From positions 89,086-153,085 of the forward strand of contig CAWJHF010000009.1 in assembly GCA_963842445.1 (NCBI GenBank): a stretch of 64,000 nucleotides of DNA, in the 5' to 3' direction. This document shows, one piece after another, positions 1 through 64,000 of this stretch (within the stretch, counting starts at the first letter, position 1; every line of letters begins with the position of its first letter). Made by a program: the position numbers and the translations under genes. Source of the stretch: an uncultured Verrucomicrobiae bacterium (GTDB lineage Bacteria; Verrucomicrobiota; Verrucomicrobiia; Limisphaerales; UBA11358). A model generated the notes under the pieces. It made no database searches. It was not told the origin of the DNA and worked only from the letters and a program-made list of their open reading frames with translations.

Positions 1-58
1 GCGAATATGCTAACTTGACAGAAACGCCGCGTTTACGCGGCAGAAGCGACCAGTCACA

Positions 59-84
59 GTGCTGCCGCCTGAAGGCGGCGTTCC
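59..84. repeat. Short hairpin repeat (family J, tgctgccgcNtgaaNgcggcgttcc)
   Basis: Second copy at 5505-5530. Confidence 0.6.
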
Positions 85-149
85 TCGCTGGAATTTTGCC
101 CGCACGATTCGGAGTTTTCCAGCCGCTTGGTTTCAAGTAAGTTTTCGCG

Positions 150-923
150 GTGCATCCGATTGCGTTTCAACTCGGTTCCTTCACCATCCATTGGTATGGC
201 GTGATGATTGCGCTGGCGTTTCTCACCGGGCTTTGGACGGCCACACGCCGCGCCCGCCGCGAAAACATCCCCGGCGAAAAAATCGCCGATGTCGTTCTGT
301 GGCTGATGGTCGGCTCAATCATCGGCGCGCGCCTTGTCTATGTGACGACGTATTGGAAGGATGAATTCGCCGACCAGCCGATCTCGGAAATTTTCATGAT
401 CCAGCATGGCGGACTGGTTTATTACGGCGGACTCATCGGCGCGGTCCTCGCAGGTTTCATTTACCTCCGCTGGAAAAAAATACCGCTGTGGAAAACCGCC
501 GACGTGCTTGCGCCGAGCATCGCGCTGGGAAATGTTTTTGGCCGCATCGGCTGCCTGCTCAACGGCTGTTGCTACGGTCGGGCATGCAGCCTGCCGTGGG
601 CAATCCGTTTTCCTGCCGACCATATCACGCATGGCGTGCCGGTGCATCCGACAGAGATTTACGACGCGCTGGATAATTTCATCCTTTACCTTTTGCTGGC
701 CTGGCTGTTTCGCCACAAAAAATTCGACGGCCAGGTGTTTGCCACTTATCTCATAGGTTATGCCGTGACCCGCACCTTCATGGAATGTTTCCGCGGCGAT
801 TATTCGCCCGGCCACATCCACTACGGACTCACGCCGGGCGAACTTGTCAGCATCCCCATTTTCATCGCCGGCCTCGCCCTCGCCGCGGTGCTTTCACACC
901 GCGTTGAACCAAAACAAGGATAG
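150..923 (+). CDS. lgt: Prolipoprotein diacylglyceryl transferase
   Basis: 257-aa polytopic membrane ORF (GTG start) with Lgt-type motifs HGGLVYYGGLIG and FGRIGCLLNGCCYG. Confidence 0.9.
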   Translation: MHPIAFQLGSFTIHWYGVMIALAFLTGLWTATRRARRENIPGEKIADVVLWLMVGSIIGARLVYVTTYWKDEFADQPISEIFMIQHGGLVYYGGLIGAVLAGFIYLRWKKIPLWKTADVLAPSIALGNVFGRIGCLLNGCCYGRACSLPWAIRFPADHITHGVPVHPTEIYDALDNFILYLLLAWLFRHKKFDGQVFATYLIGYAVTRTFMECFRGDYSPGHIHYGLTPGELVSIPIFIAGLALAAVLSHRVEPKQG

Positions 924-940
924 CGGATGGAGGATTGAAG

Positions 941-1924
941 ATGGCAAAACCCTATCTCCCATCTCCGATCTCGCATCTCCCAATTTTGATTGCCGGTCCG
1001 ACCGCCGTCGGAAAATCTGAAATCGCCCTGTGCCTCGCCGGACAACTCGGCGGCGAAATCATTTCCGCCGATTCCATGCAGGTCTATCGCGGACTCGACA
1101 TCGGCACGGCCAAACCGTCGCCCGCCGAACGCGCCCGCGTGCCGCACCACCTGATTGACATCTGCAACCTGACCGAATCGTTCGACGCCGCGCAATTCGC
1201 CCGGCTCGCGCAGCGCGCCGTGGCGGAAATCCGGTCACGCGGCCATGTGCCGATTCTGTGCGGCGGCACGGGGCTTTACTTCAGGGCCTTTCTAGAAGGA
1301 CTCGGCGAAGCCCCATCCGCCGACGCCGGATTGCGCGCCGAGCTTGAAGACACGCCACTGGAAAAGCTGCTGGCCGAACTGCGCGAACGCGACCCGGTCA
1401 CTTACCCAAAAATTGATAAACAAAATCCGCGCCGCATCATCCGTGCCGTCGAAGTGGTTCGGCTCACAGGAAAATCATTTTCCGCGCAGCGCGCAAGGTG
1501 GGGCGAGACGAAGGTAGGGTCATCGCGCCGCGATGACCGGACGGCGCAGCGCGCCGTCCCTGCCAAAATAAATTTTTACTTCTTCACGCGAACGCCTGCC
1601 GATTTGCACGCCCGTATCAACGCCCGCGTGGACGCGATGTTTGCCCGCGGTTTGGTGGATGAGACACGCGAATTGCTCAAGCGCGGCCTCGCCGAAAACA
1701 AAACGGCGATGCAAGCCATCGGTTATCGGCAGGTAGTGGAACATCTGCGCGGCGAACGCTCGCTCGCCGAAACCATCGAACTGGTGAAAACCCGCACGCG
1801 GCAATTTGCCAAGCGGCAACTGACCTGGTTCCGCGCCCAGAAAAATCTGGAATGGATTGAATTGCAGCCGAACGAGCCGCTGGAGAACGTTTCGCAAAAG
1901 ATTGGCACCGCAACCACCAACTGA
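941..1924 (+). CDS. miaA: tRNA dimethylallyltransferase, carrying an in-frame hairpin-element insertion
   Basis: P-loop GPTAVGKSE and SADSMQVYRGLDIGTAKPS motif. ATG at 941 (TTG at 935 also possible). Extra segment VGSSRRDDRTAQRAVPAK is encoded by a double hairpin at 1514-1564. Confidence 0.9.
   Translation: MAKPYLPSPISHLPILIAGPTAVGKSEIALCLAGQLGGEIISADSMQVYRGLDIGTAKPSPAERARVPHHLIDICNLTESFDAAQFARLAQRAVAEIRSRGHVPILCGGTGLYFRAFLEGLGEAPSADAGLRAELEDTPLEKLLAELRERDPVTYPKIDKQNPRRIIRAVEVVRLTGKSFSAQRARWGETKVGSSRRDDRTAQRAVPAKINFYFFTRTPADLHARINARVDAMFARGLVDETRELLKRGLAENKTAMQAIGYRQVVEHLRGERSLAETIELVKTRTRQFAKRQLTWFRAQKNLEWIELQPNEPLENVSQKIGTATTN
1514..1564. repeat. Double-hairpin element (family C) inside miaA
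   Basis: GTAGGG, then hairpin ggtcatcgcg/cgcgatgacc, then hairpin ggacggcgc/gcgccgtcc, then CCCTGC. Lies in frame within the coding sequence. Confidence 0.6.
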
Positions 1925-1947
1925 CCGGTGGTCGGTCCCGGGGCCGT

Positions 1948-2391
1948 TCACTTCGCCGGGTCGTGCGTTACGAACCGGAAGACGTAATAGGTCGCGCGGT
2001 TCGTGCCGATGTTGCGCAACCCGTGCAGTTCGTTCGACGCCTGAAAGATGATTCCGCCGGCCTCGACGATGTTCGTTTTGTCGCCCTGCAAGGCCGCGAG
2101 CGTGCCTTCCTTGATGATCATCAATTCCTCGTCCGCGTGCCGGTGCGGTGGATGCGGTACCTCGCCCGGGTTCAGCGTCGTGATGTGGCACTCGAAATTC
2201 GCGAGCGTCGGCGTGGGCGCGTCGAACACCACGCGCCGCTCGCCCGTTTTGGTCGGCACGGCCTTAAGGTCGGCCCAGTTGAAGACAGACGAATGCATGA
2301 CCGGCTTGCCGGCGGACTGCGCGAGCGCCATCACGGCGACGGCGGTGAACGTGGCAACGGCGGCAACCAACAAATCGCGACGGGTAATCAT
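1948..2391 (-). CDS. Secreted cupin-domain protein with twin-arginine-like signal
   Basis: ATG at 2391 gives leader MITRRDLLVAAVA...ALAQS. Cupin motifs HRHADEELMIIKEG and ELHGLRNIG. Confidence 0.75.
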   Translation of the reverse strand: MITRRDLLVAAVATFTAVAVMALAQSAGKPVMHSSVFNWADLKAVPTKTGERRVVFDAPTPTLANFECHITTLNPGEVPHPPHRHADEELMIIKEGTLAALQGDKTNIVEAGGIIFQASNELHGLRNIGTNRATYYVFRFVTHDPAK

Positions 2392-2490
2392 GCACCCATT
2401 TCCGCTGCAAACGGGAATCAAGTCAAGCGAACAAACATTCGCAGAACGCGCGGTAACCAACCGGGTTCCGCGCCCGGAAAAATCAGGAGT

Positions 2491-2525
2491 GGATTGAATT
2501 GAAGCCGGATGAATCGCTTGAAAAC
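2491..2525. repeat. Short intergenic repeat (family K, ggattgaattgaagcc...gaatcgct)
   Basis: Near-identical copy at 4535-4570. Confidence 0.7.
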
Positions 2526-2573
2526 CCGGCTAAATTTTTCCGCGGGACATGCTGAAGGTTTACAGGAGGAATT

Positions 2574-4427
2574 TCACAAGTGTCGTTGGGACGGGCCGGC
2601 CAGCATAACGCTCTGTCCGATGGCGGGCATCTTAAAGGGCTTGCTGGAAGATGTCCGCCAGTCAAACCAGAGCCAGCGGAAATCAGGCGAATCCAGCGAG
2701 GTATCGAAATGGAACGCAACACGGGAAGGCAAATCCGATGCACCTGATTCCAGGATTTCCACCGTGAACCTGCCGAGATTGTAGCGGTCGCCTTTTTTGC
2801 ATTTGGGTTCGCCTCCGACCAGAGTGAAAGCGCTGAAGGCATAGGCGATATGAATGGGGCCAACGTCGTCGCAGGAGAATATGTTCGAACCTTGGGATTG
2901 AATCACCAGCGTTTTGTCATCGGTCCGTTGGACATCAAAGCCCGTGCAACCCGGCACCAGCACCCGCAAGGTTCTGGGCAGTAACTGGTGATGATACGCT
3001 CGGTAAGAAGGCATATAAGCCGACTCAAGCGGACAGGGGTGGTTGACCACGATTACATTTTCGTTCTCGATGTTTGGCCAATCAGGAGGAATGCCGCGCG
3101 CCCAGGCGAAAACGGAAGCGCCCGCTTTAACCACCGCAACTCTTTTGGCAATCGCTCCCGGACCATGCACCAGAATCAACAAAACGCAGGCGACCCATGC
3201 CAGGATTCGGCAGGCTCGCTGTTCCAGCAATGGATTTGGCCGGGTAAACAGGCCGGCAACGAAACTGGCGATCAATCCATAAGCGCCAACCGCTATAAAG
3301 CCAAAGTTTTTCGACAAGGGCACCAGCACTGCCTCGGGAATGGCGGCCAATATCATGGCCGCGAACCAGAACGCGGCAACTTTGTCGCGAAACACCCAGG
3401 GAAGAAACACCACCAAAGCCGCGACCGCGAACACGCCATAAAGCGCAACGATTATCGGGTGCAATGAAGGTTTGACCGCGAACAAAAACTCCGGCGGCAC
3501 GCTGGTAAGCTGGCTTCCCAGCAGAACCATGTCTCTGGGGATCAGTTCACGCACAAAATGAAACGGCTCCTGGGCGGGGTCAATGTAAATGCCCACATGA
3601 GACAGGCCGTAGCCGGAGAGCATATAGATGACGCGCCACGCGATAATCACCAGGACCGAAGGCAAGACCGTCAACGCCCTGTTGCGAAAAGAACCCGGCT
3701 CAAGCACCAGGGCATACGCGAGGATGAAGGCAAACGTCGAAGCTCCACCTTCTTCCGCAAACAGGGAAAGCGCCAGGAACAATGCGGACAACATCATTCC
3801 GGAACGGGATTTTGTGGAACGCCATTGATGATGCTCATAGAGACACATCAGGCCGAAGAAAAGCGCCAGGAAAAAGCCGCGGTTGGCGACGAACGCCACC
3901 GGGAAATAGGTGTTGCCATCGAGCAGGAACAGCAGCGCCGCCAGTCCGGCGGCCCATCCCGTTCCCATCAGCTTCCGGTAAACCATCGTGAGGAGAAACA
4001 CAACGGCCGCAAACCACGCCATGTTATGGGCGTGCATCAGCGCCGGTGAGTCGGGGAAGAATTGGTAATCGAGCCAATGAGTAAGCGCGGCGACCGGGCG
4101 GCAAAGACTTAATCTTAATTCGTCCGGCGTCCACCACGGCAAGGTGCCATAGTTTTTCATCGAAACCATGCATTGTGGATTCCGGCTGAAACCGAAAAGG
4201 TCAAAAAGGACAGTCGAGAATCTGCCGGAATCCGGGGGGTTACCCGTCTCCTGCATTCGCGGCGGCAATTGGTCCGGTCGAAGCTCAACCGCGCGTTGCG
4301 GCAGATCGTCCATCACCAAGCCGGTCTTCAAGGCGGGCAACATTACCAGGATCGCCCCAATCGCAAGAATCGCGGGAAGATAACGGTGGGCAAGAAATCG
4401 CTTCAGGACATTTAAGATTGCTGCCAT
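2574..4427 (-). CDS. Polytopic membrane protein, possible GT-C-fold glycosyltransferase (ArnT/PMT-like)
   Basis: 617 aa with many predicted TM helices over the N-terminal two thirds. Acidic DD pair in the first loop (GLVMDDLPQR) and a soluble C-terminal domain. Family not verifiable without an HMM search. Confidence 0.5.
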   Translation of the reverse strand: MAAILNVLKRFLAHRYLPAILAIGAILVMLPALKTGLVMDDLPQRAVELRPDQLPPRMQETGNPPDSGRFSTVLFDLFGFSRNPQCMVSMKNYGTLPWWTPDELRLSLCRPVAALTHWLDYQFFPDSPALMHAHNMAWFAAVVFLLTMVYRKLMGTGWAAGLAALLFLLDGNTYFPVAFVANRGFFLALFFGLMCLYEHHQWRSTKSRSGMMLSALFLALSLFAEEGGASTFAFILAYALVLEPGSFRNRALTVLPSVLVIIAWRVIYMLSGYGLSHVGIYIDPAQEPFHFVRELIPRDMVLLGSQLTSVPPEFLFAVKPSLHPIIVALYGVFAVAALVVFLPWVFRDKVAAFWFAAMILAAIPEAVLVPLSKNFGFIAVGAYGLIASFVAGLFTRPNPLLEQRACRILAWVACVLLILVHGPGAIAKRVAVVKAGASVFAWARGIPPDWPNIENENVIVVNHPCPLESAYMPSYRAYHHQLLPRTLRVLVPGCTGFDVQRTDDKTLVIQSQGSNIFSCDDVGPIHIAYAFSAFTLVGGEPKCKKGDRYNLGRFTVEILESGASDLPSRVAFHFDTSLDSPDFRWLWFDWRTSSSKPFKMPAIGQSVMLAGPSQRHL

Positions 4428-4534
4428 TTCCGGCTCCGTTCCGCTCGGGGGTTTTCAACAAGCCCTTCCTACAAAATTTTGCGCCCAGCCGCAAAGAATT
4501 TAATTCTGCCAGGACCCGGATTTGGATTTGGAAC

Positions 4535-4570
4535 GGATTGAATTGAAGCCCGAGGAATCGCTGGGAAAAT
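4535..4570. repeat. Short intergenic repeat (family K)
   Basis: Matches 2491-2525. Confidence 0.7.
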
Positions 4571-4596
4571 GCGTGCAGAAAATTTGCAAAACAATT

Positions 4597-4623
4597 TAAC
4601 GCAGAGGCGCAAAGACGCAGAGA
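4597..4623. repeat. Short intergenic repeat (family D, aacgcagaggcgcaaagacgcagag)
   Basis: Same motif forms an inverted pair at 28599-28682. Confidence 0.7.
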
Positions 4624-4629
4624 TGAATT

Positions 4630-4691
4630 TGTAGGAAACGACGTAAGGAGTCTCCAATTTCAAATCAGAGCCTCGTCACCTCGGCTCCTAC
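4630..4691. repeat. Palindromic element, family A (24-nt imperfect terminal inverted repeats GTAGGAGNCGANGTNANGAGNCTC)
   Basis: Left arm gtaggaaacgacgtaaggagtctc, right arm gagcctcgtcacctcggctcctac. Other copies at 18881, 27662 and 29481. Confidence 0.8.
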
Positions 4692-5377
4692 GAACTTTCC
4701 CTCGGTCTTTTGACCACGACATCAATTCCCGCCTTGTTTTTGGCAATCATGTTCGCGGGCAGGATGCCGCGCCAGAAGACATTCGGGTAAATCACCGAAC
4801 CGCGCCCGACGATGCTGCCGGGGTTCAGCACGGCGTTGCAGCCGATTTCCACGCCGTCACCGAGCAGCGCGCCAAACTTCCGCAAGCCGGTGTCAAACGG
4901 CACGCCGTCCTTCTCCACCTCGATGTTGCCGGGAAACAGTTTGTAGTTGGAAATTTTCACGCCCGCGCCGAGGTGCGCCTTGTGGCCAAGAATCGAATCG
5001 CCGACGTAATTGTAGTGCGGCGCGACGGCGTGGTTGAACAGCAGCGAATTTTTGATTTCGGTCGAGTTGCCCACGACGCAATCGTCGCCGATGATGACAT
5101 TTTCGCGGAGATAGGCGTTGTGGCGGATCTGGCAGTTCCTGCCGATGATGGCCGGGCCTTTGATCATCACGCCATCCTCGACTACCGTGCCCTCGCCGAT
5201 GAAAACTTTTTCGCCGATGTAAGCGCGGCCGTCGCATTTATTTCGCAGTTCCGGTTTCAGGTTCGCGGCGAGGTAGCCTTCAATTTTCTTGAGGGCGTCC
5301 CAAGCGAATTTGCAACCGTCGAAAATCGCGGCGTGTCCGGTCTGGTTGAGGTCAAACAAGTCGGCTGGTTTGAACAT
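4688..5377 (-). CDS. Left-handed beta-helix (hexapeptide-repeat) transferase, GlmU C-terminal-like
   Basis: 229 aa made of consecutive [LIV]-G-x-x-x-x hexapeptide turns (IGRNCQI, IGDDCVV, LGAGVKI, IGCNAVL, VGRGSVI). Confidence 0.7.
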   Translation of the reverse strand: MFKPADLFDLNQTGHAAIFDGCKFAWDALKKIEGYLAANLKPELRNKCDGRAYIGEKVFIGEGTVVEDGVMIKGPAIIGRNCQIRHNAYLRENVIIGDDCVVGNSTEIKNSLLFNHAVAPHYNYVGDSILGHKAHLGAGVKISNYKLFPGNIEVEKDGVPFDTGLRKFGALLGDGVEIGCNAVLNPGSIVGRGSVIYPNVFWRGILPANMIAKNKAGIDVVVKRPRESS

Positions 5378-5504
5378 GGCGGCAAGTTAGGCGAAAGGAC
5401 GCCGGCGGAAAAGTGAAATGACACGGCGTTGCCGGGCATGGGAGCAACTTCGCACCAGCGGCAAGGAACGCTGGCTTCAGCCGGCAGAGTCGCCCCCTTC
5501 TGCC

Positions 5505-5530
5505 ATGCTGCCGCGTGAACGCGGCGTTCC
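5505..5530. repeat. Short hairpin repeat (family J)
   Basis: Matches 59-84. Confidence 0.6.
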
Positions 5531-5601
5531 CTTCCGAGATCTTTTTCTGGATTTGGATTGGCACGCGCGAAGAATACGGCAAATTTTGACGGACGCGTTT
5601 T

Positions 5602-6588
5602 ATGCCCCTGCTCGAAGTCAAAAATCTGAAAGTGCATTTCCCGGTCAGGCACGGGCTGTTCAGCGGCGTCCACGAATTTGTAAAGGCGGTGGACGACGTG
5701 AGCTTCAGCATCGAACCGGGCGAAACGCTGGGGCTGGTCGGCGAGAGCGGTTGCGGCAAGACGACGCTCGGCCGCGCCATCGTGCGGCTGGTCGAGCCGA
5801 CCGCGGGCAGCGTTTTGCTCAACGGCGAGGACGTCACCCGGATGAGCGGTTCGGTGTTGCGCGCGCGGCGGCGCAAGTTCCAGATGATTTTCCAGGACCC
5901 CTACGGCTCGCTCAATCCGCGCATGACGGTCGAGCAAATTGTCGGCGAGGCGCTCGATATTCACAAACTGACCGGCAGCAAATCGGCGCGGCAGAAACGC
6001 ATCACTGAACTGCTGGCCGCGGTCGGTCTCGACCCGGTTCACGCACAGCGGTATCCGCATGAATTCAGCGGCGGGCAACGCCAGCGCATCGGCATCGCGC
6101 GCGCGCTGGCGGTCGAGCCGGAATTGATCATCTGCGACGAACCGGTGAGCGCGCTGGACGTTTCGGTGCAGGCGCAAATCATCAACCTGCTCCGCGATTT
6201 GCAGCAGCAGCGAGGCATCGCCTATCTTTTCATCGCGCACGATCTCGCGGTGGTCGAGCACATCAGCCATCGCGTGATGGTGATGTATCTCGGCAAAATC
6301 GTGGAAACGGCGGATGCAAAAACGTTGATTCGAGAGCCGCAGCACCCCTACACGCAGGCGCTGATTTCCGCCGTGCCGGAAGTGGACCCGGAAACGAAGC
6401 GGCGGCGGATTGTCCTGCCGGGTGACGTGCCGTCGCCGATTCATCCGCCGCCGGGATGCCCGTTCCATCCGCGCTGCCCGATTGCCGAAGAACGATGCAA
6501 AACGGAAATTCCGGCGTTCCGGGAAGTCAAAAAAGACCACATCGCTGCGTGCCACCTGGCGGGAACAAAAATTGACGTGAAGTCGTGA
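5602..6588 (+). CDS. ABC transporter ATP-binding protein, oligopeptide/dipeptide (OppF/DppF) type
   Basis: Walker [10 protein letters not shown], signature [15 protein letters not shown], Walker B LIICDEP, C-terminal [12 protein letters not shown] extension typical of Opp/Dpp ATPases. Confidence 0.9.
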
Positions 6589-6675
6589 CCGGTTGGAGTT
6601 CAAGCTTCAGCTTGCATCCGGCGACAAGCCGAAGCCTGGCCTCCAACGCGCGACAGGCTGCCCGCACCACCAATT

Positions 6676-7146
6676 TCAGTGGCCCGCAGAATTCGTTCCT
6701 TCGGGAGGCTTGCCGCCGATCCAGAAGTCGTGTTGTCCCTTCACAGAACCGGCAAAAACAAACAGACGATAGGTGACATTGTTTTCCAACGTCCCCGGTT
6801 TCGCACCCGGGATGGCCGGTTCCATGCCGTCAATGTTGTCGCCGTAAAGAAATAATTCTATCGGCGCGGACTCGCGATCGCCCACCAAATGCCAGACGGG
6901 AACCACGGTCGGGTTGGACTGCCAGGCCAAGAGTGGAACAACCTTCACCTCGGTAAGCTCGTATTCCCGATCCAGTCTAAAGGCGATGGCCGTGGACATT
7001 CCCTCGGAGTGAAAGCGTGAAAGGGAAGCGCGACTGGTGGAGGAGATGCGGATTTCCTTGTGCCGGAACCAGTCGGTGAAGCAACAGAGATAAACGACGG
7101 CCAGTGCGAAGGCAAAGGCGACAAGAAACCATTGCTTCTTTGTCAT
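6676..7146 (-). CDS. Hypothetical N-terminally anchored protein
   Basis: 156-aa ORF with one N-terminal TM helix (WFLVAFAFALAVVYLCCF). No recognisable motif. Confidence 0.5.
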   Translation of the reverse strand: MTKKQWFLVAFAFALAVVYLCCFTDWFRHKEIRISSTSRASLSRFHSEGMSTAIAFRLDREYELTEVKVVPLLAWQSNPTVVPVWHLVGDRESAPIELFLYGDNIDGMEPAIPGAKPGTLENNVTYRLFVFAGSVKGQHDFWIGGKPPEGTNSAGH

Positions 7147-7194
7147 AAATCGGTTAAGGCAGACATAAGACCCGGCTGATCATTCACTGAAACG

Positions 7195-7986
7195 ATGCCG
7201 GTGAATCGAATGGTTATGAAAATAGCAGCCCCAACTTGTTTGGCCAGTCCGGAAAGGAGGAAGCGCGGAAGGTTTGCCTTCACCTTGATTGAGCTGTTGG
7301 TGGTCATTGCAATCATTTCCATTCTGGCGGCCATGTTGCTGCCGGTCCTGGGGCGGGCCAAGGAAACCGGCAAACGCATTGACTGTCTCAACAATCTCCG
7401 GCAATTGGGTCTGGCGGCGAAACTGTATGCGAATGACAATGAGGGCATTTTTCCGCCCCGGTCGGGAACCGACCGCTGGCCGGATAAGTTCTACGACAGT
7501 TACGGCCGGAATACAAAGCTGTTATTGTGTCCCAGCGACCAATCATACCCACCCCCCGCCACCGATACCACCTCCACTAATGTCGCGGACGCCTCACCGC
7601 GCAGTTATATCATCAATGGCTGGAACGACTATTTTGCCGCCAGCCTGGATACGGATGGTTTCGACCAGTACATGGCCGGCACGTATCCGAACGGTCTGAA
7701 GGAAACTCTGGTCTCCCATCCGAGCGACACGATTATTCTGGGGGAAAAAAATTCCACCAACGAGGATTACTACATGGATATTTTCGAGGGATTGGGCAAC
7801 GATTTCACCGGGATCGCCGAACAAAGCCGCCACGACAGCCGCGGTCCCGGCTCGGGGTCGGGAGGATCGAACTATGCCATGGTGGACGGCAGTGCCCGGT
7901 TCATCAAATTTCCGGCTTCACTGGATCCGCTGAATCTCTGGTGCATCAGTGACGCCAGCCGAATCACCAATTCCATTTCTTATTAG
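7195..7986 (+). CDS. Prepilin-type N-terminal cleavage/methylation domain protein (PVC pseudopilin-like, H-X9-DG class)
   Basis: N-terminus [27 protein letters not shown] and C-terminal [14 protein letters not shown]. Confidence 0.85.
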
Positions 7987-8020
7987 GAACCCGCCCCGGC
8001 GGCCAGCCGGCGGGGGAAAA

Positions 8021-8094
8021 TGGAGCGGGCGAAGGGAATCGAACCCTCGTGTGAAGCTTGGAAGGCTTCCGTTCTACCATTGAACTACGCCCGC
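8021..8094 (-). tRNA. tRNA-Gly (anticodon UCC), CCA encoded
   Basis: Reverse complement GCGGGCGTAGTTCAATGGTAGAACGGAAGCCTTCCAAGCTTCACACGAGGGTTCGATTCCCTTCGCCCGCTCCA folds as a cloverleaf: 7-bp acceptor stem, anticodon stem GAAGC/GCTTC, loop CTTCCAA, TTCGATT T-loop. Confidence 0.93.
8057..8094. repeat. att-type direct repeat (5' half of tRNA-Gly, within the intact gene)
   Basis: ttggaaggcttccgttctaccattgaactacgcccgc is identical to 13695-13732. Confidence 0.85.
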
Positions 8095-8136
8095 TTTTCA
8101 TTTATTTATGCGGCTTTTTTGAGTCGCAAGAAAATG

Positions 8137-8159
8137 TTTGCATCCCATTTTTGCATCCC
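8137..8159. promoter_or_regulatory. Tandem TTTGCATCCC boxes upstream of the integrase fragment
   Basis: tttgcatcccatttttgcatccc lies 13 bp before the ATG at 8172. The same doublet recurs at 13523-13545. Confidence 0.5.
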
Positions 8160-8171
8160 TACAATATCCCC

Positions 8172-8699
8172 ATGAACTTGAATGCGCCTGAATCGCTGCA
8201 AAGCGACTGGCAATACGCTGGCGAAAATTTGAGACGCCGCAAAACATCCGGTGTGTATTATGCGTTCGTCAAAAGAGGCCGCAAGCAATTTCGCCGCTCG
8301 CTCAAAACCACTGACAAAGCCTTCGCCAAACGCCGCCTTGCCGACTTGGAGCGCGATATTAACCGGCTCGCGCCAGCCGAGGCCGCAAACGTCACTTTTG
8401 ATGAGGTTGCCGCCCGCTTGCTTGAAACCACGCGGCACGCGCTGAAGGCGGGCACGATCCGTCACCGTCAAACGTGCCTGAAGGCCATTGCGCCGTTTTT
8501 TCTTGGGCAATCCATCCGCAACGTGACGGCGCGCCATTGCGAAGCGTGGCTGACGCAACGCGGCGCAACCATTGCGCCCCAAACTTTCGCCCATGAACTG
8601 AGCATCATGCGCGCCGTGTTCAAATATTCGCATTTGCAGCAAGCGCACAGCTTGGAGCAAATCAAGCGTGTGAGTTTTGGCGTGACGCCGCGCGCATAG
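8172..8699 (+). pseudogene. Tyrosine recombinase (phage integrase) N-terminal fragment, catalytic domain missing
   Basis: 175 aa resembling the arm-binding plus SAM-like core-binding region (FDEVAARLLE..., HCEAWL..., TFAHELSIMRAVFKY). The ORF ends before any R-H-R-Y catalytic domain. Confidence 0.65.
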
Positions 8700-8800
8700 G
8701 CCAAGGCGATTTCTTTGGGCAACCCTGACGAAAAATCCACCAAGCCAGTCTGACTCACCGCCTGCACGGATAATGTTAACCACCACCCGGGTTAAAACTT

Positions 8801-9736
8801 TCACGGCTTGGTTTCATCAATGATTGGACAATCTATTGCCACCCTAGCATCTCCATTTCCGGTATCAATAGTTGCGTCAAGACGTAGAAAAGGGTAAAGG
8901 CGAGTATTATCAGTCAGATAACTTGGCACGGCTTTCGTAATCGTCACGCTTTTGATGCTCGGCCAATCAATGTAAGGGGCGTTGTCCGGGGCTGGGCCTC
9001 GGATTGCATTGCCTTTACGCAACAAATTTATCACCGCTTTTCGCGAGAGTGTGGGATACGACTTGATGCGCTTCAAATTTGGCCAGGTGATTGAAATGCC
9101 TCGAATTTTGCCGTGTTCGCCGACATTAAAACCGTAAAAATTAGGAGCGACTGGCATTCCATCCACAGTCCTTCTGAAATAGACCCTTCGAGACATAGTG
9201 TTGGTGATAACAGTTTTGCCGGTGAAATACATTCTTCCTTCACCATCTGTGAATTCAATTTTATTCCTGCCAATCCAGCCGGTTATATCGGAGGAACGGA
9301 TGTGCAGCTTGCGTAAGACATCTTTGGTCAATTCCGGCAACTGGCTCATTTGGGGAACGCCAACCGCTAAATTTGTCAGACTATAATGAGGTTCTGGAGT
9401 CTCATAATGAATGTCGCCGGAAGGGAAAGAAATGGACAATTTTCGAGAACCATCAGGGCTTTGAAAAGTTATTCCGTTGGTGTTCTGCTCGGCTTTGTCC
9501 TTTTCTGTAAAGGAACAAAGCACCATCACATTTGAAATGATTTCTGAAGAAAAATCATTCGGCAAAAGTTCATAAATCCAGACCTTGCGCGGAAATCTGG
9601 CTGAATCTTCCCAGCGCACGTCGAGAACGGCGCGCGCTGGGATTGGCGTTCCGTCTTCTTTCCACGGCGGATTTTGCGTGAAACCCGTCGCCAAAAAAAA
9701 CGTTTGGATGATAATGAATAAAATTGTCGTTTTCAT
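8801..9736 (-). CDS. Hypothetical secreted protein (island cargo)
   Basis: ATG at 9736 gives signal peptide MKTTILFIIIQTFFLATGFTQ. Starts 1 nt after the stop of the upstream 715-aa gene. AT-rich codon usage. Confidence 0.6.
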   Translation of the reverse strand: MKTTILFIIIQTFFLATGFTQNPPWKEDGTPIPARAVLDVRWEDSARFPRKVWIYELLPNDFSSEIISNVMVLCSFTEKDKAEQNTNGITFQSPDGSRKLSISFPSGDIHYETPEPHYSLTNLAVGVPQMSQLPELTKDVLRKLHIRSSDITGWIGRNKIEFTDGEGRMYFTGKTVITNTMSRRVYFRRTVDGMPVAPNFYGFNVGEHGKIRGISITWPNLKRIKSYPTLSRKAVINLLRKGNAIRGPAPDNAPYIDWPSIKSVTITKAVPSYLTDNTRLYPFLRLDATIDTGNGDARVAIDCPIIDETKP

Positions 9737-9737
9737 T

Positions 9738-11885
9738 TTATTGCGGGGGATAAACTTGAACTGGAGTATCGTAGAACCATACTCCTTCTGGCGGGTAATT
9801 GGTCTGCAACATATCTTCGCTACAGGCGGCATCACCAGTGACAACAAATTTTATAACTGTGCCGCTGGGAAATGGGGTATTATGCCAAGCATCTTTGGCA
9901 GCTTGATACCAAGCGGCGCGAACCGTCAGCGGATTGTAATTGGTTGAAGTTCCAAAATTCATGTATCTCGCCCACAATTGTAGCAAAGTGGCGCTGGTAG
10001 CACAGTCTGTGGCTGAACCTAAAAGCAAGTGAAGATTGTTGTTATAGGGATAGACACCATAGAATTGCATATTCTGCCAGTCAGATGGATAAAGGCTGAC
10101 GCAAGTTTTGAGTGCCATCCACTTGAGGCCGTTTGTTCCGGCTCCGCCCAAATTCATGTCGGACATCCGCAGCCATTGGGCACCGGTTCCTGAGGAAATG
10201 GGGAAATACATCTGGTCACATCCATTTGCGTAGTAGTCAGGTGAAGTGCCATAAGTGCCATGTCCAAGAAAAACTCCCAAATTGACTTGGTTGAAAGGCG
10301 TTCCACTGCCCTGCAAGTCTGAAAGTTTCAGTTGGTCGTCAGCCTTGACAAAACCCTTAGTCCATCCCCAATGCTGCATCTCGGATACGAAATTATCGGC
10401 CTCCAGCTTGTGGCTTGGCCGGGGTAGGAACGTTCCTCCAGAACTATTTTCAATTGTGATATTCGGAAAGTAAGGTTCATTCAGCGGTGCGGTAAGATGA
10501 TACCCACTTGGCCCGTTTGCAGTAAAAGTCTGGTAGGCAATGGCGAATGAACCGGCAAGTCCCCTGATGGGGTTGTTCGGCGGGCGCTGCGGAGCAGCCG
10601 AAGAATTTTGAGAAGATACTGATGAACCACCGCTGGCATCGTCGGCAGATATGCCGCTACCGCTATCCATAGCAACAGTGGATTCAGCACTGGAAGAAGA
10701 CGACCTTAAAGCCTGTATTTCAGATGGCGTAGCCGCAAAGATTGTCAAACCGTTCGTGTCAAATCCCGGCGGATAAATCGCCAGCGGCACGACATCCTCT
10801 GAATTAGCAGACACCACCCACAATTGAGAGGAGTCAGAAGCGAATGAAGGCGTTGGCGGACTGCCACCGCTGCCGCCACCTGAACCGCCATCTTCTATTT
10901 CATCGGATTCGCCATTGGTTTGTGCCGAAATATAATAATAATAAATTCCGTTGGGCAAATTAGTTTCGCCGGTGCCAGTGCCATCCCAATTGAATAGCAT
11001 GGAAGTTCCACTGCCCGTTGCGGTTAGCACAACGTTGCTATAAACGTCAACGATGTTCAGAGTCCAATCTGAATTTGCGGCAAAAACCGCGCTGACTTGC
11101 TGCGTTTGTCCCGAAGAGGGATCAAAAGATGGTTGTGAGAATGAAATCCTTGTAACGAGATTGCTAAATAATACCGGAACAAAAGCCGAGACACCATGTC
11201 CAGAATAGACCGGCGGCGAGTTCATTGCATCGCTGAAACCAGACTGATTTTCAGCGATTGCAAACAACGTGTGTGTTCCATTCCCCCATTCGCACGTATT
11301 GATGCTGTAGGTGTCCACTTCGTAATTTGTCACACCTGAACTGTCAGTGTAATTTGTAGTGCTATCGGCCACTCGCATTTCCTGACCGTCCACATAAAGT
11401 TTTGTTCCCGAAAGAACAGGTTGGTCAGTGCTGGCGATAACATTTATAGTCAACTCTCCAGTAACGGCAGTGCCATTTGTTGGCGAAGTGACAGAAACGT
11501 TTGGTTCATCCGAAATTGTGTCTGCTCCTTCATCCACAATCCGGTAAAAGCGCATCGGCATATCTTTCGGATGCAAAATTTGCGGAACAAGATTGTAGTT
11601 GCCGGTATCGAGCCAAAAGGTGTTCGTGCCTTGCGATGGGTAGTCATTGTAGAGCATATTCCATGTGATGCTTCCGGTATTCGTATCAATGAGCGCATCG
11701 GCCTCATCAATTTCATAAACTTCATTGCTGACGCTGTTCCAAGTCAGTCGAATGGCCTGCTCATCGGTCACATTGACCCCGATGAATTGAAGTGTGTTTT
11801 GGGCGGTTGCAACGCTCGCCAGTGAAACGGCTAATGCCGCGATGATTGAAAGGCTCCTGAACAACTCTTTGGTTATAGTCTTCAT
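9738..11885 (-). CDS. Large secreted multidomain protein: beta-sandwich/Ig-like and FlgD-Ig-like domains plus C-terminal domain with a caspase-like His/Cys pattern
   Basis: Signal peptide MKTITKELFRSLSIIAALAVSLASVATAQ. FlgD-Ig-like stretch LFNWDGTGTGETNLPNGIYYYYISA. Gly/Ser/Pro linker. C-terminal VFLGHGTYG ... WMALKTCVSL. Confidence 0.6.
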   Translation of the reverse strand: MKTITKELFRSLSIIAALAVSLASVATAQNTLQFIGVNVTDEQAIRLTWNSVSNEVYEIDEADALIDTNTGSITWNMLYNDYPSQGTNTFWLDTGNYNLVPQILHPKDMPMRFYRIVDEGADTISDEPNVSVTSPTNGTAVTGELTINVIASTDQPVLSGTKLYVDGQEMRVADSTTNYTDSSGVTNYEVDTYSINTCEWGNGTHTLFAIAENQSGFSDAMNSPPVYSGHGVSAFVPVLFSNLVTRISFSQPSFDPSSGQTQQVSAVFAANSDWTLNIVDVYSNVVLTATGSGTSMLFNWDGTGTGETNLPNGIYYYYISAQTNGESDEIEDGGSGGGSGGSPPTPSFASDSSQLWVVSANSEDVVPLAIYPPGFDTNGLTIFAATPSEIQALRSSSSSAESTVAMDSGSGISADDASGGSSVSSQNSSAAPQRPPNNPIRGLAGSFAIAYQTFTANGPSGYHLTAPLNEPYFPNITIENSSGGTFLPRPSHKLEADNFVSEMQHWGWTKGFVKADDQLKLSDLQGSGTPFNQVNLGVFLGHGTYGTSPDYYANGCDQMYFPISSGTGAQWLRMSDMNLGGAGTNGLKWMALKTCVSLYPSDWQNMQFYGVYPYNNNLHLLLGSATDCATSATLLQLWARYMNFGTSTNYNPLTVRAAWYQAAKDAWHNTPFPSGTVIKFVVTGDAACSEDMLQTNYPPEGVWFYDTPVQVYPPQ

Positions 11886-12030
11886 CAGTTTCCCTATGGT
11901 TAGTTAGTTTAGTTCGTGCCCGTGCTGAAATCCCAAACGTGCTGAGAGGTTCAGCACTATTGGTGGGATGATGACAGAAACCCGAAAGAGCGCAAGCAAA
12001 AACCAAGCCATTTAAGCTCGTAGGCTTACC

Positions 12031-12255
12031 TCAAAGATTGCCAACTACATCCCGCAGTTTGATGCCAAGGGCTTTGGTGATTTTCAGGAGGGCGTCAATC
12101 GTGATTGCTCGGTCGGCTCTCTCCACTTGGCTGATATAAACTGGGTGCAGATTGGCCTTTTCTGCCAATTTCTCTTGGGTCATCCCGCGTTTCTTGCGGA
12201 ACCTGCGGACGTTCTCGCCAATTTGTTTGTGGGCCTTAAAAGTGGACACAGGCAA
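12031..12255 (-). CDS. XRE-family helix-turn-helix transcriptional regulator
   Basis: 74 aa with IGENVRRFRKKRGMTQEKLAEKANLHPVYISQVERADRAITIDALLKI, a typical Cro/C1 HTH. Confidence 0.85.
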   Translation of the reverse strand: MPVSTFKAHKQIGENVRRFRKKRGMTQEKLAEKANLHPVYISQVERADRAITIDALLKITKALGIKLRDVVGNL

Positions 12256-12424
12256 CTACAGAAGCAGGTTTGGAATGGATACTCCATAAGCGGTGGGCTT
12301 ATTAAGCGAACAGGCTTAGTTTTGACTTGCGTTTTCCTGCTCCGATGGTAGAAGAAATCTGCCATCTGGGGCTTGCCGGGACGGACAGGGATATGTTGGC
12401 TCCCAGAAAACTGACAGAGATTAG

Positions 12425-13339
12425 CTGGCCCTTGGCTGGCAACTTTTATCTGAAACCAAGAATAGGAAACCAAACCATGAAACCGATCCAACCCATATAC
12501 TTATTGGCCGTGTTCTTGGCGAACGCGGCGTTGAGCCTGTGGATGTGTGCAGTGACACTTCATTTCTCACACCGCTTTTTGGCGGCAGAAAATCCGACCC
12601 GATGAATTACTTGCGCGACCCGAAATTCAACAAGGATTTATTCGCGGCGTCTTTGCTCGTTCTTGACGACAAAGGCGCATCAGCAAATCTTGCCGAAAGA
12701 CGGCAACGCGGCGAACGCATTAAGGATTTGGTCTGGAAACCGGAACAACGGATGGAAGGTAAGGGCGTTGACGCCGTGAACTTGCGCCCGTTCTGGCGGT
12801 TCGTTATCGCAGGCAATGATGACGATGCAGGTTTACAGGTTTGCCCCGCGCTCTCGCCCAGTCTTGAAGATAAACTTTTAATTCTCCGCGCGCGACAAGC
12901 GGAAGGTTTGCCCGTAACGCATGAAGAAAACGACGCATGGGCAGCACTCATCCGCGCGGAGCTTCCGGCGTTCGCCGCCTATTTGCTGGCGTGGAGACCG
13001 CCGGAAGGCGTCACGCTCGACCCACGCACGCGCGTTGCGAACTTCTGGCATCCCAAAATTGTTTCCGCACTCCGCGAACTCCAACCGGAAATGCGGCTGC
13101 TTGAATTGATTGACACGCTCGCGCTGATTGACCCCGACGCGCCGCTTTGGGAAGGCACGGCAACCGAGTTTGAAAAGGCCATGAGAGCGAAAGACGGTGA
13201 AGGAATACTTGACCGCATTTTCACGTCTGGCACGTCCGCAGGCCGGATGCTCGCGGAGTTGGCGCGCGTGCTTCCTGACCGCGTAAAGCGCACAGACCGC
13301 GACGGGCGAAGCCACTACCGGATTTTCCGCGCGAAGTGA
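12425..13339 (+). pseudogene. N-terminally truncated SF3-type helicase/primase (P4/D5-like) remnant
   Basis: Walker B-like LLVLDD and motif C-like WRFVIAGND are present, but there is no Walker A anywhere upstream in frame (frame opens after the stop at 12422). Only a GTG at 12539 is available as a start. Confidence 0.5.
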
Positions 13340-13522
13340 TTTAGTCACCCAACAGAAATCCAGCGAATGCTACGGATAACGTTTTGAAAAAACACCCTTT
13401 ATCCCCCTTTGTCTCCTACTACTGTAAGGGGGAGAAAGGGAGACAAAGGGGGTATTCTGAAATTGGTTCCGTAGAAAAGCAATCTGCGTCCAATGCTGAC
13501 AATAGCATTGCCGGTAAAAATT

Positions 13523-13545
13523 TTTGCATCCCTTTTTTGCATCCC
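13523..13545. promoter_or_regulatory. Second tandem TTTGCATCCC box pair at the far end of the island
   Basis: tttgcatcccttttttgcatccc, same orientation as 8137-8159. Confidence 0.5.
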
Positions 13546-13572
13546 CACGCGCTAAAATCTGCGTTTTGCTGC

Positions 13573-13685
13573 TTCCGAAAGTTATCACCGGCAAAAAATG
13601 CGACGGCGAGAATCACCTTGAAAACATTGATTAAGTTGTGCGTGGAGACTTCAAGTTTCAGAAAGTTGTCACCAGTCAGAAATGC
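13573..13685. repeat. Two about 29-bp direct repeats next to the island junction (candidate arm-type sites)
   Basis: ttccgaaagttatcaccggcaaaaaatgc (13573-13601) and tttcagaaagttgtcaccagtcagaaatgc (13657-13685). Confidence 0.6.
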
Positions 13686-13694
13686 CTGATTCAA

Positions 13695-13732
13695 ATTGGA
13701 AGGCTTCCGTTCTACCATTGAACTACGCCCGC
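13695..13732. repeat. att-type direct repeat (orphan 5' half of tRNA-Gly)
   Basis: Identical to 8057-8094. There is no 3' half, so it is not a functional tRNA. Confidence 0.85.
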
Positions 13733-13888
13733 CTGCGCTGCGCTTCGGCGCGGCAAGCCCGAAGCCAGTTCAGCGAATTTTAACGGCCTGTCGAGCCGCA
13801 GCCCAAAGGGCGAAGGCTGACGCGGCAAGCCCGCAAGACTTGCTGCGCGTTGAATCATATCCGCCGCCCGGATATTGTCAATTTGCCA

Positions 13889-13962
13889 TCGTCTTCGTCG
13901 TCGTCCTCGTTCTCGTAATCGGGATGGAATCGAGGACGAGGACGAGAACGAAGGACGAGGAG
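13889..13962. repeat. Inverted GAC/GAG-rich repeat (cgtcctcgttctcg ... cgaggacgaggacgagaacg)
   Basis: Imperfect palindrome just upstream of pyrC. Confidence 0.55.
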
Positions 13963-14012
13963 GATTTTGTTCTGCTTGCGTTGTCAATTCCGCGCGTGTA
14001 TCGTCGCCGCGC

Positions 14013-15401
14013 ATGGCAGCGTTGCTTCTCACCGGCGGGCGCGTCGTGGACCCGGCCAACCGTCTCGACGCAAAAACAGACGTTTTAATTTCGGAGGGCA
14101 AAATCACGGCGGTCGGCGCGGACGCGGTGAAAAAGGCGCCGCGCGACGCCGAACGTATGGCCGTGAACGGCCTGGTGGTCTGTCCCGGCTTGATTGATTT
14201 GCACGTCCATTTGCGCGAACCGGGACAAACGTCCAAGGAAACCCTCGCCACCGGCACCGCCGCCGCCGCGCGCGGCGGATTCACCTCGGTCGTCTGCATG
14301 CCGAACACGTCGCCGGCGATTGACAATGCCGGCACCGTCGCGCTCATCCGCGAACGCGCCGCGCAGCAGGGCATTGTCAATGTTTTCGTAAGCGGCGCCA
14401 TCAGCAAAGGCATCGCCGGCGAAGAGCTCGCGCCGATTGGCGGCCTGAAACGCGCTGGCATCGTGGCCATCACCGACGACGGCCATTGCGTGCAGAACAA
14501 CGACCTCATGCGCCGCGCGTGCGAATACGCCAAAATGTTCGACCTGCCGGTGATGGACCATTGCCAGGATTATGCGCTCGTGACCGACGGTGTGATGCAC
14601 GAGGGTTACTGGAGCACCGTGCTCGGCTTGCGCGGCTGGCCCTCGGCGGGCGAGGAAGTCATTGTGGCGCGGAACATCCTGCTCGCCGAACTGACCGGCG
14701 CCAAAGTCCATTGCCAGCACCTGAGCGCGGCGGGCAGCGTCGCGCTGCTGCGCGAGGCCAAGAAACGCGGCGTGCCAATTTCCGGCGAAGCGTGTCCGCA
14801 CCATTTCACGCTGACCGATGCTGCCGTGGCCGGCAGCGAAAAATTCTGGGCGACGGACGGAAAGACTCTCAGCCCTCAACTCTCAAAGCTCAACTTTTCG
14901 CGCGAATGGCCGAAATACGACACGAATTTCAAAATGAACCCGCCGCTGCGCTCGGCGCGCGATCGCGAGGCGATTCTCGAAGGGCTGGCCGACGGCACGA
15001 TTGAAATTCTGTGCAGCGACCACGCGCCGCACTGCGACTATGAAAAGGAAGTGGAATTTGACTACGCGCCGTTCGGCATCACCGGTCTGGAAACCGAACT
15101 GGCGCTTTCGCTGATGCAACTGGTCCATGCCAAACGAATTTCGCTGCCGGATTTGATTGCGAAATTCACCGTCAACCCGGCGCGATTGCTGAATCTGAAC
15201 AAGGGCACATTGAGTGTGGGGGCAGATGCGGATGTGACGGTGTTTGATCCCGATGCCGAATGGGTTTTTGAGCGCACGGCGACGGCGAGCAAATCAGCCA
15301 ACAGCCCGTTCTGCGGCTGGAAACTCAAAGGCCGGGCCGTGGCTACCATCGTCGGCGGCAAAATTGTCTGGTCGGAAAAATCCGAAATGGTTGCGGCTTG
15401 A
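14013..15401 (+). CDS. pyrC: Dihydroorotase
   Basis: ATG at 14013. Motifs PGLIDLHVHLREPG and GGFTSVVCMPNTSP, ending with CSDHAPH. Confidence 0.9.
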   Translation: MAALLLTGGRVVDPANRLDAKTDVLISEGKITAVGADAVKKAPRDAERMAVNGLVVCPGLIDLHVHLREPGQTSKETLATGTAAAARGGFTSVVCMPNTSPAIDNAGTVALIRERAAQQGIVNVFVSGAISKGIAGEELAPIGGLKRAGIVAITDDGHCVQNNDLMRRACEYAKMFDLPVMDHCQDYALVTDGVMHEGYWSTVLGLRGWPSAGEEVIVARNILLAELTGAKVHCQHLSAAGSVALLREAKKRGVPISGEACPHHFTLTDAAVAGSEKFWATDGKTLSPQLSKLNFSREWPKYDTNFKMNPPLRSARDREAILEGLADGTIEILCSDHAPHCDYEKEVEFDYAPFGITGLETELALSLMQLVHAKRISLPDLIAKFTVNPARLLNLNKGTLSVGADADVTVFDPDAEWVFERTATASKSANSPFCGWKLKGRAVATIVGGKIVWSEKSEMVAA

Positions 15402-15416
15402 GTGAAAAGTCATGAC

Positions 15417-16268
15417 ATGAGAAAGATTTTATTGGTTTTCATGGGTGGTTGGCTGGCGCTTCAAACTGTTGCCGCCGATGAAGCTGGCTGGTTGACGGTA
15501 TTGGATCAACCGGTGGCGAAAGCCCAATTGAATAACAAACCTATCCTGCTTTTTTTCACCGGCTCAGACTGGTGCGGTTGGTGCAAGAAATTCGATCAGG
15601 AGGCTCTGTCCACTCCTGAATTCCGTGAATATGCCGAAAAGAACCTCATACTGGTCGAGATCGATTTTCCCAAACAAACGCCACAAAGTGACGCGATAAA
15701 AAAAGCCAACGCCGCCTGGCAGGAGCGGTTTAAAATAACGGGTTTCCCAACCCTGATCCTCTTGGATAGCCATTTCAAGGCGCTCGGACGCCAGGAAGGG
15801 TATGCCGAGGGGGGCGCAAAAATCTTCATTGAGGAACTGGAGCAATGGAAGGCAGGAGCTGCTTCCCCGAGTCAAACCACCACCTCCGGGGTGCAATGGC
15901 TAACCAACCTGCCCCAAGCACAAGCTCAGGCCAAAAATGAAAACAAACTGGTGCTGCTGGACTTTACCGGTTCAGATTGGTGCGGCTGGTGCATCAAACT
16001 GGACCAGGACACGTTTTCCAAACCGGAATTTGCCGATTACGCGAGAAAAAATCTGGTGCTTGTCCAACTGGACTTTCCGGACAAAAAACCGCAGGCCAAA
16101 GCCTTGAAGCAGGCTAACGCCGCACTCCAAAAGAAATACGGGGTCACGGGTTATCCAACCCTCATCGCGATGAAGCCGGACGGCACGGTCGTTTGGACGC
16201 AGACAGGCTATCTTGAGGGCGGACCGCCGGCCTTGATCACAGAACTGAATGCGGCAAGGAAAAAATGA
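15417..16268 (+). CDS. Secreted tandem thioredoxin-fold protein (two WCGWC domains)
   Basis: Signal peptide MRKILLVFMGGWLALQTVAA. Duplicated module FTGSDWCGWCKKFD / FTGSDWCGWCIKLD, each followed by (I/L)DFP(K/D). Confidence 0.8.
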   Translation: MRKILLVFMGGWLALQTVAADEAGWLTVLDQPVAKAQLNNKPILLFFTGSDWCGWCKKFDQEALSTPEFREYAEKNLILVEIDFPKQTPQSDAIKKANAAWQERFKITGFPTLILLDSHFKALGRQEGYAEGGAKIFIEELEQWKAGAASPSQTTTSGVQWLTNLPQAQAQAKNENKLVLLDFTGSDWCGWCIKLDQDTFSKPEFADYARKNLVLVQLDFPDKKPQAKALKQANAALQKKYGVTGYPTLIAMKPDGTVVWTQTGYLEGGPPALITELNAARKK

Positions 16269-16384
16269 TTTTCGGAAAAACATCCGGCTGTCTGCCGGTA
16301 CAACGGATTTTTATCGCGCTTTTTGGTTAAAAACTTGACCCGTTGCGCCACCTGCCTAGCATCGCGCCCGGTCATAAATCGCTT

Positions 16385-17542
16385 ATGAAAGCAATTCTGG
16401 CACTTGAAGACGGCTCGGTGTATCACGGGCAGGGTTTCGGCGCGTGCGCGTCCGCGTGCGGCGAGGTCTGCTTCAATACCTCCATGACCGGCTACCAGGA
16501 AATCCTCACCGACCCGTCCTACAAAGGCCAGATTGTCACGATGACCTATCCGCATATCGGCAATTACGGCGTCAACGCCGTGGACGTTGAATCGTGGCAG
16601 CCACACGTGGCCGGCTTCGTCATCCGCGAACTTTCGCCGGTAGTCAGCAACTGGCGCGCGGATTTTTCGCTCGCCGAGTACCTGGAGAAAAATGGCGTTC
16701 CGGGAGTCCAAGGCCTGGACACGCGGGTGTTGACCAAAAAACTCCGCGTGCGCGGCGTGATGAACGGATTCATTTCCACGGAGGATATTTCGGAGCCGGA
16801 AGCAATCAAACGCGCGAAGGAATTCGTCTTCGTCGGCGTGGATTACGTAAAGGAAGTCACGCACAAGAAAGCATTCCGTTGGGATGAAAAGGACGAGCAG
16901 AGCGCGGCGTTCGACCTGACGCGCGGCAACACGGCCGTTGATGCCCGGCAAAATCGCCAGCCGCTGCCGCCAGCGGACATTCCCATCGTCGCCCTGGATT
17001 ACGGACTGAAATACAACATTCTGCGCCGGCTGCGGCAGCACGGTTTCAGCGTGCAGGTTTTGCCGGCGACGGCGTCTGCCGCCGACGTGCTCAAGCACAA
17101 ACCGGCGGGCATTTTTCTGTCCAACGGCCCCGGCGACCCGGCGGCGCTAGACTACCTTGTGCGCGAAGTGAAGGCGCTGGTGGACACCGGCATCCCGATT
17201 TTCGGGATTTGCCTCGGGCACCAGATTCTGGGCCAAGCGTTCGGCGGGAAAACCTTCAAATTGAAGTTCGGCCATCGCGGCGCGAACCAGCCGGTGAAGG
17301 ATTTTGAGACCGGCCGGGTGGAAATCACGGCGCAAAACCACGGTTTCGCCGTGGACCCAGAAAGCCTGCCGCCCGACGTGGCCGTGAACCGCATCAATCT
17401 CAACGACCAGACTGTCGAAGGTTTGCGGCACAAGACCAAGCCGGTTTTTTGCGTGCAGTATCACCCGGAAGCCTCGCCCGGGCCGCATGATTCGACGCCG
17501 CTGTTTGCCGAGTTCCGCGCCTTGATTGAGCGGCGGGGCTGA
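16385..17542 (+). CDS. carA: Carbamoyl-phosphate synthase small (glutaminase) subunit
   Basis: [15 protein letters not shown]..., [21 protein letters not shown], catalytic GICLGHQ and HGFAV motifs. Confidence 0.93.
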
Positions 17543-17600
17543 GGATGAGATTTCCGTTTGACTTGAAGCGGGCAGCGTCCATAATCGGTTCACCGTAACT

Positions 17601-18164
17601 ATGGCCAAACTTGTTATCCTGACTCAGGGCATGACCGACCGGGCGCATGAGTTGAAAGCGGATCGCACCACCATCGGCCGTGTGGAGGATAACATGTTTC
17701 AGATCTCCGAACCGTCCGTCTCCAGCCATCATTGCGAGGTGCTTTTGCGCGGCAACGACATCGTCATAAAAGACCTCGATTCCACCAACGGCACGTACAT
17801 CAACAACCAGAAGATTGCCGAAAGCGTTTTGAAACCCGGCCAGACCTTGCGCGTCGGCAACGTGGAACTGCGCCTCGACACCGGCGCGCCGTCCGCCGCG
17901 GGAACTCCGGCATCCGCCCCCGCGCCTGCCCCGGGTGGTGCCGCCAAAAAAACCCCGGAAAGCACGATGGTCATGCCGCGTGGCGTGAGTTTGGGCGAAT
18001 TGGAATCGGGCGGTGGCCGCCCCGCGGGTTTTGATACCAACAAGCAGTTTTCCAAAAAGTCCAACAAGGTCAACAGCATCTTCCTCATCATCGCCATCGT
18101 TGCCGGTTTGCTCATCATCGGTCTCATCCTCTACGCGCGTTGGCTCGTGCGCAGCGGCCACTGA
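17601..18164 (+). CDS. FHA-domain protein with C-terminal membrane anchor
   Basis: FHA core TTIGRVEDNMFQISEPSVSSHHCEVLLRGNDIVIKDLDSTNGTYINN, a Pro/Ala linker, and TM helix IFLIIAIVAGLLIIGLILY. Confidence 0.85.
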   Translation: MAKLVILTQGMTDRAHELKADRTTIGRVEDNMFQISEPSVSSHHCEVLLRGNDIVIKDLDSTNGTYINNQKIAESVLKPGQTLRVGNVELRLDTGAPSAAGTPASAPAPAPGGAAKKTPESTMVMPRGVSLGELESGGGRPAGFDTNKQFSKKSNKVNSIFLIIAIVAGLLIIGLILYARWLVRSGH

Positions 18165-18184
18165 TCAAAACCGGGTTCGCGGCC

Positions 18185-18846
18185 ATGAAACCGCGCCGTT
18201 CAAATCAAAGAAACCAGGCGCTGACGCTGGTGGAAGTCATCGTCATCGTAGCCGTGTTGATGTTTCTTGGGGCATGCCTTTTGTCGGTGCTCAAGGCTAC
18301 GAATAAAGGAGCCAAAGCAATCAATTGTCTCAACAATCTGCATCAAATCGGCGTCGCTCATCAACTTTGGGTGGGTAACCTCAATAACCAGTTTCCGTTG
18401 TTGACTTTTGCAGCGGACAACGACGGGGGGAAATCAGCCCGCAACGATAGCGCTTATGTTTTGTGGCAAGCATGTCCAACCAATTGAGCACGCCCAAGAT
18501 TCTCGTTTGCCCGGCGGACAGGAAACACACTGTCGCAACCAGTTTTGCCACCGGTTTTGGCAACGCCAACATCAGCTATTTCCTCAATGCGGCTGCCAAG
18601 ACCAACTCACAAACAGTTCTTGATGGTGACGCCAATTTGACTGTTGAAGGCGTGCCCGTTCAGTCTGGAATTTTGAACCTTTGGACGAACAGCCGCGTTG
18701 GGTGGGCAAAAGGAAGGAATCACGGCTTGGGCTATTCTGTGGGTAATATTGGGATGGCTGATGGCTCGGTGATGTTGGCCACCAGTAACATGCTCAATTC
18801 AGTATTTGCCGTCAGCCCTGCCAACAACCGGCTGTTTTTTCCGTGA
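18185..18846 (+). pseudogene. Prepilin-type N-terminal domain pseudopilin-like gene with interrupted reading frame
   Basis: N-terminal part QALTLVEVIVIVAVLMFLGACLL ends at 18487. The C-terminal part (STPKILVCPADRKH ... NIGMADGSVML) continues in another frame from 18463. A one-nt indel is implied near 18468-18471. Confidence 0.7.
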
Positions 18847-18880
18847 TACAGGATGGGGAATGCGTTCGGAGTTCGGCGTT

Positions 18881-18966
18881 TGTAGGAGACGAGGTAACGA
18901 GTCTCAAATATTTTGGACTCCTCCTGGTTTCCGACTAAGAATGAGCCTCCTCACGTCGGCTCCTAC
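18881..18966. repeat. Palindromic element, family A (long-spacer copy)
   Basis: gtaggagacgaggtaacgagtctc ... gactcctcctggtttccgac ... gagcctcctcacgtcggctcctac. Confidence 0.8.
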
Positions 18967-19037
18967 ATTTTGATTCGCGAAATTCGCGGATAATCCCTGC
19001 TGGCTTCTGAATTCTGTGTTCTGTATTCTCCAACACC

Positions 19038-20184
19038 ATGTTCGAAACGGTTAAAACGGAAATTACGACGGCCTCGGAAAAACTTGCGCATCTGCGGAGG
19101 TTTCTTTGACGTGCCCGCCGCGCAAAAACGCCTCGGCGAACTCAATTCGCTCATGGCCGCCGACAATTTCTGGAACAACCGTGAAAAGGCGCAGACGCTG
19201 ATTGACGAGGCCAACTCCCTCCGCAACAAAACCGAGCCGTTGCTCCAGGCGGAAAAACATCTGGAGGATTTCCGCGTGATGCTCGAACTCGGCGAGGCCG
19301 AACCGCCCGAAGCGCAGCCGAAAGTCCAGCAGGAATTGGAACGCGACCTCGCGAAGTTTTTGCAGGATCTCGAAGCACTGGAGTTGAAGGTTTTCCTCAG
19401 CGGCCCGCACGACCGCAAGAACTGCATCCTGAGCATCAACGCCGGGGCCGGCGGCACCGAGGCGCAGGATTGGGCGGAAATGCTGTCGCGCATGTATCAG
19501 CGCTGGGCCGAATCGCGCGACTGGGACGTGGAAGTGACTGATGCGCTGCCCGGCGAAGGCGCGGGCCTCAAGAGCGTTACCATGCTGCTTCAGGGTGAAA
19601 ACGCCTACGGCTTCGCCAAGGCCGAACGCGGCGTCCACCGGCTCGTGCGCATCTCGCCGTTCGACGCCAACAAGCGCCGCCACACCAGCTTCGCCAGCGT
19701 GGACGTGATTGCGGAAATCGAGGAAAACGATTCGGAACTTGTGATCCCGCCGAACGAATTTGAAGTGGACACGTTCCGTTCCGGCGGCAAGGGCGGCCAG
19801 AACGTGAACAAGGTCGAGACCGCCGTGCGCATCACGCACATCCCGACTGGCCTGGTCGTCGCATCGCAAACGCAGCGATCACAGCATCAGAACCGCGCCA
19901 CGGCGATGAAACTGTTGCTGTCACGGATTTATGCGCAACGCCAGGACGCGGCAAAGGCCGAGATGGAGCGGTTTTACGGCGAGAAGGGCAGCATCTCGTG
20001 GGGCAACCAGATTCGCAGCTACGTCTTCCAGCCATATCGTATGGTGAAAGATTTGCGCACCGGCATCGAAACCAGCAATGTGCAAGCCGTGATGGACGGC
20101 GATTTGGATCAATTCGTGAATGGCTGGCTCCGCGCCGGCTGCCCGACCAAACGGATGCAGGGAGTGAAAGATGAAGGAGAATAA
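19038..20184 (+). CDS. prfB: Peptide chain release factor 2, requiring programmed +1 frameshift at 19104-19110
   Basis: Frame 0 MFETVKTEITTASEKLAHLRRFL ends at CTT TGA C. The +1 frame continues DVPAAQKRLGELN... and includes SGGKGGQNVNKVETAVR (GGQ) and the SPF motif (ISPFD). Confidence 0.93.
19095..19110 (+). promoter_or_regulatory. prfB autoregulatory +1 frameshift site
   Basis: cggaggtttCTTTGAC: an internal Shine-Dalgarno-like GGAGG lies 3 nt before the slippery CTT and the in-frame TGA followed by C. Confidence 0.9.
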
Positions 20185-20188
20185 AACG

Positions 20189-20246
20189 AGTCAGTAGTCA
20201 GTAGTTCGTAGCTAGTCGCAATCACCGCGCACTACTGACTACTGAT
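20189..20246. repeat. Inverted repeat (agtcagtagtcagtag ... ctactgactactga), likely prfB terminator hairpin
   Basis: Lies directly downstream of the prfB stop. Confidence 0.55.
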
Positions 20247-20262
20247 TGTTGACTGTCAACCG

Positions 20263-21102
20263 ATGAACATTCTCGACACCATTGTTGAGCAAAAGAAGCG
20301 CGAGGTCGCACAATTGCCACCGCGACTCGTCGCCACCGGGGATTTGCGTGATGCGCTGCTGGAACGCGGCGAGCGGCACGACTTTCTGGCGGCGTTGCGC
20401 AAGCCGCGTCACGGTGATATCGCGCTGATTGCCGAGGTCAAAAAGGCCTCGCCATCAGCGGGCGTGATTTGCATGGACTTCGACCCGGTGCACATCGCGA
20501 AGGAATACGAAGCGGCGGGTGCGAGTTGCCTTTCGGTTTTGACGGACGAAAAATTTTTCCAAGGTTCGCTCGATCACCTCCGGCAGATTCGCGCGGCGGT
20601 TAAGCTGCCGTTGTTGCGAAAGGATTTCATCATTGACGAGCGGCAGATTCTCGAGGCCATCGAATGGGGCGCGGACGCCATCCTGCTTATCATCGCCATT
20701 TTGACCGACGCGCAATTGAAAAAATTCCATTCGCTGGCGACCGAGGCCGGTCTGGCTGTACTGGTCGAAGTTCACGATGAAGCGGAACTGGACCGTGCAA
20801 TGAAAATTGGCGCACCCCTCATCGGTGTGAACAACCGCAATTTGAAAAATTTCAAGGTGGATCTGGCAACGACGGAAAAACTGGCGGCAGAATTATACCG
20901 TAGGACGGGTGTCTCGCCTGTCTCTAAAATTAAAAATGGAGACAGGCAGGATGCCTGTCCTACGCTTGTTGCTGAAAGCGGCATCCACACGCGCGCGGAC
21001 GTGGAGCGTCTGAGAAAATGCGGCGCCAACGTAATTTTGGTCGGCGAATCTTTGATGCGCGGCGGTGATATTCAATCCAAAATCCGCGAATTGATCAGGT
21101 AG
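20263..21102 (+). CDS. trpC: Indole-3-glycerol phosphate synthase, carrying an in-frame family B element
   Basis: IAEVKKASPS, LSVLTDEKFFQGS, LLRKDFIIDE and GVNNRNL motifs. Inserted peptide RRTGVSPVSKIKNGDRQDACPT is encoded by 20900-20963. Confidence 0.92.
   Translation: MNILDTIVEQKKREVAQLPPRLVATGDLRDALLERGERHDFLAALRKPRHGDIALIAEVKKASPSAGVICMDFDPVHIAKEYEAAGASCLSVLTDEKFFQGSLDHLRQIRAAVKLPLLRKDFIIDERQILEAIEWGADAILLIIAILTDAQLKKFHSLATEAGLAVLVEVHDEAELDRAMKIGAPLIGVNNRNLKNFKVDLATTEKLAAELYRRTGVSPVSKIKNGDRQDACPTLVAESGIHTRADVERLRKCGANVILVGESLMRGGDIQSKIRELIR
20900..20963. repeat. Palindromic element, family B (GTAGGACRGGYRTCYYGCCTGTCTC arms) inside trpC
   Basis: gtaggacgggtgtctcgcctgtctc - spacer - gagacaggcaggatgcctgtcctac. 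Homologous copy at 32446-32518. Confidence 0.85.
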
Positions 21103-21283
21103 CATTCGCCTTCCGCCTTCGCGGCGCGACGGCGGCCGGCGGGTTCAATTCGGCGTCCCGCCGAATTGCCACGGTAAGCGGAGAATTGCTGACAACCGGG
21201 CAAGTGCCGGCAAATTGTGTCAGCCGTCAGTTTCGGGCGTGACGTTCCGAAACGACCCGCGGGACGCGGGTGTTACCACAAAA

Positions 21284-22276
21284 TCACGCACGGCTCTGGG
21301 CCAGTTGCTTCGCCAGCCGGATCGCGGAAATCATGCTGGACGGATTGGCGATTCCTTTTCCCGCGATGTCGTAGGCCGTGCCGTGGTCGGGTGACGTGCG
21401 GACGAACGGCAGGCCCAGCGTCCAGTTCACGCCGGTGTCGAACGCAACAGCTTTCAGCGGCGCCAGTCCCTGGTCGTGATACATCGCCACGACCGCGTCA
21501 AAATCCCCGCGCAACGCGTAATGAAAAACCGTGTCGCCGCTCAACGGGCCAATGACATCCAGTCCGCGTTTTTGCGCGGCGAGCACCGTTGGCGTGATGG
21601 TTTTGATTTCCTCGTCGCCGAATTCGCCGCCTTCGCCCGCGTGCGGATTCAAGCCGCAAACGGCGACACGTGCGCGGGGCAATTGCAAATCGCGGCAGGC
21701 CCGTGCCGCCAGCTCGATGGCCAGCGCGATTTTTTCCGCCGTCAGTTTTTCAGGAACTGACTTGATGGAAATGTGGATCGTGGCCAGGGCAACGCGCAAC
21801 CAGCGATTCTTTTCGTCATGGCCGAGCAGCATCATTGCGGTGCGTTTGGTGTTGGCAAGTCCGGATAGAAATTCAGTCTGCCCGACAAATTTGTGTCCGG
21901 CACGGATGATGGATTCCTTGTTGACGGGCGCGGTGACGAGCGCATTCAATTCGCGCCGGAGACAGCGCTCGGCGCCGTCCCGCAAAAACGCGACGGCGGC
22001 GTTCGCAGCCGCGGGCGAACCCGCCGTCAGATTTTCCGGCAACGGTTCGGCCAATGGATTTGTGACAAAGAACCGGCCGGAATCCCCGTAGCCGGAAAAT
22101 TTTTTCAGCGGCAGACCCAATCCGAGTTTTTGGTTGAGGTGCCGGACGCAATCAGCGTCGCCAATCAGCAAATATTGTGCGCCATCATTCCTGGCCTCGG
22201 CGGCGATGGCCTTGAGGGTGACTTCGGGACCGATGCCGGTGACATCACCGAGTGTGATGCCGAGCCAGCGCGTCAT
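21284..22276 (-). CDS. pdxA: 4-hydroxythreonine-4-phosphate dehydrogenase
   Basis: ITLGDVTGIGPEV..., GLNPHAGEGG, VAMYHDQGL and TSPDHGTAYDIAG motifs. Confidence 0.92.
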   Translation of the reverse strand: MTRWLGITLGDVTGIGPEVTLKAIAAEARNDGAQYLLIGDADCVRHLNQKLGLGLPLKKFSGYGDSGRFFVTNPLAEPLPENLTAGSPAAANAAVAFLRDGAERCLRRELNALVTAPVNKESIIRAGHKFVGQTEFLSGLANTKRTAMMLLGHDEKNRWLRVALATIHISIKSVPEKLTAEKIALAIELAARACRDLQLPRARVAVCGLNPHAGEGGEFGDEEIKTITPTVLAAQKRGLDVIGPLSGDTVFHYALRGDFDAVVAMYHDQGLAPLKAVAFDTGVNWTLGLPFVRTSPDHGTAYDIAGKGIANPSSMISAIRLAKQLAQSRA

Positions 22277-23232
22277 GGGAAGATCTGGATGAACGTCTTT
22301 TTCTTCAACGAGTCAATCCATTGTTTTTGAACACGGGCCTGTTCTTGGGTGCGAAGGGTTTTTTCAATGTCTTCGCGGATTTCGCTGAGCGGCCGGACAT
22401 GGGCGGGGCGGGTTTGCTCGACGAGCATGAGGTAGCAGGCTTCCGGCGTTTCAACCACGTCGCTGACCTGGCCGGGTTTGAGCGCGAAGGCAACCTCGGC
22501 GAGTTCCTTGCGGAGCACGGAGCGCTCGATCCAGCCCCAGTCGCCACCCTGCTTTTGTTGCGAGCCTTGCGAATAAACGGAGGCCATTTCCTGAAAGCTT
22601 GCGCCTTCCTTGATTTGGGACTGGATTTCGCGGGCCAGAGCCAGCGTGTTGGTGTCGTCACCGGAGGTTTTGTTGAGCACGATCATGCGCAGTTTGATTT
22701 CGTCCTCAACCTTGAAATCGTCCTGATGGGCCAGGTAGTAGGTTTCCACCTTGTAGGGTGAGATGACAATTTGGCGCGAAATGTTCTGTCTGCGCAACTC
22801 CGACTCGATGTTTTGATCGCGGATGTCTTCGCGGAATTGCTCATACGTGATGCCCTGCGCCTGCAATGATTTCATCGCTGTCACGCGGTCGCCGAATTGC
22901 TCGCGGATCCGTTCCTGCACCATTTCGTCCACCACACTGTCCGGCAACTTGGTATATTTGGTCTCGAATTCGTGCAGGATCAACTGGCGCTCCACCAATA
23001 TCTCCAGACTGTTGTCGAGCGCCTCAGCGAGTTTTTGCTGAAAGACTTCCGGCTGTTCGGCGTATTGCCGGCGCAATGCCTCCATCGCCGGCGCGGTGAA
23101 TTCCGCGACCTGCTCGTAGGTGATGACCGTGTTGTTCACGATGGCCTTGACGCCGTCGGCCAGTTCCGCGCGCACGGGCAGGCCCAAGCACAATGCCACC
23201 GCCCATATTGGAATCAATCGGGACCAATTCAT
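22273..23232 (-). CDS. SurA-like periplasmic chaperone / PpiC-type peptidyl-prolyl isomerase
   Basis: ATG at 23232 gives signal peptide MNWSRLIPIWAVALCLGLPVRA. SurA N-domain-like region and a parvulin segment (FQEMASVYSQGSQQKQGGDWGW). Overlaps the pdxA start by 4 nt. Confidence 0.8.
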   Translation of the reverse strand: MNWSRLIPIWAVALCLGLPVRAELADGVKAIVNNTVITYEQVAEFTAPAMEALRRQYAEQPEVFQQKLAEALDNSLEILVERQLILHEFETKYTKLPDSVVDEMVQERIREQFGDRVTAMKSLQAQGITYEQFREDIRDQNIESELRRQNISRQIVISPYKVETYYLAHQDDFKVEDEIKLRMIVLNKTSGDDTNTLALAREIQSQIKEGASFQEMASVYSQGSQQKQGGDWGWIERSVLRKELAEVAFALKPGQVSDVVETPEACYLMLVEQTRPAHVRPLSEIREDIEKTLRTQEQARVQKQWIDSLKKKTFIQIFP

Positions 23233-23288
23233 CAAATCCAATGCGAATACTAACAACTGCCTCCGGCGGGTCAAGCGCCGCCACTTCA

Positions 23289-23498
23289 TCAAAACGGCCG
23301 CGTGCGATCCAACAAATACATGACCAGCGCCATGAGTGCGGAGAAAATCAAGCCTGCCACGATTGACCATTTCAAAAACTTTCGATGCTTGCGGCGCGCC
23401 GCCGGGCCGCCTTGGCCCGGTAACAGGTAATATCGTTCGCGCTCTTTTTTGCCGTTCGAGAAAAACATACGCTTCCGACTTCGCCAATTTTTTAGCAT
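23289..23498 (-). CDS. Possible small basic membrane protein
   Basis: 69-aa ORF with one TM helix (WSIVAGLIFSALMALVMYLL) upstream of the surA-like gene. No supporting motif. Confidence 0.3.
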   Translation of the reverse strand: MLKNWRSRKRMFFSNGKKERERYYLLPGQGGPAARRKHRKFLKWSIVAGLIFSALMALVMYLLDRTRPF

Positions 23499-23561
23499 AC
23501 AATCCGCTGTTGCTCAAGCCTGATGCTTGCGGTGACGGGCCTTGCCCTTTAACGTTCCGGC

Positions 23562-24383
23562 GTGAATCTCGAAGACCATCTCGGCGACATCATCCGCAAG
23601 GCGCGGGCGATGAGCAACGTTTCGACGGCTGCCGCGGCAATGGCCGCGGGAATTTCCGAAGCCGAACTTTCCGCGCTCGAAGAAAGCGGACGAACCGGCA
23701 AACGACCCGACTTTACCGCGCTGGCCCGGCTGGTCGGCTTGCACCCGGCCAAACTCGCAGGCGTTGCCAACGGCTGGCGGCCGGCGGAAACGGATTTGAG
23801 CGTCTGGCGCGAATTGCGCGTGTTCACCACCGCCGGCGACGGCATGACCGTAAATTGCTATCTGGTTTGGGACGAAGTCACGCGCGACGCGGCGCTGTTC
23901 GACACCGGCTTCGATGCGAAACCGGTGCTGGCTTGCATCGCCGAAAACCAGCTTCAGCCCCGGCACGTTTTCATCACGCACTCGCACTATGATCACGTCG
24001 AAGCACTGCCAAAAATCCGCGAGGCCTTCCCAAAAGTGCGGCTGCACAGCGGCTCCAAAAACGCGCCGGTGGACCAGCGCAACAAGCCGAGCGAAATCGT
24101 CCATCTCGGCGGACTGCGCATCACGCATCGCGAGACCCCCGGCCACGCGGACGACGGCGTGACCTACATCGTCGGCAACTGGCAGGAGGACGCGCCGCAC
24201 GTGGCCATTGTAGGCGACGCGATTTTCGCCGGGTCCATCGGGCGCGGTAACCAGTCGTGGGATTTGGCGCGGCAAAAAGTGCGCGAACAGATTTTGACTT
24301 TGCCGCCGGGAACGTTGATTTGCCCCGGCCACGGTCCGTTGACGACGGTGGCGGAAGAAAAGGAACACAATCCATTCTTTTGA
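23562..24383 (+). CDS. HTH-domain / metallo-beta-lactamase-fold hydrolase fusion
   Basis: N-terminal XRE-like segment (IIRKARAMSNVSTAAAAMAAGISEAELSALE) followed by an MBL core with ITHSHYDH and later GH/D ligands. Confidence 0.8.
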   Translation: MNLEDHLGDIIRKARAMSNVSTAAAAMAAGISEAELSALEESGRTGKRPDFTALARLVGLHPAKLAGVANGWRPAETDLSVWRELRVFTTAGDGMTVNCYLVWDEVTRDAALFDTGFDAKPVLACIAENQLQPRHVFITHSHYDHVEALPKIREAFPKVRLHSGSKNAPVDQRNKPSEIVHLGGLRITHRETPGHADDGVTYIVGNWQEDAPHVAIVGDAIFAGSIGRGNQSWDLARQKVREQILTLPPGTLICPGHGPLTTVAEEKEHNPFF

Positions 24384-24630
24384 TTTGCTGATGGTTCGAC
24401 TGGTAAAGTAAATGGCGAAGCAAAAATTGGACACCGCCATACAATCATCGGGACACATTTCGCGATCTTCGAGGGAACCAGCCAAATCAAACACGCAGTT
24501 TTTCGTGAGTCAGACTCTGAATTTGCCGGGATGTCAGCACTCCGCCTGTCCGGCGGTTTACCCGTGAAGTTCTCCGACCAAGTGGCACGAACTATGCACT
24601 TTGGAATAATTGAGCATAAAGACGTGACTT

Positions 24631-24909
24631 ATGAGATTCAGCCTGGAAGTCGGCAACGCAGACAAACACCTCGTCGAATTCAACTTCAACCAGTTCTACG
24701 GCACCCTGGTCATCCGCGTGGACAACCGGCCGGTATTCCAATCCAAGCGCATTTTCAACGAACCGGTCCGTGAAGTTTACCACTTCGTGATTGATGGCGC
24801 GGAGAAATCGGACGTGCGGATTGAGAAACGGCGCAAACCGCTGTTCGGCCACCACAACTCGGTCTATGTAAACGACCGCCTGACCCGGGTCGTGGACGGG
24901 TATTTTTGA
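24631..24909 (+). CDS. Hypothetical protein
   Basis: 92-aa ORF with coding-like composition and no recognisable motif. Confidence 0.4.
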   Translation: MRFSLEVGNADKHLVEFNFNQFYGTLVIRVDNRPVFQSKRIFNEPVREVYHFVIDGAEKSDVRIEKRRKPLFGHHNSVYVNDRLTRVVDGYF

Positions 24910-24984
24910 TCAATTTTTACTGAATGGAACTGCCTCCGACCCCATGGCCGCATTCGACGCGAAATAATTTGAATGCCGGGATCG

Positions 24985-25092
24985 GACACAAATTTCACGA
25001 ATTCGCACAGATTAAAAGCCACTTGAATCAATCTGGATAATTCGTGTAATTCGCGTCTCAGCATCCGCATCCATCCGTGCTAATTCGTAGCT
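24985..25092. repeat. Cluster of short repeats (cacgaattcgcac... and catccgcatccatccgtg types)
   Basis: Inverted cacgaattcgca / aattcgtgtaattcgcg pair. The catccgtg motif is related to 44911-44950. Confidence 0.55.
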
Positions 25093-25179
25093 TTGGCGGA
25101 CGCACAGATCCATTTGAATTTGCAAATTGACCCTATTCGTTTGGGTTGTTAGCCTGTCCCTCCGTTCCAACGGGATTTT

Positions 25180-25653
25180 ATGCGACATACCATTTCAGTT
25201 CTGGTGGAGAACAAGTTCGGCGTGCTCACGCGCGTGGCGGGCCTGTTCAGCGGACGCGGCTACAACATTGACACGCTCAACGTCGGCCCGACCCAGGACC
25301 CCGACCTGTCACGCATGACCATCGTCACCCACGGCGACGAGGCCACGCTTGAACAGATCGTCAAGCAGCTTAACAAGCTGCCTAACGTCATCAAGGTGCA
25401 GGATTTCCACGAGGGCGAATACGTGGACCGCGAACTGGTGCTGGTGAAAGTGGCGGTGGACTCCAAATCGCGCGCCGAGGTGATGCAAATCACGGACATT
25501 TTCCGCGCCAAAATCGTGGACGTGCAGCCCAAGAGTCTTGCCATCGAAATCACCGGCGCCGAAAGCAAGGTGGAAAAGTTCATCGAATTGATGAGCACAT
25601 TTGGCGTGTCGGAAATCACGCGCACGGGCAAGGTCGCCCTGCCGCGCAAGTAA
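25180..25653 (+). CDS. ilvN: Acetolactate synthase small (regulatory) subunit
   Basis: MRHTISVLVENKFGVLTRVAGLFSGRGYNIDTLNVGPT, ACT domain plus C-terminal domain. Confidence 0.92.
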   Translation: MRHTISVLVENKFGVLTRVAGLFSGRGYNIDTLNVGPTQDPDLSRMTIVTHGDEATLEQIVKQLNKLPNVIKVQDFHEGEYVDRELVLVKVAVDSKSRAEVMQITDIFRAKIVDVQPKSLAIEITGAESKVEKFIELMSTFGVSEITRTGKVALPRK

Positions 25654-25922
25654 CCACGCCCGGACGCAGGGGCCGCGGTTTCTTCATCCGCCGGCAATCC
25701 AGAATGCAACCGGATACTGTTTTGGAGCGCGAGTTGTTCCAACTCGCAGCGTTTCCAGCAAATCCAAACGCTGCGGATTGAGGACAATCCGCGCTCCGGG
25801 ACAAATAAAATACTCACCCGGATTGCGTTTGCATTTGACGGACAAGCGCTGATGTTTAAAACTAAAAGTTCGCTTGAACGAGTTGAAGAGATTGAAAACA
25901 CACTGACGAGAAAGATTGAGTT

Positions 25923-27023
25923 ATGGCAACGATTGATTTTGGCGGAACGAAGGAAAAAGTGATCACGCGGAAGGAATTCCCGATGGCCCGCGCCCGCACG
26001 GTGCTCAAGAACGAAACCATCGCCATCATCGGCTATGGCGTGCAAGGCCCGGCGCAGGGACTGAACCTGCGCGACAACGGCTTCAAAGTCATCGTCGGCC
26101 AGGCTAAATCGTTCAAGCGCGATTGGGACCGTGCCGTGAAGGACGGCTGGAAACCCGGTAAGACGCTGTTCGACATCGAGGAAGCGGTGCAAAAGGGCAC
26201 CATCATCCAGATGCTCGTTTCCGATGCCGCCCAGCGCGCCATCTGGCCGGTGGTGAAGAAAAATCTCAAGCCCGGCGCTGCGCTTTATTTCTCGCACGGA
26301 TTCTCCATCGCCTACAAGAAACAGACCGGCGTCATCCCGCCGAAAAACGTGGACGTGATCATGGTCGCGCCGAAGGGTTCCGGCCTGAACGTGCGCCGCA
26401 ATTTTCTCACCGGCGCGGGCATCAATTCCAGTTTCGCCGTCGAGCAGGACGCCACCGGCCACGCCGAGGAACGTTGCCTCGCTGTTGGCATTGGTATCGG
26501 GTCGGGCTACCTGTTCCCCACCACGTTCCAGCATGAGGTGTTCAGCGATCTCACCGGCGAGCGCGGCGTGTTGATGGGCGCACTGGCCGGCATCATGGAG
26601 GCGCAATACGACGTGCTCCGCACCCACGGCCATTCGCCGAGCGAAGCGTTCAACGAAACCGTCGAGGAACTCACGCAAAGCCTCATCCGGCTCGTGGACG
26701 AAAATGGCATGGACTGGATGTATTCCAACTGTTCCGCTACCGCCCAGCGCGGCGCGTTGGACTGGAAACCCAAGTTCAAGCAGGCCACCCTGCCGGTGTT
26801 CAAGGAACTTTACCATCGCGTCAAGACGGGCAAGGAATGTGCGCGGGTGCTCTCCGCCTGCGGCGCGCGCAACTATCAGGCGCAGTTGGCGAAGGAATTG
26901 GGCCAGATCCACAATTCCGAAATGTGGCGCGCCGGGGCAGCTTCCCGCGCGTTGCGACCCAAGCAATCCGCCAAATTAATCGCCAAAGGCACCAAAGGCG
27001 TCTCCGGACGTATGGCAAATTAA
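25923..27023 (+). CDS. ilvC: Ketol-acid reductoisomerase
   Basis: IAIIGYGVQGPAQGLNLRDNG Rossmann motif, SHGF and GERGVLMG segments. Confidence 0.93.
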   Translation: MATIDFGGTKEKVITRKEFPMARARTVLKNETIAIIGYGVQGPAQGLNLRDNGFKVIVGQAKSFKRDWDRAVKDGWKPGKTLFDIEEAVQKGTIIQMLVSDAAQRAIWPVVKKNLKPGAALYFSHGFSIAYKKQTGVIPPKNVDVIMVAPKGSGLNVRRNFLTGAGINSSFAVEQDATGHAEERCLAVGIGIGSGYLFPTTFQHEVFSDLTGERGVLMGALAGIMEAQYDVLRTHGHSPSEAFNETVEELTQSLIRLVDENGMDWMYSNCSATAQRGALDWKPKFKQATLPVFKELYHRVKTGKECARVLSACGARNYQAQLAKELGQIHNSEMWRAGAASRALRPKQSAKLIAKGTKGVSGRMAN

Positions 27024-27042
27024 ATCCGCGCAACGAATTAAA

Positions 27043-27072
27043 AGCCGCTGGAACCATCCGGCGGCTTTTTTG
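27043..27072 (+). terminator. Rho-independent terminator after ilvC
   Basis: agccgctggaaccatccggcggc stem-loop followed by TTTTTTG. Confidence 0.7.
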
Positions 27073-27162
27073 TTTAAGTATCGGAGGGGCGAGTTACACG
27101 AGCCCCAAATTTCCCGGGTTTTTTTAGTCAGGGACTCGCGGAGCTCGTCCCTCCGGAATGAT

Positions 27163-28536
27163 TCAACCGCCCAGCGAACCCGGATCGCCCACGTCGCCCT
27201 TGTTGAAATCCACGTAGGCCTCGGTCAAATCGGCGGCGTAAATTACGGTGCTTGCCTTGCCGAGATTCAGGTTGATGTGCAAATCGAATTCCTTCGGCAC
27301 CACGGCGGCGCAAAGTTCCCTGAATGTCGCCTTTGTCGGCTGGCCGCGCTTTAAACTCCACAAGATCCTTTTGCCGCCGGGAGCGCTGTAACCGATATCC
27401 ACCTTCTCCTCGACGATTTTGGCCGGCGAATAACCGAGCGCGTCAATAATGCGGCCCCAATTCGGGTCGCCGCCGTGCCAGCTCGTTTTCACGAGCGGAC
27501 TGTTCGCCACCGCCCGCGCGGCGGCATCGGCATCGGCAACTGTCTTTGCACCGTTCACACGCACTGTCACAATGCGATGCACGCCTTCGCCATCGCGCAC
27601 AATCATCTTCGCCAGTTCCAGGCAGACGTGATTCAGCGCGGCTTGAAAAACCTTGAAGTTTTGTAGGAGCCGACGTGAGGAGGCTCTGACTTTTTTTGAC
27701 GAAGTGAGACTCGTTACCTCGTCTCCTACAATTATTGGATTGCCCGCCAGCCCATTCGCCAGCACCAGCACCGTGTCGTTCGTGCTCATGTCGCCGTCCA
27801 CAGTGATGCGATTGAAGCTCTGCGCGACGGCTTCCTCCAGAGCAGCCTGCAAAGTTTTCGCATCAATCGCCGCGTCGATGGTGATGAAACAAAGCATCGT
27901 CGCGTGCAACACCGCCGGCCTTGCTCCCGTGGCGCTCATGCCAGGCTGAATCATGCCTGCGCCTTTGCAAATGCCGCCGATGCGGACGGTCTTGCCGTCC
28001 AGCTTGAACTCGACCGCGATTTGCTTGGGCCGCGTGTCGCTCGTCATGATGGCCTCGGCGGCATGAGCGGCGCTCTCCGGCGAATTGTCGAGTAGCGTCA
28101 CGGCCTCTTTGATACCGGCCCGGACATTGGCCATCGGCATCGTAACCCCGATGCGGCCGGTGGAACCGACCAGAACATGTTCCGCCGGTATGTGCAGATG
28201 TTTGGCGAGCAATGCAGTCATTTCACGCGCGTCCTGCAAGCCTTGTTTTCCCGTGCAGGCATTGGCGTTGCCGGAATTGACGACGATGGCCTGGGCGGTT
28301 CCCTTTTTCACGCGTTCAACGCAAACTTTCACCGGCGCGGCGCAGACCTGATTGGTCGTGAACATGCCCGCAACCGTCGCCGGAACCTCAGACACAATCA
28401 GCGCGAGATCGCGCTTTTGCCCCTTGTTCGAGCCTTTGCCGGTGCCGAGGCGTTTGATATCGCAAAACACGCCGCCGGCCAGAAAACCTTTTGGCGCGAC
28501 GATGGAACCTAGGATTTTTTTGAACCTGATTTTCAT
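27163..28536 (-). CDS. argJ: Bifunctional ornithine acetyltransferase / N-acetylglutamate synthase, carrying an in-frame family A element
   Basis: KGFLAGGVFCDIK, self-cleavage site HATMLCFITID, and MSTNDTV. Inserted peptide VGDEVTSLTSSKKVRASSRRLLQ is encoded by 27662-27730. Confidence 0.9.
   Translation of the reverse strand: MKIRFKKILGSIVAPKGFLAGGVFCDIKRLGTGKGSNKGQKRDLALIVSEVPATVAGMFTTNQVCAAPVKVCVERVKKGTAQAIVVNSGNANACTGKQGLQDAREMTALLAKHLHIPAEHVLVGSTGRIGVTMPMANVRAGIKEAVTLLDNSPESAAHAAEAIMTSDTRPKQIAVEFKLDGKTVRIGGICKGAGMIQPGMSATGARPAVLHATMLCFITIDAAIDAKTLQAALEEAVAQSFNRITVDGDMSTNDTVLVLANGLAGNPIIVGDEVTSLTSSKKVRASSRRLLQNFKVFQAALNHVCLELAKMIVRDGEGVHRIVTVRVNGAKTVADADAAARAVANSPLVKTSWHGGDPNWGRIIDALGYSPAKIVEEKVDIGYSAPGGKRILWSLKRGQPTKATFRELCAAVVPKEFDLHINLNLGKASTVIYAADLTEAYVDFNKGDVGDPGSLGG
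27662..27730. repeat. Palindromic element, family A, inside argJ
   Basis: gtaggagccgacgtgaggaggctc - spacer - gagactcgttacctcgtctcctac. Confidence 0.85.
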
Positions 28537-28598
28537 TTTGCGGAATTGAATCTGCCAATTTTGCATGTCAACGCGAATCATTTTTTTACGATTAAAAT

Positions 28599-28682
28599 CT
28601 AACGCAGAGGCGCGGAGACCGCAGAGGGACGCAAAGAAAACTTGTTTATCTAACTCTGCGTTTTCTGCGTCTCTGCGTTAAA
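28599..28682. repeat. Inverted pair of family D repeats (probable terminator hairpin after the methyltransferase gene)
   Basis: taacgcagaggcgcggagaccgcagag ... ctctgcgttttctgcgtctctgcgtta. Confidence 0.7.
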
Positions 28683-29498
28683 TCAAATCTTCACGGCATC
28701 AATTTCCAGCCGCACCATGCGGACATGGACGTGCCCGGTGTCGTCCGGTGGATGTTTGGCCAGGTATCGGCCTGTGACCGCAGCGATGAATTCCTCACGC
28801 AAATCCTCCGGCACACGCTGGACGTAAGGCAGCCAGGTCGTGCGCAACCATGACGCAAAGCCTTTGCGCTCGTCGTAAGTTGCATCCTTCGGCGACAGCC
28901 GCACACCCAATGATTTGAACCCAAACCTCGGCAGCCATTTTTCATAGCTCTCCGGGCTGTAAAAAAAATAAGGCTTCTCCAACTTCCGGAAAAACTCGCG
29001 CCAGCGTTTGAGCCGCATTTCCGGCCGCAACGCCACAAACACGTCCTGCGCGTTACCCCTGCCGCCGCACGAAACCACCAGGCGTCCGCCCGAACGCAGG
29101 CACGCCGCCACGCCGCGCAAAAACGCCTGATGATCGTCCATCCAATGCAGAGCCGCGTTTGAAAAAATGACGTCAAATTTTCGCCCAAACCGGATTTTGT
29201 GCGCGTCCATGACTTGAAATTTCAAGTTGGGAACTTTGCCGGATGGAAAAGCAGTGCGAGCGAATTTGATCATTTGCGGCGAGGCGTCAATACCCACCAC
29301 GGAACCGCGCGGCACGGCCTGGGCGATTTCGGCGCTGACCTTGCCATCGCCGCAGCCGACATCAAGGACGTGCTCATTACCCCGCAGGTTGAGTCTGGCG
29401 ATGAGTTCGCGCGCCCAGGCTTGTTGCACGACCGAATTCGCGGCGTAATCGGCGGCGTTCCACCTGGCTACCCTTTTCTTTGTAAGAGACGAGGTCAC
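28683..29498 (-). CDS. Class I SAM-dependent methyltransferase (Tam-like)
   Basis: Motif I VLDVGCGDGKVS, post-I GIDASPQM. The only available start (GTG 29498) lies inside a family A repeat. Confidence 0.85.
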   Translation of the reverse strand: MTSSLTKKRVARWNAADYAANSVVQQAWARELIARLNLRGNEHVLDVGCGDGKVSAEIAQAVPRGSVVGIDASPQMIKFARTAFPSGKVPNLKFQVMDAHKIRFGRKFDVIFSNAALHWMDDHQAFLRGVAACLRSGGRLVVSCGGRGNAQDVFVALRPEMRLKRWREFFRKLEKPYFFYSPESYEKWLPRFGFKSLGVRLSPKDATYDERKGFASWLRTTWLPYVQRVPEDLREEFIAAVTGRYLAKHPPDDTGHVHVRMVRLEIDAVKI

Positions 29499-29545
29499 GA
29501 GACTCTATTTTCTTTTGGTCAGAGACTCCTGACGTCGTCTCCCAC
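29481..29545. repeat. Palindromic element, family A (diverged copy)
   Basis: gtaagagacgaggtcacgagactc - spacer - gagactcctgacgtcgtctcccac. Confidence 0.7.
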
Positions 29546-29553
29546 CTTAAAAC

Positions 29554-30594
29554 TCAGACCAACCCCGCCGTTTCCTGGAAACCGCAGAGGAGGTTCAGGC
29601 TTTGCACGGCCTGGCCGCTCGCGCCCTTGACCAAATTGTCCTCGGCGCTCATGACGATGAGCCGGTCCGTGCGCGGGTCGAGCCGCCACGCGATTTCAAT
29701 GACATTCGTGCCGGTGACATTCTTCGTATCCGGCAGATTTTTGCCGTCGAGCACGCGAACGAACGGTTCATTGCCGTAGGCTTTCTGGTAGCAGGCGGCA
29801 ATCTTCTCCGCGTCAACGGATTTATCCGCCGGCGCAAGGTAAAGCGTCGTCAAAATGCCGCGATTCACCGGAATCAGATGCGGTGTAAACTGGATAGTGA
29901 CCTTGACGCCCGCCGCCAGCGAAAGCTGCTCCTCGATTTCCGACAAATGCCGGTGTTTGGGCACAGCGTATGGCCGGACACTTTCGTTGCACTCGCAAAA
30001 AAGATAGTCCGCCTCGGCCTTGCGGCCCGCCCCGCTCACACCGCTCAATGAATCGGCGATGATGCCGACCGGTTTGATCAACCCCGCCTTCAACAACGGA
30101 ATCACCGGCAGCAAAATGCTGGTCGGGTAACAGCCGGGTGACGCGACGAGCAGGGCTTTTTTGATTTCCGCACGATAAATTTCCGGCAACCCGTACACGG
30201 ATTTTTTCAGCAAATCCGGTGCGGGATGGTCGTGCGCGTAAAATTCCTTGTAGATTTCCGCGCTCTTGAGCCGGAAATCCGCGCTGAGGTCTATCACGAG
30301 GCAGCCGGCGTCCAGCAGCGGCACAGTGTATTCGGCAGCGACGCCGTGAGGCAAAGCCAGAAACACCACGTCTACCTGCTTGGCCAGCAGCTCGGCCTTC
30401 GGTTCGGTGAATCGCAGGGATTTTGATTTGGGATGGCTGGCAAATTTCGGAAAGACCTGGGCGAGCGTCTGCCCGGCGTTCTGGCGCGAGGTCACGGCCA
30501 CCAGCTCCACGTGGGGATGGTTCAACAATAACCGGACGAGTTCCTCGCCGGAGTAACCGGATGCGCCGATGATGGCGATTTTCTTCGATTTCAT
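29554..30594 (-). CDS. argC: N-acetyl-gamma-glutamyl-phosphate reductase
   Basis: ATG at 30594. MKSKKIAIIGASGYSGEEL and active-site SPGCYPTS. Confidence 0.92.
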   Translation of the reverse strand: MKSKKIAIIGASGYSGEELVRLLLNHPHVELVAVTSRQNAGQTLAQVFPKFASHPKSKSLRFTEPKAELLAKQVDVVFLALPHGVAAEYTVPLLDAGCLVIDLSADFRLKSAEIYKEFYAHDHPAPDLLKKSVYGLPEIYRAEIKKALLVASPGCYPTSILLPVIPLLKAGLIKPVGIIADSLSGVSGAGRKAEADYLFCECNESVRPYAVPKHRHLSEIEEQLSLAAGVKVTIQFTPHLIPVNRGILTTLYLAPADKSVDAEKIAACYQKAYGNEPFVRVLDGKNLPDTKNVTGTNVIEIAWRLDPRTDRLIVMSAEDNLVKGASGQAVQSLNLLCGFQETAGLV

Positions 30595-30607
30595 AATCGT
30601 GTCAAAC

Positions 30608-30677
30608 GTTGGAGTAATGGAGTAATGGAGTAATGGAATTTTGCAACACTCCATTTCTCCAACACTCCATTTCCCCA
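30608..30677. repeat. Inverted tandem repeat (ggagtaatgg x3 / ctccatttc x2)
   Basis: ttggagtaatggagtaatggagtaatgg ... caacactccatttctccaacactccatttcccc. Confidence 0.6.
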
Positions 30678-30678
30678 A

Positions 30679-30712
30679 TAAAAAAAGCCCCGCCGGTTTT
30701 GCCAGCGGGGCC
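30679..30712 (-). terminator. Rho-independent terminator after rpsI
   Basis: Minus strand reads ggccccgctggcaaaaccggcggggc followed by TTTTTTTATT. Confidence 0.7.
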
Positions 30713-30729
30713 TGGAAATTTCCACGCGA

Positions 30730-31131
30730 TTAACGTTTCGAGTATTGGAACCGTTTGCGCGCGCCCGGCTGGCCGTATTTCTTGCGCTCTTTCATGCGCG
30801 AATCGCGCGTGAGCAGGCCCTCGGCCTTGAGCGCGCCGCGCAGCGTGGCGTCGGCCACAATCAGCGCCCGGGCAATCCCATGCCGCACCGCGCCGGCCTG
30901 CCCGTTCGGGCCGCCGCCGGTGACATTGACGCGCACATCAAATTTCTCCGCCGTGCCGGTGGTGGTCAACGGTTGCGCCGCCGTCGAGCGCAGGGTCTCG
31001 AGCGGGAAATAATTTTCAAACGCCCGGCCATTCACGGTGATTTTGCCGGAGCCGGACGCAAGCCGGACGCGGGCGATGGCGGTCTTGCGCCGTCCGGTGC
31101 CGAGAAATTCGTTGGTTTTCGTTTCAGCCAT
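30730..31131 (-). CDS. rpsI: 30S ribosomal protein S9
   Basis: [14 protein letters not shown]... and C-terminal [17 protein letters not shown]. Confidence 0.96.
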
Positions 31132-31145
31132 CGATCAGTTGATTA

Positions 31146-31172
31146 TTGAGAGTTGAGAGTTGAGGGTTGAGG
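31146..31172. repeat. Short tandem repeat (ttgagRg x4) between rpsI and rplM
   Basis: ttgagagttgagagttgagggttgaggg. Confidence 0.5.
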
Positions 31173-31177
31173 GAAAA

Positions 31178-31612
31178 TCAGGCCGCGGCCTTGAGCGGTT
31201 CCGGCTTTTGCGCGGCATGGGGATGTTTCGGACCTTTGAACACCTTCAGTTTGGTCAACAACCGGTCACCCAGCCGGTTCTTCGGAATCATGCCTTTGAC
31301 CGCGTGCATGACGAGTTTTTCGGGATGCCTCGCCCGGATTTGTTCAACGGTCCGGTATTTTTCGCCGCCCTTCCAGCCGGAATAGGTCATGAATTCCTTG
31401 GCCGTTTCCTTTTTGCCCGTGAGCCGGACTTTTTCGGCGTTGACGACAACGACAAAGTCGCCAGCGTCGAGGTGAGGCGTGTACACGGGCTTGTTTTTGC
31501 CGCGTAAAATGTCGGCAACCTGCACAGCCAGCCGTCCGAGCACGGCGCCGTCGGCGTCAATCACGTGCCATTTCCGCTGGTCCAAATTCACTTTGGGCAA
31601 ATGCGTTTTCAT
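31178..31612 (-). CDS. rplM: 50S ribosomal protein L13
   Basis: RKWHVIDADGAVLGRLA..., YTPHLDAGDFVVVVNA, YSGWKGG. Confidence 0.96.
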   Translation of the reverse strand: MKTHLPKVNLDQRKWHVIDADGAVLGRLAVQVADILRGKNKPVYTPHLDAGDFVVVVNAEKVRLTGKKETAKEFMTYSGWKGGEKYRTVEQIRARHPEKLVMHAVKGMIPKNRLGDRLLTKLKVFKGPKHPHAAQKPEPLKAAA

Positions 31613-31707
31613 TCAAACGAAGGACGGAGAATTTATCAGACGCGCGAATGAAGTCAACAGGGCATCAATGAACGAACATTGACCTTCCATTTTCAACTTC
31701 GAACATG

Positions 31708-31739
31708 ATATATCAACATATCCAGATACGTTGATATAT
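31708..31739. promoter_or_regulatory. Perfect 10-bp inverted repeat in the rplM/metH divergent promoter region
   Basis: ATATATCAAC - 12 nt - GTTGATATAT in an AT-rich stretch. Confidence 0.4.
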
Positions 31740-31796
31740 TTTATTTGCTTCCTGTGAACAAAAGGTTATTTTACACGCAGCATTGCCAATATTGAA

Positions 31797-34700
31797 TTGA
31801 ACCGTGTGAACACAAAATTGAACAGGGCCGCCGAATTGGAGCGTTTGCTGCGCGAGCGCATCGTGATCCTTGATGGCGCGATGGGCACGACGATTCAGCA
31901 GCGCAAGTTGACGGAAGCCGATTTCCGCGGCGCGCGGTTTGCGGATTGGCGCGGCAAGGAACTCAAAGGCTGCAACGACCTGCTGAACGTCACGCGGCCG
32001 GACATCATCGAGGACATTCATCGCGAATACCTCGAAGCCGGTGCGGACATCATCGAGACGAACACGTTTAATTCACAGGCCGTTTCGCTGGCCGATTATG
32101 GCCTGGAATCGCTCGCCTATGAACTGTCCAAGGCCGGCGCGGAATGCGCCCGGCGCGCGGCGGACACGGCGGAACAAACGCAGCCGGGCCGCGTCTGTTT
32201 TGTGGCCGGAGCCATCGGGCCGACGACAAAGACATCGTCCATTTCGACCGACGTGAACAATCCGGCGGCGCGCGGCTGCACTTACGATGAACTGGTCGCA
32301 GCGTATTCGGAACAGGTCCGCGGGTTGCTCGATGGCGGCGCGGATTTGCTGCTGGTGGAAACGATTTTTGACACTCTGAACGCAAAGGCGGCATTTTTTG
32401 CGATCCAGAACATATTTGATGAGCGCGGGATTGAGCCGCTTCAAAGCAGGACAGGCGTCGCGCCTGTCTCTGACTTTTCGGAAATAAAAAATGGAGACAG
32501 GCGGGATGCCTGTCCTACGAAAGTTGTTCCCATTCTCGCCTCCGTCACGTTCATCCAGGCGGGCAGCAATCGCGGTGTGACCGGCCAGACCGTCGAGGCG
32601 TTTTGGAATTCCATTTCGCACGTTCCGCTGTTGAGCGTCGGCATGAACTGCGCGCTCGGACCGAAGGAACTGCGTCCGCTCATCGAAGAGCTTTCCGGCA
32701 TCGCGCCGATCTACGTCAGCGCATATCCGAATGCCGGCCTGCCGAATCCACTTTTGCCGACGGGTTTTCCCGAAACACCGGAAACCCTCGCGCCGCAACT
32801 GCGCGAGTGGGCGCAAAACGGCTGGCTCAACATCGTCGGCGGTTGCTGCGGCACCACGCCGGCGCACATCAAGGCGATTGCCGAAGCAGTCCGCGGAATT
32901 CCGCCGCGCAAGGTGCCGGTGGTTGAACCGTATTTACGTTTGAGCGGACTCGACGCGCTGACGGTCCGTCCGAATTCCAATTTTCTGAACATCGGCGAGC
33001 GTACGAACGTCGCCGGCTCGCCGAAATTCGCGCAGCTCATCAAGGCCGGCGATTACGAAGCCGCGCTCGCCGTCGCACGCCAGCAGGTCGAGAACGGCGC
33101 GCAGGTCATTGACGTCTGCATGGACGAAGGGATGATTGACGGCGTCGCCGCGATGACGCGTTTCCTGAACCTCGTCGCGTCCGAACCGGACATCTGCAAG
33201 GTGCCAGTGATGGTGGACTCGTCGAAATGGGAGGTCATCGAAGCCGGCCTGAAATGCCTCCAAGGCAAGGGCATCGTGAATTCGATTTCGCTCAAGGAAG
33301 GCGAGGAAAAATTCCTGCGCCAGGCGAAACTGGTCCGCCGGTACGGCGCGGCAGTCGTCGTGATGGCGTTCGACGAACGCGGCCAAGCTGATTCGTTCGA
33401 ACGCAGGATCGCAGTCTGCCAACGCGCCTACGATTTGCTTGTCGGGCAGGTTGGCTTCCCATCGCAGGACATCATTTTCGATCCGAACGTGCTGACTGTC
33501 GGCACCGGCATGGAGGAACACGCGAATTATGCCGTGGATTTCATCCGGGCGACGAAATGGATCAAGGAAAACCTGCCGCACGCGAAAGTCAGCGGCGGCA
33601 TCAGCAACATTTCATTTTCGTTTCGCGGCAACAACACCGTGCGCGAGGCGATGCACTCGGCGTTTCTTTATCACGCCATCCAGGCGGGTCTCGATATGGG
33701 GATTGTTAATGCCGGCCAGCTTGCCGTCTATGACGAAGTGCCGAAGGACCTTTTGGAATTGGTCGAGGATGTTTTGCGCAACCGCCGTCCGGACGCAACC
33801 GAACGGCTGATCAAATTTGCCGAGTCCGTGAAGCAGAAAGGCAAGGCCGAGGCCGTCGAGGACGAATGGCGCAAGGGCACTGTCGAGGAACGGCTCACGC
33901 ACGCGCTCGTCAAAGGCATCGTGGATTTTATTGACCAGGATATCGAGGAAGCACGGCAGAAATTTGCGCGGCCCTTGCAAGTCATCGAAGGCCCGCTCAT
34001 GGCCGGCATGAATGTCGTCGGCGATTTGTTCGGTTCAGGCAAAATGTTCCTGCCACAGGTGGTGAAGTCCGCCCGGGTGATGAAAAAAGCCGTGGCGTAT
34101 CTGTTGCCGTACATGGAAGCGGAGAAAAAGGCCGCCGGTGGCGTGCATAAAAACGCCGGGAAAATCCTCGTGGCCACTGTCAAAGGTGACGTGCATGACA
34201 TTGGCAAAAACATCGTTGGCGTCGTGCTCGCCTGCAATAATTACGAAGTCATTGACCTCGGCGTGATGGTGCCGTGCGAAAAAATCCTCCAGACCGCGCG
34301 GGAACAAAAGGTGGACATCATCGGTTTGAGCGGGCTGATCACGCCGTCGCTCGACGAGATGACGCACGTCGCGCACGAGCTGGAGCGCGAAGGATGCAGG
34401 CTGCCGTTGCTCATCGGCGGCGCGACGACGAGCAAGGCCCATACGGCGGTGAAGATTGCGCCCGGCTACAGCCAGCCGGTCGTTCACGTGCTCGATGCCA
34501 GCCGCGCCGTGCCGGTCGTCAGCAATTTAATCAGCGCGGAAAACAGGCCCGCGTTCGCGCAGGAAATCCGCGTAGAATACGACCGCATCCGCTCACAGCA
34601 CGGTGGCAGAACGGCAAAACTGGTTTCCATCGAAGAAGCCCGCGCCCGTGCGCCAAAGCTGGGCTTCGACAATCTGCCCAAACCGGAGTTCACTGGCATC

Positions 34701-35627
34701 CGCGCGTTGTCGTCCGATGTCACCACGCTCAACACCCAGCACTCCGCGCGCATCACGCTTTCGGAGCTGTTGCCTTTCATTGACTGGTCGCCGTTCTTCC
34801 ACACCTGGGAATTGCGCGGCCGTTATCCCGCGATTCTGAATCACGAAAAGCATGGCGAAGAGGCGCGCAAACTTTTTGCCGACGCGCAGAAGCTGCTCGA
34901 AGAGATGGTCAGCAGGAAGCTGATTCAGCCGCGGGGTGTTTATGGATTATTCCCGGCGAACCGGGCTGGCGATGACGTGGAACTCTACACCGATGAATCG
35001 CGGGCAAAGGTTTTGACAACCTTTCATTTCCTGCGTCAACAGATCGCCAAGGACGATGGCACGCCGAACTGGTGTCTGGCGGATTTTGTTGCCCCGAGAC
35101 CCGATTATATCGGCGCATTCGCCGTCACGACAGGCCACGGGCTTGACGAAGTGGTCAAAAAGTTCAAGGCCGACCACGATGACTACAATGCCATCATGGC
35201 CGAGGCGCTGGCGGACCGGCTGGCCGAGGCCTTCGCGGAATATTTGCACAAGCGCGTCCGGGAGGAATGGGGTTACGGCAAAACGGAAAGGCTGACGACC
35301 GAGGATCTCATCGCCGAAAAGTATCGCGGCATCCGCCCGGCGGCGGGTTATCCCGCGTGCCCCGATCACACTGAAAAGCAAATTCTTTGGAAGCTTCTCG
35401 ACGTTGAAAAAAATGCCGGCATCAAACTGACGGAAAGCTTCGCCATGTGGCCGGGGAGTTCCGTGAGCGGACTCTATTTCGCGCACCCGGAATCAAAGTA
35501 TTTCGCCGTCGGCAAACTTGGCCGCGACCAGCTTCTGGATTACCACCGGCGCAAAGGAATGACCTTGCCAGAGGTGGAAAGATGGTTGGGGCCGTATTTG
35601 AATTACGACCCGGTTAAAAACTCCTGA
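31797..35627 (+). CDS. metH: Cobalamin-dependent methionine synthase, carrying an in-frame family B element
   Basis: 1276 aa with Hcy-binding, pterin-binding, B12-binding ([11 protein letters not shown]) and AdoMet-activation domains. TTG 31797 or GTG 31806 start. Inserted peptide [25 protein letters not shown]. Confidence 0.95.
32446..32518. repeat. Palindromic element, family B, inside metH
   Basis: aggacaggcgtcgcgcctgtctc - spacer - gagacaggcgggatgcctgtcctac. Same reading frame as the trpC copy. Confidence 0.85.
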
Positions 35628-35798
35628 AATTGCCGAATCCACAGGAATGCAGTTCATCCGCGGCATACCGGCAACAGCTCAGGTTTGAAGCGATTCATCG
35701 CCTTCGTCACGCTGCCCGGTTCAGCAATCTGTTTCGCCGGGTCGAATTCCAAATTGCGGAATCGAATTGGGGGACTTTTGACCTTGTGCTTGGGGTGC

Positions 35799-36734
35799 TC
35801 AACGCGCCAAGGCGGTTTTTTTGCGCCTTGTCCGGCTTGGTTTCCGTGCGGCAATTTTCCTGACGCGCACGAAAGCGGTTTGCCGCGATGTCTCGCCGTT
35901 TTTTTGCGGCGCGGTCAGCAAATGGTCGCCGTTCTTCTCCGCCGGTTCCGAGGCCGGTTCCGGTGTTGGTTCCCGCGTGATGATTGCCGTGTCGAACCCG
36001 GCAACCACCGGCCACGATCCCCCACCGTTTTCGTGCGGGGCGGGTGGTGGGTGTTCGCCGTTTTTCTCCGCCGGTTCCAGTGCCGGTTTCTGCGCGGCAA
36101 TTTCCTGGTCGAATCCGGCGACCACCGGTGGCGGTTCCTCGCCGTTTTTGGGGGGGGCGGTCAGCGGGTGTTCGCCGTCTTTCTCCGCCGGTCCCTGTGT
36201 CAATGCGGGCTGCTGTTCGACAGTTTCTGTTTGCGGCCCGGTTACGGCCGGCGGCAAGGTTTTCTCGTTTTGACGCGACGCGGCCAGCAGCGCCTGCAAA
36301 TTTTTCTCCAGTTGTTCCTGCACCTGTTTCCGTTCGGCAATTTCTGTTTCATGCCGGTTGATCGTCTGGCGCAATTTCTCGTTGGTTTTGATCAATTCCA
36401 CCCACTGTTCCTTGACTTGCAATTCCCATTTGTCCAGCGCCTGTCGTTTCGCCGCCTCTTCCTGCAGGAAGGTCTTGAGGCCGGGATAAAAACGCACCAC
36501 TCCCACAAGCAGCAGGAAGGAGTAAATGATGTCCACTTTGATTCCCCACTGGGCGTCGGCGTCAAGTGGTTCCACCGCGAGGAACAAACTCATCAGCGCC
36601 ATAAATGAGAGCGCGCCAAAAAGCAACCACCTCATGAGCGTTGATTTGAAAAGCCGACCCAGGCACAGCGCGTAACAAGCCACCCCAAACTGCAGCAGCC
36701 CTGATGTCAGGCGGAAAATGTCGATGTCGTTCAT
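35799..36734 (-). CDS. Membrane protein with coiled-coil and Pro-rich tandem-repeat tail
   Basis: ATG at 36734. Three or four TM helices, heptad-like segment (LDKWELQVKEQWVELIKTNEKLRQTINRHETEIAERKQVQEQLEKNLQ), then 2.5 copies of PAEKxGEHP...NGE..VVAGFD. Confidence 0.6.
   Translation of the reverse strand: MNDIDIFRLTSGLLQFGVACYALCLGRLFKSTLMRWLLFGALSFMALMSLFLAVEPLDADAQWGIKVDIIYSFLLLVGVVRFYPGLKTFLQEEAAKRQALDKWELQVKEQWVELIKTNEKLRQTINRHETEIAERKQVQEQLEKNLQALLAASRQNEKTLPPAVTGPQTETVEQQPALTQGPAEKDGEHPLTAPPKNGEEPPPVVAGFDQEIAAQKPALEPAEKNGEHPPPAPHENGGGSWPVVAGFDTAIITREPTPEPASEPAEKNGDHLLTAPQKNGETSRQTAFVRVRKIAARKPSRTRRKKTALAR
35880..36191. repeat. About 120-bp tandem coding repeat (2.5 copies)
   Basis: Repeated ...ttctccgccggttcc...ggtcgaa(t/c)ccgg(c)gaccaccgg... 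units, mirrored as PAEK(D/N)G(E/D)H peptide repeats. Confidence 0.75.
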
Positions 36735-37200
36735 ATTGATATGGCAACCTCTGCCCGGGTTAGAGCAGGAAAAAGGCCAAAGAAACTGTAACGGATGCAA
36801 GGGCATACGACGTGGAAAAAGGCACCCCATACCTCCCCAAATGCCAGAATCTGGGACAGTGGTAAACTGGCCAGGGCGCACGTTCCTACAGTGTCGGCAA
36901 CGCGACCAGCGGCTCAAAGGAAGCGGCAAAGTCCATGAAAAGCAAATAAGCGCAGGACCTGTGTCGCGGTCTTTGCCAGGTGCGAAACCCCGGCACGCGG
37001 CGTCAGGGCATCCTTGCGGCGGAACTTTTCCATATGCTTTTCGGCAAAAGGCGAGAACGATGAATCCAATCTGACCGCCGACAAATACCATCAAGCGGCT
37101 CGAAAAAACGAAGTCACGTCAAGCCGGACTTGCCATTCCTGCAATACCCCTCCACCACCAGAAGCGCACGGTTCCAAAACTCTCGAATGCCAATAAAATC

Positions 37201-37230
37201 AACATTAATTTAATTTGAGGCATTAATGTT
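37201..37230. promoter_or_regulatory. Perfect 9-bp inverted repeat upstream of the cytochrome operon
   Basis: AACATTAAT - 12 nt - ATTAATGTT inside a strongly AT-rich 150-bp island, about 140 bp before 37371. Confidence 0.4.
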
Positions 37231-37370
37231 TAATAATACGAAAAGTAAATTCAAAAATTGTCAAAGTTTAGCCAAAACAAGGTTAGTCATTTTGCTGACT
37301 TTCAGCAATCTTTCTGTTTGAAAGGCGCGAAAACGGCGCCGGTAACGACCAACAAACATAAAAACCAACA

Positions 37371-37715
37371 ATGAAAAAGATACTTGTACTTGCAACCGTA
37401 TTTGGCTTCGCCGCCGTGCTAAATGTCTCGGCTGCGGATGCCAAAGCAAACTGGGATTCGCTCTGCGCCAAGTGCCACGGCGCGGACGGTAAGGGCCAGA
37501 CCAAGATCGGCGCGAAGCTCGGCGTCAAGGACTTCACGGATGCCAAGGTTCAGGCGGCCATCAAGGATGAAGACGCGGTGAAAGCCATTAAAGATGGCAT
37601 CAAGGATGCGGATGGCAGGACGAAGATGAAGGCGTTCGTTACCGGGGTGGATACCCCCCTATCGGACGACGAAGTCAAGGCTCTGGTCGCCTACGTCCGC
37701 GGTTTGAAGACGTAG
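37371..37715 (+). CDS. Monoheme class I c-type cytochrome (paralog 1)
   Basis: Signal peptide, single CAKCH motif, distal Met candidate (TKMKAF). Very similar in sequence pattern to the 40760 ORF. Confidence 0.85.
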   Translation: MKKILVLATVFGFAAVLNVSAADAKANWDSLCAKCHGADGKGQTKIGAKLGVKDFTDAKVQAAIKDEDAVKAIKDGIKDADGRTKMKAFVTGVDTPLSDDEVKALVAYVRGLKT

Positions 37716-37801
37716 CAGGGTTTGCAGACGAGGATTGCTGGACTAACAATTTGAAAAGGCAGTCCTCGTCCATCTGAAAAGTCAAACCAAAGCCCGGCAT
37801 T

Positions 37802-38254
37802 ATGCGCCCCTTCAAATTGCCACCGCAAATTCTGCGATTGGTTTTGCTGACGCTGGCCATCGTCGGGTCATATCTGGTCGCACGGGCTTTCCTTACCCCG
37901 CCGTCCTTTGGTCAATACGGCTGGTATCGTGGAGCGGCACTGGCGGAGATTGCGGCGCGGCCACCCGTATTTGCAGGCAAGCAGGCGTGCGATGAATGTC
38001 ACTCCGACATCCTGCACAAGCTGGCGGCGGATGCGCACAAGACGCTTTCCTGCGAGGCCTGCCACGGCGTGAGTCGGGAGCATTGCGACAACCCGGACAT
38101 CCTGCCGGTCAAGGCAACCGGCAGCTATTGCCTTCGTTGCCACGAAGCCAATCCGGCCCGTCCGGAGTGGTTCAAGCAAATCGTCGTCAAAGATCATTAC
38201 AGCGGAAAGTGCACCGACTGCCACCTGCCGCATCAACCCAACCACACCCCATGA
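37802..38254 (+). CDS. Membrane-anchored tetraheme c-type cytochrome
   Basis: N-terminal TM helix, then CDECH, CEACH, CLRCH, CTDCH. Confidence 0.85.
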   Translation: MRPFKLPPQILRLVLLTLAIVGSYLVARAFLTPPSFGQYGWYRGAALAEIAARPPVFAGKQACDECHSDILHKLAADAHKTLSCEACHGVSREHCDNPDILPVKATGSYCLRCHEANPARPEWFKQIVVKDHYSGKCTDCHLPHQPNHTP

Positions 38255-39060
38255 AAACTCAAATCAGCCGGCGCAGCGCGCTCGCCAAACTGGGCGGCGC
38301 TCTGGCGGGCGTGCTCACCCTGTCGGTCGCGCGCAAGGCCAAAGCGGTGGTGCAAAAAGTATTCGTGTCCTCCGGCGCGCCCAAGGGCTACGACCCGACC
38401 AAGCATAAATGGCTCATGTGCATTGATGACAACAAGTGCATCGGCTGCGGGCTTTGCGTGGAGGCGTGCAAGCGGGAAAACGGCGTGCCGGAGGGGCCTT
38501 ACTTCCGCACCTGGATTGAGCGTTACATCATCCCCAAGCCGAAACCGGGCTCGGACCAAACCCGCGGTGAGGCGCTGGTGGATTCTCCCAACGGCGGGAT
38601 GCACGGTTTCCCCGAACCGCCCTTGCCGAAGGATCAGATTGAGCACGCGTTCTTCGTCCCGAAGCTGTGCAACCTGTGCGAGAATCCGCCTTGTGTCCAG
38701 GCATGTCCCGTTGGCGCGACATTTCGCGCGCCGGATGGCGCGGTGCTGATTGACCCGAAATACTGTATCGGCTGCGCCTTTTGTGTTCAGGCCTGTCCTT
38801 ATGGCTCCCGGTTCCTGAATCCGGTTACGAAGACCGCCGAAAAATGCACCCTGTGTTATCATCGCATTACGCGCGGATTGAAGCCGGCCTGCGTCGAGAT
38901 TTGTCCGGCGGAGGCGCGCATATTTGGCGATTTGAAAAACTTGCCGACCGATGATCCACTCCGGAAATTTTACGAAAAAAACCGGGTGCAGGTGCTCAAG
39001 CCGCATCTGGGCACCGAACCCCGCGTGCTCTACGCCGGCTTGGACAAGGAGGTAAGGTAA
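38251..39060 (+). CDS. Tat-exported 4Fe-4S cluster protein (NrfC/PsrB/HybA-like)
   Basis: ATG overlaps the upstream stop (ATGA). Tat leader SRRSALAKLGGALAG. Four Cys clusters, e.g. CIGCGLCVEAC, CNLCENPPCVQACP, CIGCAFCVQACP, CTLC...CVEICP. Confidence 0.88.
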   Translation: MKTQISRRSALAKLGGALAGVLTLSVARKAKAVVQKVFVSSGAPKGYDPTKHKWLMCIDDNKCIGCGLCVEACKRENGVPEGPYFRTWIERYIIPKPKPGSDQTRGEALVDSPNGGMHGFPEPPLPKDQIEHAFFVPKLCNLCENPPCVQACPVGATFRAPDGAVLIDPKYCIGCAFCVQACPYGSRFLNPVTKTAEKCTLCYHRITRGLKPACVEICPAEARIFGDLKNLPTDDPLRKFYEKNRVQVLKPHLGTEPRVLYAGLDKEVR

Positions 39061-39061
39061 T

Positions 39062-40297
39062 ATGACTGGCGAGGTAACTAATATCGTCGTGGAGGCGCTG
39101 CCGCAGTTTGAGGGGTATGTGTATCCCAATGAAGCCAGCTTTCACCCGGTCTGGAGCACGTTGATTGTCATTTATCCCTACATCACCGGACTGGTGGCGG
39201 GTGCCTTTATCATGGCCTCGCTGGTGCGCGTGTTCAATGTCAAGGCGCTGGCACCGGTGTATCGGCTCTCGATGTTGACAGCACTGGCGTTTTTGCTTTG
39301 CGCCACCTTGCCGCTGCTGTGTCATCTGGGGCATCCCGAGCGGTGCTATGAGATCATGATGACACCGCACATGACTTCGCCCATGGCGATTTTCGGCTTC
39401 GTCTATGCCTGGTATTTGATGGCGGTCCTGCTGCTGGAGCTGTGGTTTGATTACCGTCAGGACTTCGTGAAATGGTCAATAAGCACGTCTGGCTTCAGGG
39501 GGATCCTCTATCGGGCGTTGACCTTGGGTGTGACCGATGTGTCAGAGCAAAGTGTGCGGCTGGATATGAAGATGGAGTGGATCCTTTCGATTGTCGGAAT
39601 TCCATCAGCCTTTCTGTTGCACGGTTATGTCGGTTTCATTTTCGGCTCAATCAAGGCCAATCCCTGGTGGGGCAACGTGCTAATGCCGATCATGTTTATT
39701 CTTTCAGCCATCGTGTCGGGCATCGCGCTTTGCGTGTTCAACTACATCGTTCTGACTTGGATTCGCCGCAAGACCGTGGATATGCGCTGCCTGGACACCA
39801 TGGCGATGTTTCTCTTTTACGCGCTGGTGGTGGATGCCGTCGTTGAAGGGTTGGACGTGCTCCATCGCGGCTATGCGGCGGAGGAGGGGTTCGCGGTGTT
39901 GCAGACCATGATCCGCGAGAAACTCTTTTACACGCTGAATGTCGGCCAGGTGACCATTGGCACGTTGGTGCCGTTGTTGCTGCTGGGATCGCTCCAACTG
40001 CTGCGCCGGCGCGTGCCGGAGCTGATGCGGCGGCGCATGATTTTCGGCAGCGGGGCGATGATCCTGGTCGGCGTGCTGGCGATGCGTTGGAATGTCGTCA
40101 TGGGCGGCCAGTTTTTCTCCAAGAGCCTGCGCGGCGTGATGAGTTACAAAATGGAGTTTGCCGGACAGGAAGGCTGGCTCATCAGCGCCGTCATTATGTG
40201 CCTGCCGTTCATCATTCTGACGGTGCTGGTGAAACTGTTTTTGTCCGAGCGATTGCAAACCAGTGAACACGTGCCGCCGAACAGTTCCACAACATAG
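39062..40297 (+). CDS. NrfD/PsrC-family integral membrane quinone-interacting subunit
   Basis: 411 aa, about 10 TM helices. Start is 1 nt after the FeS gene stop. N-terminal WSTLIVIYPYITGLVAGAF pattern is typical of NrfD-type proteins. Confidence 0.8.
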   Translation: MTGEVTNIVVEALPQFEGYVYPNEASFHPVWSTLIVIYPYITGLVAGAFIMASLVRVFNVKALAPVYRLSMLTALAFLLCATLPLLCHLGHPERCYEIMMTPHMTSPMAIFGFVYAWYLMAVLLLELWFDYRQDFVKWSISTSGFRGILYRALTLGVTDVSEQSVRLDMKMEWILSIVGIPSAFLLHGYVGFIFGSIKANPWWGNVLMPIMFILSAIVSGIALCVFNYIVLTWIRRKTVDMRCLDTMAMFLFYALVVDAVVEGLDVLHRGYAAEEGFAVLQTMIREKLFYTLNVGQVTIGTLVPLLLLGSLQLLRRRVPELMRRRMIFGSGAMILVGVLAMRWNVVMGGQFFSKSLRGVMSYKMEFAGQEGWLISAVIMCLPFIILTVLVKLFLSERLQTSEHVPPNSSTT

Positions 40298-40759
40298 GCT
40301 CGACGGAAAAGGTTTAGATTGGCATCCGGTCGTTCTGCCTGCCGTGCCGCGCGCCTTTCCTTCACTTGTGGGGCCGGTTTCTATCACTTCGCGCCCGGCA
40401 CCTCCCGCGGTGGCGGGAACCGGCTGGCTCTTTGGAATGGCGCGCTCTATCAGGAAATGATGAGCCTTTGGCAAGATTGGAAAGGCCAAGGCATCGGGGC
40501 GGAACGAGAATGTCTGTGTAGGTGTCTGTTCGTCGGAAAATCCGGGCGAAATCGGTTCTCAGGCCTTCGCCGCGCCGAAGTGTCGGATGTCGGGATTTTG
40601 CGTCCTGCTGCTGGCGAGCTTGGTGGAGTCGTGCGGCTGCCGGCTTCGGCTACACAAGGGGAACGTGCTTGAATGAAGAACGGAATTTCGGAATAATTCC
40701 GGGGTTCCCGACAATCGGTATGGTGACCGGAGTTTGTCGGTTAACGAAAAAATAAGCTT

Positions 40760-41089
40760 ATGAAAAAACTACTCGTTCTGGGCATCGCGGCAATGACCGT
40801 CGCAGCACTGTCCGCTCGCGCGGAAGACCCGAAGGCCATCTACGAAAATAATTGTGCCAAGTGCCATGGCGCTGATGGCAAAGGTGATACCAAGATAGGC
40901 AAGAAACTTGGCGCGAAGGATTATACCGATCCCAAAGTCCAAGCAGAATTGAAGGACGATGCCGCGTTCAAGGCAATCAAAGAAGGATTGAAAGACAAGG
41001 ATGACAAGACCCTGATGAAGCCAGCTGAAGATCTGTCCGACGGCGACATCAAGGGATTGGTCGCGTACATACGGACGTTTAAGAAGTAA
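40760..41089 (+). CDS. Monoheme class I c-type cytochrome (paralog 2)
   Basis: Signal peptide, CAKCHGADGKGDTKIGKKLGAKDYTD, TLMKPA, C-terminal LVAYIRTFKK as in paralog 1. Confidence 0.85.
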   Translation: MKKLLVLGIAAMTVAALSARAEDPKAIYENNCAKCHGADGKGDTKIGKKLGAKDYTDPKVQAELKDDAAFKAIKEGLKDKDDKTLMKPAEDLSDGDIKGLVAYIRTFKK

Positions 41090-41290
41090 GTGACCCCGGC
41101 AGCCCCTGCCGCGTGAATGACCCGGCCGTGAGCGTGGCGGCAGGGTTGGTTGCTTCAGAAAGAGCCGAAACGAATCCGGGCGGCGCCGGGCGGAAAATGC
41201 CTGCGCAGCCGGGAGTGGGATTATTTGCCTGCGGGAAAACTGACAAACGCAAAGCCGGGCAAATTCCGACGATAGTAATTTGACCGATAT

Positions 41291-42760
41291 ATGAATAACG
41301 AGAACGCGGGAAAGCCGCCTCGCCGGCCGTCCCTGCTGCAAAATTGGATGAGTTTGACTGGGCTGGTCGTTGTGATCGGCAGCCTGTTCTCGTTCTTCAT
41401 GTTGCTCATGCTGGATGCCGTCGCGCACTTTTCCAATCCTTACATCAGCATCCTGACTTGGATGGTGACGCCCGGATTCCTGATTAGCGGGCTGCTTCTG
41501 ACGCTGATTGGGGTGCTGCGCGAGCGGCGCAGACGGGCAAAGACCACCTCCTGGATATCGGTGGTGCAAATTGATCTTTCGCGCCCGCGTGACCGGCGCA
41601 TCCTTGTCACCTTCGTCATCAGCAGCCTGCTATTCATCATGCTTTCGGCGGTGGGCAGTTACAACGCATTTGAATTTACGGAATCGGTTCAGTTTTGCGG
41701 CGAGACCTGCCACGGTGTCATGAAACCGGAATTGACGACCCACGACCACGGGCCACACGCCCAAGTGGCCTGCGTGGCCTGCCACGTCGGTCCGGGAGTC
41801 AATTGGTTTGTCCGTTCGAAACTGTCCGGTTCCTACCAGGTCTATGCCGTCGCCTTCAACAAATATCCGCGCCCGATTCCGACGCCCATCAAAAACCTGC
41901 GGCCCGCCCGGGAAACCTGCGAGCAATGTCACTGGCCGCAGAAATTCTCCGGCAACCTCGACCGCACCTACAATTATTTCCAGGACGACGAATCCAATTC
42001 ACCTTATTCCATCCGGCTCTCGATCAAAATCGGCGGCGCCGACCCCACCCGCGGCCCGGTCGGCGGCATTCACTGGCACATGGTCGTGGGTAACGAGGTG
42101 GAATACATTGCCACGGATGAGGCCCGGCAAAAAATTCCCTGGGTGCGGATCACCGACCGACAGGGCGTCGTCACGGTTTACAAGACCAGAAATTTCACCA
42201 ACGACATCTCCCGCTTTGAAATCCGCAAAATGGATTGCATGGATTGCCACAACCGTCCGTCGCATCGTTACGTTCCGCCCGACCAGGCTGTTAATCTGGC
42301 CATGGAACTCGGCCAGATTGACCGCACCCTGCCTTGGATCAAGACCAACGCTGTCTTTGTCCTGACCCGCAAATACGACAACGACACCCAGGCGCGCGAC
42401 GGCATCGCCACTGCGCTGGCGGAGCGGTATCCCAATGATCCGCGCATCCGCGACGTGATCCCGGTGGTGCAGCAGATTTACCGCGACAATTTCTTTCCCG
42501 AAATGAAGGCCGACTGGAGCGTTTATCCGGACAACCTCGGCCACATGATCTGGCCCGGCTGTTTCCGGTGTCACGACGGCAACCACAAGGCCGACGATGG
42601 CCGGACCATCAAGGCCAACGATTGCAACGCCTGCCACACCATCCTCGCCCAAGGCACCGGCGCGGAATTACAGCAACTGACCCCGGGCGGCCAGCCCTTC
42701 AAACACACGGGTGGAGATTATGACCTTTCCTGTTCAGACTGCCACACCGGCGGACCATAG
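41291..42760 (+). CDS. Seven-heme inner-membrane c-type cytochrome with NapC/NirT-like N-terminal module (ImcH-like)
   Basis: Three N-terminal TM helices. CGETCH, CVACH, CEQCH, CMDCH, CFRCH, CNACH, CSDCH. Confidence 0.75.
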   Translation: MNNENAGKPPRRPSLLQNWMSLTGLVVVIGSLFSFFMLLMLDAVAHFSNPYISILTWMVTPGFLISGLLLTLIGVLRERRRRAKTTSWISVVQIDLSRPRDRRILVTFVISSLLFIMLSAVGSYNAFEFTESVQFCGETCHGVMKPELTTHDHGPHAQVACVACHVGPGVNWFVRSKLSGSYQVYAVAFNKYPRPIPTPIKNLRPARETCEQCHWPQKFSGNLDRTYNYFQDDESNSPYSIRLSIKIGGADPTRGPVGGIHWHMVVGNEVEYIATDEARQKIPWVRITDRQGVVTVYKTRNFTNDISRFEIRKMDCMDCHNRPSHRYVPPDQAVNLAMELGQIDRTLPWIKTNAVFVLTRKYDNDTQARDGIATALAERYPNDPRIRDVIPVVQQIYRDNFFPEMKADWSVYPDNLGHMIWPGCFRCHDGNHKADDGRTIKANDCNACHTILAQGTGAELQQLTPGGQPFKHTGGDYDLSCSDCHTGGP

Positions 42761-44874
42761 GTTGTCGGCGTTCATCGCTGGCATCCTTATCCTGTGCTGC
42801 CTGCCGGTCGCATCGTCGGCTTCGGTGGCCACGAATCTGGCGAATTCGGATTGCTTGGATTGCCATACCGATCCTTCCAACACCCGGAAAGTGGATGGCA
42901 AAATTGTCCCGCTTGCAGTTTTTCCCACCAACAGCTTCGCCCGGTCTGTCCATTCCATGCTCGATTGCACGGACTGTCACACCGGCGTCAAGGAACTCGT
43001 CCACGGTCGCCAAACTGCCGCCGCCGGATTGCACCGGCTGCCATGAAAAGGAGGGAAAGGATTATGCGGCCAGCATCCACGGCGTGAGCCACGCGCTCGG
43101 CGCGTCCGGGGCCGCCAATTGCTGGGACTGCCACGGTTCGCATGACATCCTGCCGGTCAAGGACCCGACATCGCCGGTCTTCAAACTCAACCTTCCCAAA
43201 ACGTGTGCCAAATGCCACAACAACCCGGCCTTGACGCGGGAGTACGAGATGAAACATCCCGAGGCGGCGGCGCAATACCTCGACAGCATCCACGGCCGCG
43301 CTTTGCTCAAGATGGGACTCATCGTCGCTCCGTCTTGCAACGACTGCCACGGCACGCACGACATCAAACGGTCTGTGGACCGCGACTCGCCCATCAACCA
43401 TGCCAACGTCGCCAGAACCTGCGGCAAATGTCACGTCGGCATCGAGGAAACCTACAACCAAAGCGTTCACGGGCAGTTGCTGGCCAGGGGCGATTCGCGC
43501 GGACCCGTCTGCACGGATTGCCATACCGCGCATGACATCGAAAATCCCGAAGGCAACAACTTCAAGGCCATCAGCGACGCGCGCTGCGGCAAATGCCACG
43601 CTGACCGGCTGGAACATTATCGCGACACGTACCACGGCAAGGCCATGGCCCTGGGCAAACCCAACGCCGCGCCTGCCGTTGCCGCCTGCTACGATTGCCA
43701 CGGCCATCACGACATCCTGCCACCCTCCAATCCTGCGTCGCATCTTTCAAAAACCAACATCCTCGCCACCTGCCAGCAATGTCATCCCGGCGCCACCATC
43801 GGCTTCACCGAATACAAGCCGCACGCCAACCCGATGGACAAAAAGAATTATCCCCTGCTCCACCTGGTTTTCATGGGCATGACCGGCCTGCTCATCGGCA
43901 CGTTCGCTTTCTTCGGCCTGCACACCCTCATGTGGCTCGTCCGCGCTATTTATCTTTACCTGCATGATTCAAAGAAGTTCCGCGAAGCGAAAATCGCGAC
44001 GCAGACGGATGGCGAATGGTTCACCCGTTTCATGCCCTTCGAGCGGCTTCTGCATTTCATGGTGGTGACCAGCTTTCTGCTGCTGGTCGTCACCGGCATG
44101 CCTTTGAAGTTCTACTACACCGGCTGGGCCAAGGCGATTTTCGCGGTCATCGGCGGACCGGAAACCGCGCGGACGCTGCACCGGTTCGGCGCGGTGGTGA
44201 CGTTCATGTATTTCGGCCTGCACTTGGCGTCGCTCATCGGCAAGGCGTGGAAAGGCCGCAAATCCGTGCGCGGCGCGGACGGCAAATTCCATTTCAAGCG
44301 TCTCTGGCAGGTGTTGTTCGGGCCTGACTCCATGATGCCGACCCTCCAGGACTGGCGGGATTTCGTCGCGCACAACAAATGGTTCTTCGGTAAGGGTCCC
44401 AAACCGGAGTTCGACCGCTGGACCTATTGGGAAAAATTCGATTACTTCGCCGTGTTCTGGGGTGTAGCCATTATCGGCGCCTCGGGGCTTATCATGTGGT
44501 TCCCGACGTTTTTCACGCGGTTCCTGCCGGGCTGGATCATCAACATCGCCCTGCTGATCCATTCGGACGAGGCGCTGCTGGCCGCCGGCTTCATCTTTTC
44601 CATCCATTTTTTCAACACCCATTTCCGCATCGAGAAATTTCCAATGGACACCGTCATCTTCTCCGGCCGCGTTTCCAAGAACGAGATGCTGCACGAGCGC
44701 AAACGCTGGTACGACCGGCTCGTGGCGACCGGCCGGCTGGACGACCACCGCGTCAAGGACGAATGGTTGCGCTGGAAAAACATCGCGCGGTCGTTCGGCT
44801 ACTTCTTTTTCGGTCTGGGCATCCTGCTGCTGCTGCTGATCATCTACGCCATGTTCACTCGGCTGGCACACTGA
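42720..44874 (+). CDS. Eleven-heme c-type cytochrome fused to a b-type cytochrome membrane domain (CbcL-like 1), with reading frame interrupted near 43005-43010
   Basis: ORF 42720-43046 has a signal peptide plus CLDCH and CTDCH. ORF 42895-44874 has 9 CXXCH motifs plus a 5-6 TM FdnI/HydC-like domain with conserved His. The two frames join colinearly with the paralog at 45061. Confidence 0.75.
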
Positions 44875-44910
44875 AGTTAGGGGCTGGCATCTTGGCTCTG
44901 GGTTCTGGGG

Positions 44911-44950
44911 TAAATCCGCGTCCATCCGTGTTCATCCGTGGTTAAATTTT
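44911..44950. repeat. Short intergenic repeat (aaatccgcgtccatccgtgttcatccgtggttaaa)
   Basis: Internal catccgtg duplication, related motif at 25062-25090. Confidence 0.55.
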
Positions 44951-45060
44951 TTGTCTCTGCCTCCGTTCGTGTGTTTGGTGGTTGTCCCCTCCGGCAAAAA
45001 AGGGCAAAGGGCCGCCAAACCAGGTGGAGTCCCATGTCCCTTTCCACCTGATATTTATCC

Positions 45061-46735
45061 GTGATGCAGCCCTCGCGATTTCTGTTCATCAGCATCCTGA
45101 TCACGACGCTTGCTCATCCGGCCTTCGCCGGCCTGAAAAACAGCGACTGCATGGATTGTCATTCGGATAACACCCTCGCCATCACCAACGCCGCCGGCCG
45201 GGCCATTTCCCTGTTCGTGGATGAGGCCAGACTCAAGGCTTCCGCCCACAAAACCAACACCTGCGTCAGTTGCCACGCCGACGTCACCGTCAAACATCCC
45301 GACGACAATGTTCCACTCAAGCCCGTCAACTGCGCCACCTGCCACGAACAACAGACCGAAAGTTACAACGCCAGCGTGCATGGACTGGCGGCCAAAGCCG
45401 GACACCGGGACGCGGCCACCTGCCAAGACTGTCACGATTCCCATGAAATCGTCCCGGCGAATCTGCCGGCCTCGCCACTGCATTACTCGCGTTTGGCCCA
45501 GACCTGCGGCGCGTGCCACGACCAGGAAGTCAGGGATTGGGCGATGAGCGTGCATGGCCAAGCGCTGGCAGCGGGCACGCGCGACGCGCCCACCTGCACC
45601 GATTGCCATTCCGAACACAAAATCCAAGCGTTGAAAAACACGTCACCGGAAGTTTCCGCGGAAGTGTGCAGCCGTTGCCACGCCTCGGAACGGCTCAACA
45701 CCAAGTACAATCTGCCGGCTGACCGGGTGAAGACCTTCTTTGAAAGTTATCACGGTCTCGCGGTGCAATACGGTTCGACCGTCGCCGCCAACTGCGGCAG
45801 TTGCCACGGCTACCACAAAATCCTGCCCTCGACCGACCCCCGTTCCACCATCAACAAGGCCCACCTCGTCGAGACTTGCGGCAAATGTCATCCGGGCGCC
45901 GACGAGAAGTTCGCCTCCGGCAAAATCCACGTGGACCTGGCCGCCGGCAACGGCGGGACCGATTTCTCGGCCAAAATCAACCGGTGGGTGCGCCGGGTTT
46001 ATCTGGTCCTCATTTTCGGCACCATCGGCGCCATGTTCATTCACAACGCGCTGTTGTTCCTGCGCAAGGTCGCCGCGCGCTATCGCGTGGCCGTGCGACC
46101 AGTGATGCGGATGAGCCTTGCGCAACGCTGGCAACATTTCGTGCTGGCGGCCAGCTTCATCATCCTCGCTGTCACCGGGTTCGCGTTGAAGTTTCCGGAT
46201 TCGTGGCTCGCGCGGGCGCTCGGTTCCAGCGAACCGTTCCGGCGCTGGACGCATCGCATCGCCGGCATCGTGCTGCTGCTGGTCGGGCTCTGGCATTTGA
46301 TTTACCTGCTCAGCTCGAAGGATGGGCGGCGGCTGGTGTGCGATTTGTTCCCGGTGAAAAAGGACATGGCCGACGTTCTGGGCGCAAATCCGCTATCTGC
46401 TGGGTTGGAGCACCGAGAAGCCGAAGACAGGCCGGTTCGGGTACGCAGAGAAGCTGGAATATTGGGCGGTGATTTGGGGCACCATCATCATGGGCGTGAC
46501 CGGGCTGGCGATCTGGTTCAAGCTGGACGTGACCCGGTTCCTGCCGCGCTGGGCCGTGGATGTGGCATTGACCATTCATTACTACGAAGCTGTGCTCGCC
46601 TGCCTGGCGATAATCGTGTGGCATTTCTACCACGTCATCTTCGACCCGGACGTTTACCCGCTGAACCCAGCCTGCTGGGACGGCCACGTGTCGGAAGAAT
46701 GGCAAAAGCACGAGCATCCGCTCAATAATCACTGA
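45061..46735 (+). CDS. Nine-heme c-type cytochrome fused to a b-type cytochrome membrane domain (CbcL-like 2), with reading frame interrupted at about 46375
   Basis: Signal peptide. CMDCH, CVSCH, CATCH, CQDCH, CGACH, CTDCH, CSRCH, CGSCH, CGKCH. TM domain begins in frame 1, but after 46375 the sensible sequence (FWAQIRYLLGW...EYWAVIWGTIIMGV...) lies in another frame ending at 46735. Confidence 0.75.
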
Positions 46736-46758
46736 GTTGGTCTAGCAGGAGCCAATAG

Positions 46759-47736
46759 TCAGCGTTTGCGGGCGTGGTAACGCCCGCGCGGTTCAGCCAA
46801 GGCCATCGTAAGTTGGCTTTCTTCGACAGCTTCTTGCGGATAATCGCTCAAATCGAATTCAAGCTCATCACCCTCAAAGCTCGGATAAAGCGCGGCAAGC
46901 TTCGGGATGGCAGCCCCGGCGAGGCGGAAATAGTCTTTGTCAATTTCGATCCCAACTGACCGGTAGCCGACAGCTTCGGCAGCAGCGATGGTTGAACCGG
47001 AACCCATGAACGGGTCGAGCACCGTCCCCTCGCCCAAGGGCAGGAGTGCGCGCACAATAATACGCATGAAATGCTGCGGCTTCAGGCACGGGTGATCCGA
47101 GATGGCTTCTTCACGTTTCGGGGTGCGACCACTTGGCACGACTTCGGGAAACGGTTTGTCGGTGGAGAGGCGCCGCAAACCCCCTGTCTTCCACTTTCGC
47201 AAGTTCTCGGCCACCGTCCTTTCGGCGAGTGGCTTGCGAAACAGCATCCATGGTTCATAAGCGCCCTTTGGCGTAACGCAGACTTCCGGGAATTCCTTCT
47301 CGGCATTCTTGGGACGGTCGCCACCACGGAAGCCGAAGTATAGCCGCATGACGGCAGGGCGAACCTCGTAACCGGCTTCGGCCATCGCTCCCTGCACGTG
47401 ATGCTGGAGGATTGGGTGACCGGCCACACAAACATGCGCGCCGGGTACGAGAACATCGAGAAGAAGTTTTCCCCAATCGCGGAAGAACGCCCGGAGGTTC
47501 TGCTTCTCCTCGTCCGTCAACACAGTGAACCGGGGCAGCGGATCGCGTTTGTGTCCGCCGATCATGGGGGGCAACCGCCACACGCCACCGCGTCCGTTGC
47601 GCAACTTGGATAATTCTTTTTCGGAGAACTCGATGAGTCCGTAAGGCGGGTCGGTGCAGACCGCATGAATGCCCTGCGGCGCACAACCGCGCAGCCAATC
47701 AAAGCAATCCGCGAGGTGTATCTCGTACTTCCTCAT
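46759..47736 (-). CDS. Beta-class amino DNA methyltransferase (N6-adenine or N4-cytosine)
   Basis: Motif IV TDPPYG near the N-terminus and motif I VLDPFMGSGST near the C-terminus. Confidence 0.88.
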   Translation of the reverse strand: MRKYEIHLADCFDWLRGCAPQGIHAVCTDPPYGLIEFSEKELSKLRNGRGGVWRLPPMIGGHKRDPLPRFTVLTDEEKQNLRAFFRDWGKLLLDVLVPGAHVCVAGHPILQHHVQGAMAEAGYEVRPAVMRLYFGFRGGDRPKNAEKEFPEVCVTPKGAYEPWMLFRKPLAERTVAENLRKWKTGGLRRLSTDKPFPEVVPSGRTPKREEAISDHPCLKPQHFMRIIVRALLPLGEGTVLDPFMGSGSTIAAAEAVGYRSVGIEIDKDYFRLAGAAIPKLAALYPSFEGDELEFDLSDYPQEAVEESQLTMALAEPRGRYHARKR

Positions 47737-47748
47737 CGCGCGCAAGTT

Positions 47749-47803
47749 TCAACTATAGTCGAAAGACAATCAAGCCTGTTCTTGGTATCAACTATAGACG
47801 AAA
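47749..47803. promoter_or_regulatory. Two copies of a 16-nt box between the divergent methyltransferase and nuclease genes (C-box-like operator candidate)
   Basis: TCAACTATAGTCGAAA (47749-47764) and TCAACTATAGACGAAA (47788-47803). The core ACTATAGT is palindromic. Confidence 0.55.
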
Positions 47804-48699
47804 TGGATGCCAAGACGATCATCGGCAATTTCGTCCGCCGTCTGCGCGAGCAAAAGAATTTGACGCAGGACGAACTGGCCGCGCGCACCGGCATTACATA
47901 CCAGTATCTATCCGGTCTGGAGAACGGACGCGAGAATTTTTCCATCGGCATCCTCGAATCGCTTGGCAAGGCACTGGATTGTCCGCTCCCACAACTTGTG
48001 GCGGGCGCGTTCGCCGGGCCGCCGGTTTTGGCACCGGTCGAAGCCAATCCCGACTATTTCCGACCGCAAGCACCATTGCCACCCGGCCTCAAGATCGCTC
48101 ACCTGCAACGCGCAATGGACGAGACCCAGCGGATTGTCTCGTTGATTAATGCAAATTTGTTGGCCAGCGGCGCGAAACCATTGCCGAAATATATTCAGGG
48201 CAATAATTTCAGCGGATTGGTCTCCAATATCCTCTGCGACGCGATTCATGAAAACTCGCCGTACAAACATAATTCCGACCAAGCGTATCCAGACTTAATC
48301 AATCCAAAGGTTTCCGCGAAAGGCAAGCCGGTCGGCTTGGAGGTCAAGTCAACAATCCAAATCGGCAAGGGCGGAGAAAGCCACAACGGACATTCCGGTT
48401 GGCATCTCGTGGCGTGCTTTGCCATTGATCAAAAAACGGGTAACATTCGTTTCGTTCACGTCATGCTGGCCGTGCTTAATGGTCACAACCGGCCTGAGCC
48501 GGATTGGGTGTATGTGGGCAGCAAGGTGAACGTTGATACCGGCAGTCGTCGAACCGAGACATACAACACGACGTTGATCGGCACGACAAAACTACGGGAT
48601 GGCTCAGTTTATCTCGACCCCATCTCAATTAATTTCAAACGCTGGCGACAGAGTCAACGCGGACCCGTACCGCCATTTTCGATCTTTGCCGAACCATGA
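47803..48699 (+). CDS. HTH (XRE-type) domain fused to a PD-(D/E)XK-like nuclease domain; candidate restriction endonuclease
   Basis: N-terminal LREQKNLTQDELAARTGITYQYLSGLENGRENFSI. Later YPDLINPKVSAKGKPVGLEVKST fits PD...(E)xK. Confidence 0.6.
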   Translation: MDAKTIIGNFVRRLREQKNLTQDELAARTGITYQYLSGLENGRENFSIGILESLGKALDCPLPQLVAGAFAGPPVLAPVEANPDYFRPQAPLPPGLKIAHLQRAMDETQRIVSLINANLLASGAKPLPKYIQGNNFSGLVSNILCDAIHENSPYKHNSDQAYPDLINPKVSAKGKPVGLEVKSTIQIGKGGESHNGHSGWHLVACFAIDQKTGNIRFVHVMLAVLNGHNRPEPDWVYVGSKVNVDTGSRRTETYNTTLIGTTKLRDGSVYLDPISINFKRWRQSQRGPVPPFSIFAEP

Positions 48700-48720
48700 A
48701 CGGGTTGGTTCTTATTTTGA

Positions 48721-50648
48721 CTAGCCAGCGCTCGCGCCGGTTTGAAAACTGCGCCACAAATTTACCGGCAACAGGCCAAGGAGGATGAGGCTGACCTGGG
48801 TGGCGATAAAGAGCATCAGCCATTTGAACGCCGCGTCGGTGAATCCGTAGCTATGCAGGCCGATGCCAAGCATGTTCACGCCGAACCATGACCAACTCGT
48901 GACGATGTTGCCAAACACGGCCAAGTTCATCAGGCCGCGTTCACGCACGAGACCGCCCCAGCGCGCGTGCAGAATGGTCGCATTCCAGAGCACGATGAGC
49001 AGCGCGCCGTTTTCCTTCGGTCCCAGCCCCAGAACCGGCCCCACGATTGGTCGGCCCAGATGCCGCCCAGCACCGTGCCGACAAAGCTGAACAACGTGGC
49101 AAAACAGACGATGCCATAAACCATCCGCGCCAGTGATTTGGCGGTTTCCGCCGAAAGCGTGGTGGTGAACACGCCACGCAGGATGTAGATGATGGCCAGA
49201 AAACCCGCCACAAAGGTCGAGGCGTAGCCGAGGGTGACGGTGACAACGTGGGTGGCGAGCCAGAAATTCGTGTCGAGCACGGCGCGCATCATTTCCATGG
49301 TGTCGCCGCCCAACGCCAGGTTGTGCGCAATGATCTGTGTGACGAAACCGACAAACGCGGCGACGACGCAGCCGATGCCGTCGTGATAAATTTTCTCGAG
49401 GACCATTCCGAGGATGACCGCGGCCCAGCCGATGAAAATGGCCGAGGAATAAAGGTTGGTCACCGGCGGCCGGCCTTCGAGATACATTCTAAAAACGAGG
49501 CCGAAGGTGTGAATCACCCACGCCAAGATCACGAGATAAAACGCCGAACGCCGGAGCCAGTCGGACAGGTTAAACCAAGAGAGCAACGCCAGCACCAGGG
49601 CGAGTACGTAGATGACCGTGGCCTTGTAGAACGGCTGGAGGGTGCTGAAAAAACACTCCTTGTTCGCCTTGCGCACCTGCGGCGCGAAACGATCGGCCAG
49701 CCACGCGTGGTATTCACCGACCAAGCGGTTGAAATCATCCGGCAACCCGGAACGATAGGCGGTGACCATCGCGGCATAATATTTGGTCGCCGGGTTGAGT
49801 TCGCCCGTGCGCGCGGTCTGCATGAGGTTGGTGCCGATATTCTGCCAGGCGTCGCGCGGCAGGCCGGGATCCACGGGCGGAATGGTCAGCGGCAAAGCAA
49901 AACGCGCGACGGTCTCATAGTTGCCCATGAAACCGAGGAGGGTGTTGAAGGCGTTCTGGTCGAATTTCTGGCCGGCGTCACGGGCATTCACGGCGGCGAT
50001 GCCCGGCGCGATGCTCTTCTGGTAGGCGTCCAGTTCCGCCGCAAAATCATCCGAAGCCGGTGGTTTGAGGCTGACTTCGAGCCGCTGGTACAGATTCATC
50101 ATCTCGTACAGTTTCATCAACTGCGATTCGAAGACGGTACGTTTGGAAGCATCAATCGGGTCGATGCGGGCAGCCTGCTTTTCGATTTCATCTGCCTGCG
50201 GTCGGAGTTGGTTAAAGGAATAATATCGCTGACCGTCGGTTAACTTGAGCAATTCGGTCACCTCGTTGTTATCGATGCGAAAAACTTTCAGGTCATCGGC
50301 TTGCTCGGGTTTCATCATCATTTCCAACAACCATTCCGTGGCAGAGAGCGTATTGGTTGTGACCCACCATTCATCGTTGGATGCTTTCGGCACATCGAAC
50401 AATGTGGCAAAGATTCTATTTGCACCGGTGAGCCGCCGCGCTTCCTGAACGGCGACCGTGGATTTGGTGCGGATTTGGAGCAACGAATTGCGGGCGATGG
50501 AATCGAACGGCTGGAACCGGCCATTCATGAGCACGGGCAGGCGGCCAAATTCGCGGACGTGAAAATCGGTTTCGGGCGGCTGGCGCAATCCGGACAAAGC
50601 CCAGACCGCCATCACCACGACCAGAATGAGGGGAATCCACCTTTTCAT
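48721..50648 (-). CDS. ccsA: System II cytochrome c biogenesis protein CcsA/ResC with N-terminal periplasmic extension, with reading frame interrupted near 49017
   Basis: The Trp-rich heme-handling motif is split: WADQSWGRFWGWD ends frame 1, and PKENGALLIVLWNATILHARWGG continues in ORF 48721-49044. Confidence 0.8.
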
Positions 50649-50671
50649 AACATCGAGGACAAGTTGGATTT

Positions 50672-50724
50672 GGAGTGCGGCGACATGTCGCCGCTTTCAA
50701 AGCGCGGACATGTCCGCGCATTCC
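50672..50724. repeat. Twin palindromes gcggcgacatgtcgccgc / gcgcggacatgtccgcgc
   Basis: Lies between ccsB and ccsA. Confidence 0.6.
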
Positions 50725-50799
50725 ATATTCCGGCTCGCGAGGACGCTCGCCCCACCGGTTTCCGCCCCGGAAATCGTAAATTGCGGGGAATCCACTTTT

Positions 50800-52044
50800 T
50801 CATGACTTCTTTTTCTCCTTTCCGGGAGCGCCGGGGTCACGCCGGCCGGACAGGTTCACACGAACACCGCTGGCCACCGGCGGAACGGCGGCAGGTGCCG
50901 GAACGACGATGCGTCGTTTCAAAAAAGGAATCAAGTGGCTGAGGAACTGGATGACCAAGCCGGTCGCCACGAGTACACACGAGAAATAGGGAGTGAGCCA
51001 GCTTGGATTATGCACCACCTGCAACACGCTGCCGTGGTCGTCGGGGTCGAAGCTGGCCTGATAAAACGTTTCACCGGCGTAACGCAGCGGGTTGTTCATG
51101 AAAATCCGTACTTCACGGTCCTCGCCGTTCTCCAGGTTTTGCAACCGGACACGGCTGGAGAAATTTTTGGGGATGTCGGTGCCGGGATATTTGTCGTGCC
51201 GGAATTCGATGAGATGGAGGCTGAACGGCAGGTAATAACGTTCCTGTCGCAGCAACAATTCATAGGAACGGTTGTTGTAGGTGAACGCTTGCGGCTGGTC
51301 CAGCCAGGCAGAAACGAGGAACGTGCCCAGCGAGCCTTGCGGGGTGGTGATTTCGACGGTGGCCGACGGCATATCGAGCCGGTTCATTTCGGTTTCGCGC
51401 GGGACTTCGCGCCACCAGATGCCAGAACCAAGGCCGGTGGTGGTTTTGACCGGCTCATAACCCGGCTGGGACTGCTGTTCGAGCAACGAATTGGCGTAAA
51501 AGGTTTTCACCCGCGCACGGAACGGCATTTCCGGGTCGCCCACTTCGCCGTGCCGGACGAGCAGGCTGCAGGGGATGGCGACGACCTTGTCCGAGTCCGG
51601 ATCGATCGTGTCGATGACGGCCAGTTCGTAGGCGCGTTCGGCCTCGGAGTAATTTTTTGTCTCGCCGATGCGCAGGTGCAGGGCGCTTTCCCGGGACAGG
51701 AAATCTGTGAGCATCTGCCCGACCAGCAACAGCACGACGCCAAGATGAATCAGCAGAATGCCGATTTTTCGTTTGCCAGGCTGATAATAGCGGAAGTGCG
51801 CGACGAACAGGTTGATGAGCAGCACGGTGCCGATGAAGTAACCGCCGGGAAAGATGGGAATGTGGAAACTGGAGCCGTCTGGTGTCCAATAGACGAAAAA
51901 GCTGCGGAAAAATTCGTTCTGGGCCTTGAAGAGGCCGAGATGCACCTGGGCGATGGTGCCCCAGAATACAATCACGCAGCCGAGCGCCAGGCACGTGACG
52001 GTGAGCTTGAGCGAGGAAAAAAAACGGTATAAGCTCGCGAGCAT
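50800..52044 (-). CDS. ccsB: System II cytochrome c biogenesis protein CcsB/ResB
   Basis: N-terminal FFSSLKLTVTCLALGCVIVFWGTIAQ, large periplasmic loop, C-terminal TM helix, His residues in ResB-like positions. Confidence 0.8.
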   Translation of the reverse strand: MLASLYRFFSSLKLTVTCLALGCVIVFWGTIAQVHLGLFKAQNEFFRSFFVYWTPDGSSFHIPIFPGGYFIGTVLLINLFVAHFRYYQPGKRKIGILLIHLGVVLLLVGQMLTDFLSRESALHLRIGETKNYSEAERAYELAVIDTIDPDSDKVVAIPCSLLVRHGEVGDPEMPFRARVKTFYANSLLEQQSQPGYEPVKTTTGLGSGIWWREVPRETEMNRLDMPSATVEITTPQGSLGTFLVSAWLDQPQAFTYNNRSYELLLRQERYYLPFSLHLIEFRHDKYPGTDIPKNFSSRVRLQNLENGEDREVRIFMNNPLRYAGETFYQASFDPDDHGSVLQVVHNPSWLTPYFSCVLVATGLVIQFLSHLIPFLKRRIVVPAPAAVPPVASGVRVNLSGRRDPGAPGKEKKKS

Positions 52045-52045
52045 T

Positions 52046-53263
52046 TCAATATTTCACGCCTTGGACGAATTGAGTGAACGCGGCCTTCTGGCTTTCGACG
52101 ACTCTGGGGTCGCCCATGAGCTTGTAAAACCACGTCTGGTCGGATTGAGGAACGACCACGCCCACAAGCCGGGTGGGCAGGCCGGTGCGTGCATCCGTGC
52201 CACTCAGGTCCACCAGCGACGCCTTGCCGACCGCCACGTCAATCGTTGTGACCGATTGATTCACTTCGGCTTCGGACCACGGGACCAGGCCAAGCTGGCC
52301 GCGCCAGCGGTTGATGTTGCCAATCAAACCACCACCTTCACCGGCAGCACTGCTGACGTTGACAGCGGCGGTGGCCCCGCCATCGCCGGTGAGCATGAAT
52401 TTGGCGACGAGGAATTGTCCGCCGGAAACCTCCTGCCAGCCAGCCGGCACCTGCCAGTTCGGCTTGCCTTCACTTGAAATCGGGGCGGCGGCCAGAGACG
52501 CCCCCACGCTCGTGTCGCCGATGGCCGGATGCCCCGGCGGTAAAGCGGTCTGCGTCGGCGCGGCGGTGAAATTCAGCGATTTGAGGAAGGCGACGAACGC
52601 TGGTTTTTGTTGTTCAACCAAGCCAGCGTCACCAGTCATTTTGAAAAACCAGGCCATGTCGTTACGATGCTGAATCACACCCAGAATACGTTCCGCGCCA
52701 CCGCTGCCCGGGTTTTGACCGGCGATGTCGTAGAGCTGCGCGGGCTGGCCGGCGGCTTCAACGTCTTCAGCGGATTTTTTCAGTTCTTCCGGCGACACGG
52801 GTGATAATCCAACCTGGCCGCGCCAGCGGTTGACATTGGCTGCGTCGCTGCCGGCCAAGCCGGGCAGGGGAATAACACTGACGTCGGCTGATTTGCCGTC
52901 CGCGCCGGTCACTTTGAATGACGCCACGCGCATTTCACTGGGCGGGATCTCGGTCCACCCGTCCGGCGTTTTCCAGGTCAACTGCGGCAGGGCGGATGCC
53001 GCAGGTAGCGCGGCCGCGGATGCGGACGAGATGTCCGGATGCCCCGGCGGCAACGACGGGTTGGGCGAATCGGTGGGCAGGGCGGGTGCGGTTTGCTGCT
53101 GTGGCTGGTCCTGGTCCTTGGCGACGCGATAAACCTTGACTTCATCGCGGTGGCAACCGGCGGCGAGGAACAAGAACGGGACCAGGACAGAGAGCCGCCA
53201 AAGGGGTTGAGGAAGCCGCTGCACGAGAGTGGCCGTGAACTTTTTAATCGGATTTCTTTTCAC
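52046..53263 (-). CDS. Lipoprotein with internally duplicated domain (function unknown)
   Basis: Lipobox LFLAAGC. Two homologous halves, each starting LPPGHP(D/A)I and containing (V/I)NRWRGQ(V/L)GL. Stop is 1 nt before the ccsB start. Confidence 0.65.
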   Translation of the reverse strand: MKRNPIKKFTATLVQRLPQPLWRLSVLVPFLFLAAGCHRDEVKVYRVAKDQDQPQQQTAPALPTDSPNPSLPPGHPDISSASAAALPAASALPQLTWKTPDGWTEIPPSEMRVASFKVTGADGKSADVSVIPLPGLAGSDAANVNRWRGQVGLSPVSPEELKKSAEDVEAAGQPAQLYDIAGQNPGSGGAERILGVIQHRNDMAWFFKMTGDAGLVEQQKPAFVAFLKSLNFTAAPTQTALPPGHPAIGDTSVGASLAAAPISSEGKPNWQVPAGWQEVSGGQFLVAKFMLTGDGGATAAVNVSSAAGEGGGLIGNINRWRGQLGLVPWSEAEVNQSVTTIDVAVGKASLVDLSGTDARTGLPTRLVGVVVPQSDQTWFYKLMGDPRVVESQKAAFTQFVQGVKY

Positions 53264-53385
53264 AATACAAAATTAGATTACGGATTGGTGAAGATTCAAG
53301 TTTATTCTGGAAGGATGACACGGATATTCATGATTCATCGCGGCTTAATCAACGCTGCGCAGCGAAAGGACCGTTTGGGTGCCGC

Positions 53386-55527
53386 TTAAAATCGGTATTG
53401 GAGGCTGGCAAAGATGACGTGGGCATCGTAATTGAAGTTGCCGCCGGACGCCGCATCTTCGTAGTGGGCGAACGCGTATTTCAGGTTGAGACGCAGGTTT
53501 TTGGTGATCCGGCGGGAGAGTGCCGCAGTAACGCTGTGTTCCTCGTTATCGGTTCCGAGCGGCACGCCGTCAACAATGTTGTTCTGGCCGTCGGCGGCGC
53601 GGTAATAAAAGTAACCGATGTTCAAATCGGTTTTGTCGTCCAGCACGAAATCCGAGTTGAAATTGATCGTCCAGTAATTGTTTTGCGAGTTGAGGACGGA
53701 CTGGGTCAGAATGGAGCCGGGGGTTGGCGGTGTCTCCGTGGTGCTGCGGACATAATTGAATCCGGCCTGCAGGCCAAGCCAGTTCAACGGCGTCCAGCTC
53801 GCGTTCTGGCCGATGATGTGGGTGTACATTTTCGAGGAATCCACTTCGCTCAAGCCGGACGCGGGGTCGGGCCGCGTATTGATGGTGGAGTACTGATATT
53901 CGTAGCGGCTGACGAGCGTGATGTTTTTCGGCAGGCGCAGCGTCAGGCGGATATTGCCGTCCCAAGTTTGAAATCCCTGATACACAATAAACCCGGGATA
54001 CAACGGGTTATCGGGGCCGGCATTGTTCGGCGTGCTGTCCTGCGTGAAGTTGTAGGTGTAGGTGTTGATTTTATAATAGCCGCCGACATCGAGGCTGGCC
54101 TGTCGGACGGGATACCACCGGGCGCTGGCAAAATATTTTTGGAAAAGACGCGAATCGTCGGTCGCGAATTGCACCGGATTGGGACCGATGCCATTTACTT
54201 GGAGCAGACCCCCGTTTTCGTACAGATTTCCCTGTCCCTCCGTCCATTGGCCGCCGGCGTTGAAGACCCAGTTGGTCATGGCGGTGTAGCGCAGGTCCAA
54301 GCGTTCACACACGTCGAGGGAATCGCGTCCGCTGTTGGACAAGATGTTGTCTTGCGTGTCAGTGTTCAAGGTGCCGGTGACGACGGAATCGGCATTCCAA
54401 TCCTCCCTTTGCACCCGGATCGAAGGGCTTATGGTAAAAGTCTTCGTCGGCAGCGACATGAGGTTGACGTTCAGGACATACTGGTGCTCGTGGGCAACGC
54501 CGTTGAGATTGACGTAGCCATAATCAAGGCCAGGGTAAGCCGGTGAATAAACCACGTCAAAATCATCTCCATAAATCCGGCTGCCGGTGAAGGTGTCGTC
54601 CAGATTGGCAAACATGAATCCGGCGGACAGGAACAGGTTGTTTTTGATCCAGCTTTCGGCGAAGGCATGGGTGCTCAACATGTCGTAGGACGTGCCCTCT
54701 TGATCAGTGACTTTTTGCTGAATGGGTTCCCCCGACCAGAAGGTCAACTCGTGGGCGTCATTCAAATCACCTGTCTCATAGCTTACCCCCACCCCGTAAT
54801 TCACTTTCTTGTAATGATGAGTCAGATCGAGTTGGAACGTGTCGGACGTTTCATCAATGCTGTAAATTCCCGGATACACCGCGTAGATATTCCCGCTGCT
54901 GGGATCATGGACCGGTCCCCAGAGGGTCGAGCTTTCATCGCCATTCCGGTAGCTGTGACTGTATTTGAAGGTGATTTGCGGAAGGTCTGGTTTGGTCAGC
55001 CCGGCCTCGAAGGTAATCAGGCCGCGGTCCAGTGCCAGCGCGTCGCCCGGCAGCGCATACGAAAGCTGCGCGTCGGGGATGTATCCTCCGGTGCCAGAAT
55101 CCCAGGTGCGGAAATTCTCAAAGTGGACGCGGACAAAACCCAGATCATCGCGAACCAAGCCGAGGCCGACGCTGTAATCGTGATCATCAAAAATGGAGTG
55201 TCCGTCCAACGTGAAAGTGGTCTTCTTGGCCACCTGATCTTCGTAGTGCAGGTCCTCGATGCCGCCAAAGACCCCCGTGTTGAGTTGTTTCCCTTGGACC
55301 GCCTGGTTCGCGTAACCCTGCGTCAACATGGCGCCGGAGGAAAGCTCGATCCAGTTGCTGTAACTGTTGGTGCCGCCTTCATACGACTGTTGCGGGGTGA
55401 TGGCGTCACCCGCCCGTGCCGCTGGTGCGCCGAGGACGACCAAGGACGCGCCGATGACATATCGGCCGAGGCCGGGTTTTCGCCGTCCGGCGCGAAGCAG
55501 TTTTGACTTTCGATATTTCTTTTTCAT
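53386..55527 (-). CDS. Large outer-membrane beta-barrel protein (porin component candidate, MtrB/PioB-like in size and context)
   Basis: Signal peptide ending APAARAGD, 713 aa of alternating amphipathic strands rich in Y/G/N/T/D, C-terminal ASLQYRF. Confidence 0.7.
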   Translation of the reverse strand: MKKKYRKSKLLRAGRRKPGLGRYVIGASLVVLGAPAARAGDAITPQQSYEGGTNSYSNWIELSSGAMLTQGYANQAVQGKQLNTGVFGGIEDLHYEDQVAKKTTFTLDGHSIFDDHDYSVGLGLVRDDLGFVRVHFENFRTWDSGTGGYIPDAQLSYALPGDALALDRGLITFEAGLTKPDLPQITFKYSHSYRNGDESSTLWGPVHDPSSGNIYAVYPGIYSIDETSDTFQLDLTHHYKKVNYGVGVSYETGDLNDAHELTFWSGEPIQQKVTDQEGTSYDMLSTHAFAESWIKNNLFLSAGFMFANLDDTFTGSRIYGDDFDVVYSPAYPGLDYGYVNLNGVAHEHQYVLNVNLMSLPTKTFTISPSIRVQREDWNADSVVTGTLNTDTQDNILSNSGRDSLDVCERLDLRYTAMTNWVFNAGGQWTEGQGNLYENGGLLQVNGIGPNPVQFATDDSRLFQKYFASARWYPVRQASLDVGGYYKINTYTYNFTQDSTPNNAGPDNPLYPGFIVYQGFQTWDGNIRLTLRLPKNITLVSRYEYQYSTINTRPDPASGLSEVDSSKMYTHIIGQNASWTPLNWLGLQAGFNYVRSTTETPPTPGSILTQSVLNSQNNYWTINFNSDFVLDDKTDLNIGYFYYRAADGQNNIVDGVPLGTDNEEHSVTAALSRRITKNLRLNLKYAFAHYEDAASGGNFNYDAHVIFASLQYRF

Positions 55528-55545
55528 CGGCTGCCGGGGCGTTGG

Positions 55546-56406
55546 TTAAAATCTGAGGGACGGACTCACACGGGAGCCGTGAACCGCCTCGTGACAACCG
55601 GCGCTCCAGCAGGCGCCCTGGCTCAAGCGGCTGTCGTGTGGAACGCCGCCAATATAAATGCCTCCATTTTTGTACTGCTGGAAATGGCATTTCAAACACA
55701 GGTTCGCATTGCGTTCGGTGAGCATTTTGGCGTTGACGCTGCCGTGCGGGGAATGACAGGTGGTGCAGCCTTCGCGCAGGGCTTCGTGTTCAAAGACAAA
55801 TGGCCCCTGCTGGGAAGGATGGCATTGGACGCAGTTTTCCTCCTGCGAAAGCAACTGGGTGCTGCCGCCAGCAAAGGCGATGCCCTTGTGCGGGGGATGG
55901 CATAGGATGCAAGTCATTCGTCCTTCGGGCACAGGATGGTGGTTGGGCAGATTGAACTGGCCGCGCACGTCCATGTGACATTGGTAACAGGCCGTCTCGA
56001 TCTTGCGCGCCGGGTCGAGCGGGAACCGCCCACTCAGCCCCTCCGGCTGCGGCCGACCGGCGGTGAAGCTGTAAGGCGGTTTAACATCGCCGCCCGAATC
56101 CTCATGCAAACTGCAAGGGCCGTGGCAGGATTCGCAACCGGCATCGAGCCCGTTTTTGCCCCGGGCGATGAGCCGCGCGTGGTCGGCGGTCTTGAAGCTG
56201 CGGCAGATTTCGTCGTGGCATTGTTCGCAGTCCGCGGAGCCGACGTACTTTGCACCCGGCACGTCCGGGAGCACCACCGCCTGGCGGCTGATGGTGCTGC
56301 AGGAAATAACTGCCAACAGCACAACAACCACGCCGGCCACCAGCGCCAGGTTTCGGCCACGCCACCCACGCCGCGGTAGCAGTTTGATGAAAGAAAATTT
56401 TGTCAT
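55546..56406 (-). CDS. Eight-heme c-type cytochrome (7 CXXCH + 1 CX4CH), lipobox-like signal
   Basis: VLLAVISC leader. CEQCH, CESCH, CYQCH, CILCH, CVQCH, CTTCH, CLKCH and CWSAGCH. Confidence 0.85.
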   Translation of the reverse strand: MTKFSFIKLLPRRGWRGRNLALVAGVVVVLLAVISCSTISRQAVVLPDVPGAKYVGSADCEQCHDEICRSFKTADHARLIARGKNGLDAGCESCHGPCSLHEDSGGDVKPPYSFTAGRPQPEGLSGRFPLDPARKIETACYQCHMDVRGQFNLPNHHPVPEGRMTCILCHPPHKGIAFAGGSTQLLSQEENCVQCHPSQQGPFVFEHEALREGCTTCHSPHGSVNAKMLTERNANLCLKCHFQQYKNGGIYIGGVPHDSRLSQGACWSAGCHEAVHGSRVSPSLRF

Positions 56407-56472
56407 GCGGATTTTTAGTTGTCGGTCATTTCACGCATATTCGGAAAACGCGCCGTTGTCGTGGCCTGCCGC

Positions 56473-58191
56473 TCATGGGTCTAATTCCTGGCCGATCAAG
56501 TTTTCAGCCGCGGACAACAGGTTAAGGGTAAAAATCCAATTGTGCGCGCCGAGGCTGCCGTCATTGACCACGAGATACAAATCGAACCGGGCCTTTTTGA
56601 TGTTGTCCGGGATCAGGGCCTGGCCGGCGGCGTTAGGCCCGCTGGAATTCACCTGGTCTGCCAACGTCCAACTGGTCACGTACCCCGCCGAGTTGGTCTG
56701 CCAGACCAATCCGCCCGGTGTCGTGTATTCCCAGATGACGGTCCCGTTGGTCCGCAACGCCGCCGGCGCCTGGGTGGCAGCCCACTGGTTCAATTCGTCA
56801 ATTACCAGGGAAACATCGTCGGAGACGCCAGGCGCCGATTGTCCGGGGTCAGTGAGATGACAGTTCATGCAGACATCGTGGGAAGCCACTTCGAACGTGT
56901 GGCTGAGAGTGTTGGCCGGCGGGGCGTCCGGTTGCATATGGCAGGACACGCATTGATTGGTCAGATAAAACGTGCCGTTCGTGGAGTACTTGGCGGAATC
57001 CGGCAGTCCCGCGTGCGTACCGGGATTGAAAATGGCCGGGCTGTCTGTCACGCCATTCCACAATTGCCCGACGGAACCGAGCAGGAAGTCGTACTGCAGC
57101 GAACGATGCGGCGCATAGGAGGTGTCCGTCCACGCGGCCCCGCGGGAGTTATGACACTGGCCGCAGAGATTGATGTTCGTGTTCGCCGCGTATTTGTTCG
57201 TAAACACGTCCGTGGGGGAGAGTGAAAAATAGTTGGTCGAGAAGATGGGATTGCGGAGCTGCGCCGGATTGGAATTGGTCTGGTGTGGATCGTGACAAAC
57301 GGCGCAGGTGATGGCGACGTCCAAGTCGTTCGTGAGCGTGAGGGGATTCTGACCGTTGATCAAGGCGAGCCGGACGGAGCCGGAATGACATTGGCCGCAA
57401 CTGCTGATGTTGTTGGTGGACGCACTTATGACCTGCAGCGCATCCGGCACCACGGTGGCATGGTCGCTGGTGTTCCATTCCTCGTAAGTAGGCTGCATGG
57501 GTCCGGTGTGGCAGCCGCCGCAAACGGTGGCGGCGATTTCCACGCGCGGGACCACCGTAGGGTCATCCTCGCTGGCCGCATGATTGGCCGCTGGCCCGTG
57601 ACAATTTTCACACTGCACCCCCGCCAGGTTGGTGGCGTAGGAAAAAACTCCGTTCTTGTTGGTGAAACTGAACCCGGTTGGCAAACCATAGCCAACCGTG
57701 TGGCAGGGCAGGCACGAACTGTTGGTCTGGCCGCCGGCGGCCTTGAACGCCGGGCTGCTGAAGGCGCTGGCGTGGAGCGTGTTTGTCTCGTACTGGCAGA
57801 TGCTCAAATGACACGTGAGGCAGACCTTCAAGCCGGCATAGTTCGGCGCCGGACCAGAGACGCGGAAGAAGGCATTGCTGTAGAGCTTTGTGATGACGGC
57901 GTAGCGGACCAGATTGGTAGCCTTGCCCAGCGTCATCCACGGGGCCAGCAAGCTGTTGCTTTTCTGATAGACCTGATAATAACCGGAGGGGCCGTCCCAA
58001 GTGACCTGCACGCCGTTGGTCAACTGTTCAATCCCGCCCATGACCGGCATTCCCGGCATCCCTCCCGGCTGGGTGGTGCCCAAGTGTTGGACCGATTGGG
58101 CCATCAGGGACGATGCAGTGAAAAGAATGCCCGCCGTCAGAATCAACCATGGCCTCTGGTTGGACGGCAAAGCCCTGACGCGGTTCATCAT
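56473..58191 (-). CDS. Nine-heme c-type cytochrome with N-terminal beta-sandwich domain
   Basis: ATG at 58191, signal peptide ...SSLMAQS. CLTCH, CLPCH, CENCH, CGGCH, CGQCH, CAVCH, CGQCH, CVSCH, CMNCH. Confidence 0.85.
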   Translation of the reverse strand: MMNRVRALPSNQRPWLILTAGILFTASSLMAQSVQHLGTTQPGGMPGMPVMGGIEQLTNGVQVTWDGPSGYYQVYQKSNSLLAPWMTLGKATNLVRYAVITKLYSNAFFRVSGPAPNYAGLKVCLTCHLSICQYETNTLHASAFSSPAFKAAGGQTNSSCLPCHTVGYGLPTGFSFTNKNGVFSYATNLAGVQCENCHGPAANHAASEDDPTVVPRVEIAATVCGGCHTGPMQPTYEEWNTSDHATVVPDALQVISASTNNISSCGQCHSGSVRLALINGQNPLTLTNDLDVAITCAVCHDPHQTNSNPAQLRNPIFSTNYFSLSPTDVFTNKYAANTNINLCGQCHNSRGAAWTDTSYAPHRSLQYDFLLGSVGQLWNGVTDSPAIFNPGTHAGLPDSAKYSTNGTFYLTNQCVSCHMQPDAPPANTLSHTFEVASHDVCMNCHLTDPGQSAPGVSDDVSLVIDELNQWAATQAPAALRTNGTVIWEYTTPGGLVWQTNSAGYVTSWTLADQVNSSGPNAAGQALIPDNIKKARFDLYLVVNDGSLGAHNWIFTLNLLSAAENLIGQELDP

Positions 58192-58459
58192 ATCGCATTT
58201 GAGCCGTCTCCCATCCTGTGCCGGGCAGTGCGGCGCGCGTCGAACCATTGGATGCAACTTTGCAACGCCAGAACAAAGAACAACAAATGGAACTTTGTTC
58301 AACATATTCTTCGCTTGAAGGATACTCCCGCCCGGCGCGCGAACCAACCTTCAATTGCTTCATACTCGTCAAAAATTGCCTACCCTGGCTGGCGGCATCA
58401 CCTGCCGGTACAGCCTGCCCGCCCGCCCCGGAATTTTCTAAAATTGACAGACCACAATT

Positions 58460-59416
58460 ATGCCCGAAGAATGGAACCAAAATGAGAAACGCCACATAAT
58501 GAAATCTGCCTCCCCCAACACCCCACCGGCAACCGACCCACAGACCGTAAGACCATCCGGTTGGCGTCCCCTGATTCTGGTGCCGGTTTTTTTCCTGTTG
58601 GGAGCCGCATTGACCGGCGTCTGGTTTAAATACGGCAAACCCGCAACGGGTTCCATGCTGCCGGAACAGGAACTTTCCGGCCAGACCGTGAATCTTCTGC
58701 ACCATTTGAATTCACCGGTGGAACTCCGGTTTTATTCGGTGCTCCCGCCGGGCAGTGCCCTGGAACCGCTTCAGGATTTTTCCCGGCGGGTGGACCATTT
58801 GCTGTCCGAATTTCAAAACGCAAATGACGGTCAAATCCACGTGATCCGGAACCTCTCAACTTCGGGAGCCAATGCGGACGCCGCCGCGGCTGACGGCATC
58901 CATCCTTTCAATCTGGACAAGGGCGAGGCTTGTTTTCTGGGAATCACCGTCGCCAGCGGGGGGCGGAAGGAATCGCTGTCCCAGATCCAGCCCGAATGGG
59001 AACCGGCGCTGCCGTTTGACCTGGCCCGCGCGATCCTTCAGGTGACCGCCACGCCGTCATCGCCCGTCGTCAAGGCAAGTCCCCCGGTTTCCCCCGAAAC
59101 CACCAATGAAATCCTGCGCCTGATTCCCGATGTCAATGGCACGTCACTGGAGGACGGAATCGGAATTTTACGCCAGGCCGCCGTGGACAAATTCAGCGAG
59201 GCCGGAGCCGAAATGGAGAAGCAGATTCAGGCCGCGCAACAACAAGCCAGCGACGCGCAAAACGGCGGGCCGGGGGCGGGGCAGCAGGCCGCGATGAAAC
59301 ATCTCCAGCAGGTCCAGTTGGACCAGGCGGAAAAACTCAAACAAATCGCCGCTCAACTGCAGGCCCAGATTTCCGCCTTCGAGCAGATGAAAGCCGCGCC
59401 TCCCGCCACAAAATAA
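58460..59416 (+). CDS. Membrane-anchored protein with GldG-like (ABC auxiliary) N-domain and Gln-rich coiled-coil tail
   Basis: One TM helix (LILVPVFFLLGAALTGVWF). Segment VELRFYSVLPPGS...DFSRRVDHLLSEF resembles the GldG family. Assignment is tentative. Confidence 0.45.
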   Translation: MPEEWNQNEKRHIMKSASPNTPPATDPQTVRPSGWRPLILVPVFFLLGAALTGVWFKYGKPATGSMLPEQELSGQTVNLLHHLNSPVELRFYSVLPPGSALEPLQDFSRRVDHLLSEFQNANDGQIHVIRNLSTSGANADAAAADGIHPFNLDKGEACFLGITVASGGRKESLSQIQPEWEPALPFDLARAILQVTATPSSPVVKASPPVSPETTNEILRLIPDVNGTSLEDGIGILRQAAVDKFSEAGAEMEKQIQAAQQQASDAQNGGPGAGQQAAMKHLQQVQLDQAEKLKQIAAQLQAQISAFEQMKAAPPATK

Positions 59417-59646
59417 TTTCTTGCCATCCGGCGCGGAGCTTCGGCGCGAAAAACCATCACCTCAAAAAAGGCGCCACGATGCGAAGGGACAGCGCGCTGG
59501 GCACGTCGTCAAAGCTGCTCGCTCCAAGCTTGCGCCGCCTTCATTCATTCCGTTGCGCCGGGGTGTTGAGAGTCCTCCCACCTTTACCGGCAAACAAAAA
59601 CCCCTTCCCGTTGCCGGGAAGGGGGTGGTCAATTGATGTTACCCGA

Positions 59647-62013
59647 TTACGGCGTGTGCACCACGCGGAAAAACATCTGCGGCTCGTTCCGCGTCGGGGT
59701 CAGGTAACTGATGGAACCACCGGTGCCGGGAATATTGGTGCTGATGTTCAGCCAGCCACCAGTCAGAGCCGAGACACCCTGGATCTGATAAGTGGTGTTG
59801 ATCTGCGTGTCGAAGGCGATTTCCGCCGCCGTGTAGATGGCGACGGTGTTGGTAGCACCGTTGACCATGTTGTTGCCATCGAAATAGATCACACCGCTGC
59901 CCGTCACCGTGAAGGCACCGAACGGATTGAGACCCAAGGTGCACATCATCCAGTTTGGGACACCGGCGCTGTTGTTGACAGCGTTGGGGCCGGCCGCAGT
60001 GTTAGTGGCAAAGCCGGCGCCGAAGTAAGCTTCCTGCCAGGCATCGGGCAGACCGTCGTTGTTGGCGTCACCGGTCAAATTGCCAATGGAAGCCTTGAGC
60101 AGGCCGACTGCGTAGGGCGCGTTGTGAATGCCCAAGCTTCCGTCATTGCTGACGAACTGCCAGTTGTAGGCAGCTTCCAGAAATTGCGTCGGCCAGTTGG
60201 TCTGGGTTGTAATGGACGACTGGACCACGCCGGCCGCAACATAGTTGTTTGCATTCGCCTCGTAATTCGTAGGAGGCAGGAGAGTGGACAGCTTGTTGAG
60301 CAGGAGTTGGACCTGGGTCTGAACACCCAGGCTGTAGCCAACACCAACGTAATCGGGAACCAGCATGTCAAAGTTGGTGATGGCACCATGGCATTGGGTG
60401 CAGACATAGGTCACGTCAACGTTGACGCCCTGGCTGTTGGTGTAACTCATCATGGTGGAATGGCCGCCGGCCAGGGTGAACGCCGGATCGGTGGAAGCTA
60501 TCGGCTGATAATGGCAACCAACGCAGGTGTTGGACACCACGTTGGCGTGGGGAGCGCTCGGAATCACCTGGCCGTAGGTCACGGCATTAATGCCCTCCAG
60601 CATATCGCCTTGCGGGCTGTCATGCGGACCAAAAGCGGACCCGCCATTCCACGTCGGTTGGGAGAGCGCATAATTCACAATGCTGTTGCTGAACGAACCG
60701 TTGCGGCTGTTGTGGCAGTTCATGCAGAAACCACCAAGACCGGCATTGGTGACCACAAAGCCGGTATTCCCATTAAACGCGACAGTGGTGCTGGTGCGCA
60801 GTTGATGCGGGTTGGAGGCGTCGTGGGGATTGTGGCAGGTCTGACAGTTGATCGCTTCGTAAACCACATTGGTGACGTAAGCATTGGTGTTGCCCAGATT
60901 GGCGACGTAATTAATAAAGCCGGGAGCCGTATGGCAACGAACACAGGCTATGCGGCTGGCGGAACCGGAAGGCGTCCGGGTCGTGACGGCGTGCAGTGAA
61001 TTGTACCATTCGGCGGCGTAGTAATAGTTGGTCAGGCTGTCATGGCATTGGGCGCAATCACCTGCGTTATAGCTGATGGCGATGGCATTGGTATTTCCCA
61101 CAATGCCCTGCGAATACAGATGCTGGCTGCCGGGGCCATGGCAGTTTTCGCACTGGATATTGGCCAGGTTTTGCAATTGCGGCGGCATTGCGGCCCAGTT
61201 GCTGTTGGTCAGCGCGGTCGGGAAAGTCCAGTTCAGCAGCGTTGCCAGGTCGTCAAAACCGCCGTTGTTGGCGAATGAGTTGGTGTCATAACCAACAGTG
61301 TGACACACAATGCAACTTGCGCTGTAATTGCTGCTCTCCAAGCCATTAATGGCACGGGTGAAGAATGTGGCATGGGGCGTATTGGTCCAAGTGGGGTAAA
61401 TGTCGGGCACACCCACCAAGCCGCCGCTGTGACAGTCGGCGCAAGCAGCAATGCCCAGATAAGTGGCCGCCGTAACGGTGATGGCGATATTTGTCGTGGC
61501 CGGGGCGATGGTGTTCGTCCCGTTTTTACCCGTCGTGGTGATCGTAGCTTGGACAGTGTATTGTCCGACGACATCCGGGCGGAAAAAGGTCCGGCCCGCC
61601 AGTTGGGATACCAAAGCGCCGGATTGGGTATTGTTGGGTATTAAACGGTCTGCCGGGTTGTAAAGCGGCACATTGGTGCCCAGCGGACTGTTGGTCAGCA
61701 CCGCCAGCGAACCCAGAGGCTTGTTGGTCAGCGGCCACCAAGTGACGCTAAGAATGTTCGAAGGCGCAATGGAGTTGTTCACCAAGGCGTCAAGATAGAC
61801 CGGCTCGCCCACGCCGACATTATTAATGCCGGCGGAAACCTGGGCATTGGTCAACCCATACGCCGAGATTTCATTCGGGGTGAGGGGACGCTGTTCGACC
61901 TGGCCATTTAGTGCGGTCGTCGCCGCGTTGACGGTGGTCACAGCTCCGACAAACGTCAATGCCACTGCCGCAAGGCCGGCAAACATCTTCGATGGGGGAT
62001 GGTGTGCTTTCAT
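59647..62013 (-). CDS. Nine-heme c-type cytochrome, 788 aa, with Ig-like N-domain and C-terminal beta-sandwich
   Basis: Signal peptide. CADCH, CIVCH, CENCH, CAQCH, CVRCH, CQTCH, CMNCH, CVGCH, CTQCH. GDANNDGLPDAWQ calcium-binding-like motif. Confidence 0.85.
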   Translation of the reverse strand: MKAHHPPSKMFAGLAAVALTFVGAVTTVNAATTALNGQVEQRPLTPNEISAYGLTNAQVSAGINNVGVGEPVYLDALVNNSIAPSNILSVTWWPLTNKPLGSLAVLTNSPLGTNVPLYNPADRLIPNNTQSGALVSQLAGRTFFRPDVVGQYTVQATITTTGKNGTNTIAPATTNIAITVTAATYLGIAACADCHSGGLVGVPDIYPTWTNTPHATFFTRAINGLESSNYSASCIVCHTVGYDTNSFANNGGFDDLATLLNWTFPTALTNSNWAAMPPQLQNLANIQCENCHGPGSQHLYSQGIVGNTNAIAISYNAGDCAQCHDSLTNYYYAAEWYNSLHAVTTRTPSGSASRIACVRCHTAPGFINYVANLGNTNAYVTNVVYEAINCQTCHNPHDASNPHQLRTSTTVAFNGNTGFVVTNAGLGGFCMNCHNSRNGSFSNSIVNYALSQPTWNGGSAFGPHDSPQGDMLEGINAVTYGQVIPSAPHANVVSNTCVGCHYQPIASTDPAFTLAGGHSTMMSYTNSQGVNVDVTYVCTQCHGAITNFDMLVPDYVGVGYSLGVQTQVQLLLNKLSTLLPPTNYEANANNYVAAGVVQSSITTQTNWPTQFLEAAYNWQFVSNDGSLGIHNAPYAVGLLKASIGNLTGDANNDGLPDAWQEAYFGAGFATNTAAGPNAVNNSAGVPNWMMCTLGLNPFGAFTVTGSGVIYFDGNNMVNGATNTVAIYTAAEIAFDTQINTTYQIQGVSALTGGWLNISTNIPGTGGSISYLTPTRNEPQMFFRVVHTP

Positions 62014-62083
62014 AAGTTTGTAATCTAGTCTGGATTTACGATTGTCGGTGTAATCTTTTATGTTTTCGCAATTGCGGTTTCGT

Positions 62084-63160
62084 TCATATCGTCACCTCGC
62101 ACAAGGTCCAGCGCGGCACCAATTCCACGTCGGCAAGCGACCAGGCAATAGACGGCAGATTCAATTTCACCAGCAATCCTGCTGCGCGCCGGGTGATGAT
62201 TTCGTTGCACTTGGAAAGCTCCTGCTCCCGCACCCGGGAATTCTCGCGGACAATCGCTTCCAGGTGGTCAATGTTATAGAGGTAAACGTTTTCCAGTTCC
62301 TCCACGTCCGGGGCGATGTCCCGCGGCACGGCGATGTCCACCAGGATAAGCGGCCGGTTCGAGCGCGCCGCAAGGATGCCGGCAATCTCATGCTTGTGGA
62401 GAACCGTCGTTGGGCTGCCGGTGGAACTCACCACAATGTCGGCTTCGACGATGGCGGCCATGCGTTCCTCAAACGACAACGCGCGTCCGCCGAGTTCTGC
62501 GGCCAGCGATTGGGCGCGTTCGAGGGAGCGGTTGGCCACCAGCACCGACCGGGTGCCACGTTTGGCCAGATGACGGACACAAGCCTCGCCCATCTTGCCC
62601 GCGCCCAGGATCATCACCGTCTTGTCGGACAAATCGCCGGAAAAGATCTTCTCGGCCAGCTCGACAGCCACGCGCCCAACGGAAGTCGCGCCACGGCCTA
62701 TGCCCGTGTGCGTGCGGACCTCCTTGGCCACCTGCAGCGCGGTTTGAAACCACCGGTTCAGCACGCGGCCGGTCAACCCGAATTGTTGCGCCGCTTGATA
62801 CGCATTTTTGACCTGGCCGGTGATTTCCGTTTCACCAATCACCATTGAATCCAAGCCGCTGGCGACCGAGAACAGATGCTCCACCGCAGCGGCGCCTTCC
62901 TTGACGTAAACATAAGGCGTCACATCCAGCTCAGGACAGAGCTGTTGAAAAATGCGAAACACCCGGCCCTGGATCCAGGCTGACGTCGCGCCATACACCT
63001 CGACGCGGTTGCAGGTGGAAAGCAGCACGACTTCATCCAGGCCGGCGCCGAGCTTGAGCCGGCAGCCGTAGCATGGCAGCAGCGAGGGTCGCACCGCCAG
63101 CTTTTCGCGCACCTCCACCGGCGCGGTTTTGTAACTCAAACCTGTGACAAACACCTTCAT
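62084..63160 (-). CDS. hemA: Glutamyl-tRNA reductase
   Basis: ATG at 63160. LSTCNRVEVYG active-site motif and NADPH motif VMILGAGKMGE. Confidence 0.9.
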   Translation of the reverse strand: MKVFVTGLSYKTAPVEVREKLAVRPSLLPCYGCRLKLGAGLDEVVLLSTCNRVEVYGATSAWIQGRVFRIFQQLCPELDVTPYVYVKEGAAAVEHLFSVASGLDSMVIGETEITGQVKNAYQAAQQFGLTGRVLNRWFQTALQVAKEVRTHTGIGRGATSVGRVAVELAEKIFSGDLSDKTVMILGAGKMGEACVRHLAKRGTRSVLVANRSLERAQSLAAELGGRALSFEERMAAIVEADIVVSSTGSPTTVLHKHEIAGILAARSNRPLILVDIAVPRDIAPDVEELENVYLYNIDHLEAIVRENSRVREQELSKCNEIITRRAAGLLVKLNLPSIAWSLADVELVPRWTLCEVTI

Positions 63161-63370
63161 GTCCCCGCCCTCCCTGAGGATTCGACGCCGCAGCGCACCG
63201 GCGCGGGGGAAACGAGCCACCGGAGGCGCATCTCGCGCCTTCCACCGATGCGGCCAAGCCGGTCAAGGCCACATCGAAGCTCGCCTTTTAGATTCACGGG
63301 ATAACTCTAGGGCGCGGGGCAAAAGTTGCTGCCCATCCATTGGCAACCGTTTTACATTTATTGTCATTAG

Positions 63371-63384
63371 CATAACATGTTATG
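63371..63384. promoter_or_regulatory. Perfect 14-bp palindrome in the hemA/rhodanese divergent promoter
   Basis: CATAACATGTTATG within an AT-rich stretch. Confidence 0.35.
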
Positions 63385-63516
63385 TATATGTCTGTAAACA
63401 AGTATTTGTGAATTTATTATTAAGCAGACCTGACCTGTGGAAAAAGGGGTTGTCCCCTGCGGTGGGATGGCTCACGCTGTTGCCCGATCCGTGTGAAAGA
63501 CAATTCCATACAGTCC

Positions 63517-64000
63517 ATGGCGCCCAGTCGTTTGCCCGCAGTGAAATGGGTCTTGCTGGAGGCCGCGTTCGTGGTGGTCATCGGCGCCCTGTTCGCGTTC
63601 GCGGCCAACCAGGTTTCACCGCGGGGTCTGGCGCTCACCCGAAACTATTTCCCGGCAGGGACCGGCAGACTTTTGCCGACAACCCGTCTCGCCACCCTGC
63701 CGCACGAGGCCGCCGACACCAATTCCACGCCGGTTGACCCAGCGCAATTGCTCGCCGCGGAATTGAAGGAAAAAGGACTGCAACTGGCAGATGCCAACCA
63801 GGCGCTGCAACTTTTTCACGACCCGCGCTTCAAACAGGACATCGTGGTGTTCATTGATGCCCGGGACGAACAACATTACCGGGAGGGGCACATTCCCGGG
63901 GCTTACGAATTTGATCCTTACCGTCCAGAAAAATATTTTGACGCCGTGCTTCCGGTCTGCAAGGCAGCGGAACAAATCGTGGTTTACTGCAACGGTGGCG
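63517..64000 (+). CDS. Membrane-anchored rhodanese-domain protein (3' end outside window)
   Basis: ATG at 63517, TM helix WVLLEAAFVVVIGALFAFAA, rhodanese pattern VFIDARDEQHYREGHIPGA ... VVYCNGG. Open to the end of the window and absent from the ORF track. Confidence 0.7.
   Translation, partial: MAPSRLPAVKWVLLEAAFVVVIGALFAFAANQVSPRGLALTRNYFPAGTGRLLPTTRLATLPHEAADTNSTPVDPAQLLAAELKEKGLQLADANQALQLFHDPRFKQDIVVFIDARDEQHYREGHIPGAYEFDPYRPEKYFDAVLPVCKAAEQIVVYCNGG

Follow-up and report, generated by a model that had tools for sequence, protein, structure and literature searches.

The locus examined here raises the question of whether a Verrucomicrobium may carry electrons across its outer membrane by an Mtr-type conduit and, if so, whether that conduit arose independently. 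A preliminary description of the window (the whole stretch of DNA analysed, 64,000 nucleotides) had read three consecutive genes as a mirror of mtrC-mtrA-mtrB and as an independent or strongly diverged porin-cytochrome conduit. A recheck of the open reading frames bore out the order, the minus strand, the coordinates and the sizes of these genes. They encode a large cytochrome (56473..58191, 572 aa, with the same ATG start as its orthologues), a small cytochrome (55546..56406, 286 aa) and a barrel that bears a signal peptide (53386..55527, 713 aa), and from the coordinates the gaps are 66 bp, then 18 bp, as described. The nine hemes attributed to the large cytochrome correspond to nine counted CXXCH motifs, and the YRF end of the barrel was found again within a C-terminal QYRF. 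The eight hemes of the small cytochrome stand only when the atypical motif CWSAGCH (CX4CH) is added to its seven CXXCH.

Conservation of the gene triad

The cytochrome-cytochrome-barrel order was present in every locus with enough flank among 80 related Verrucomicrobiota loci fetched from different species, and the arrangement is therefore far beyond chance. Wherever the flank sufficed, the small cytochrome and the barrel were adjacent in all loci examined, even when barrel identity fell to 25%; immediately upstream of barrel relatives in the 25-28% range, too, lay a gene for a small MtrA-like cytochrome. One distant barrel locus (L085) showed a DmsEFAB-like layout, with genes for a DMSO-reductase-family molybdoenzyme, an FeS subunit and a chaperone adjoining the barrel. 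For MtrCAB, we used as reference the Shewanella complex (PDB 6R2Q) and the bona fide locus of Photobacterium sp. DA100 (L086). The order outer cytochrome, periplasmic cytochrome, barrel is common to MtrCAB and the present cluster.

The octaheme cytochrome

Judged from its sequence, the 286-aa cytochrome is a clear homologue of MtrA/DmsE. In the NCBIfam profile search it matched TIGR03508 strongly (152.8 bits, E 1e-44), but under the curated cut-off of 192 bits, and it matched MtrA (6R2Q chain A) at E 3e-23. NF041028 gave 171 bits, and the best-scoring curated model was that of the NCBIfam GSU2203 family (171 bits, well below cut-off). Alignment to a true MtrA shows that the protein retains hemes 1-2 and 5-10 and lacks hemes 3-4, which accounts for eight hemes instead of ten. 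Hemes 3-8 of the small cytochrome align with MtrA hemes 5-10, and its CWSAGCH aligns with the MtrA heme-10 motif. A C-terminal LR[FY] ending is common to MtrA and the present cluster, whereas the CX4CH form of the last motif and the presence of a lipobox set the 286-aa protein apart. This lipobox-like leader, already noticed in the preliminary description, reads VISC; its Cys is kept in 74/74 full-length orthologues, and the 7+1 set of heme motifs is conserved together with it. The protein is a predicted lipoprotein. By description, the OmbB-OmaB-OmcB conduit of Geobacter is similar in that OmaB, too, is a periplasmic cytochrome with eight hemes that pairs with a porin; OmbB, however, is a porin with some 20 strands and no homology to MtrB (PMC6344600).

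The barrel

Searches of Pfam and NCBIfam with the 713-aa barrel gave no family match at E <= 0.1. The MtrB/PioB HMMs were not matched either, the barrel falling under the cut-off of TIGR03509 as the small cytochrome does under that of TIGR03508. The AF2 model, of moderate confidence (pLDDT 68.6, pTM 0.63), predicts 26 strands without a plug, and its top Foldseek match in the PDB was MtrB (6R2Q_B, E 7.6e-15, TM 0.61/0.66). The barrel family comprises 909 clusters at 50% identity, and its profile aligned end to end with MtrB/PioB over 608 columns (hhalign, 99.5%, E 1e-22), against 21-66 for the controls overall and 57-66 for reversed profiles. With single sequences, the scores were 46.9 for true MtrB versus 23 for reversed MtrB and 21 for the 26-strand LptD. 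In a further difference from MtrCAB, the barrel contains one Cys and therefore lacks an N-terminal CXXC motif. As for the GSU2203/GSU2204 pair of Geobacter, whose first member's family model matched the small cytochrome, the GSU2204 model weakly matched 6 of 63 barrel relatives, well below cut-offs.

The 713-aa barrel is a diverged, remote homologue of MtrB/PioB and not an independent invention. The conduit reading is thus supported by an MtrA/DmsE homologue together with a barrel remotely homologous to MtrB/PioB. As to its origin, strong divergence holds for these two of the three parts, and for them independence has to be given up. The likeness to mtrC-mtrA-mtrB extends to the same two parts; the 572-aa cytochrome is MtrC-like by position only.

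The nonaheme cytochromes

The 572-aa cytochrome carries a Sec signal and no lipobox, and all nine CXXCH are retained in 64/68 orthologues. The best PDB matches of its family profile were OcwA of Thermincola potens (6I5B, 1.5e-17), 6QVM (1.2e-15) and cytochrome c554 (4e-8), and Pfam Cytochrome_C554 matched at 6.6e-11. The PDB profile search with this family returned no MtrC/OmcA match, and the NCBIfam search did not match TIGR03507. The protein is not MtrC-like: by its sequence matches, it belongs to the OcwA/c554/NrfA-type nonaheme group, and is neither of the MtrC/OmcA family nor a lipoprotein. OcwA and 6QVM also have nine CXXCH and a c554-like N-terminal tetraheme module, and the 572-aa protein appears to share their C-terminal helical region with a DGSxGxHN motif. 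In contrast to these Gram-positive cell-wall proteins without a barrel partner, it is encoded together with a barrel, and a beta-sandwich domain of some 90 aa is added at its N-terminus. Its AF2 model (pLDDT 42) was too poor for use. A location at the cell surface is probable by prediction, although the protein has no lipobox or recognised route outward.

A second secreted nonaheme cytochrome (59647..62013, minus strand, 788 aa, nine CXXCH) is 28% identical to the first in tblastn cross-hits and has an extra C-terminal domain. OcwA 6I5B was again the best PDB match (3.8e-8), and the nine motifs occur in 37/41 orthologues. A strong hairpin followed by a T-run lies 3' of its stop codon. The two large cytochrome genes flank, in most of the 80 loci, a gene for a DUF7088 membrane protein (58460..59416, plus strand, 318 aa; PF23357, 6.3e-8), which is transcribed divergently from the cytochrome operon. 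The gene for the glutamyl-tRNA reductase of heme biosynthesis, hemA (62084..63220, minus strand), is syntenic with the cluster and in many loci lies upstream of the gene for the 788-aa cytochrome; its orthologue in L089 is annotated GlutR_N.

Maturation genes and inner-membrane candidates

System II maturation genes follow directly downstream of the barrel. A ResB/Ccs1-like cytochrome c biogenesis protein (50800..52044, minus strand; Pfam ResB, 3.8e-16) is encoded by a gene syntenic in the closest loci, and a CcsA/CcsB heme-handling protein (48721..50648, minus strand; PF01578, 3.6e-17; TIGR03144, 9.4e-23) by a split gene. The split is due to a 1-nt deletion near 49020, where a CCC run within the WGxxWxWDPKEN motif has lost one C (reference loci L002, L008 and L015). 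If this frameshift is real and not a sequencing error, the genome could not mature cytochromes with that copy. A lipoprotein of 405 aa (52046..53263, minus strand), with two repeated domains and an LAAGC lipobox, had no match in Pfam, NCBIfam or PHROGs. Its gene travels with resB-ccsA, which it adjoins even where those genes are away from the barrel (L012, L051, L077).

Several nearby genes encode candidates for electron supply, the ImcH-like and CbcL-like ones 7-12 kb from the triad. The first is an ImcH-like inner-membrane heptaheme cytochrome (41291..42760, plus strand, 489 aa), a candidate quinol oxidase with three N-terminal TM segments, an adjoining CGETCH (CX3CH) and six CXXCH, which are the defining features of ImcH (PMC6295460). 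Its N-terminus matched NapC/NirT at 6e-10. In many loci an orthologue is found <10 kb from the barrel; in L055, L061, L062, L063 and L071 it directly follows the barrel on the downstream side. A CbcL-like protein (42895..44874, plus strand, 659 aa) is a fusion of a part with nine CXXCH and a membrane domain of the b-type cytochrome kind, its C-terminal half matching PF01292 and TIGR01583, and several loci show the gene in linkage with the barrel. A second CbcL-like gene (45061..46735, plus strand; nine CXXCH and PF01292) has an apparent frameshift near 46375-46390, after which the cytochrome b domain goes on in another frame. Finally, family matches on the plus strand identified a block (37371..41089), found in linkage with the barrel across many loci, in which two monoheme c-type cytochromes (37371-37715 and 40760-41089) flank an NrfC-like FeS protein (37996-39060) and an NrfD-like membrane protein (39062-40297). 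These products are candidates for further quinol-to-periplasm electron carriers.

Proposed electron route and alternatives

We consider it likely that the triad is an Mtr-type outer-membrane electron conduit of a Limisphaerales-like Verrucomicrobium from peat or soil, and that it exports electrons. Such a bacterium could then respire by passing electrons outside the cell. From the genetic linkage, electrons would leave the quinol pool by way of the ImcH-like and CbcL-like proteins and then reach the conduit through small periplasmic cytochromes. The octaheme cytochrome, its hemes presumably attached by the System II resB-ccsA products, would probably be held by an N-terminal lipid anchor in the inner leaflet of the outer membrane. 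By homology to MtrAB, it would be threaded through the 26-strand barrel, and its heme chain would span the membrane. At the surface, this wire may reduce the secreted 572-aa cytochrome, perhaps also its 788-aa paralogue, with humic or particulate organic matter, Fe(III) or shuttles as possible acceptors. OcwA was experimentally shown to be a terminal reductase at the cell surface (PMC6703420).

The same architecture could instead carry electrons inward, from Fe(II) or reduced humics, as proposed for MtoAB/PioAB. MtrAB homologues work both ways, the CbcL/MtoC family occurs in iron oxidisers and reducers (PMC6295460), and monoheme periplasmic cytochromes are encoded close by. ImcH homologues, however, were previously found only in Fe(III) reducers and proposed as quinol oxidases only (PMC6295460); PioAB/MtoAB have no extracellular multiheme partner (PMC6344600), whereas this cluster has one and a paralogue; and in anoxic, humic-rich peat the limiting need is for electron acceptors. 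Inward flow therefore seems unlikely to us.

It is somewhat less plausible still that the MtrAB-like pair supplies electrons to a catalytic enzyme at the surface, by analogy with DmsEFAB, the OcwA-like cytochromes mainly reducing soluble compounds (nitrite, hydroxylamine or other oxyanions) and not solids or humics. Two hemes of OcwA do have open coordination, and OcwA can reduce both nitrite and hydroxylamine (PMC6703420); the molybdoenzyme of L085 stands beside a distant member of the barrel family. Nevertheless, nitrite turnover by OcwA is very slow, and its main proposed role is to pass electrons to solids and shuttles (PMC6703420). The His-His motifs above the open hemes of OcwA also do not appear in the 572-aa sequence, a weak argument because assignment of heme ligation needs a structure.

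That the barrel is an ordinary substrate porin, a TonB-dependent-like transporter or a PEP-CTERM-associated exporter merely beside periplasmic cytochromes is very improbable: a preprint assigned TIGR03016 and a CirA COG domain to its EET4 porin (10.64898/2026.05.27.727921) and TIGR03016 weakly matched 1/63 barrel family members (E 0.004), but the barrel itself has no family match, TonB-dependent receptors reach TM about 0.4 in Foldseek against 0.61-0.66 for MtrB, the model has no plug, and both the end-to-end profile alignment and the upstream MtrA-like gene argue against it.

Published clusters of the same type

Electron export by clusters of this type is already known as a proposal. He et al. 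(2017) described in Verrucomicrobia an eight-heme periplasmic cytochrome, a porin of no fewer than 20 strands and a multiheme cytochrome outside the cell, and proposed the same function (PMC5615132). The EET4 cluster of Limisphaerales (Fiorito et al., 2026, preprint, 10.64898/2026.05.27.727921) comprises an OcwA-like cytochrome of 583 aa with nine hemes, an MtrA-like one of 286 aa with eight (seven CXXCH and one CX4CH, TIGR03508 domain) and a 736-aa porin whose model was best matched by MtrB; its authors also reported that the cluster is transcribed in situ in peat, and presented multimer models of assemblies resembling Mtr. By their published descriptions, both clusters agree with ours in gene order, phylum and habitat type, and EET4 also in gene sizes. 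The preprint regards its systems as "entirely divergent in sequence" and "convergently evolved", whereas the small cytochrome and barrel test here as MtrA/MtrB homologues. It predicts a soluble periplasmic octaheme protein, whereas the lipobox is present here in all orthologues. A full maturation system was not found in its MAGs, whereas here resB-ccsA accompanies the barrel.

Organization of the Gene Triad

Three consecutive genes on the minus strand (53386-58191) encode a 572-aa cytochrome with a Sec signal peptide and nine CXXCH motifs (56473-58191), a 286-aa cytochrome with seven CXXCH motifs and one CWSAGCH (CX4CH) motif (55546-56406), and a 713-aa barrel protein with a signal peptide, one cysteine and the C-terminus QYRF (53386-55527). 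The intergenic gaps are 66 bp between the two cytochrome genes and 18 bp between the 286-aa gene and the barrel gene, and the start codon of the 572-aa gene is the same as in orthologues. The preliminary description of these genes, their sizes and their gaps was accurate, since the open reading frames, motif counts and gaps were all reproduced. Its nine hemes for the large cytochrome agree with our count, and its eight hemes for the small one are reached only when the atypical CX4CH site is included, CXXCH alone giving seven.

Relation of the Barrel to MtrB/PioB

The order and sizes of the three genes had been likened to those of mtrC, mtrA and mtrB. The MtrB/PioB models TIGR03509 and PF11854 gave no match for the window's barrel, nor did any other model of Pfam or NCBIfam (E ≤ 0.1). 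Searches of Pfam, NCBIfam and PDB sequences likewise returned nothing for the single barrel protein or for either of two family profiles. Among 63 diverse members of the barrel family, sub-threshold PF11854 matches were present in four and TIGR03509 matches in none. Our reference was the true mtrCAB locus of Photobacterium sp. DA100 (L086), whose genes scored 392, 322 and 551 bits on TIGR03507, TIGR03508 and TIGR03509, respectively, the last value being that of its MtrB.

These empty searches suggested that the barrel had no relation to MtrB, a reading that was overturned by profile-profile alignment. Thirty-four PF11854 proteins were collected (A3) and compared by hhalign with the profile of barrel relatives (A2). 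The two profiles aligned end to end over 608 columns with a probability of 99.5%, an E-value of 1e-22 and a score of 197, whereas controls in which either profile was reversed scored 57-66. Against single sequences, A2 scored 46.9 with MtrB, 23 with reversed MtrB and 21 with LptD of E. coli, another 26-strand barrel. Based on this alignment and its controls, the barrel is, at the level of sequence profiles, a diverged homologue of MtrB/PioB lying outside the curated models. The conduit had been described as "independent or strongly diverged"; for the small cytochrome and the barrel, the divergence stands and the independence does not.

The strand count, which the preliminary description had left to prediction, was 26 in an AF2 model built from 37 homologues. 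This model had no plug and was of moderate confidence (pLDDT 68.6, pTM 0.63). In a Foldseek search against the PDB, its top match was MtrB (6R2Q chain B, E 7.6e-15, TM 0.61/0.66). TonB-dependent receptors came behind MtrB in the list with TM of about 0.4, and this identity was rejected on these values and on the missing plug. A PEP-CTERM outer-membrane protein was also considered and rejected. An N-terminal CXXC motif is typical of MtrB in metal-reducing Gammaproteobacteria, and a CxxC is present near the N-terminus of the A3 consensus, which represents true MtrB proteins. This motif is absent from the window's barrel, which has a single cysteine in its entire length.

The barrel family comprises at least 909 representatives at 50% identity (E ≤ 1e-3). 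Despite this size, the family lacks a curated HMM and may therefore escape the usual annotation pipelines.

The 286-aa Octaheme Cytochrome

The best solved relative of the 286-aa cytochrome is MtrA (6R2Q chain A; phmmer E 3.1e-23). A DmsE/MtrA family model had been proposed earlier as a check, and TIGR03508 did match this protein (152.8 bits, E 1.2e-44, best over profile positions 117-256), but below the curated cut-off of 192.2 bits; the true MtrA of L086 scored 322 bits. Its best curated NCBIfam match was the GSU2203 decaheme family (171 bits). Also, 6 of the 63 barrel relatives in A2 matched the GSU2204 family weakly. With these two sets of matches, the GSU2203/GSU2204 pair of Geobacter may be a further relative of this cytochrome-barrel module.

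Ten CXXCH sites are expected of MtrA/DmsE, and the 286-aa cytochrome has eight heme-binding sites, seven CXXCH and one CX4CH. In an alignment to MtrA of Photobacterium sp. DA100, its hemes 1-2 correspond to MtrA hemes 1-2 and its hemes 3-8 to MtrA hemes 5-10, MtrA hemes 3-4 being deleted. The CX4CH site falls at the position of MtrA heme 10, and a C-terminal LR[FY] is common to both proteins. The 7+1 motif set and a lipobox cysteine, in the context (A/V)ISC, are invariant in 74 of 74 full-length orthologues, which bears out the lipobox-like leader noticed earlier. Because of this invariant cysteine the 286-aa cytochrome is a predicted lipoprotein, unlike MtrA, and the wire protein is probably lipid-anchored. 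Its gene lies immediately upstream of the barrel gene, not only in the window (18 bp) but also in all related loci with enough flanking sequence and in distant relatives.

The Nonaheme Cytochromes

The 572-aa cytochrome occupies the place of MtrC, but the resemblance does not extend to the protein family. It gave no match to TIGR03507 (MtrC/OmcA), on which the true MtrC of L086 scored 392 bits; it lacks a lipoprotein signal, with no cysteine after the signal peptide; it has nine CXXCH motifs, not ten; and no MtrC or OmcA structure was found among its PDB matches. A Pfam match to MtrC-MtrF_II-IV was a weak heme-motif match among several cytochrome families, and MtrC homology was rejected.

By sequence, this cytochrome is instead of the OcwA type. 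[quoted passage not shown] The nine CXXCH motifs of the 572-aa cytochrome fit a plan of four hemes in a c554-like module and then five in an NrfA-like one, with matches to PF13435 (Cytochrome_C554; 6.6e-11, residues 123-199) and, weakly, to PF02335. Its family profile matched OcwA of Thermincola (6I5B, 1.5e-17), the multiheme cytochrome 6QVM (1.2e-15) and c554 (1BVB, 4e-8) in the PDB, and its C-terminal DGSxGxHN helix aligns with OcwA. An AF2 model showed long helices at residues 452-570 but was too poor overall to be used (pLDDT 42; heme domain <50). For an orthologue, a TM of 0.55 to 6I5B has been reported (preprint 10.64898/2026.05.27.727921).

A second nonaheme cytochrome, of 788 aa (59647-62013), is encoded upstream of the 572-aa gene and is its paralogue (28% identical). 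A 10-bp GC-rich hairpin with a T-run (59601-59624, minus strand) is located just past its stop codon, which suggests that the 788-aa gene is transcribed apart from the operon of the 572-aa cytochrome, the 286-aa cytochrome and the barrel. Overall, scanning for promoters and terminators gave no more candidates than expected by chance, and this hairpin was the only convincing element.

Conservation and Synteny

A scan of one genome per species gave 106 barrel relatives, and 80 loci were fetched. By record name, the loci are mostly of Verrucomicrobiota, often Limisphaerales, Pedosphaera or subdivision 3, with a minority of MAG records named after other phyla; many of the MAGs come from peat and soil. 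The closest loci belong to Verrucomicrobiae or Limisphaerales MAGs, SPRUCE and palsa MAGs included. Wherever a locus has enough flank, a 572-type cytochrome gene comes first, a 286-type cytochrome gene second and the barrel gene third. Upstream of the triad there are usually a divergent DUF7088 gene, a 788-type cytochrome and hemA, and downstream of the barrel the closest relatives carry a lipoprotein gene and the System II cytochrome c biogenesis genes resB and ccsA.

Barrel relatives at 25-28% identity have, directly upstream, a 233-293-aa MtrA-like cytochrome with seven CXXCH and one C[WF]SAGCH. At one such distant locus (L085, 50-7196), genes for a molybdoenzyme of the DMSO-reductase family, an FeS subunit and a chaperone precede the octaheme cytochrome and the barrel (28% identity). 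This is a dmsEFAB-like layout, with enzyme genes beside a cytochrome-barrel pair, and it suggests that the pair is able to serve extracellular enzymes besides cytochromes.

Inner-Membrane Genes

A plus-strand stretch at 37-47 kb encodes two monoheme cytochromes, an NrfC/NrfD-like pair, an ImcH-like protein and two CbcL-like proteins. For the ImcH-like protein (489 aa, 41291-42760) we counted three hydrophobic segments at the N-terminus and six CXXCH, in addition to a CGETCH at residue 136. ImcH is defined by three N-terminal TM segments, an adjoining atypical CX3CH, six CXXCH and a length of about 490-520 aa (PMC6295460). By this signature, the 489-aa protein is a candidate ImcH. Each CbcL-like protein carries nine CXXCH fused to a b-type membrane domain, with PF01292/TIGR01583 matches in the C-terminal half. 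Both have the predicted architecture of CbcL/MtoC/MtrH (c-type domain and HydC/FdnI-like b-type domain).

The second CbcL-like gene (45061-46735, plus strand) shows a frame change near 46375-46390: the open reading frame ends in arginine-rich nonsense, and the cytochrome b domain runs on in another frame to about 46735. In about 30 of the 80 loci, inner-membrane genes of these kinds are no farther than 10 kb from the barrel, and in several they stand directly downstream of it. No case of mtrAB next to imcH was found in a previous study (PMC6295460).

Comparison with Published Clusters

He et al. 2017 (PMC5615132) described clusters of an eight-heme periplasmic cytochrome, a porin of 20 or more strands and, in many cases, a cytochrome outside the cell. 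More recently, a preprint of May 2026 (10.64898/2026.05.27.727921) described in Limisphaerales the cluster EET4, with a 583-aa OcwA-like nonaheme cytochrome, a 286-aa octaheme MtrA-like cytochrome (7 CXXCH + 1 CX4CH, DmsE domain) and a 736-aa porin whose model best matched MtrB, together with in-situ transcription and multimer models. The window reproduces the OcwA-like nonaheme cytochrome, the 286-aa octaheme cytochrome and a barrel of about 700-740 aa whose best structural match is MtrB. Because the fit to EET4 holds feature by feature, the identification being made by matching descriptions, this cluster type is already known as a genomic prediction.

Our data add the conserved lipobox and the recurrent linkage to ImcH-like and CbcL-like genes. 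They also differ on two points. The preprint proposed convergent evolution with complete sequence divergence, whereas in our tests components A and B prove to be genuine, if distant, homologues of MtrA and MtrB, and their origin is therefore by divergence, not convergence. Also, the preprint reported that most of the ccm system was missing and drew no conclusion on maturation, whereas System II genes lie inside the cluster of the window; the "missing" maturation system of these clusters is System II.

Proposed Pathway

The porin-cytochrome conduit proposed in the preliminary description gained support, the 286-aa protein and the barrel being homologues of MtrA and MtrB. Judged from sequences and models, an Mtr-type conduit is the best-supported reading of the triad and its linked genes. 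Beyond the homologies, the predicted fold, the motifs and the synteny, we infer the assembly, localization, electron direction and acceptor in the following scheme. Quinol would be oxidized by the ImcH-like or CbcL-like cytochromes, and small cytochromes would carry the electrons over the periplasm. The electrons would then enter the lipid-anchored octaheme wire inside the 26-strand barrel, and the OcwA-like cytochromes at the surface would pass them on to Fe(III), to shuttles or to organic matter in humic or particulate form.

This scheme has two main rivals. Electrons could be taken up inward through a conduit of the same architecture. The OcwA-like proteins could also have a mainly catalytic role. 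An ordinary porin that happens to stand beside periplasmic cytochromes is effectively excluded for a barrel aligning end to end with MtrB/PioB and paired with an MtrA homologue in all loci with enough flank.

Beyond the proposed Mtr-type conduit of the window, we lean slightly towards the view that there is one ancient and widespread superfamily of MtrAB-type conduits. In it the branch of the window (octaheme lipoprotein and 26-strand barrel), which numbers 909 or more clusters at 50% identity and has a model in neither Pfam nor NCBIfam, would be a large sister family to MtrAB, and the pair a modular "socket". If so, this socket would connect on the outside with OcwA-like cytochromes in the window and with molybdoenzymes of the DMSO-reductase type in L085, and on the inside with Geobacter-type ImcH/CbcL quinol oxidases, a chimeric pathway without precedent in any model organism. 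Limisphaerales-type Verrucomicrobiota are abundant in peat, soils and humic lakes, where methanogenesis has a competitor in respiration that uses humic or particulate organic matter as acceptor. If such uncultured bacteria had a working conduit, this would help to explain the excess of CO2 relative to CH4 in bogs, an argument already made in the literature.

Maturation Genes and Other Neighbors

The ccsA gene (48721-50648, minus strand) is broken into two overlapping open reading frames, as a CCC run at about 49020 lacks one C. The run belongs to the conserved heme-handling motif WGxxWxWDPKEN and is intact in three close relatives. Either the homopolymer was misread in sequencing, or this maturation gene is truly a pseudogene; the frame change in the second CbcL-like gene is the second apparent frameshift in the window. 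A 405-aa lipoprotein (52046-53263, minus strand) with two internally repeated domains had no match in Pfam, NCBIfam or PHROGs. It adjoins resB-ccsA even in loci where the barrel is elsewhere, and because of this constant neighborhood it may be an undescribed accessory of System II maturation in Verrucomicrobiota.

Divergent from the cytochrome operon, a 318-aa membrane protein (58460-59416, plus strand) has a DUF7088 domain and a Gln/Ala-rich tail. PHROGs returned nothing for it, and most of the 80 related loci have its gene at the same position. The CbcL-like gene and ccsA are separated by a DNA methyltransferase gene (46759-47745, minus strand) and a gene for a 344-aa HTH-domain protein (47665-48699, plus strand), with counterparts in none of the 80 related loci. 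The segment 46759-48699 has the look of an insertion specific to this strain and may be a restriction-modification module. Finally, GC content is 0.48-0.53 at 8000-14000 and about 0.57-0.59 elsewhere in the window, and this part may be a foreign segment.
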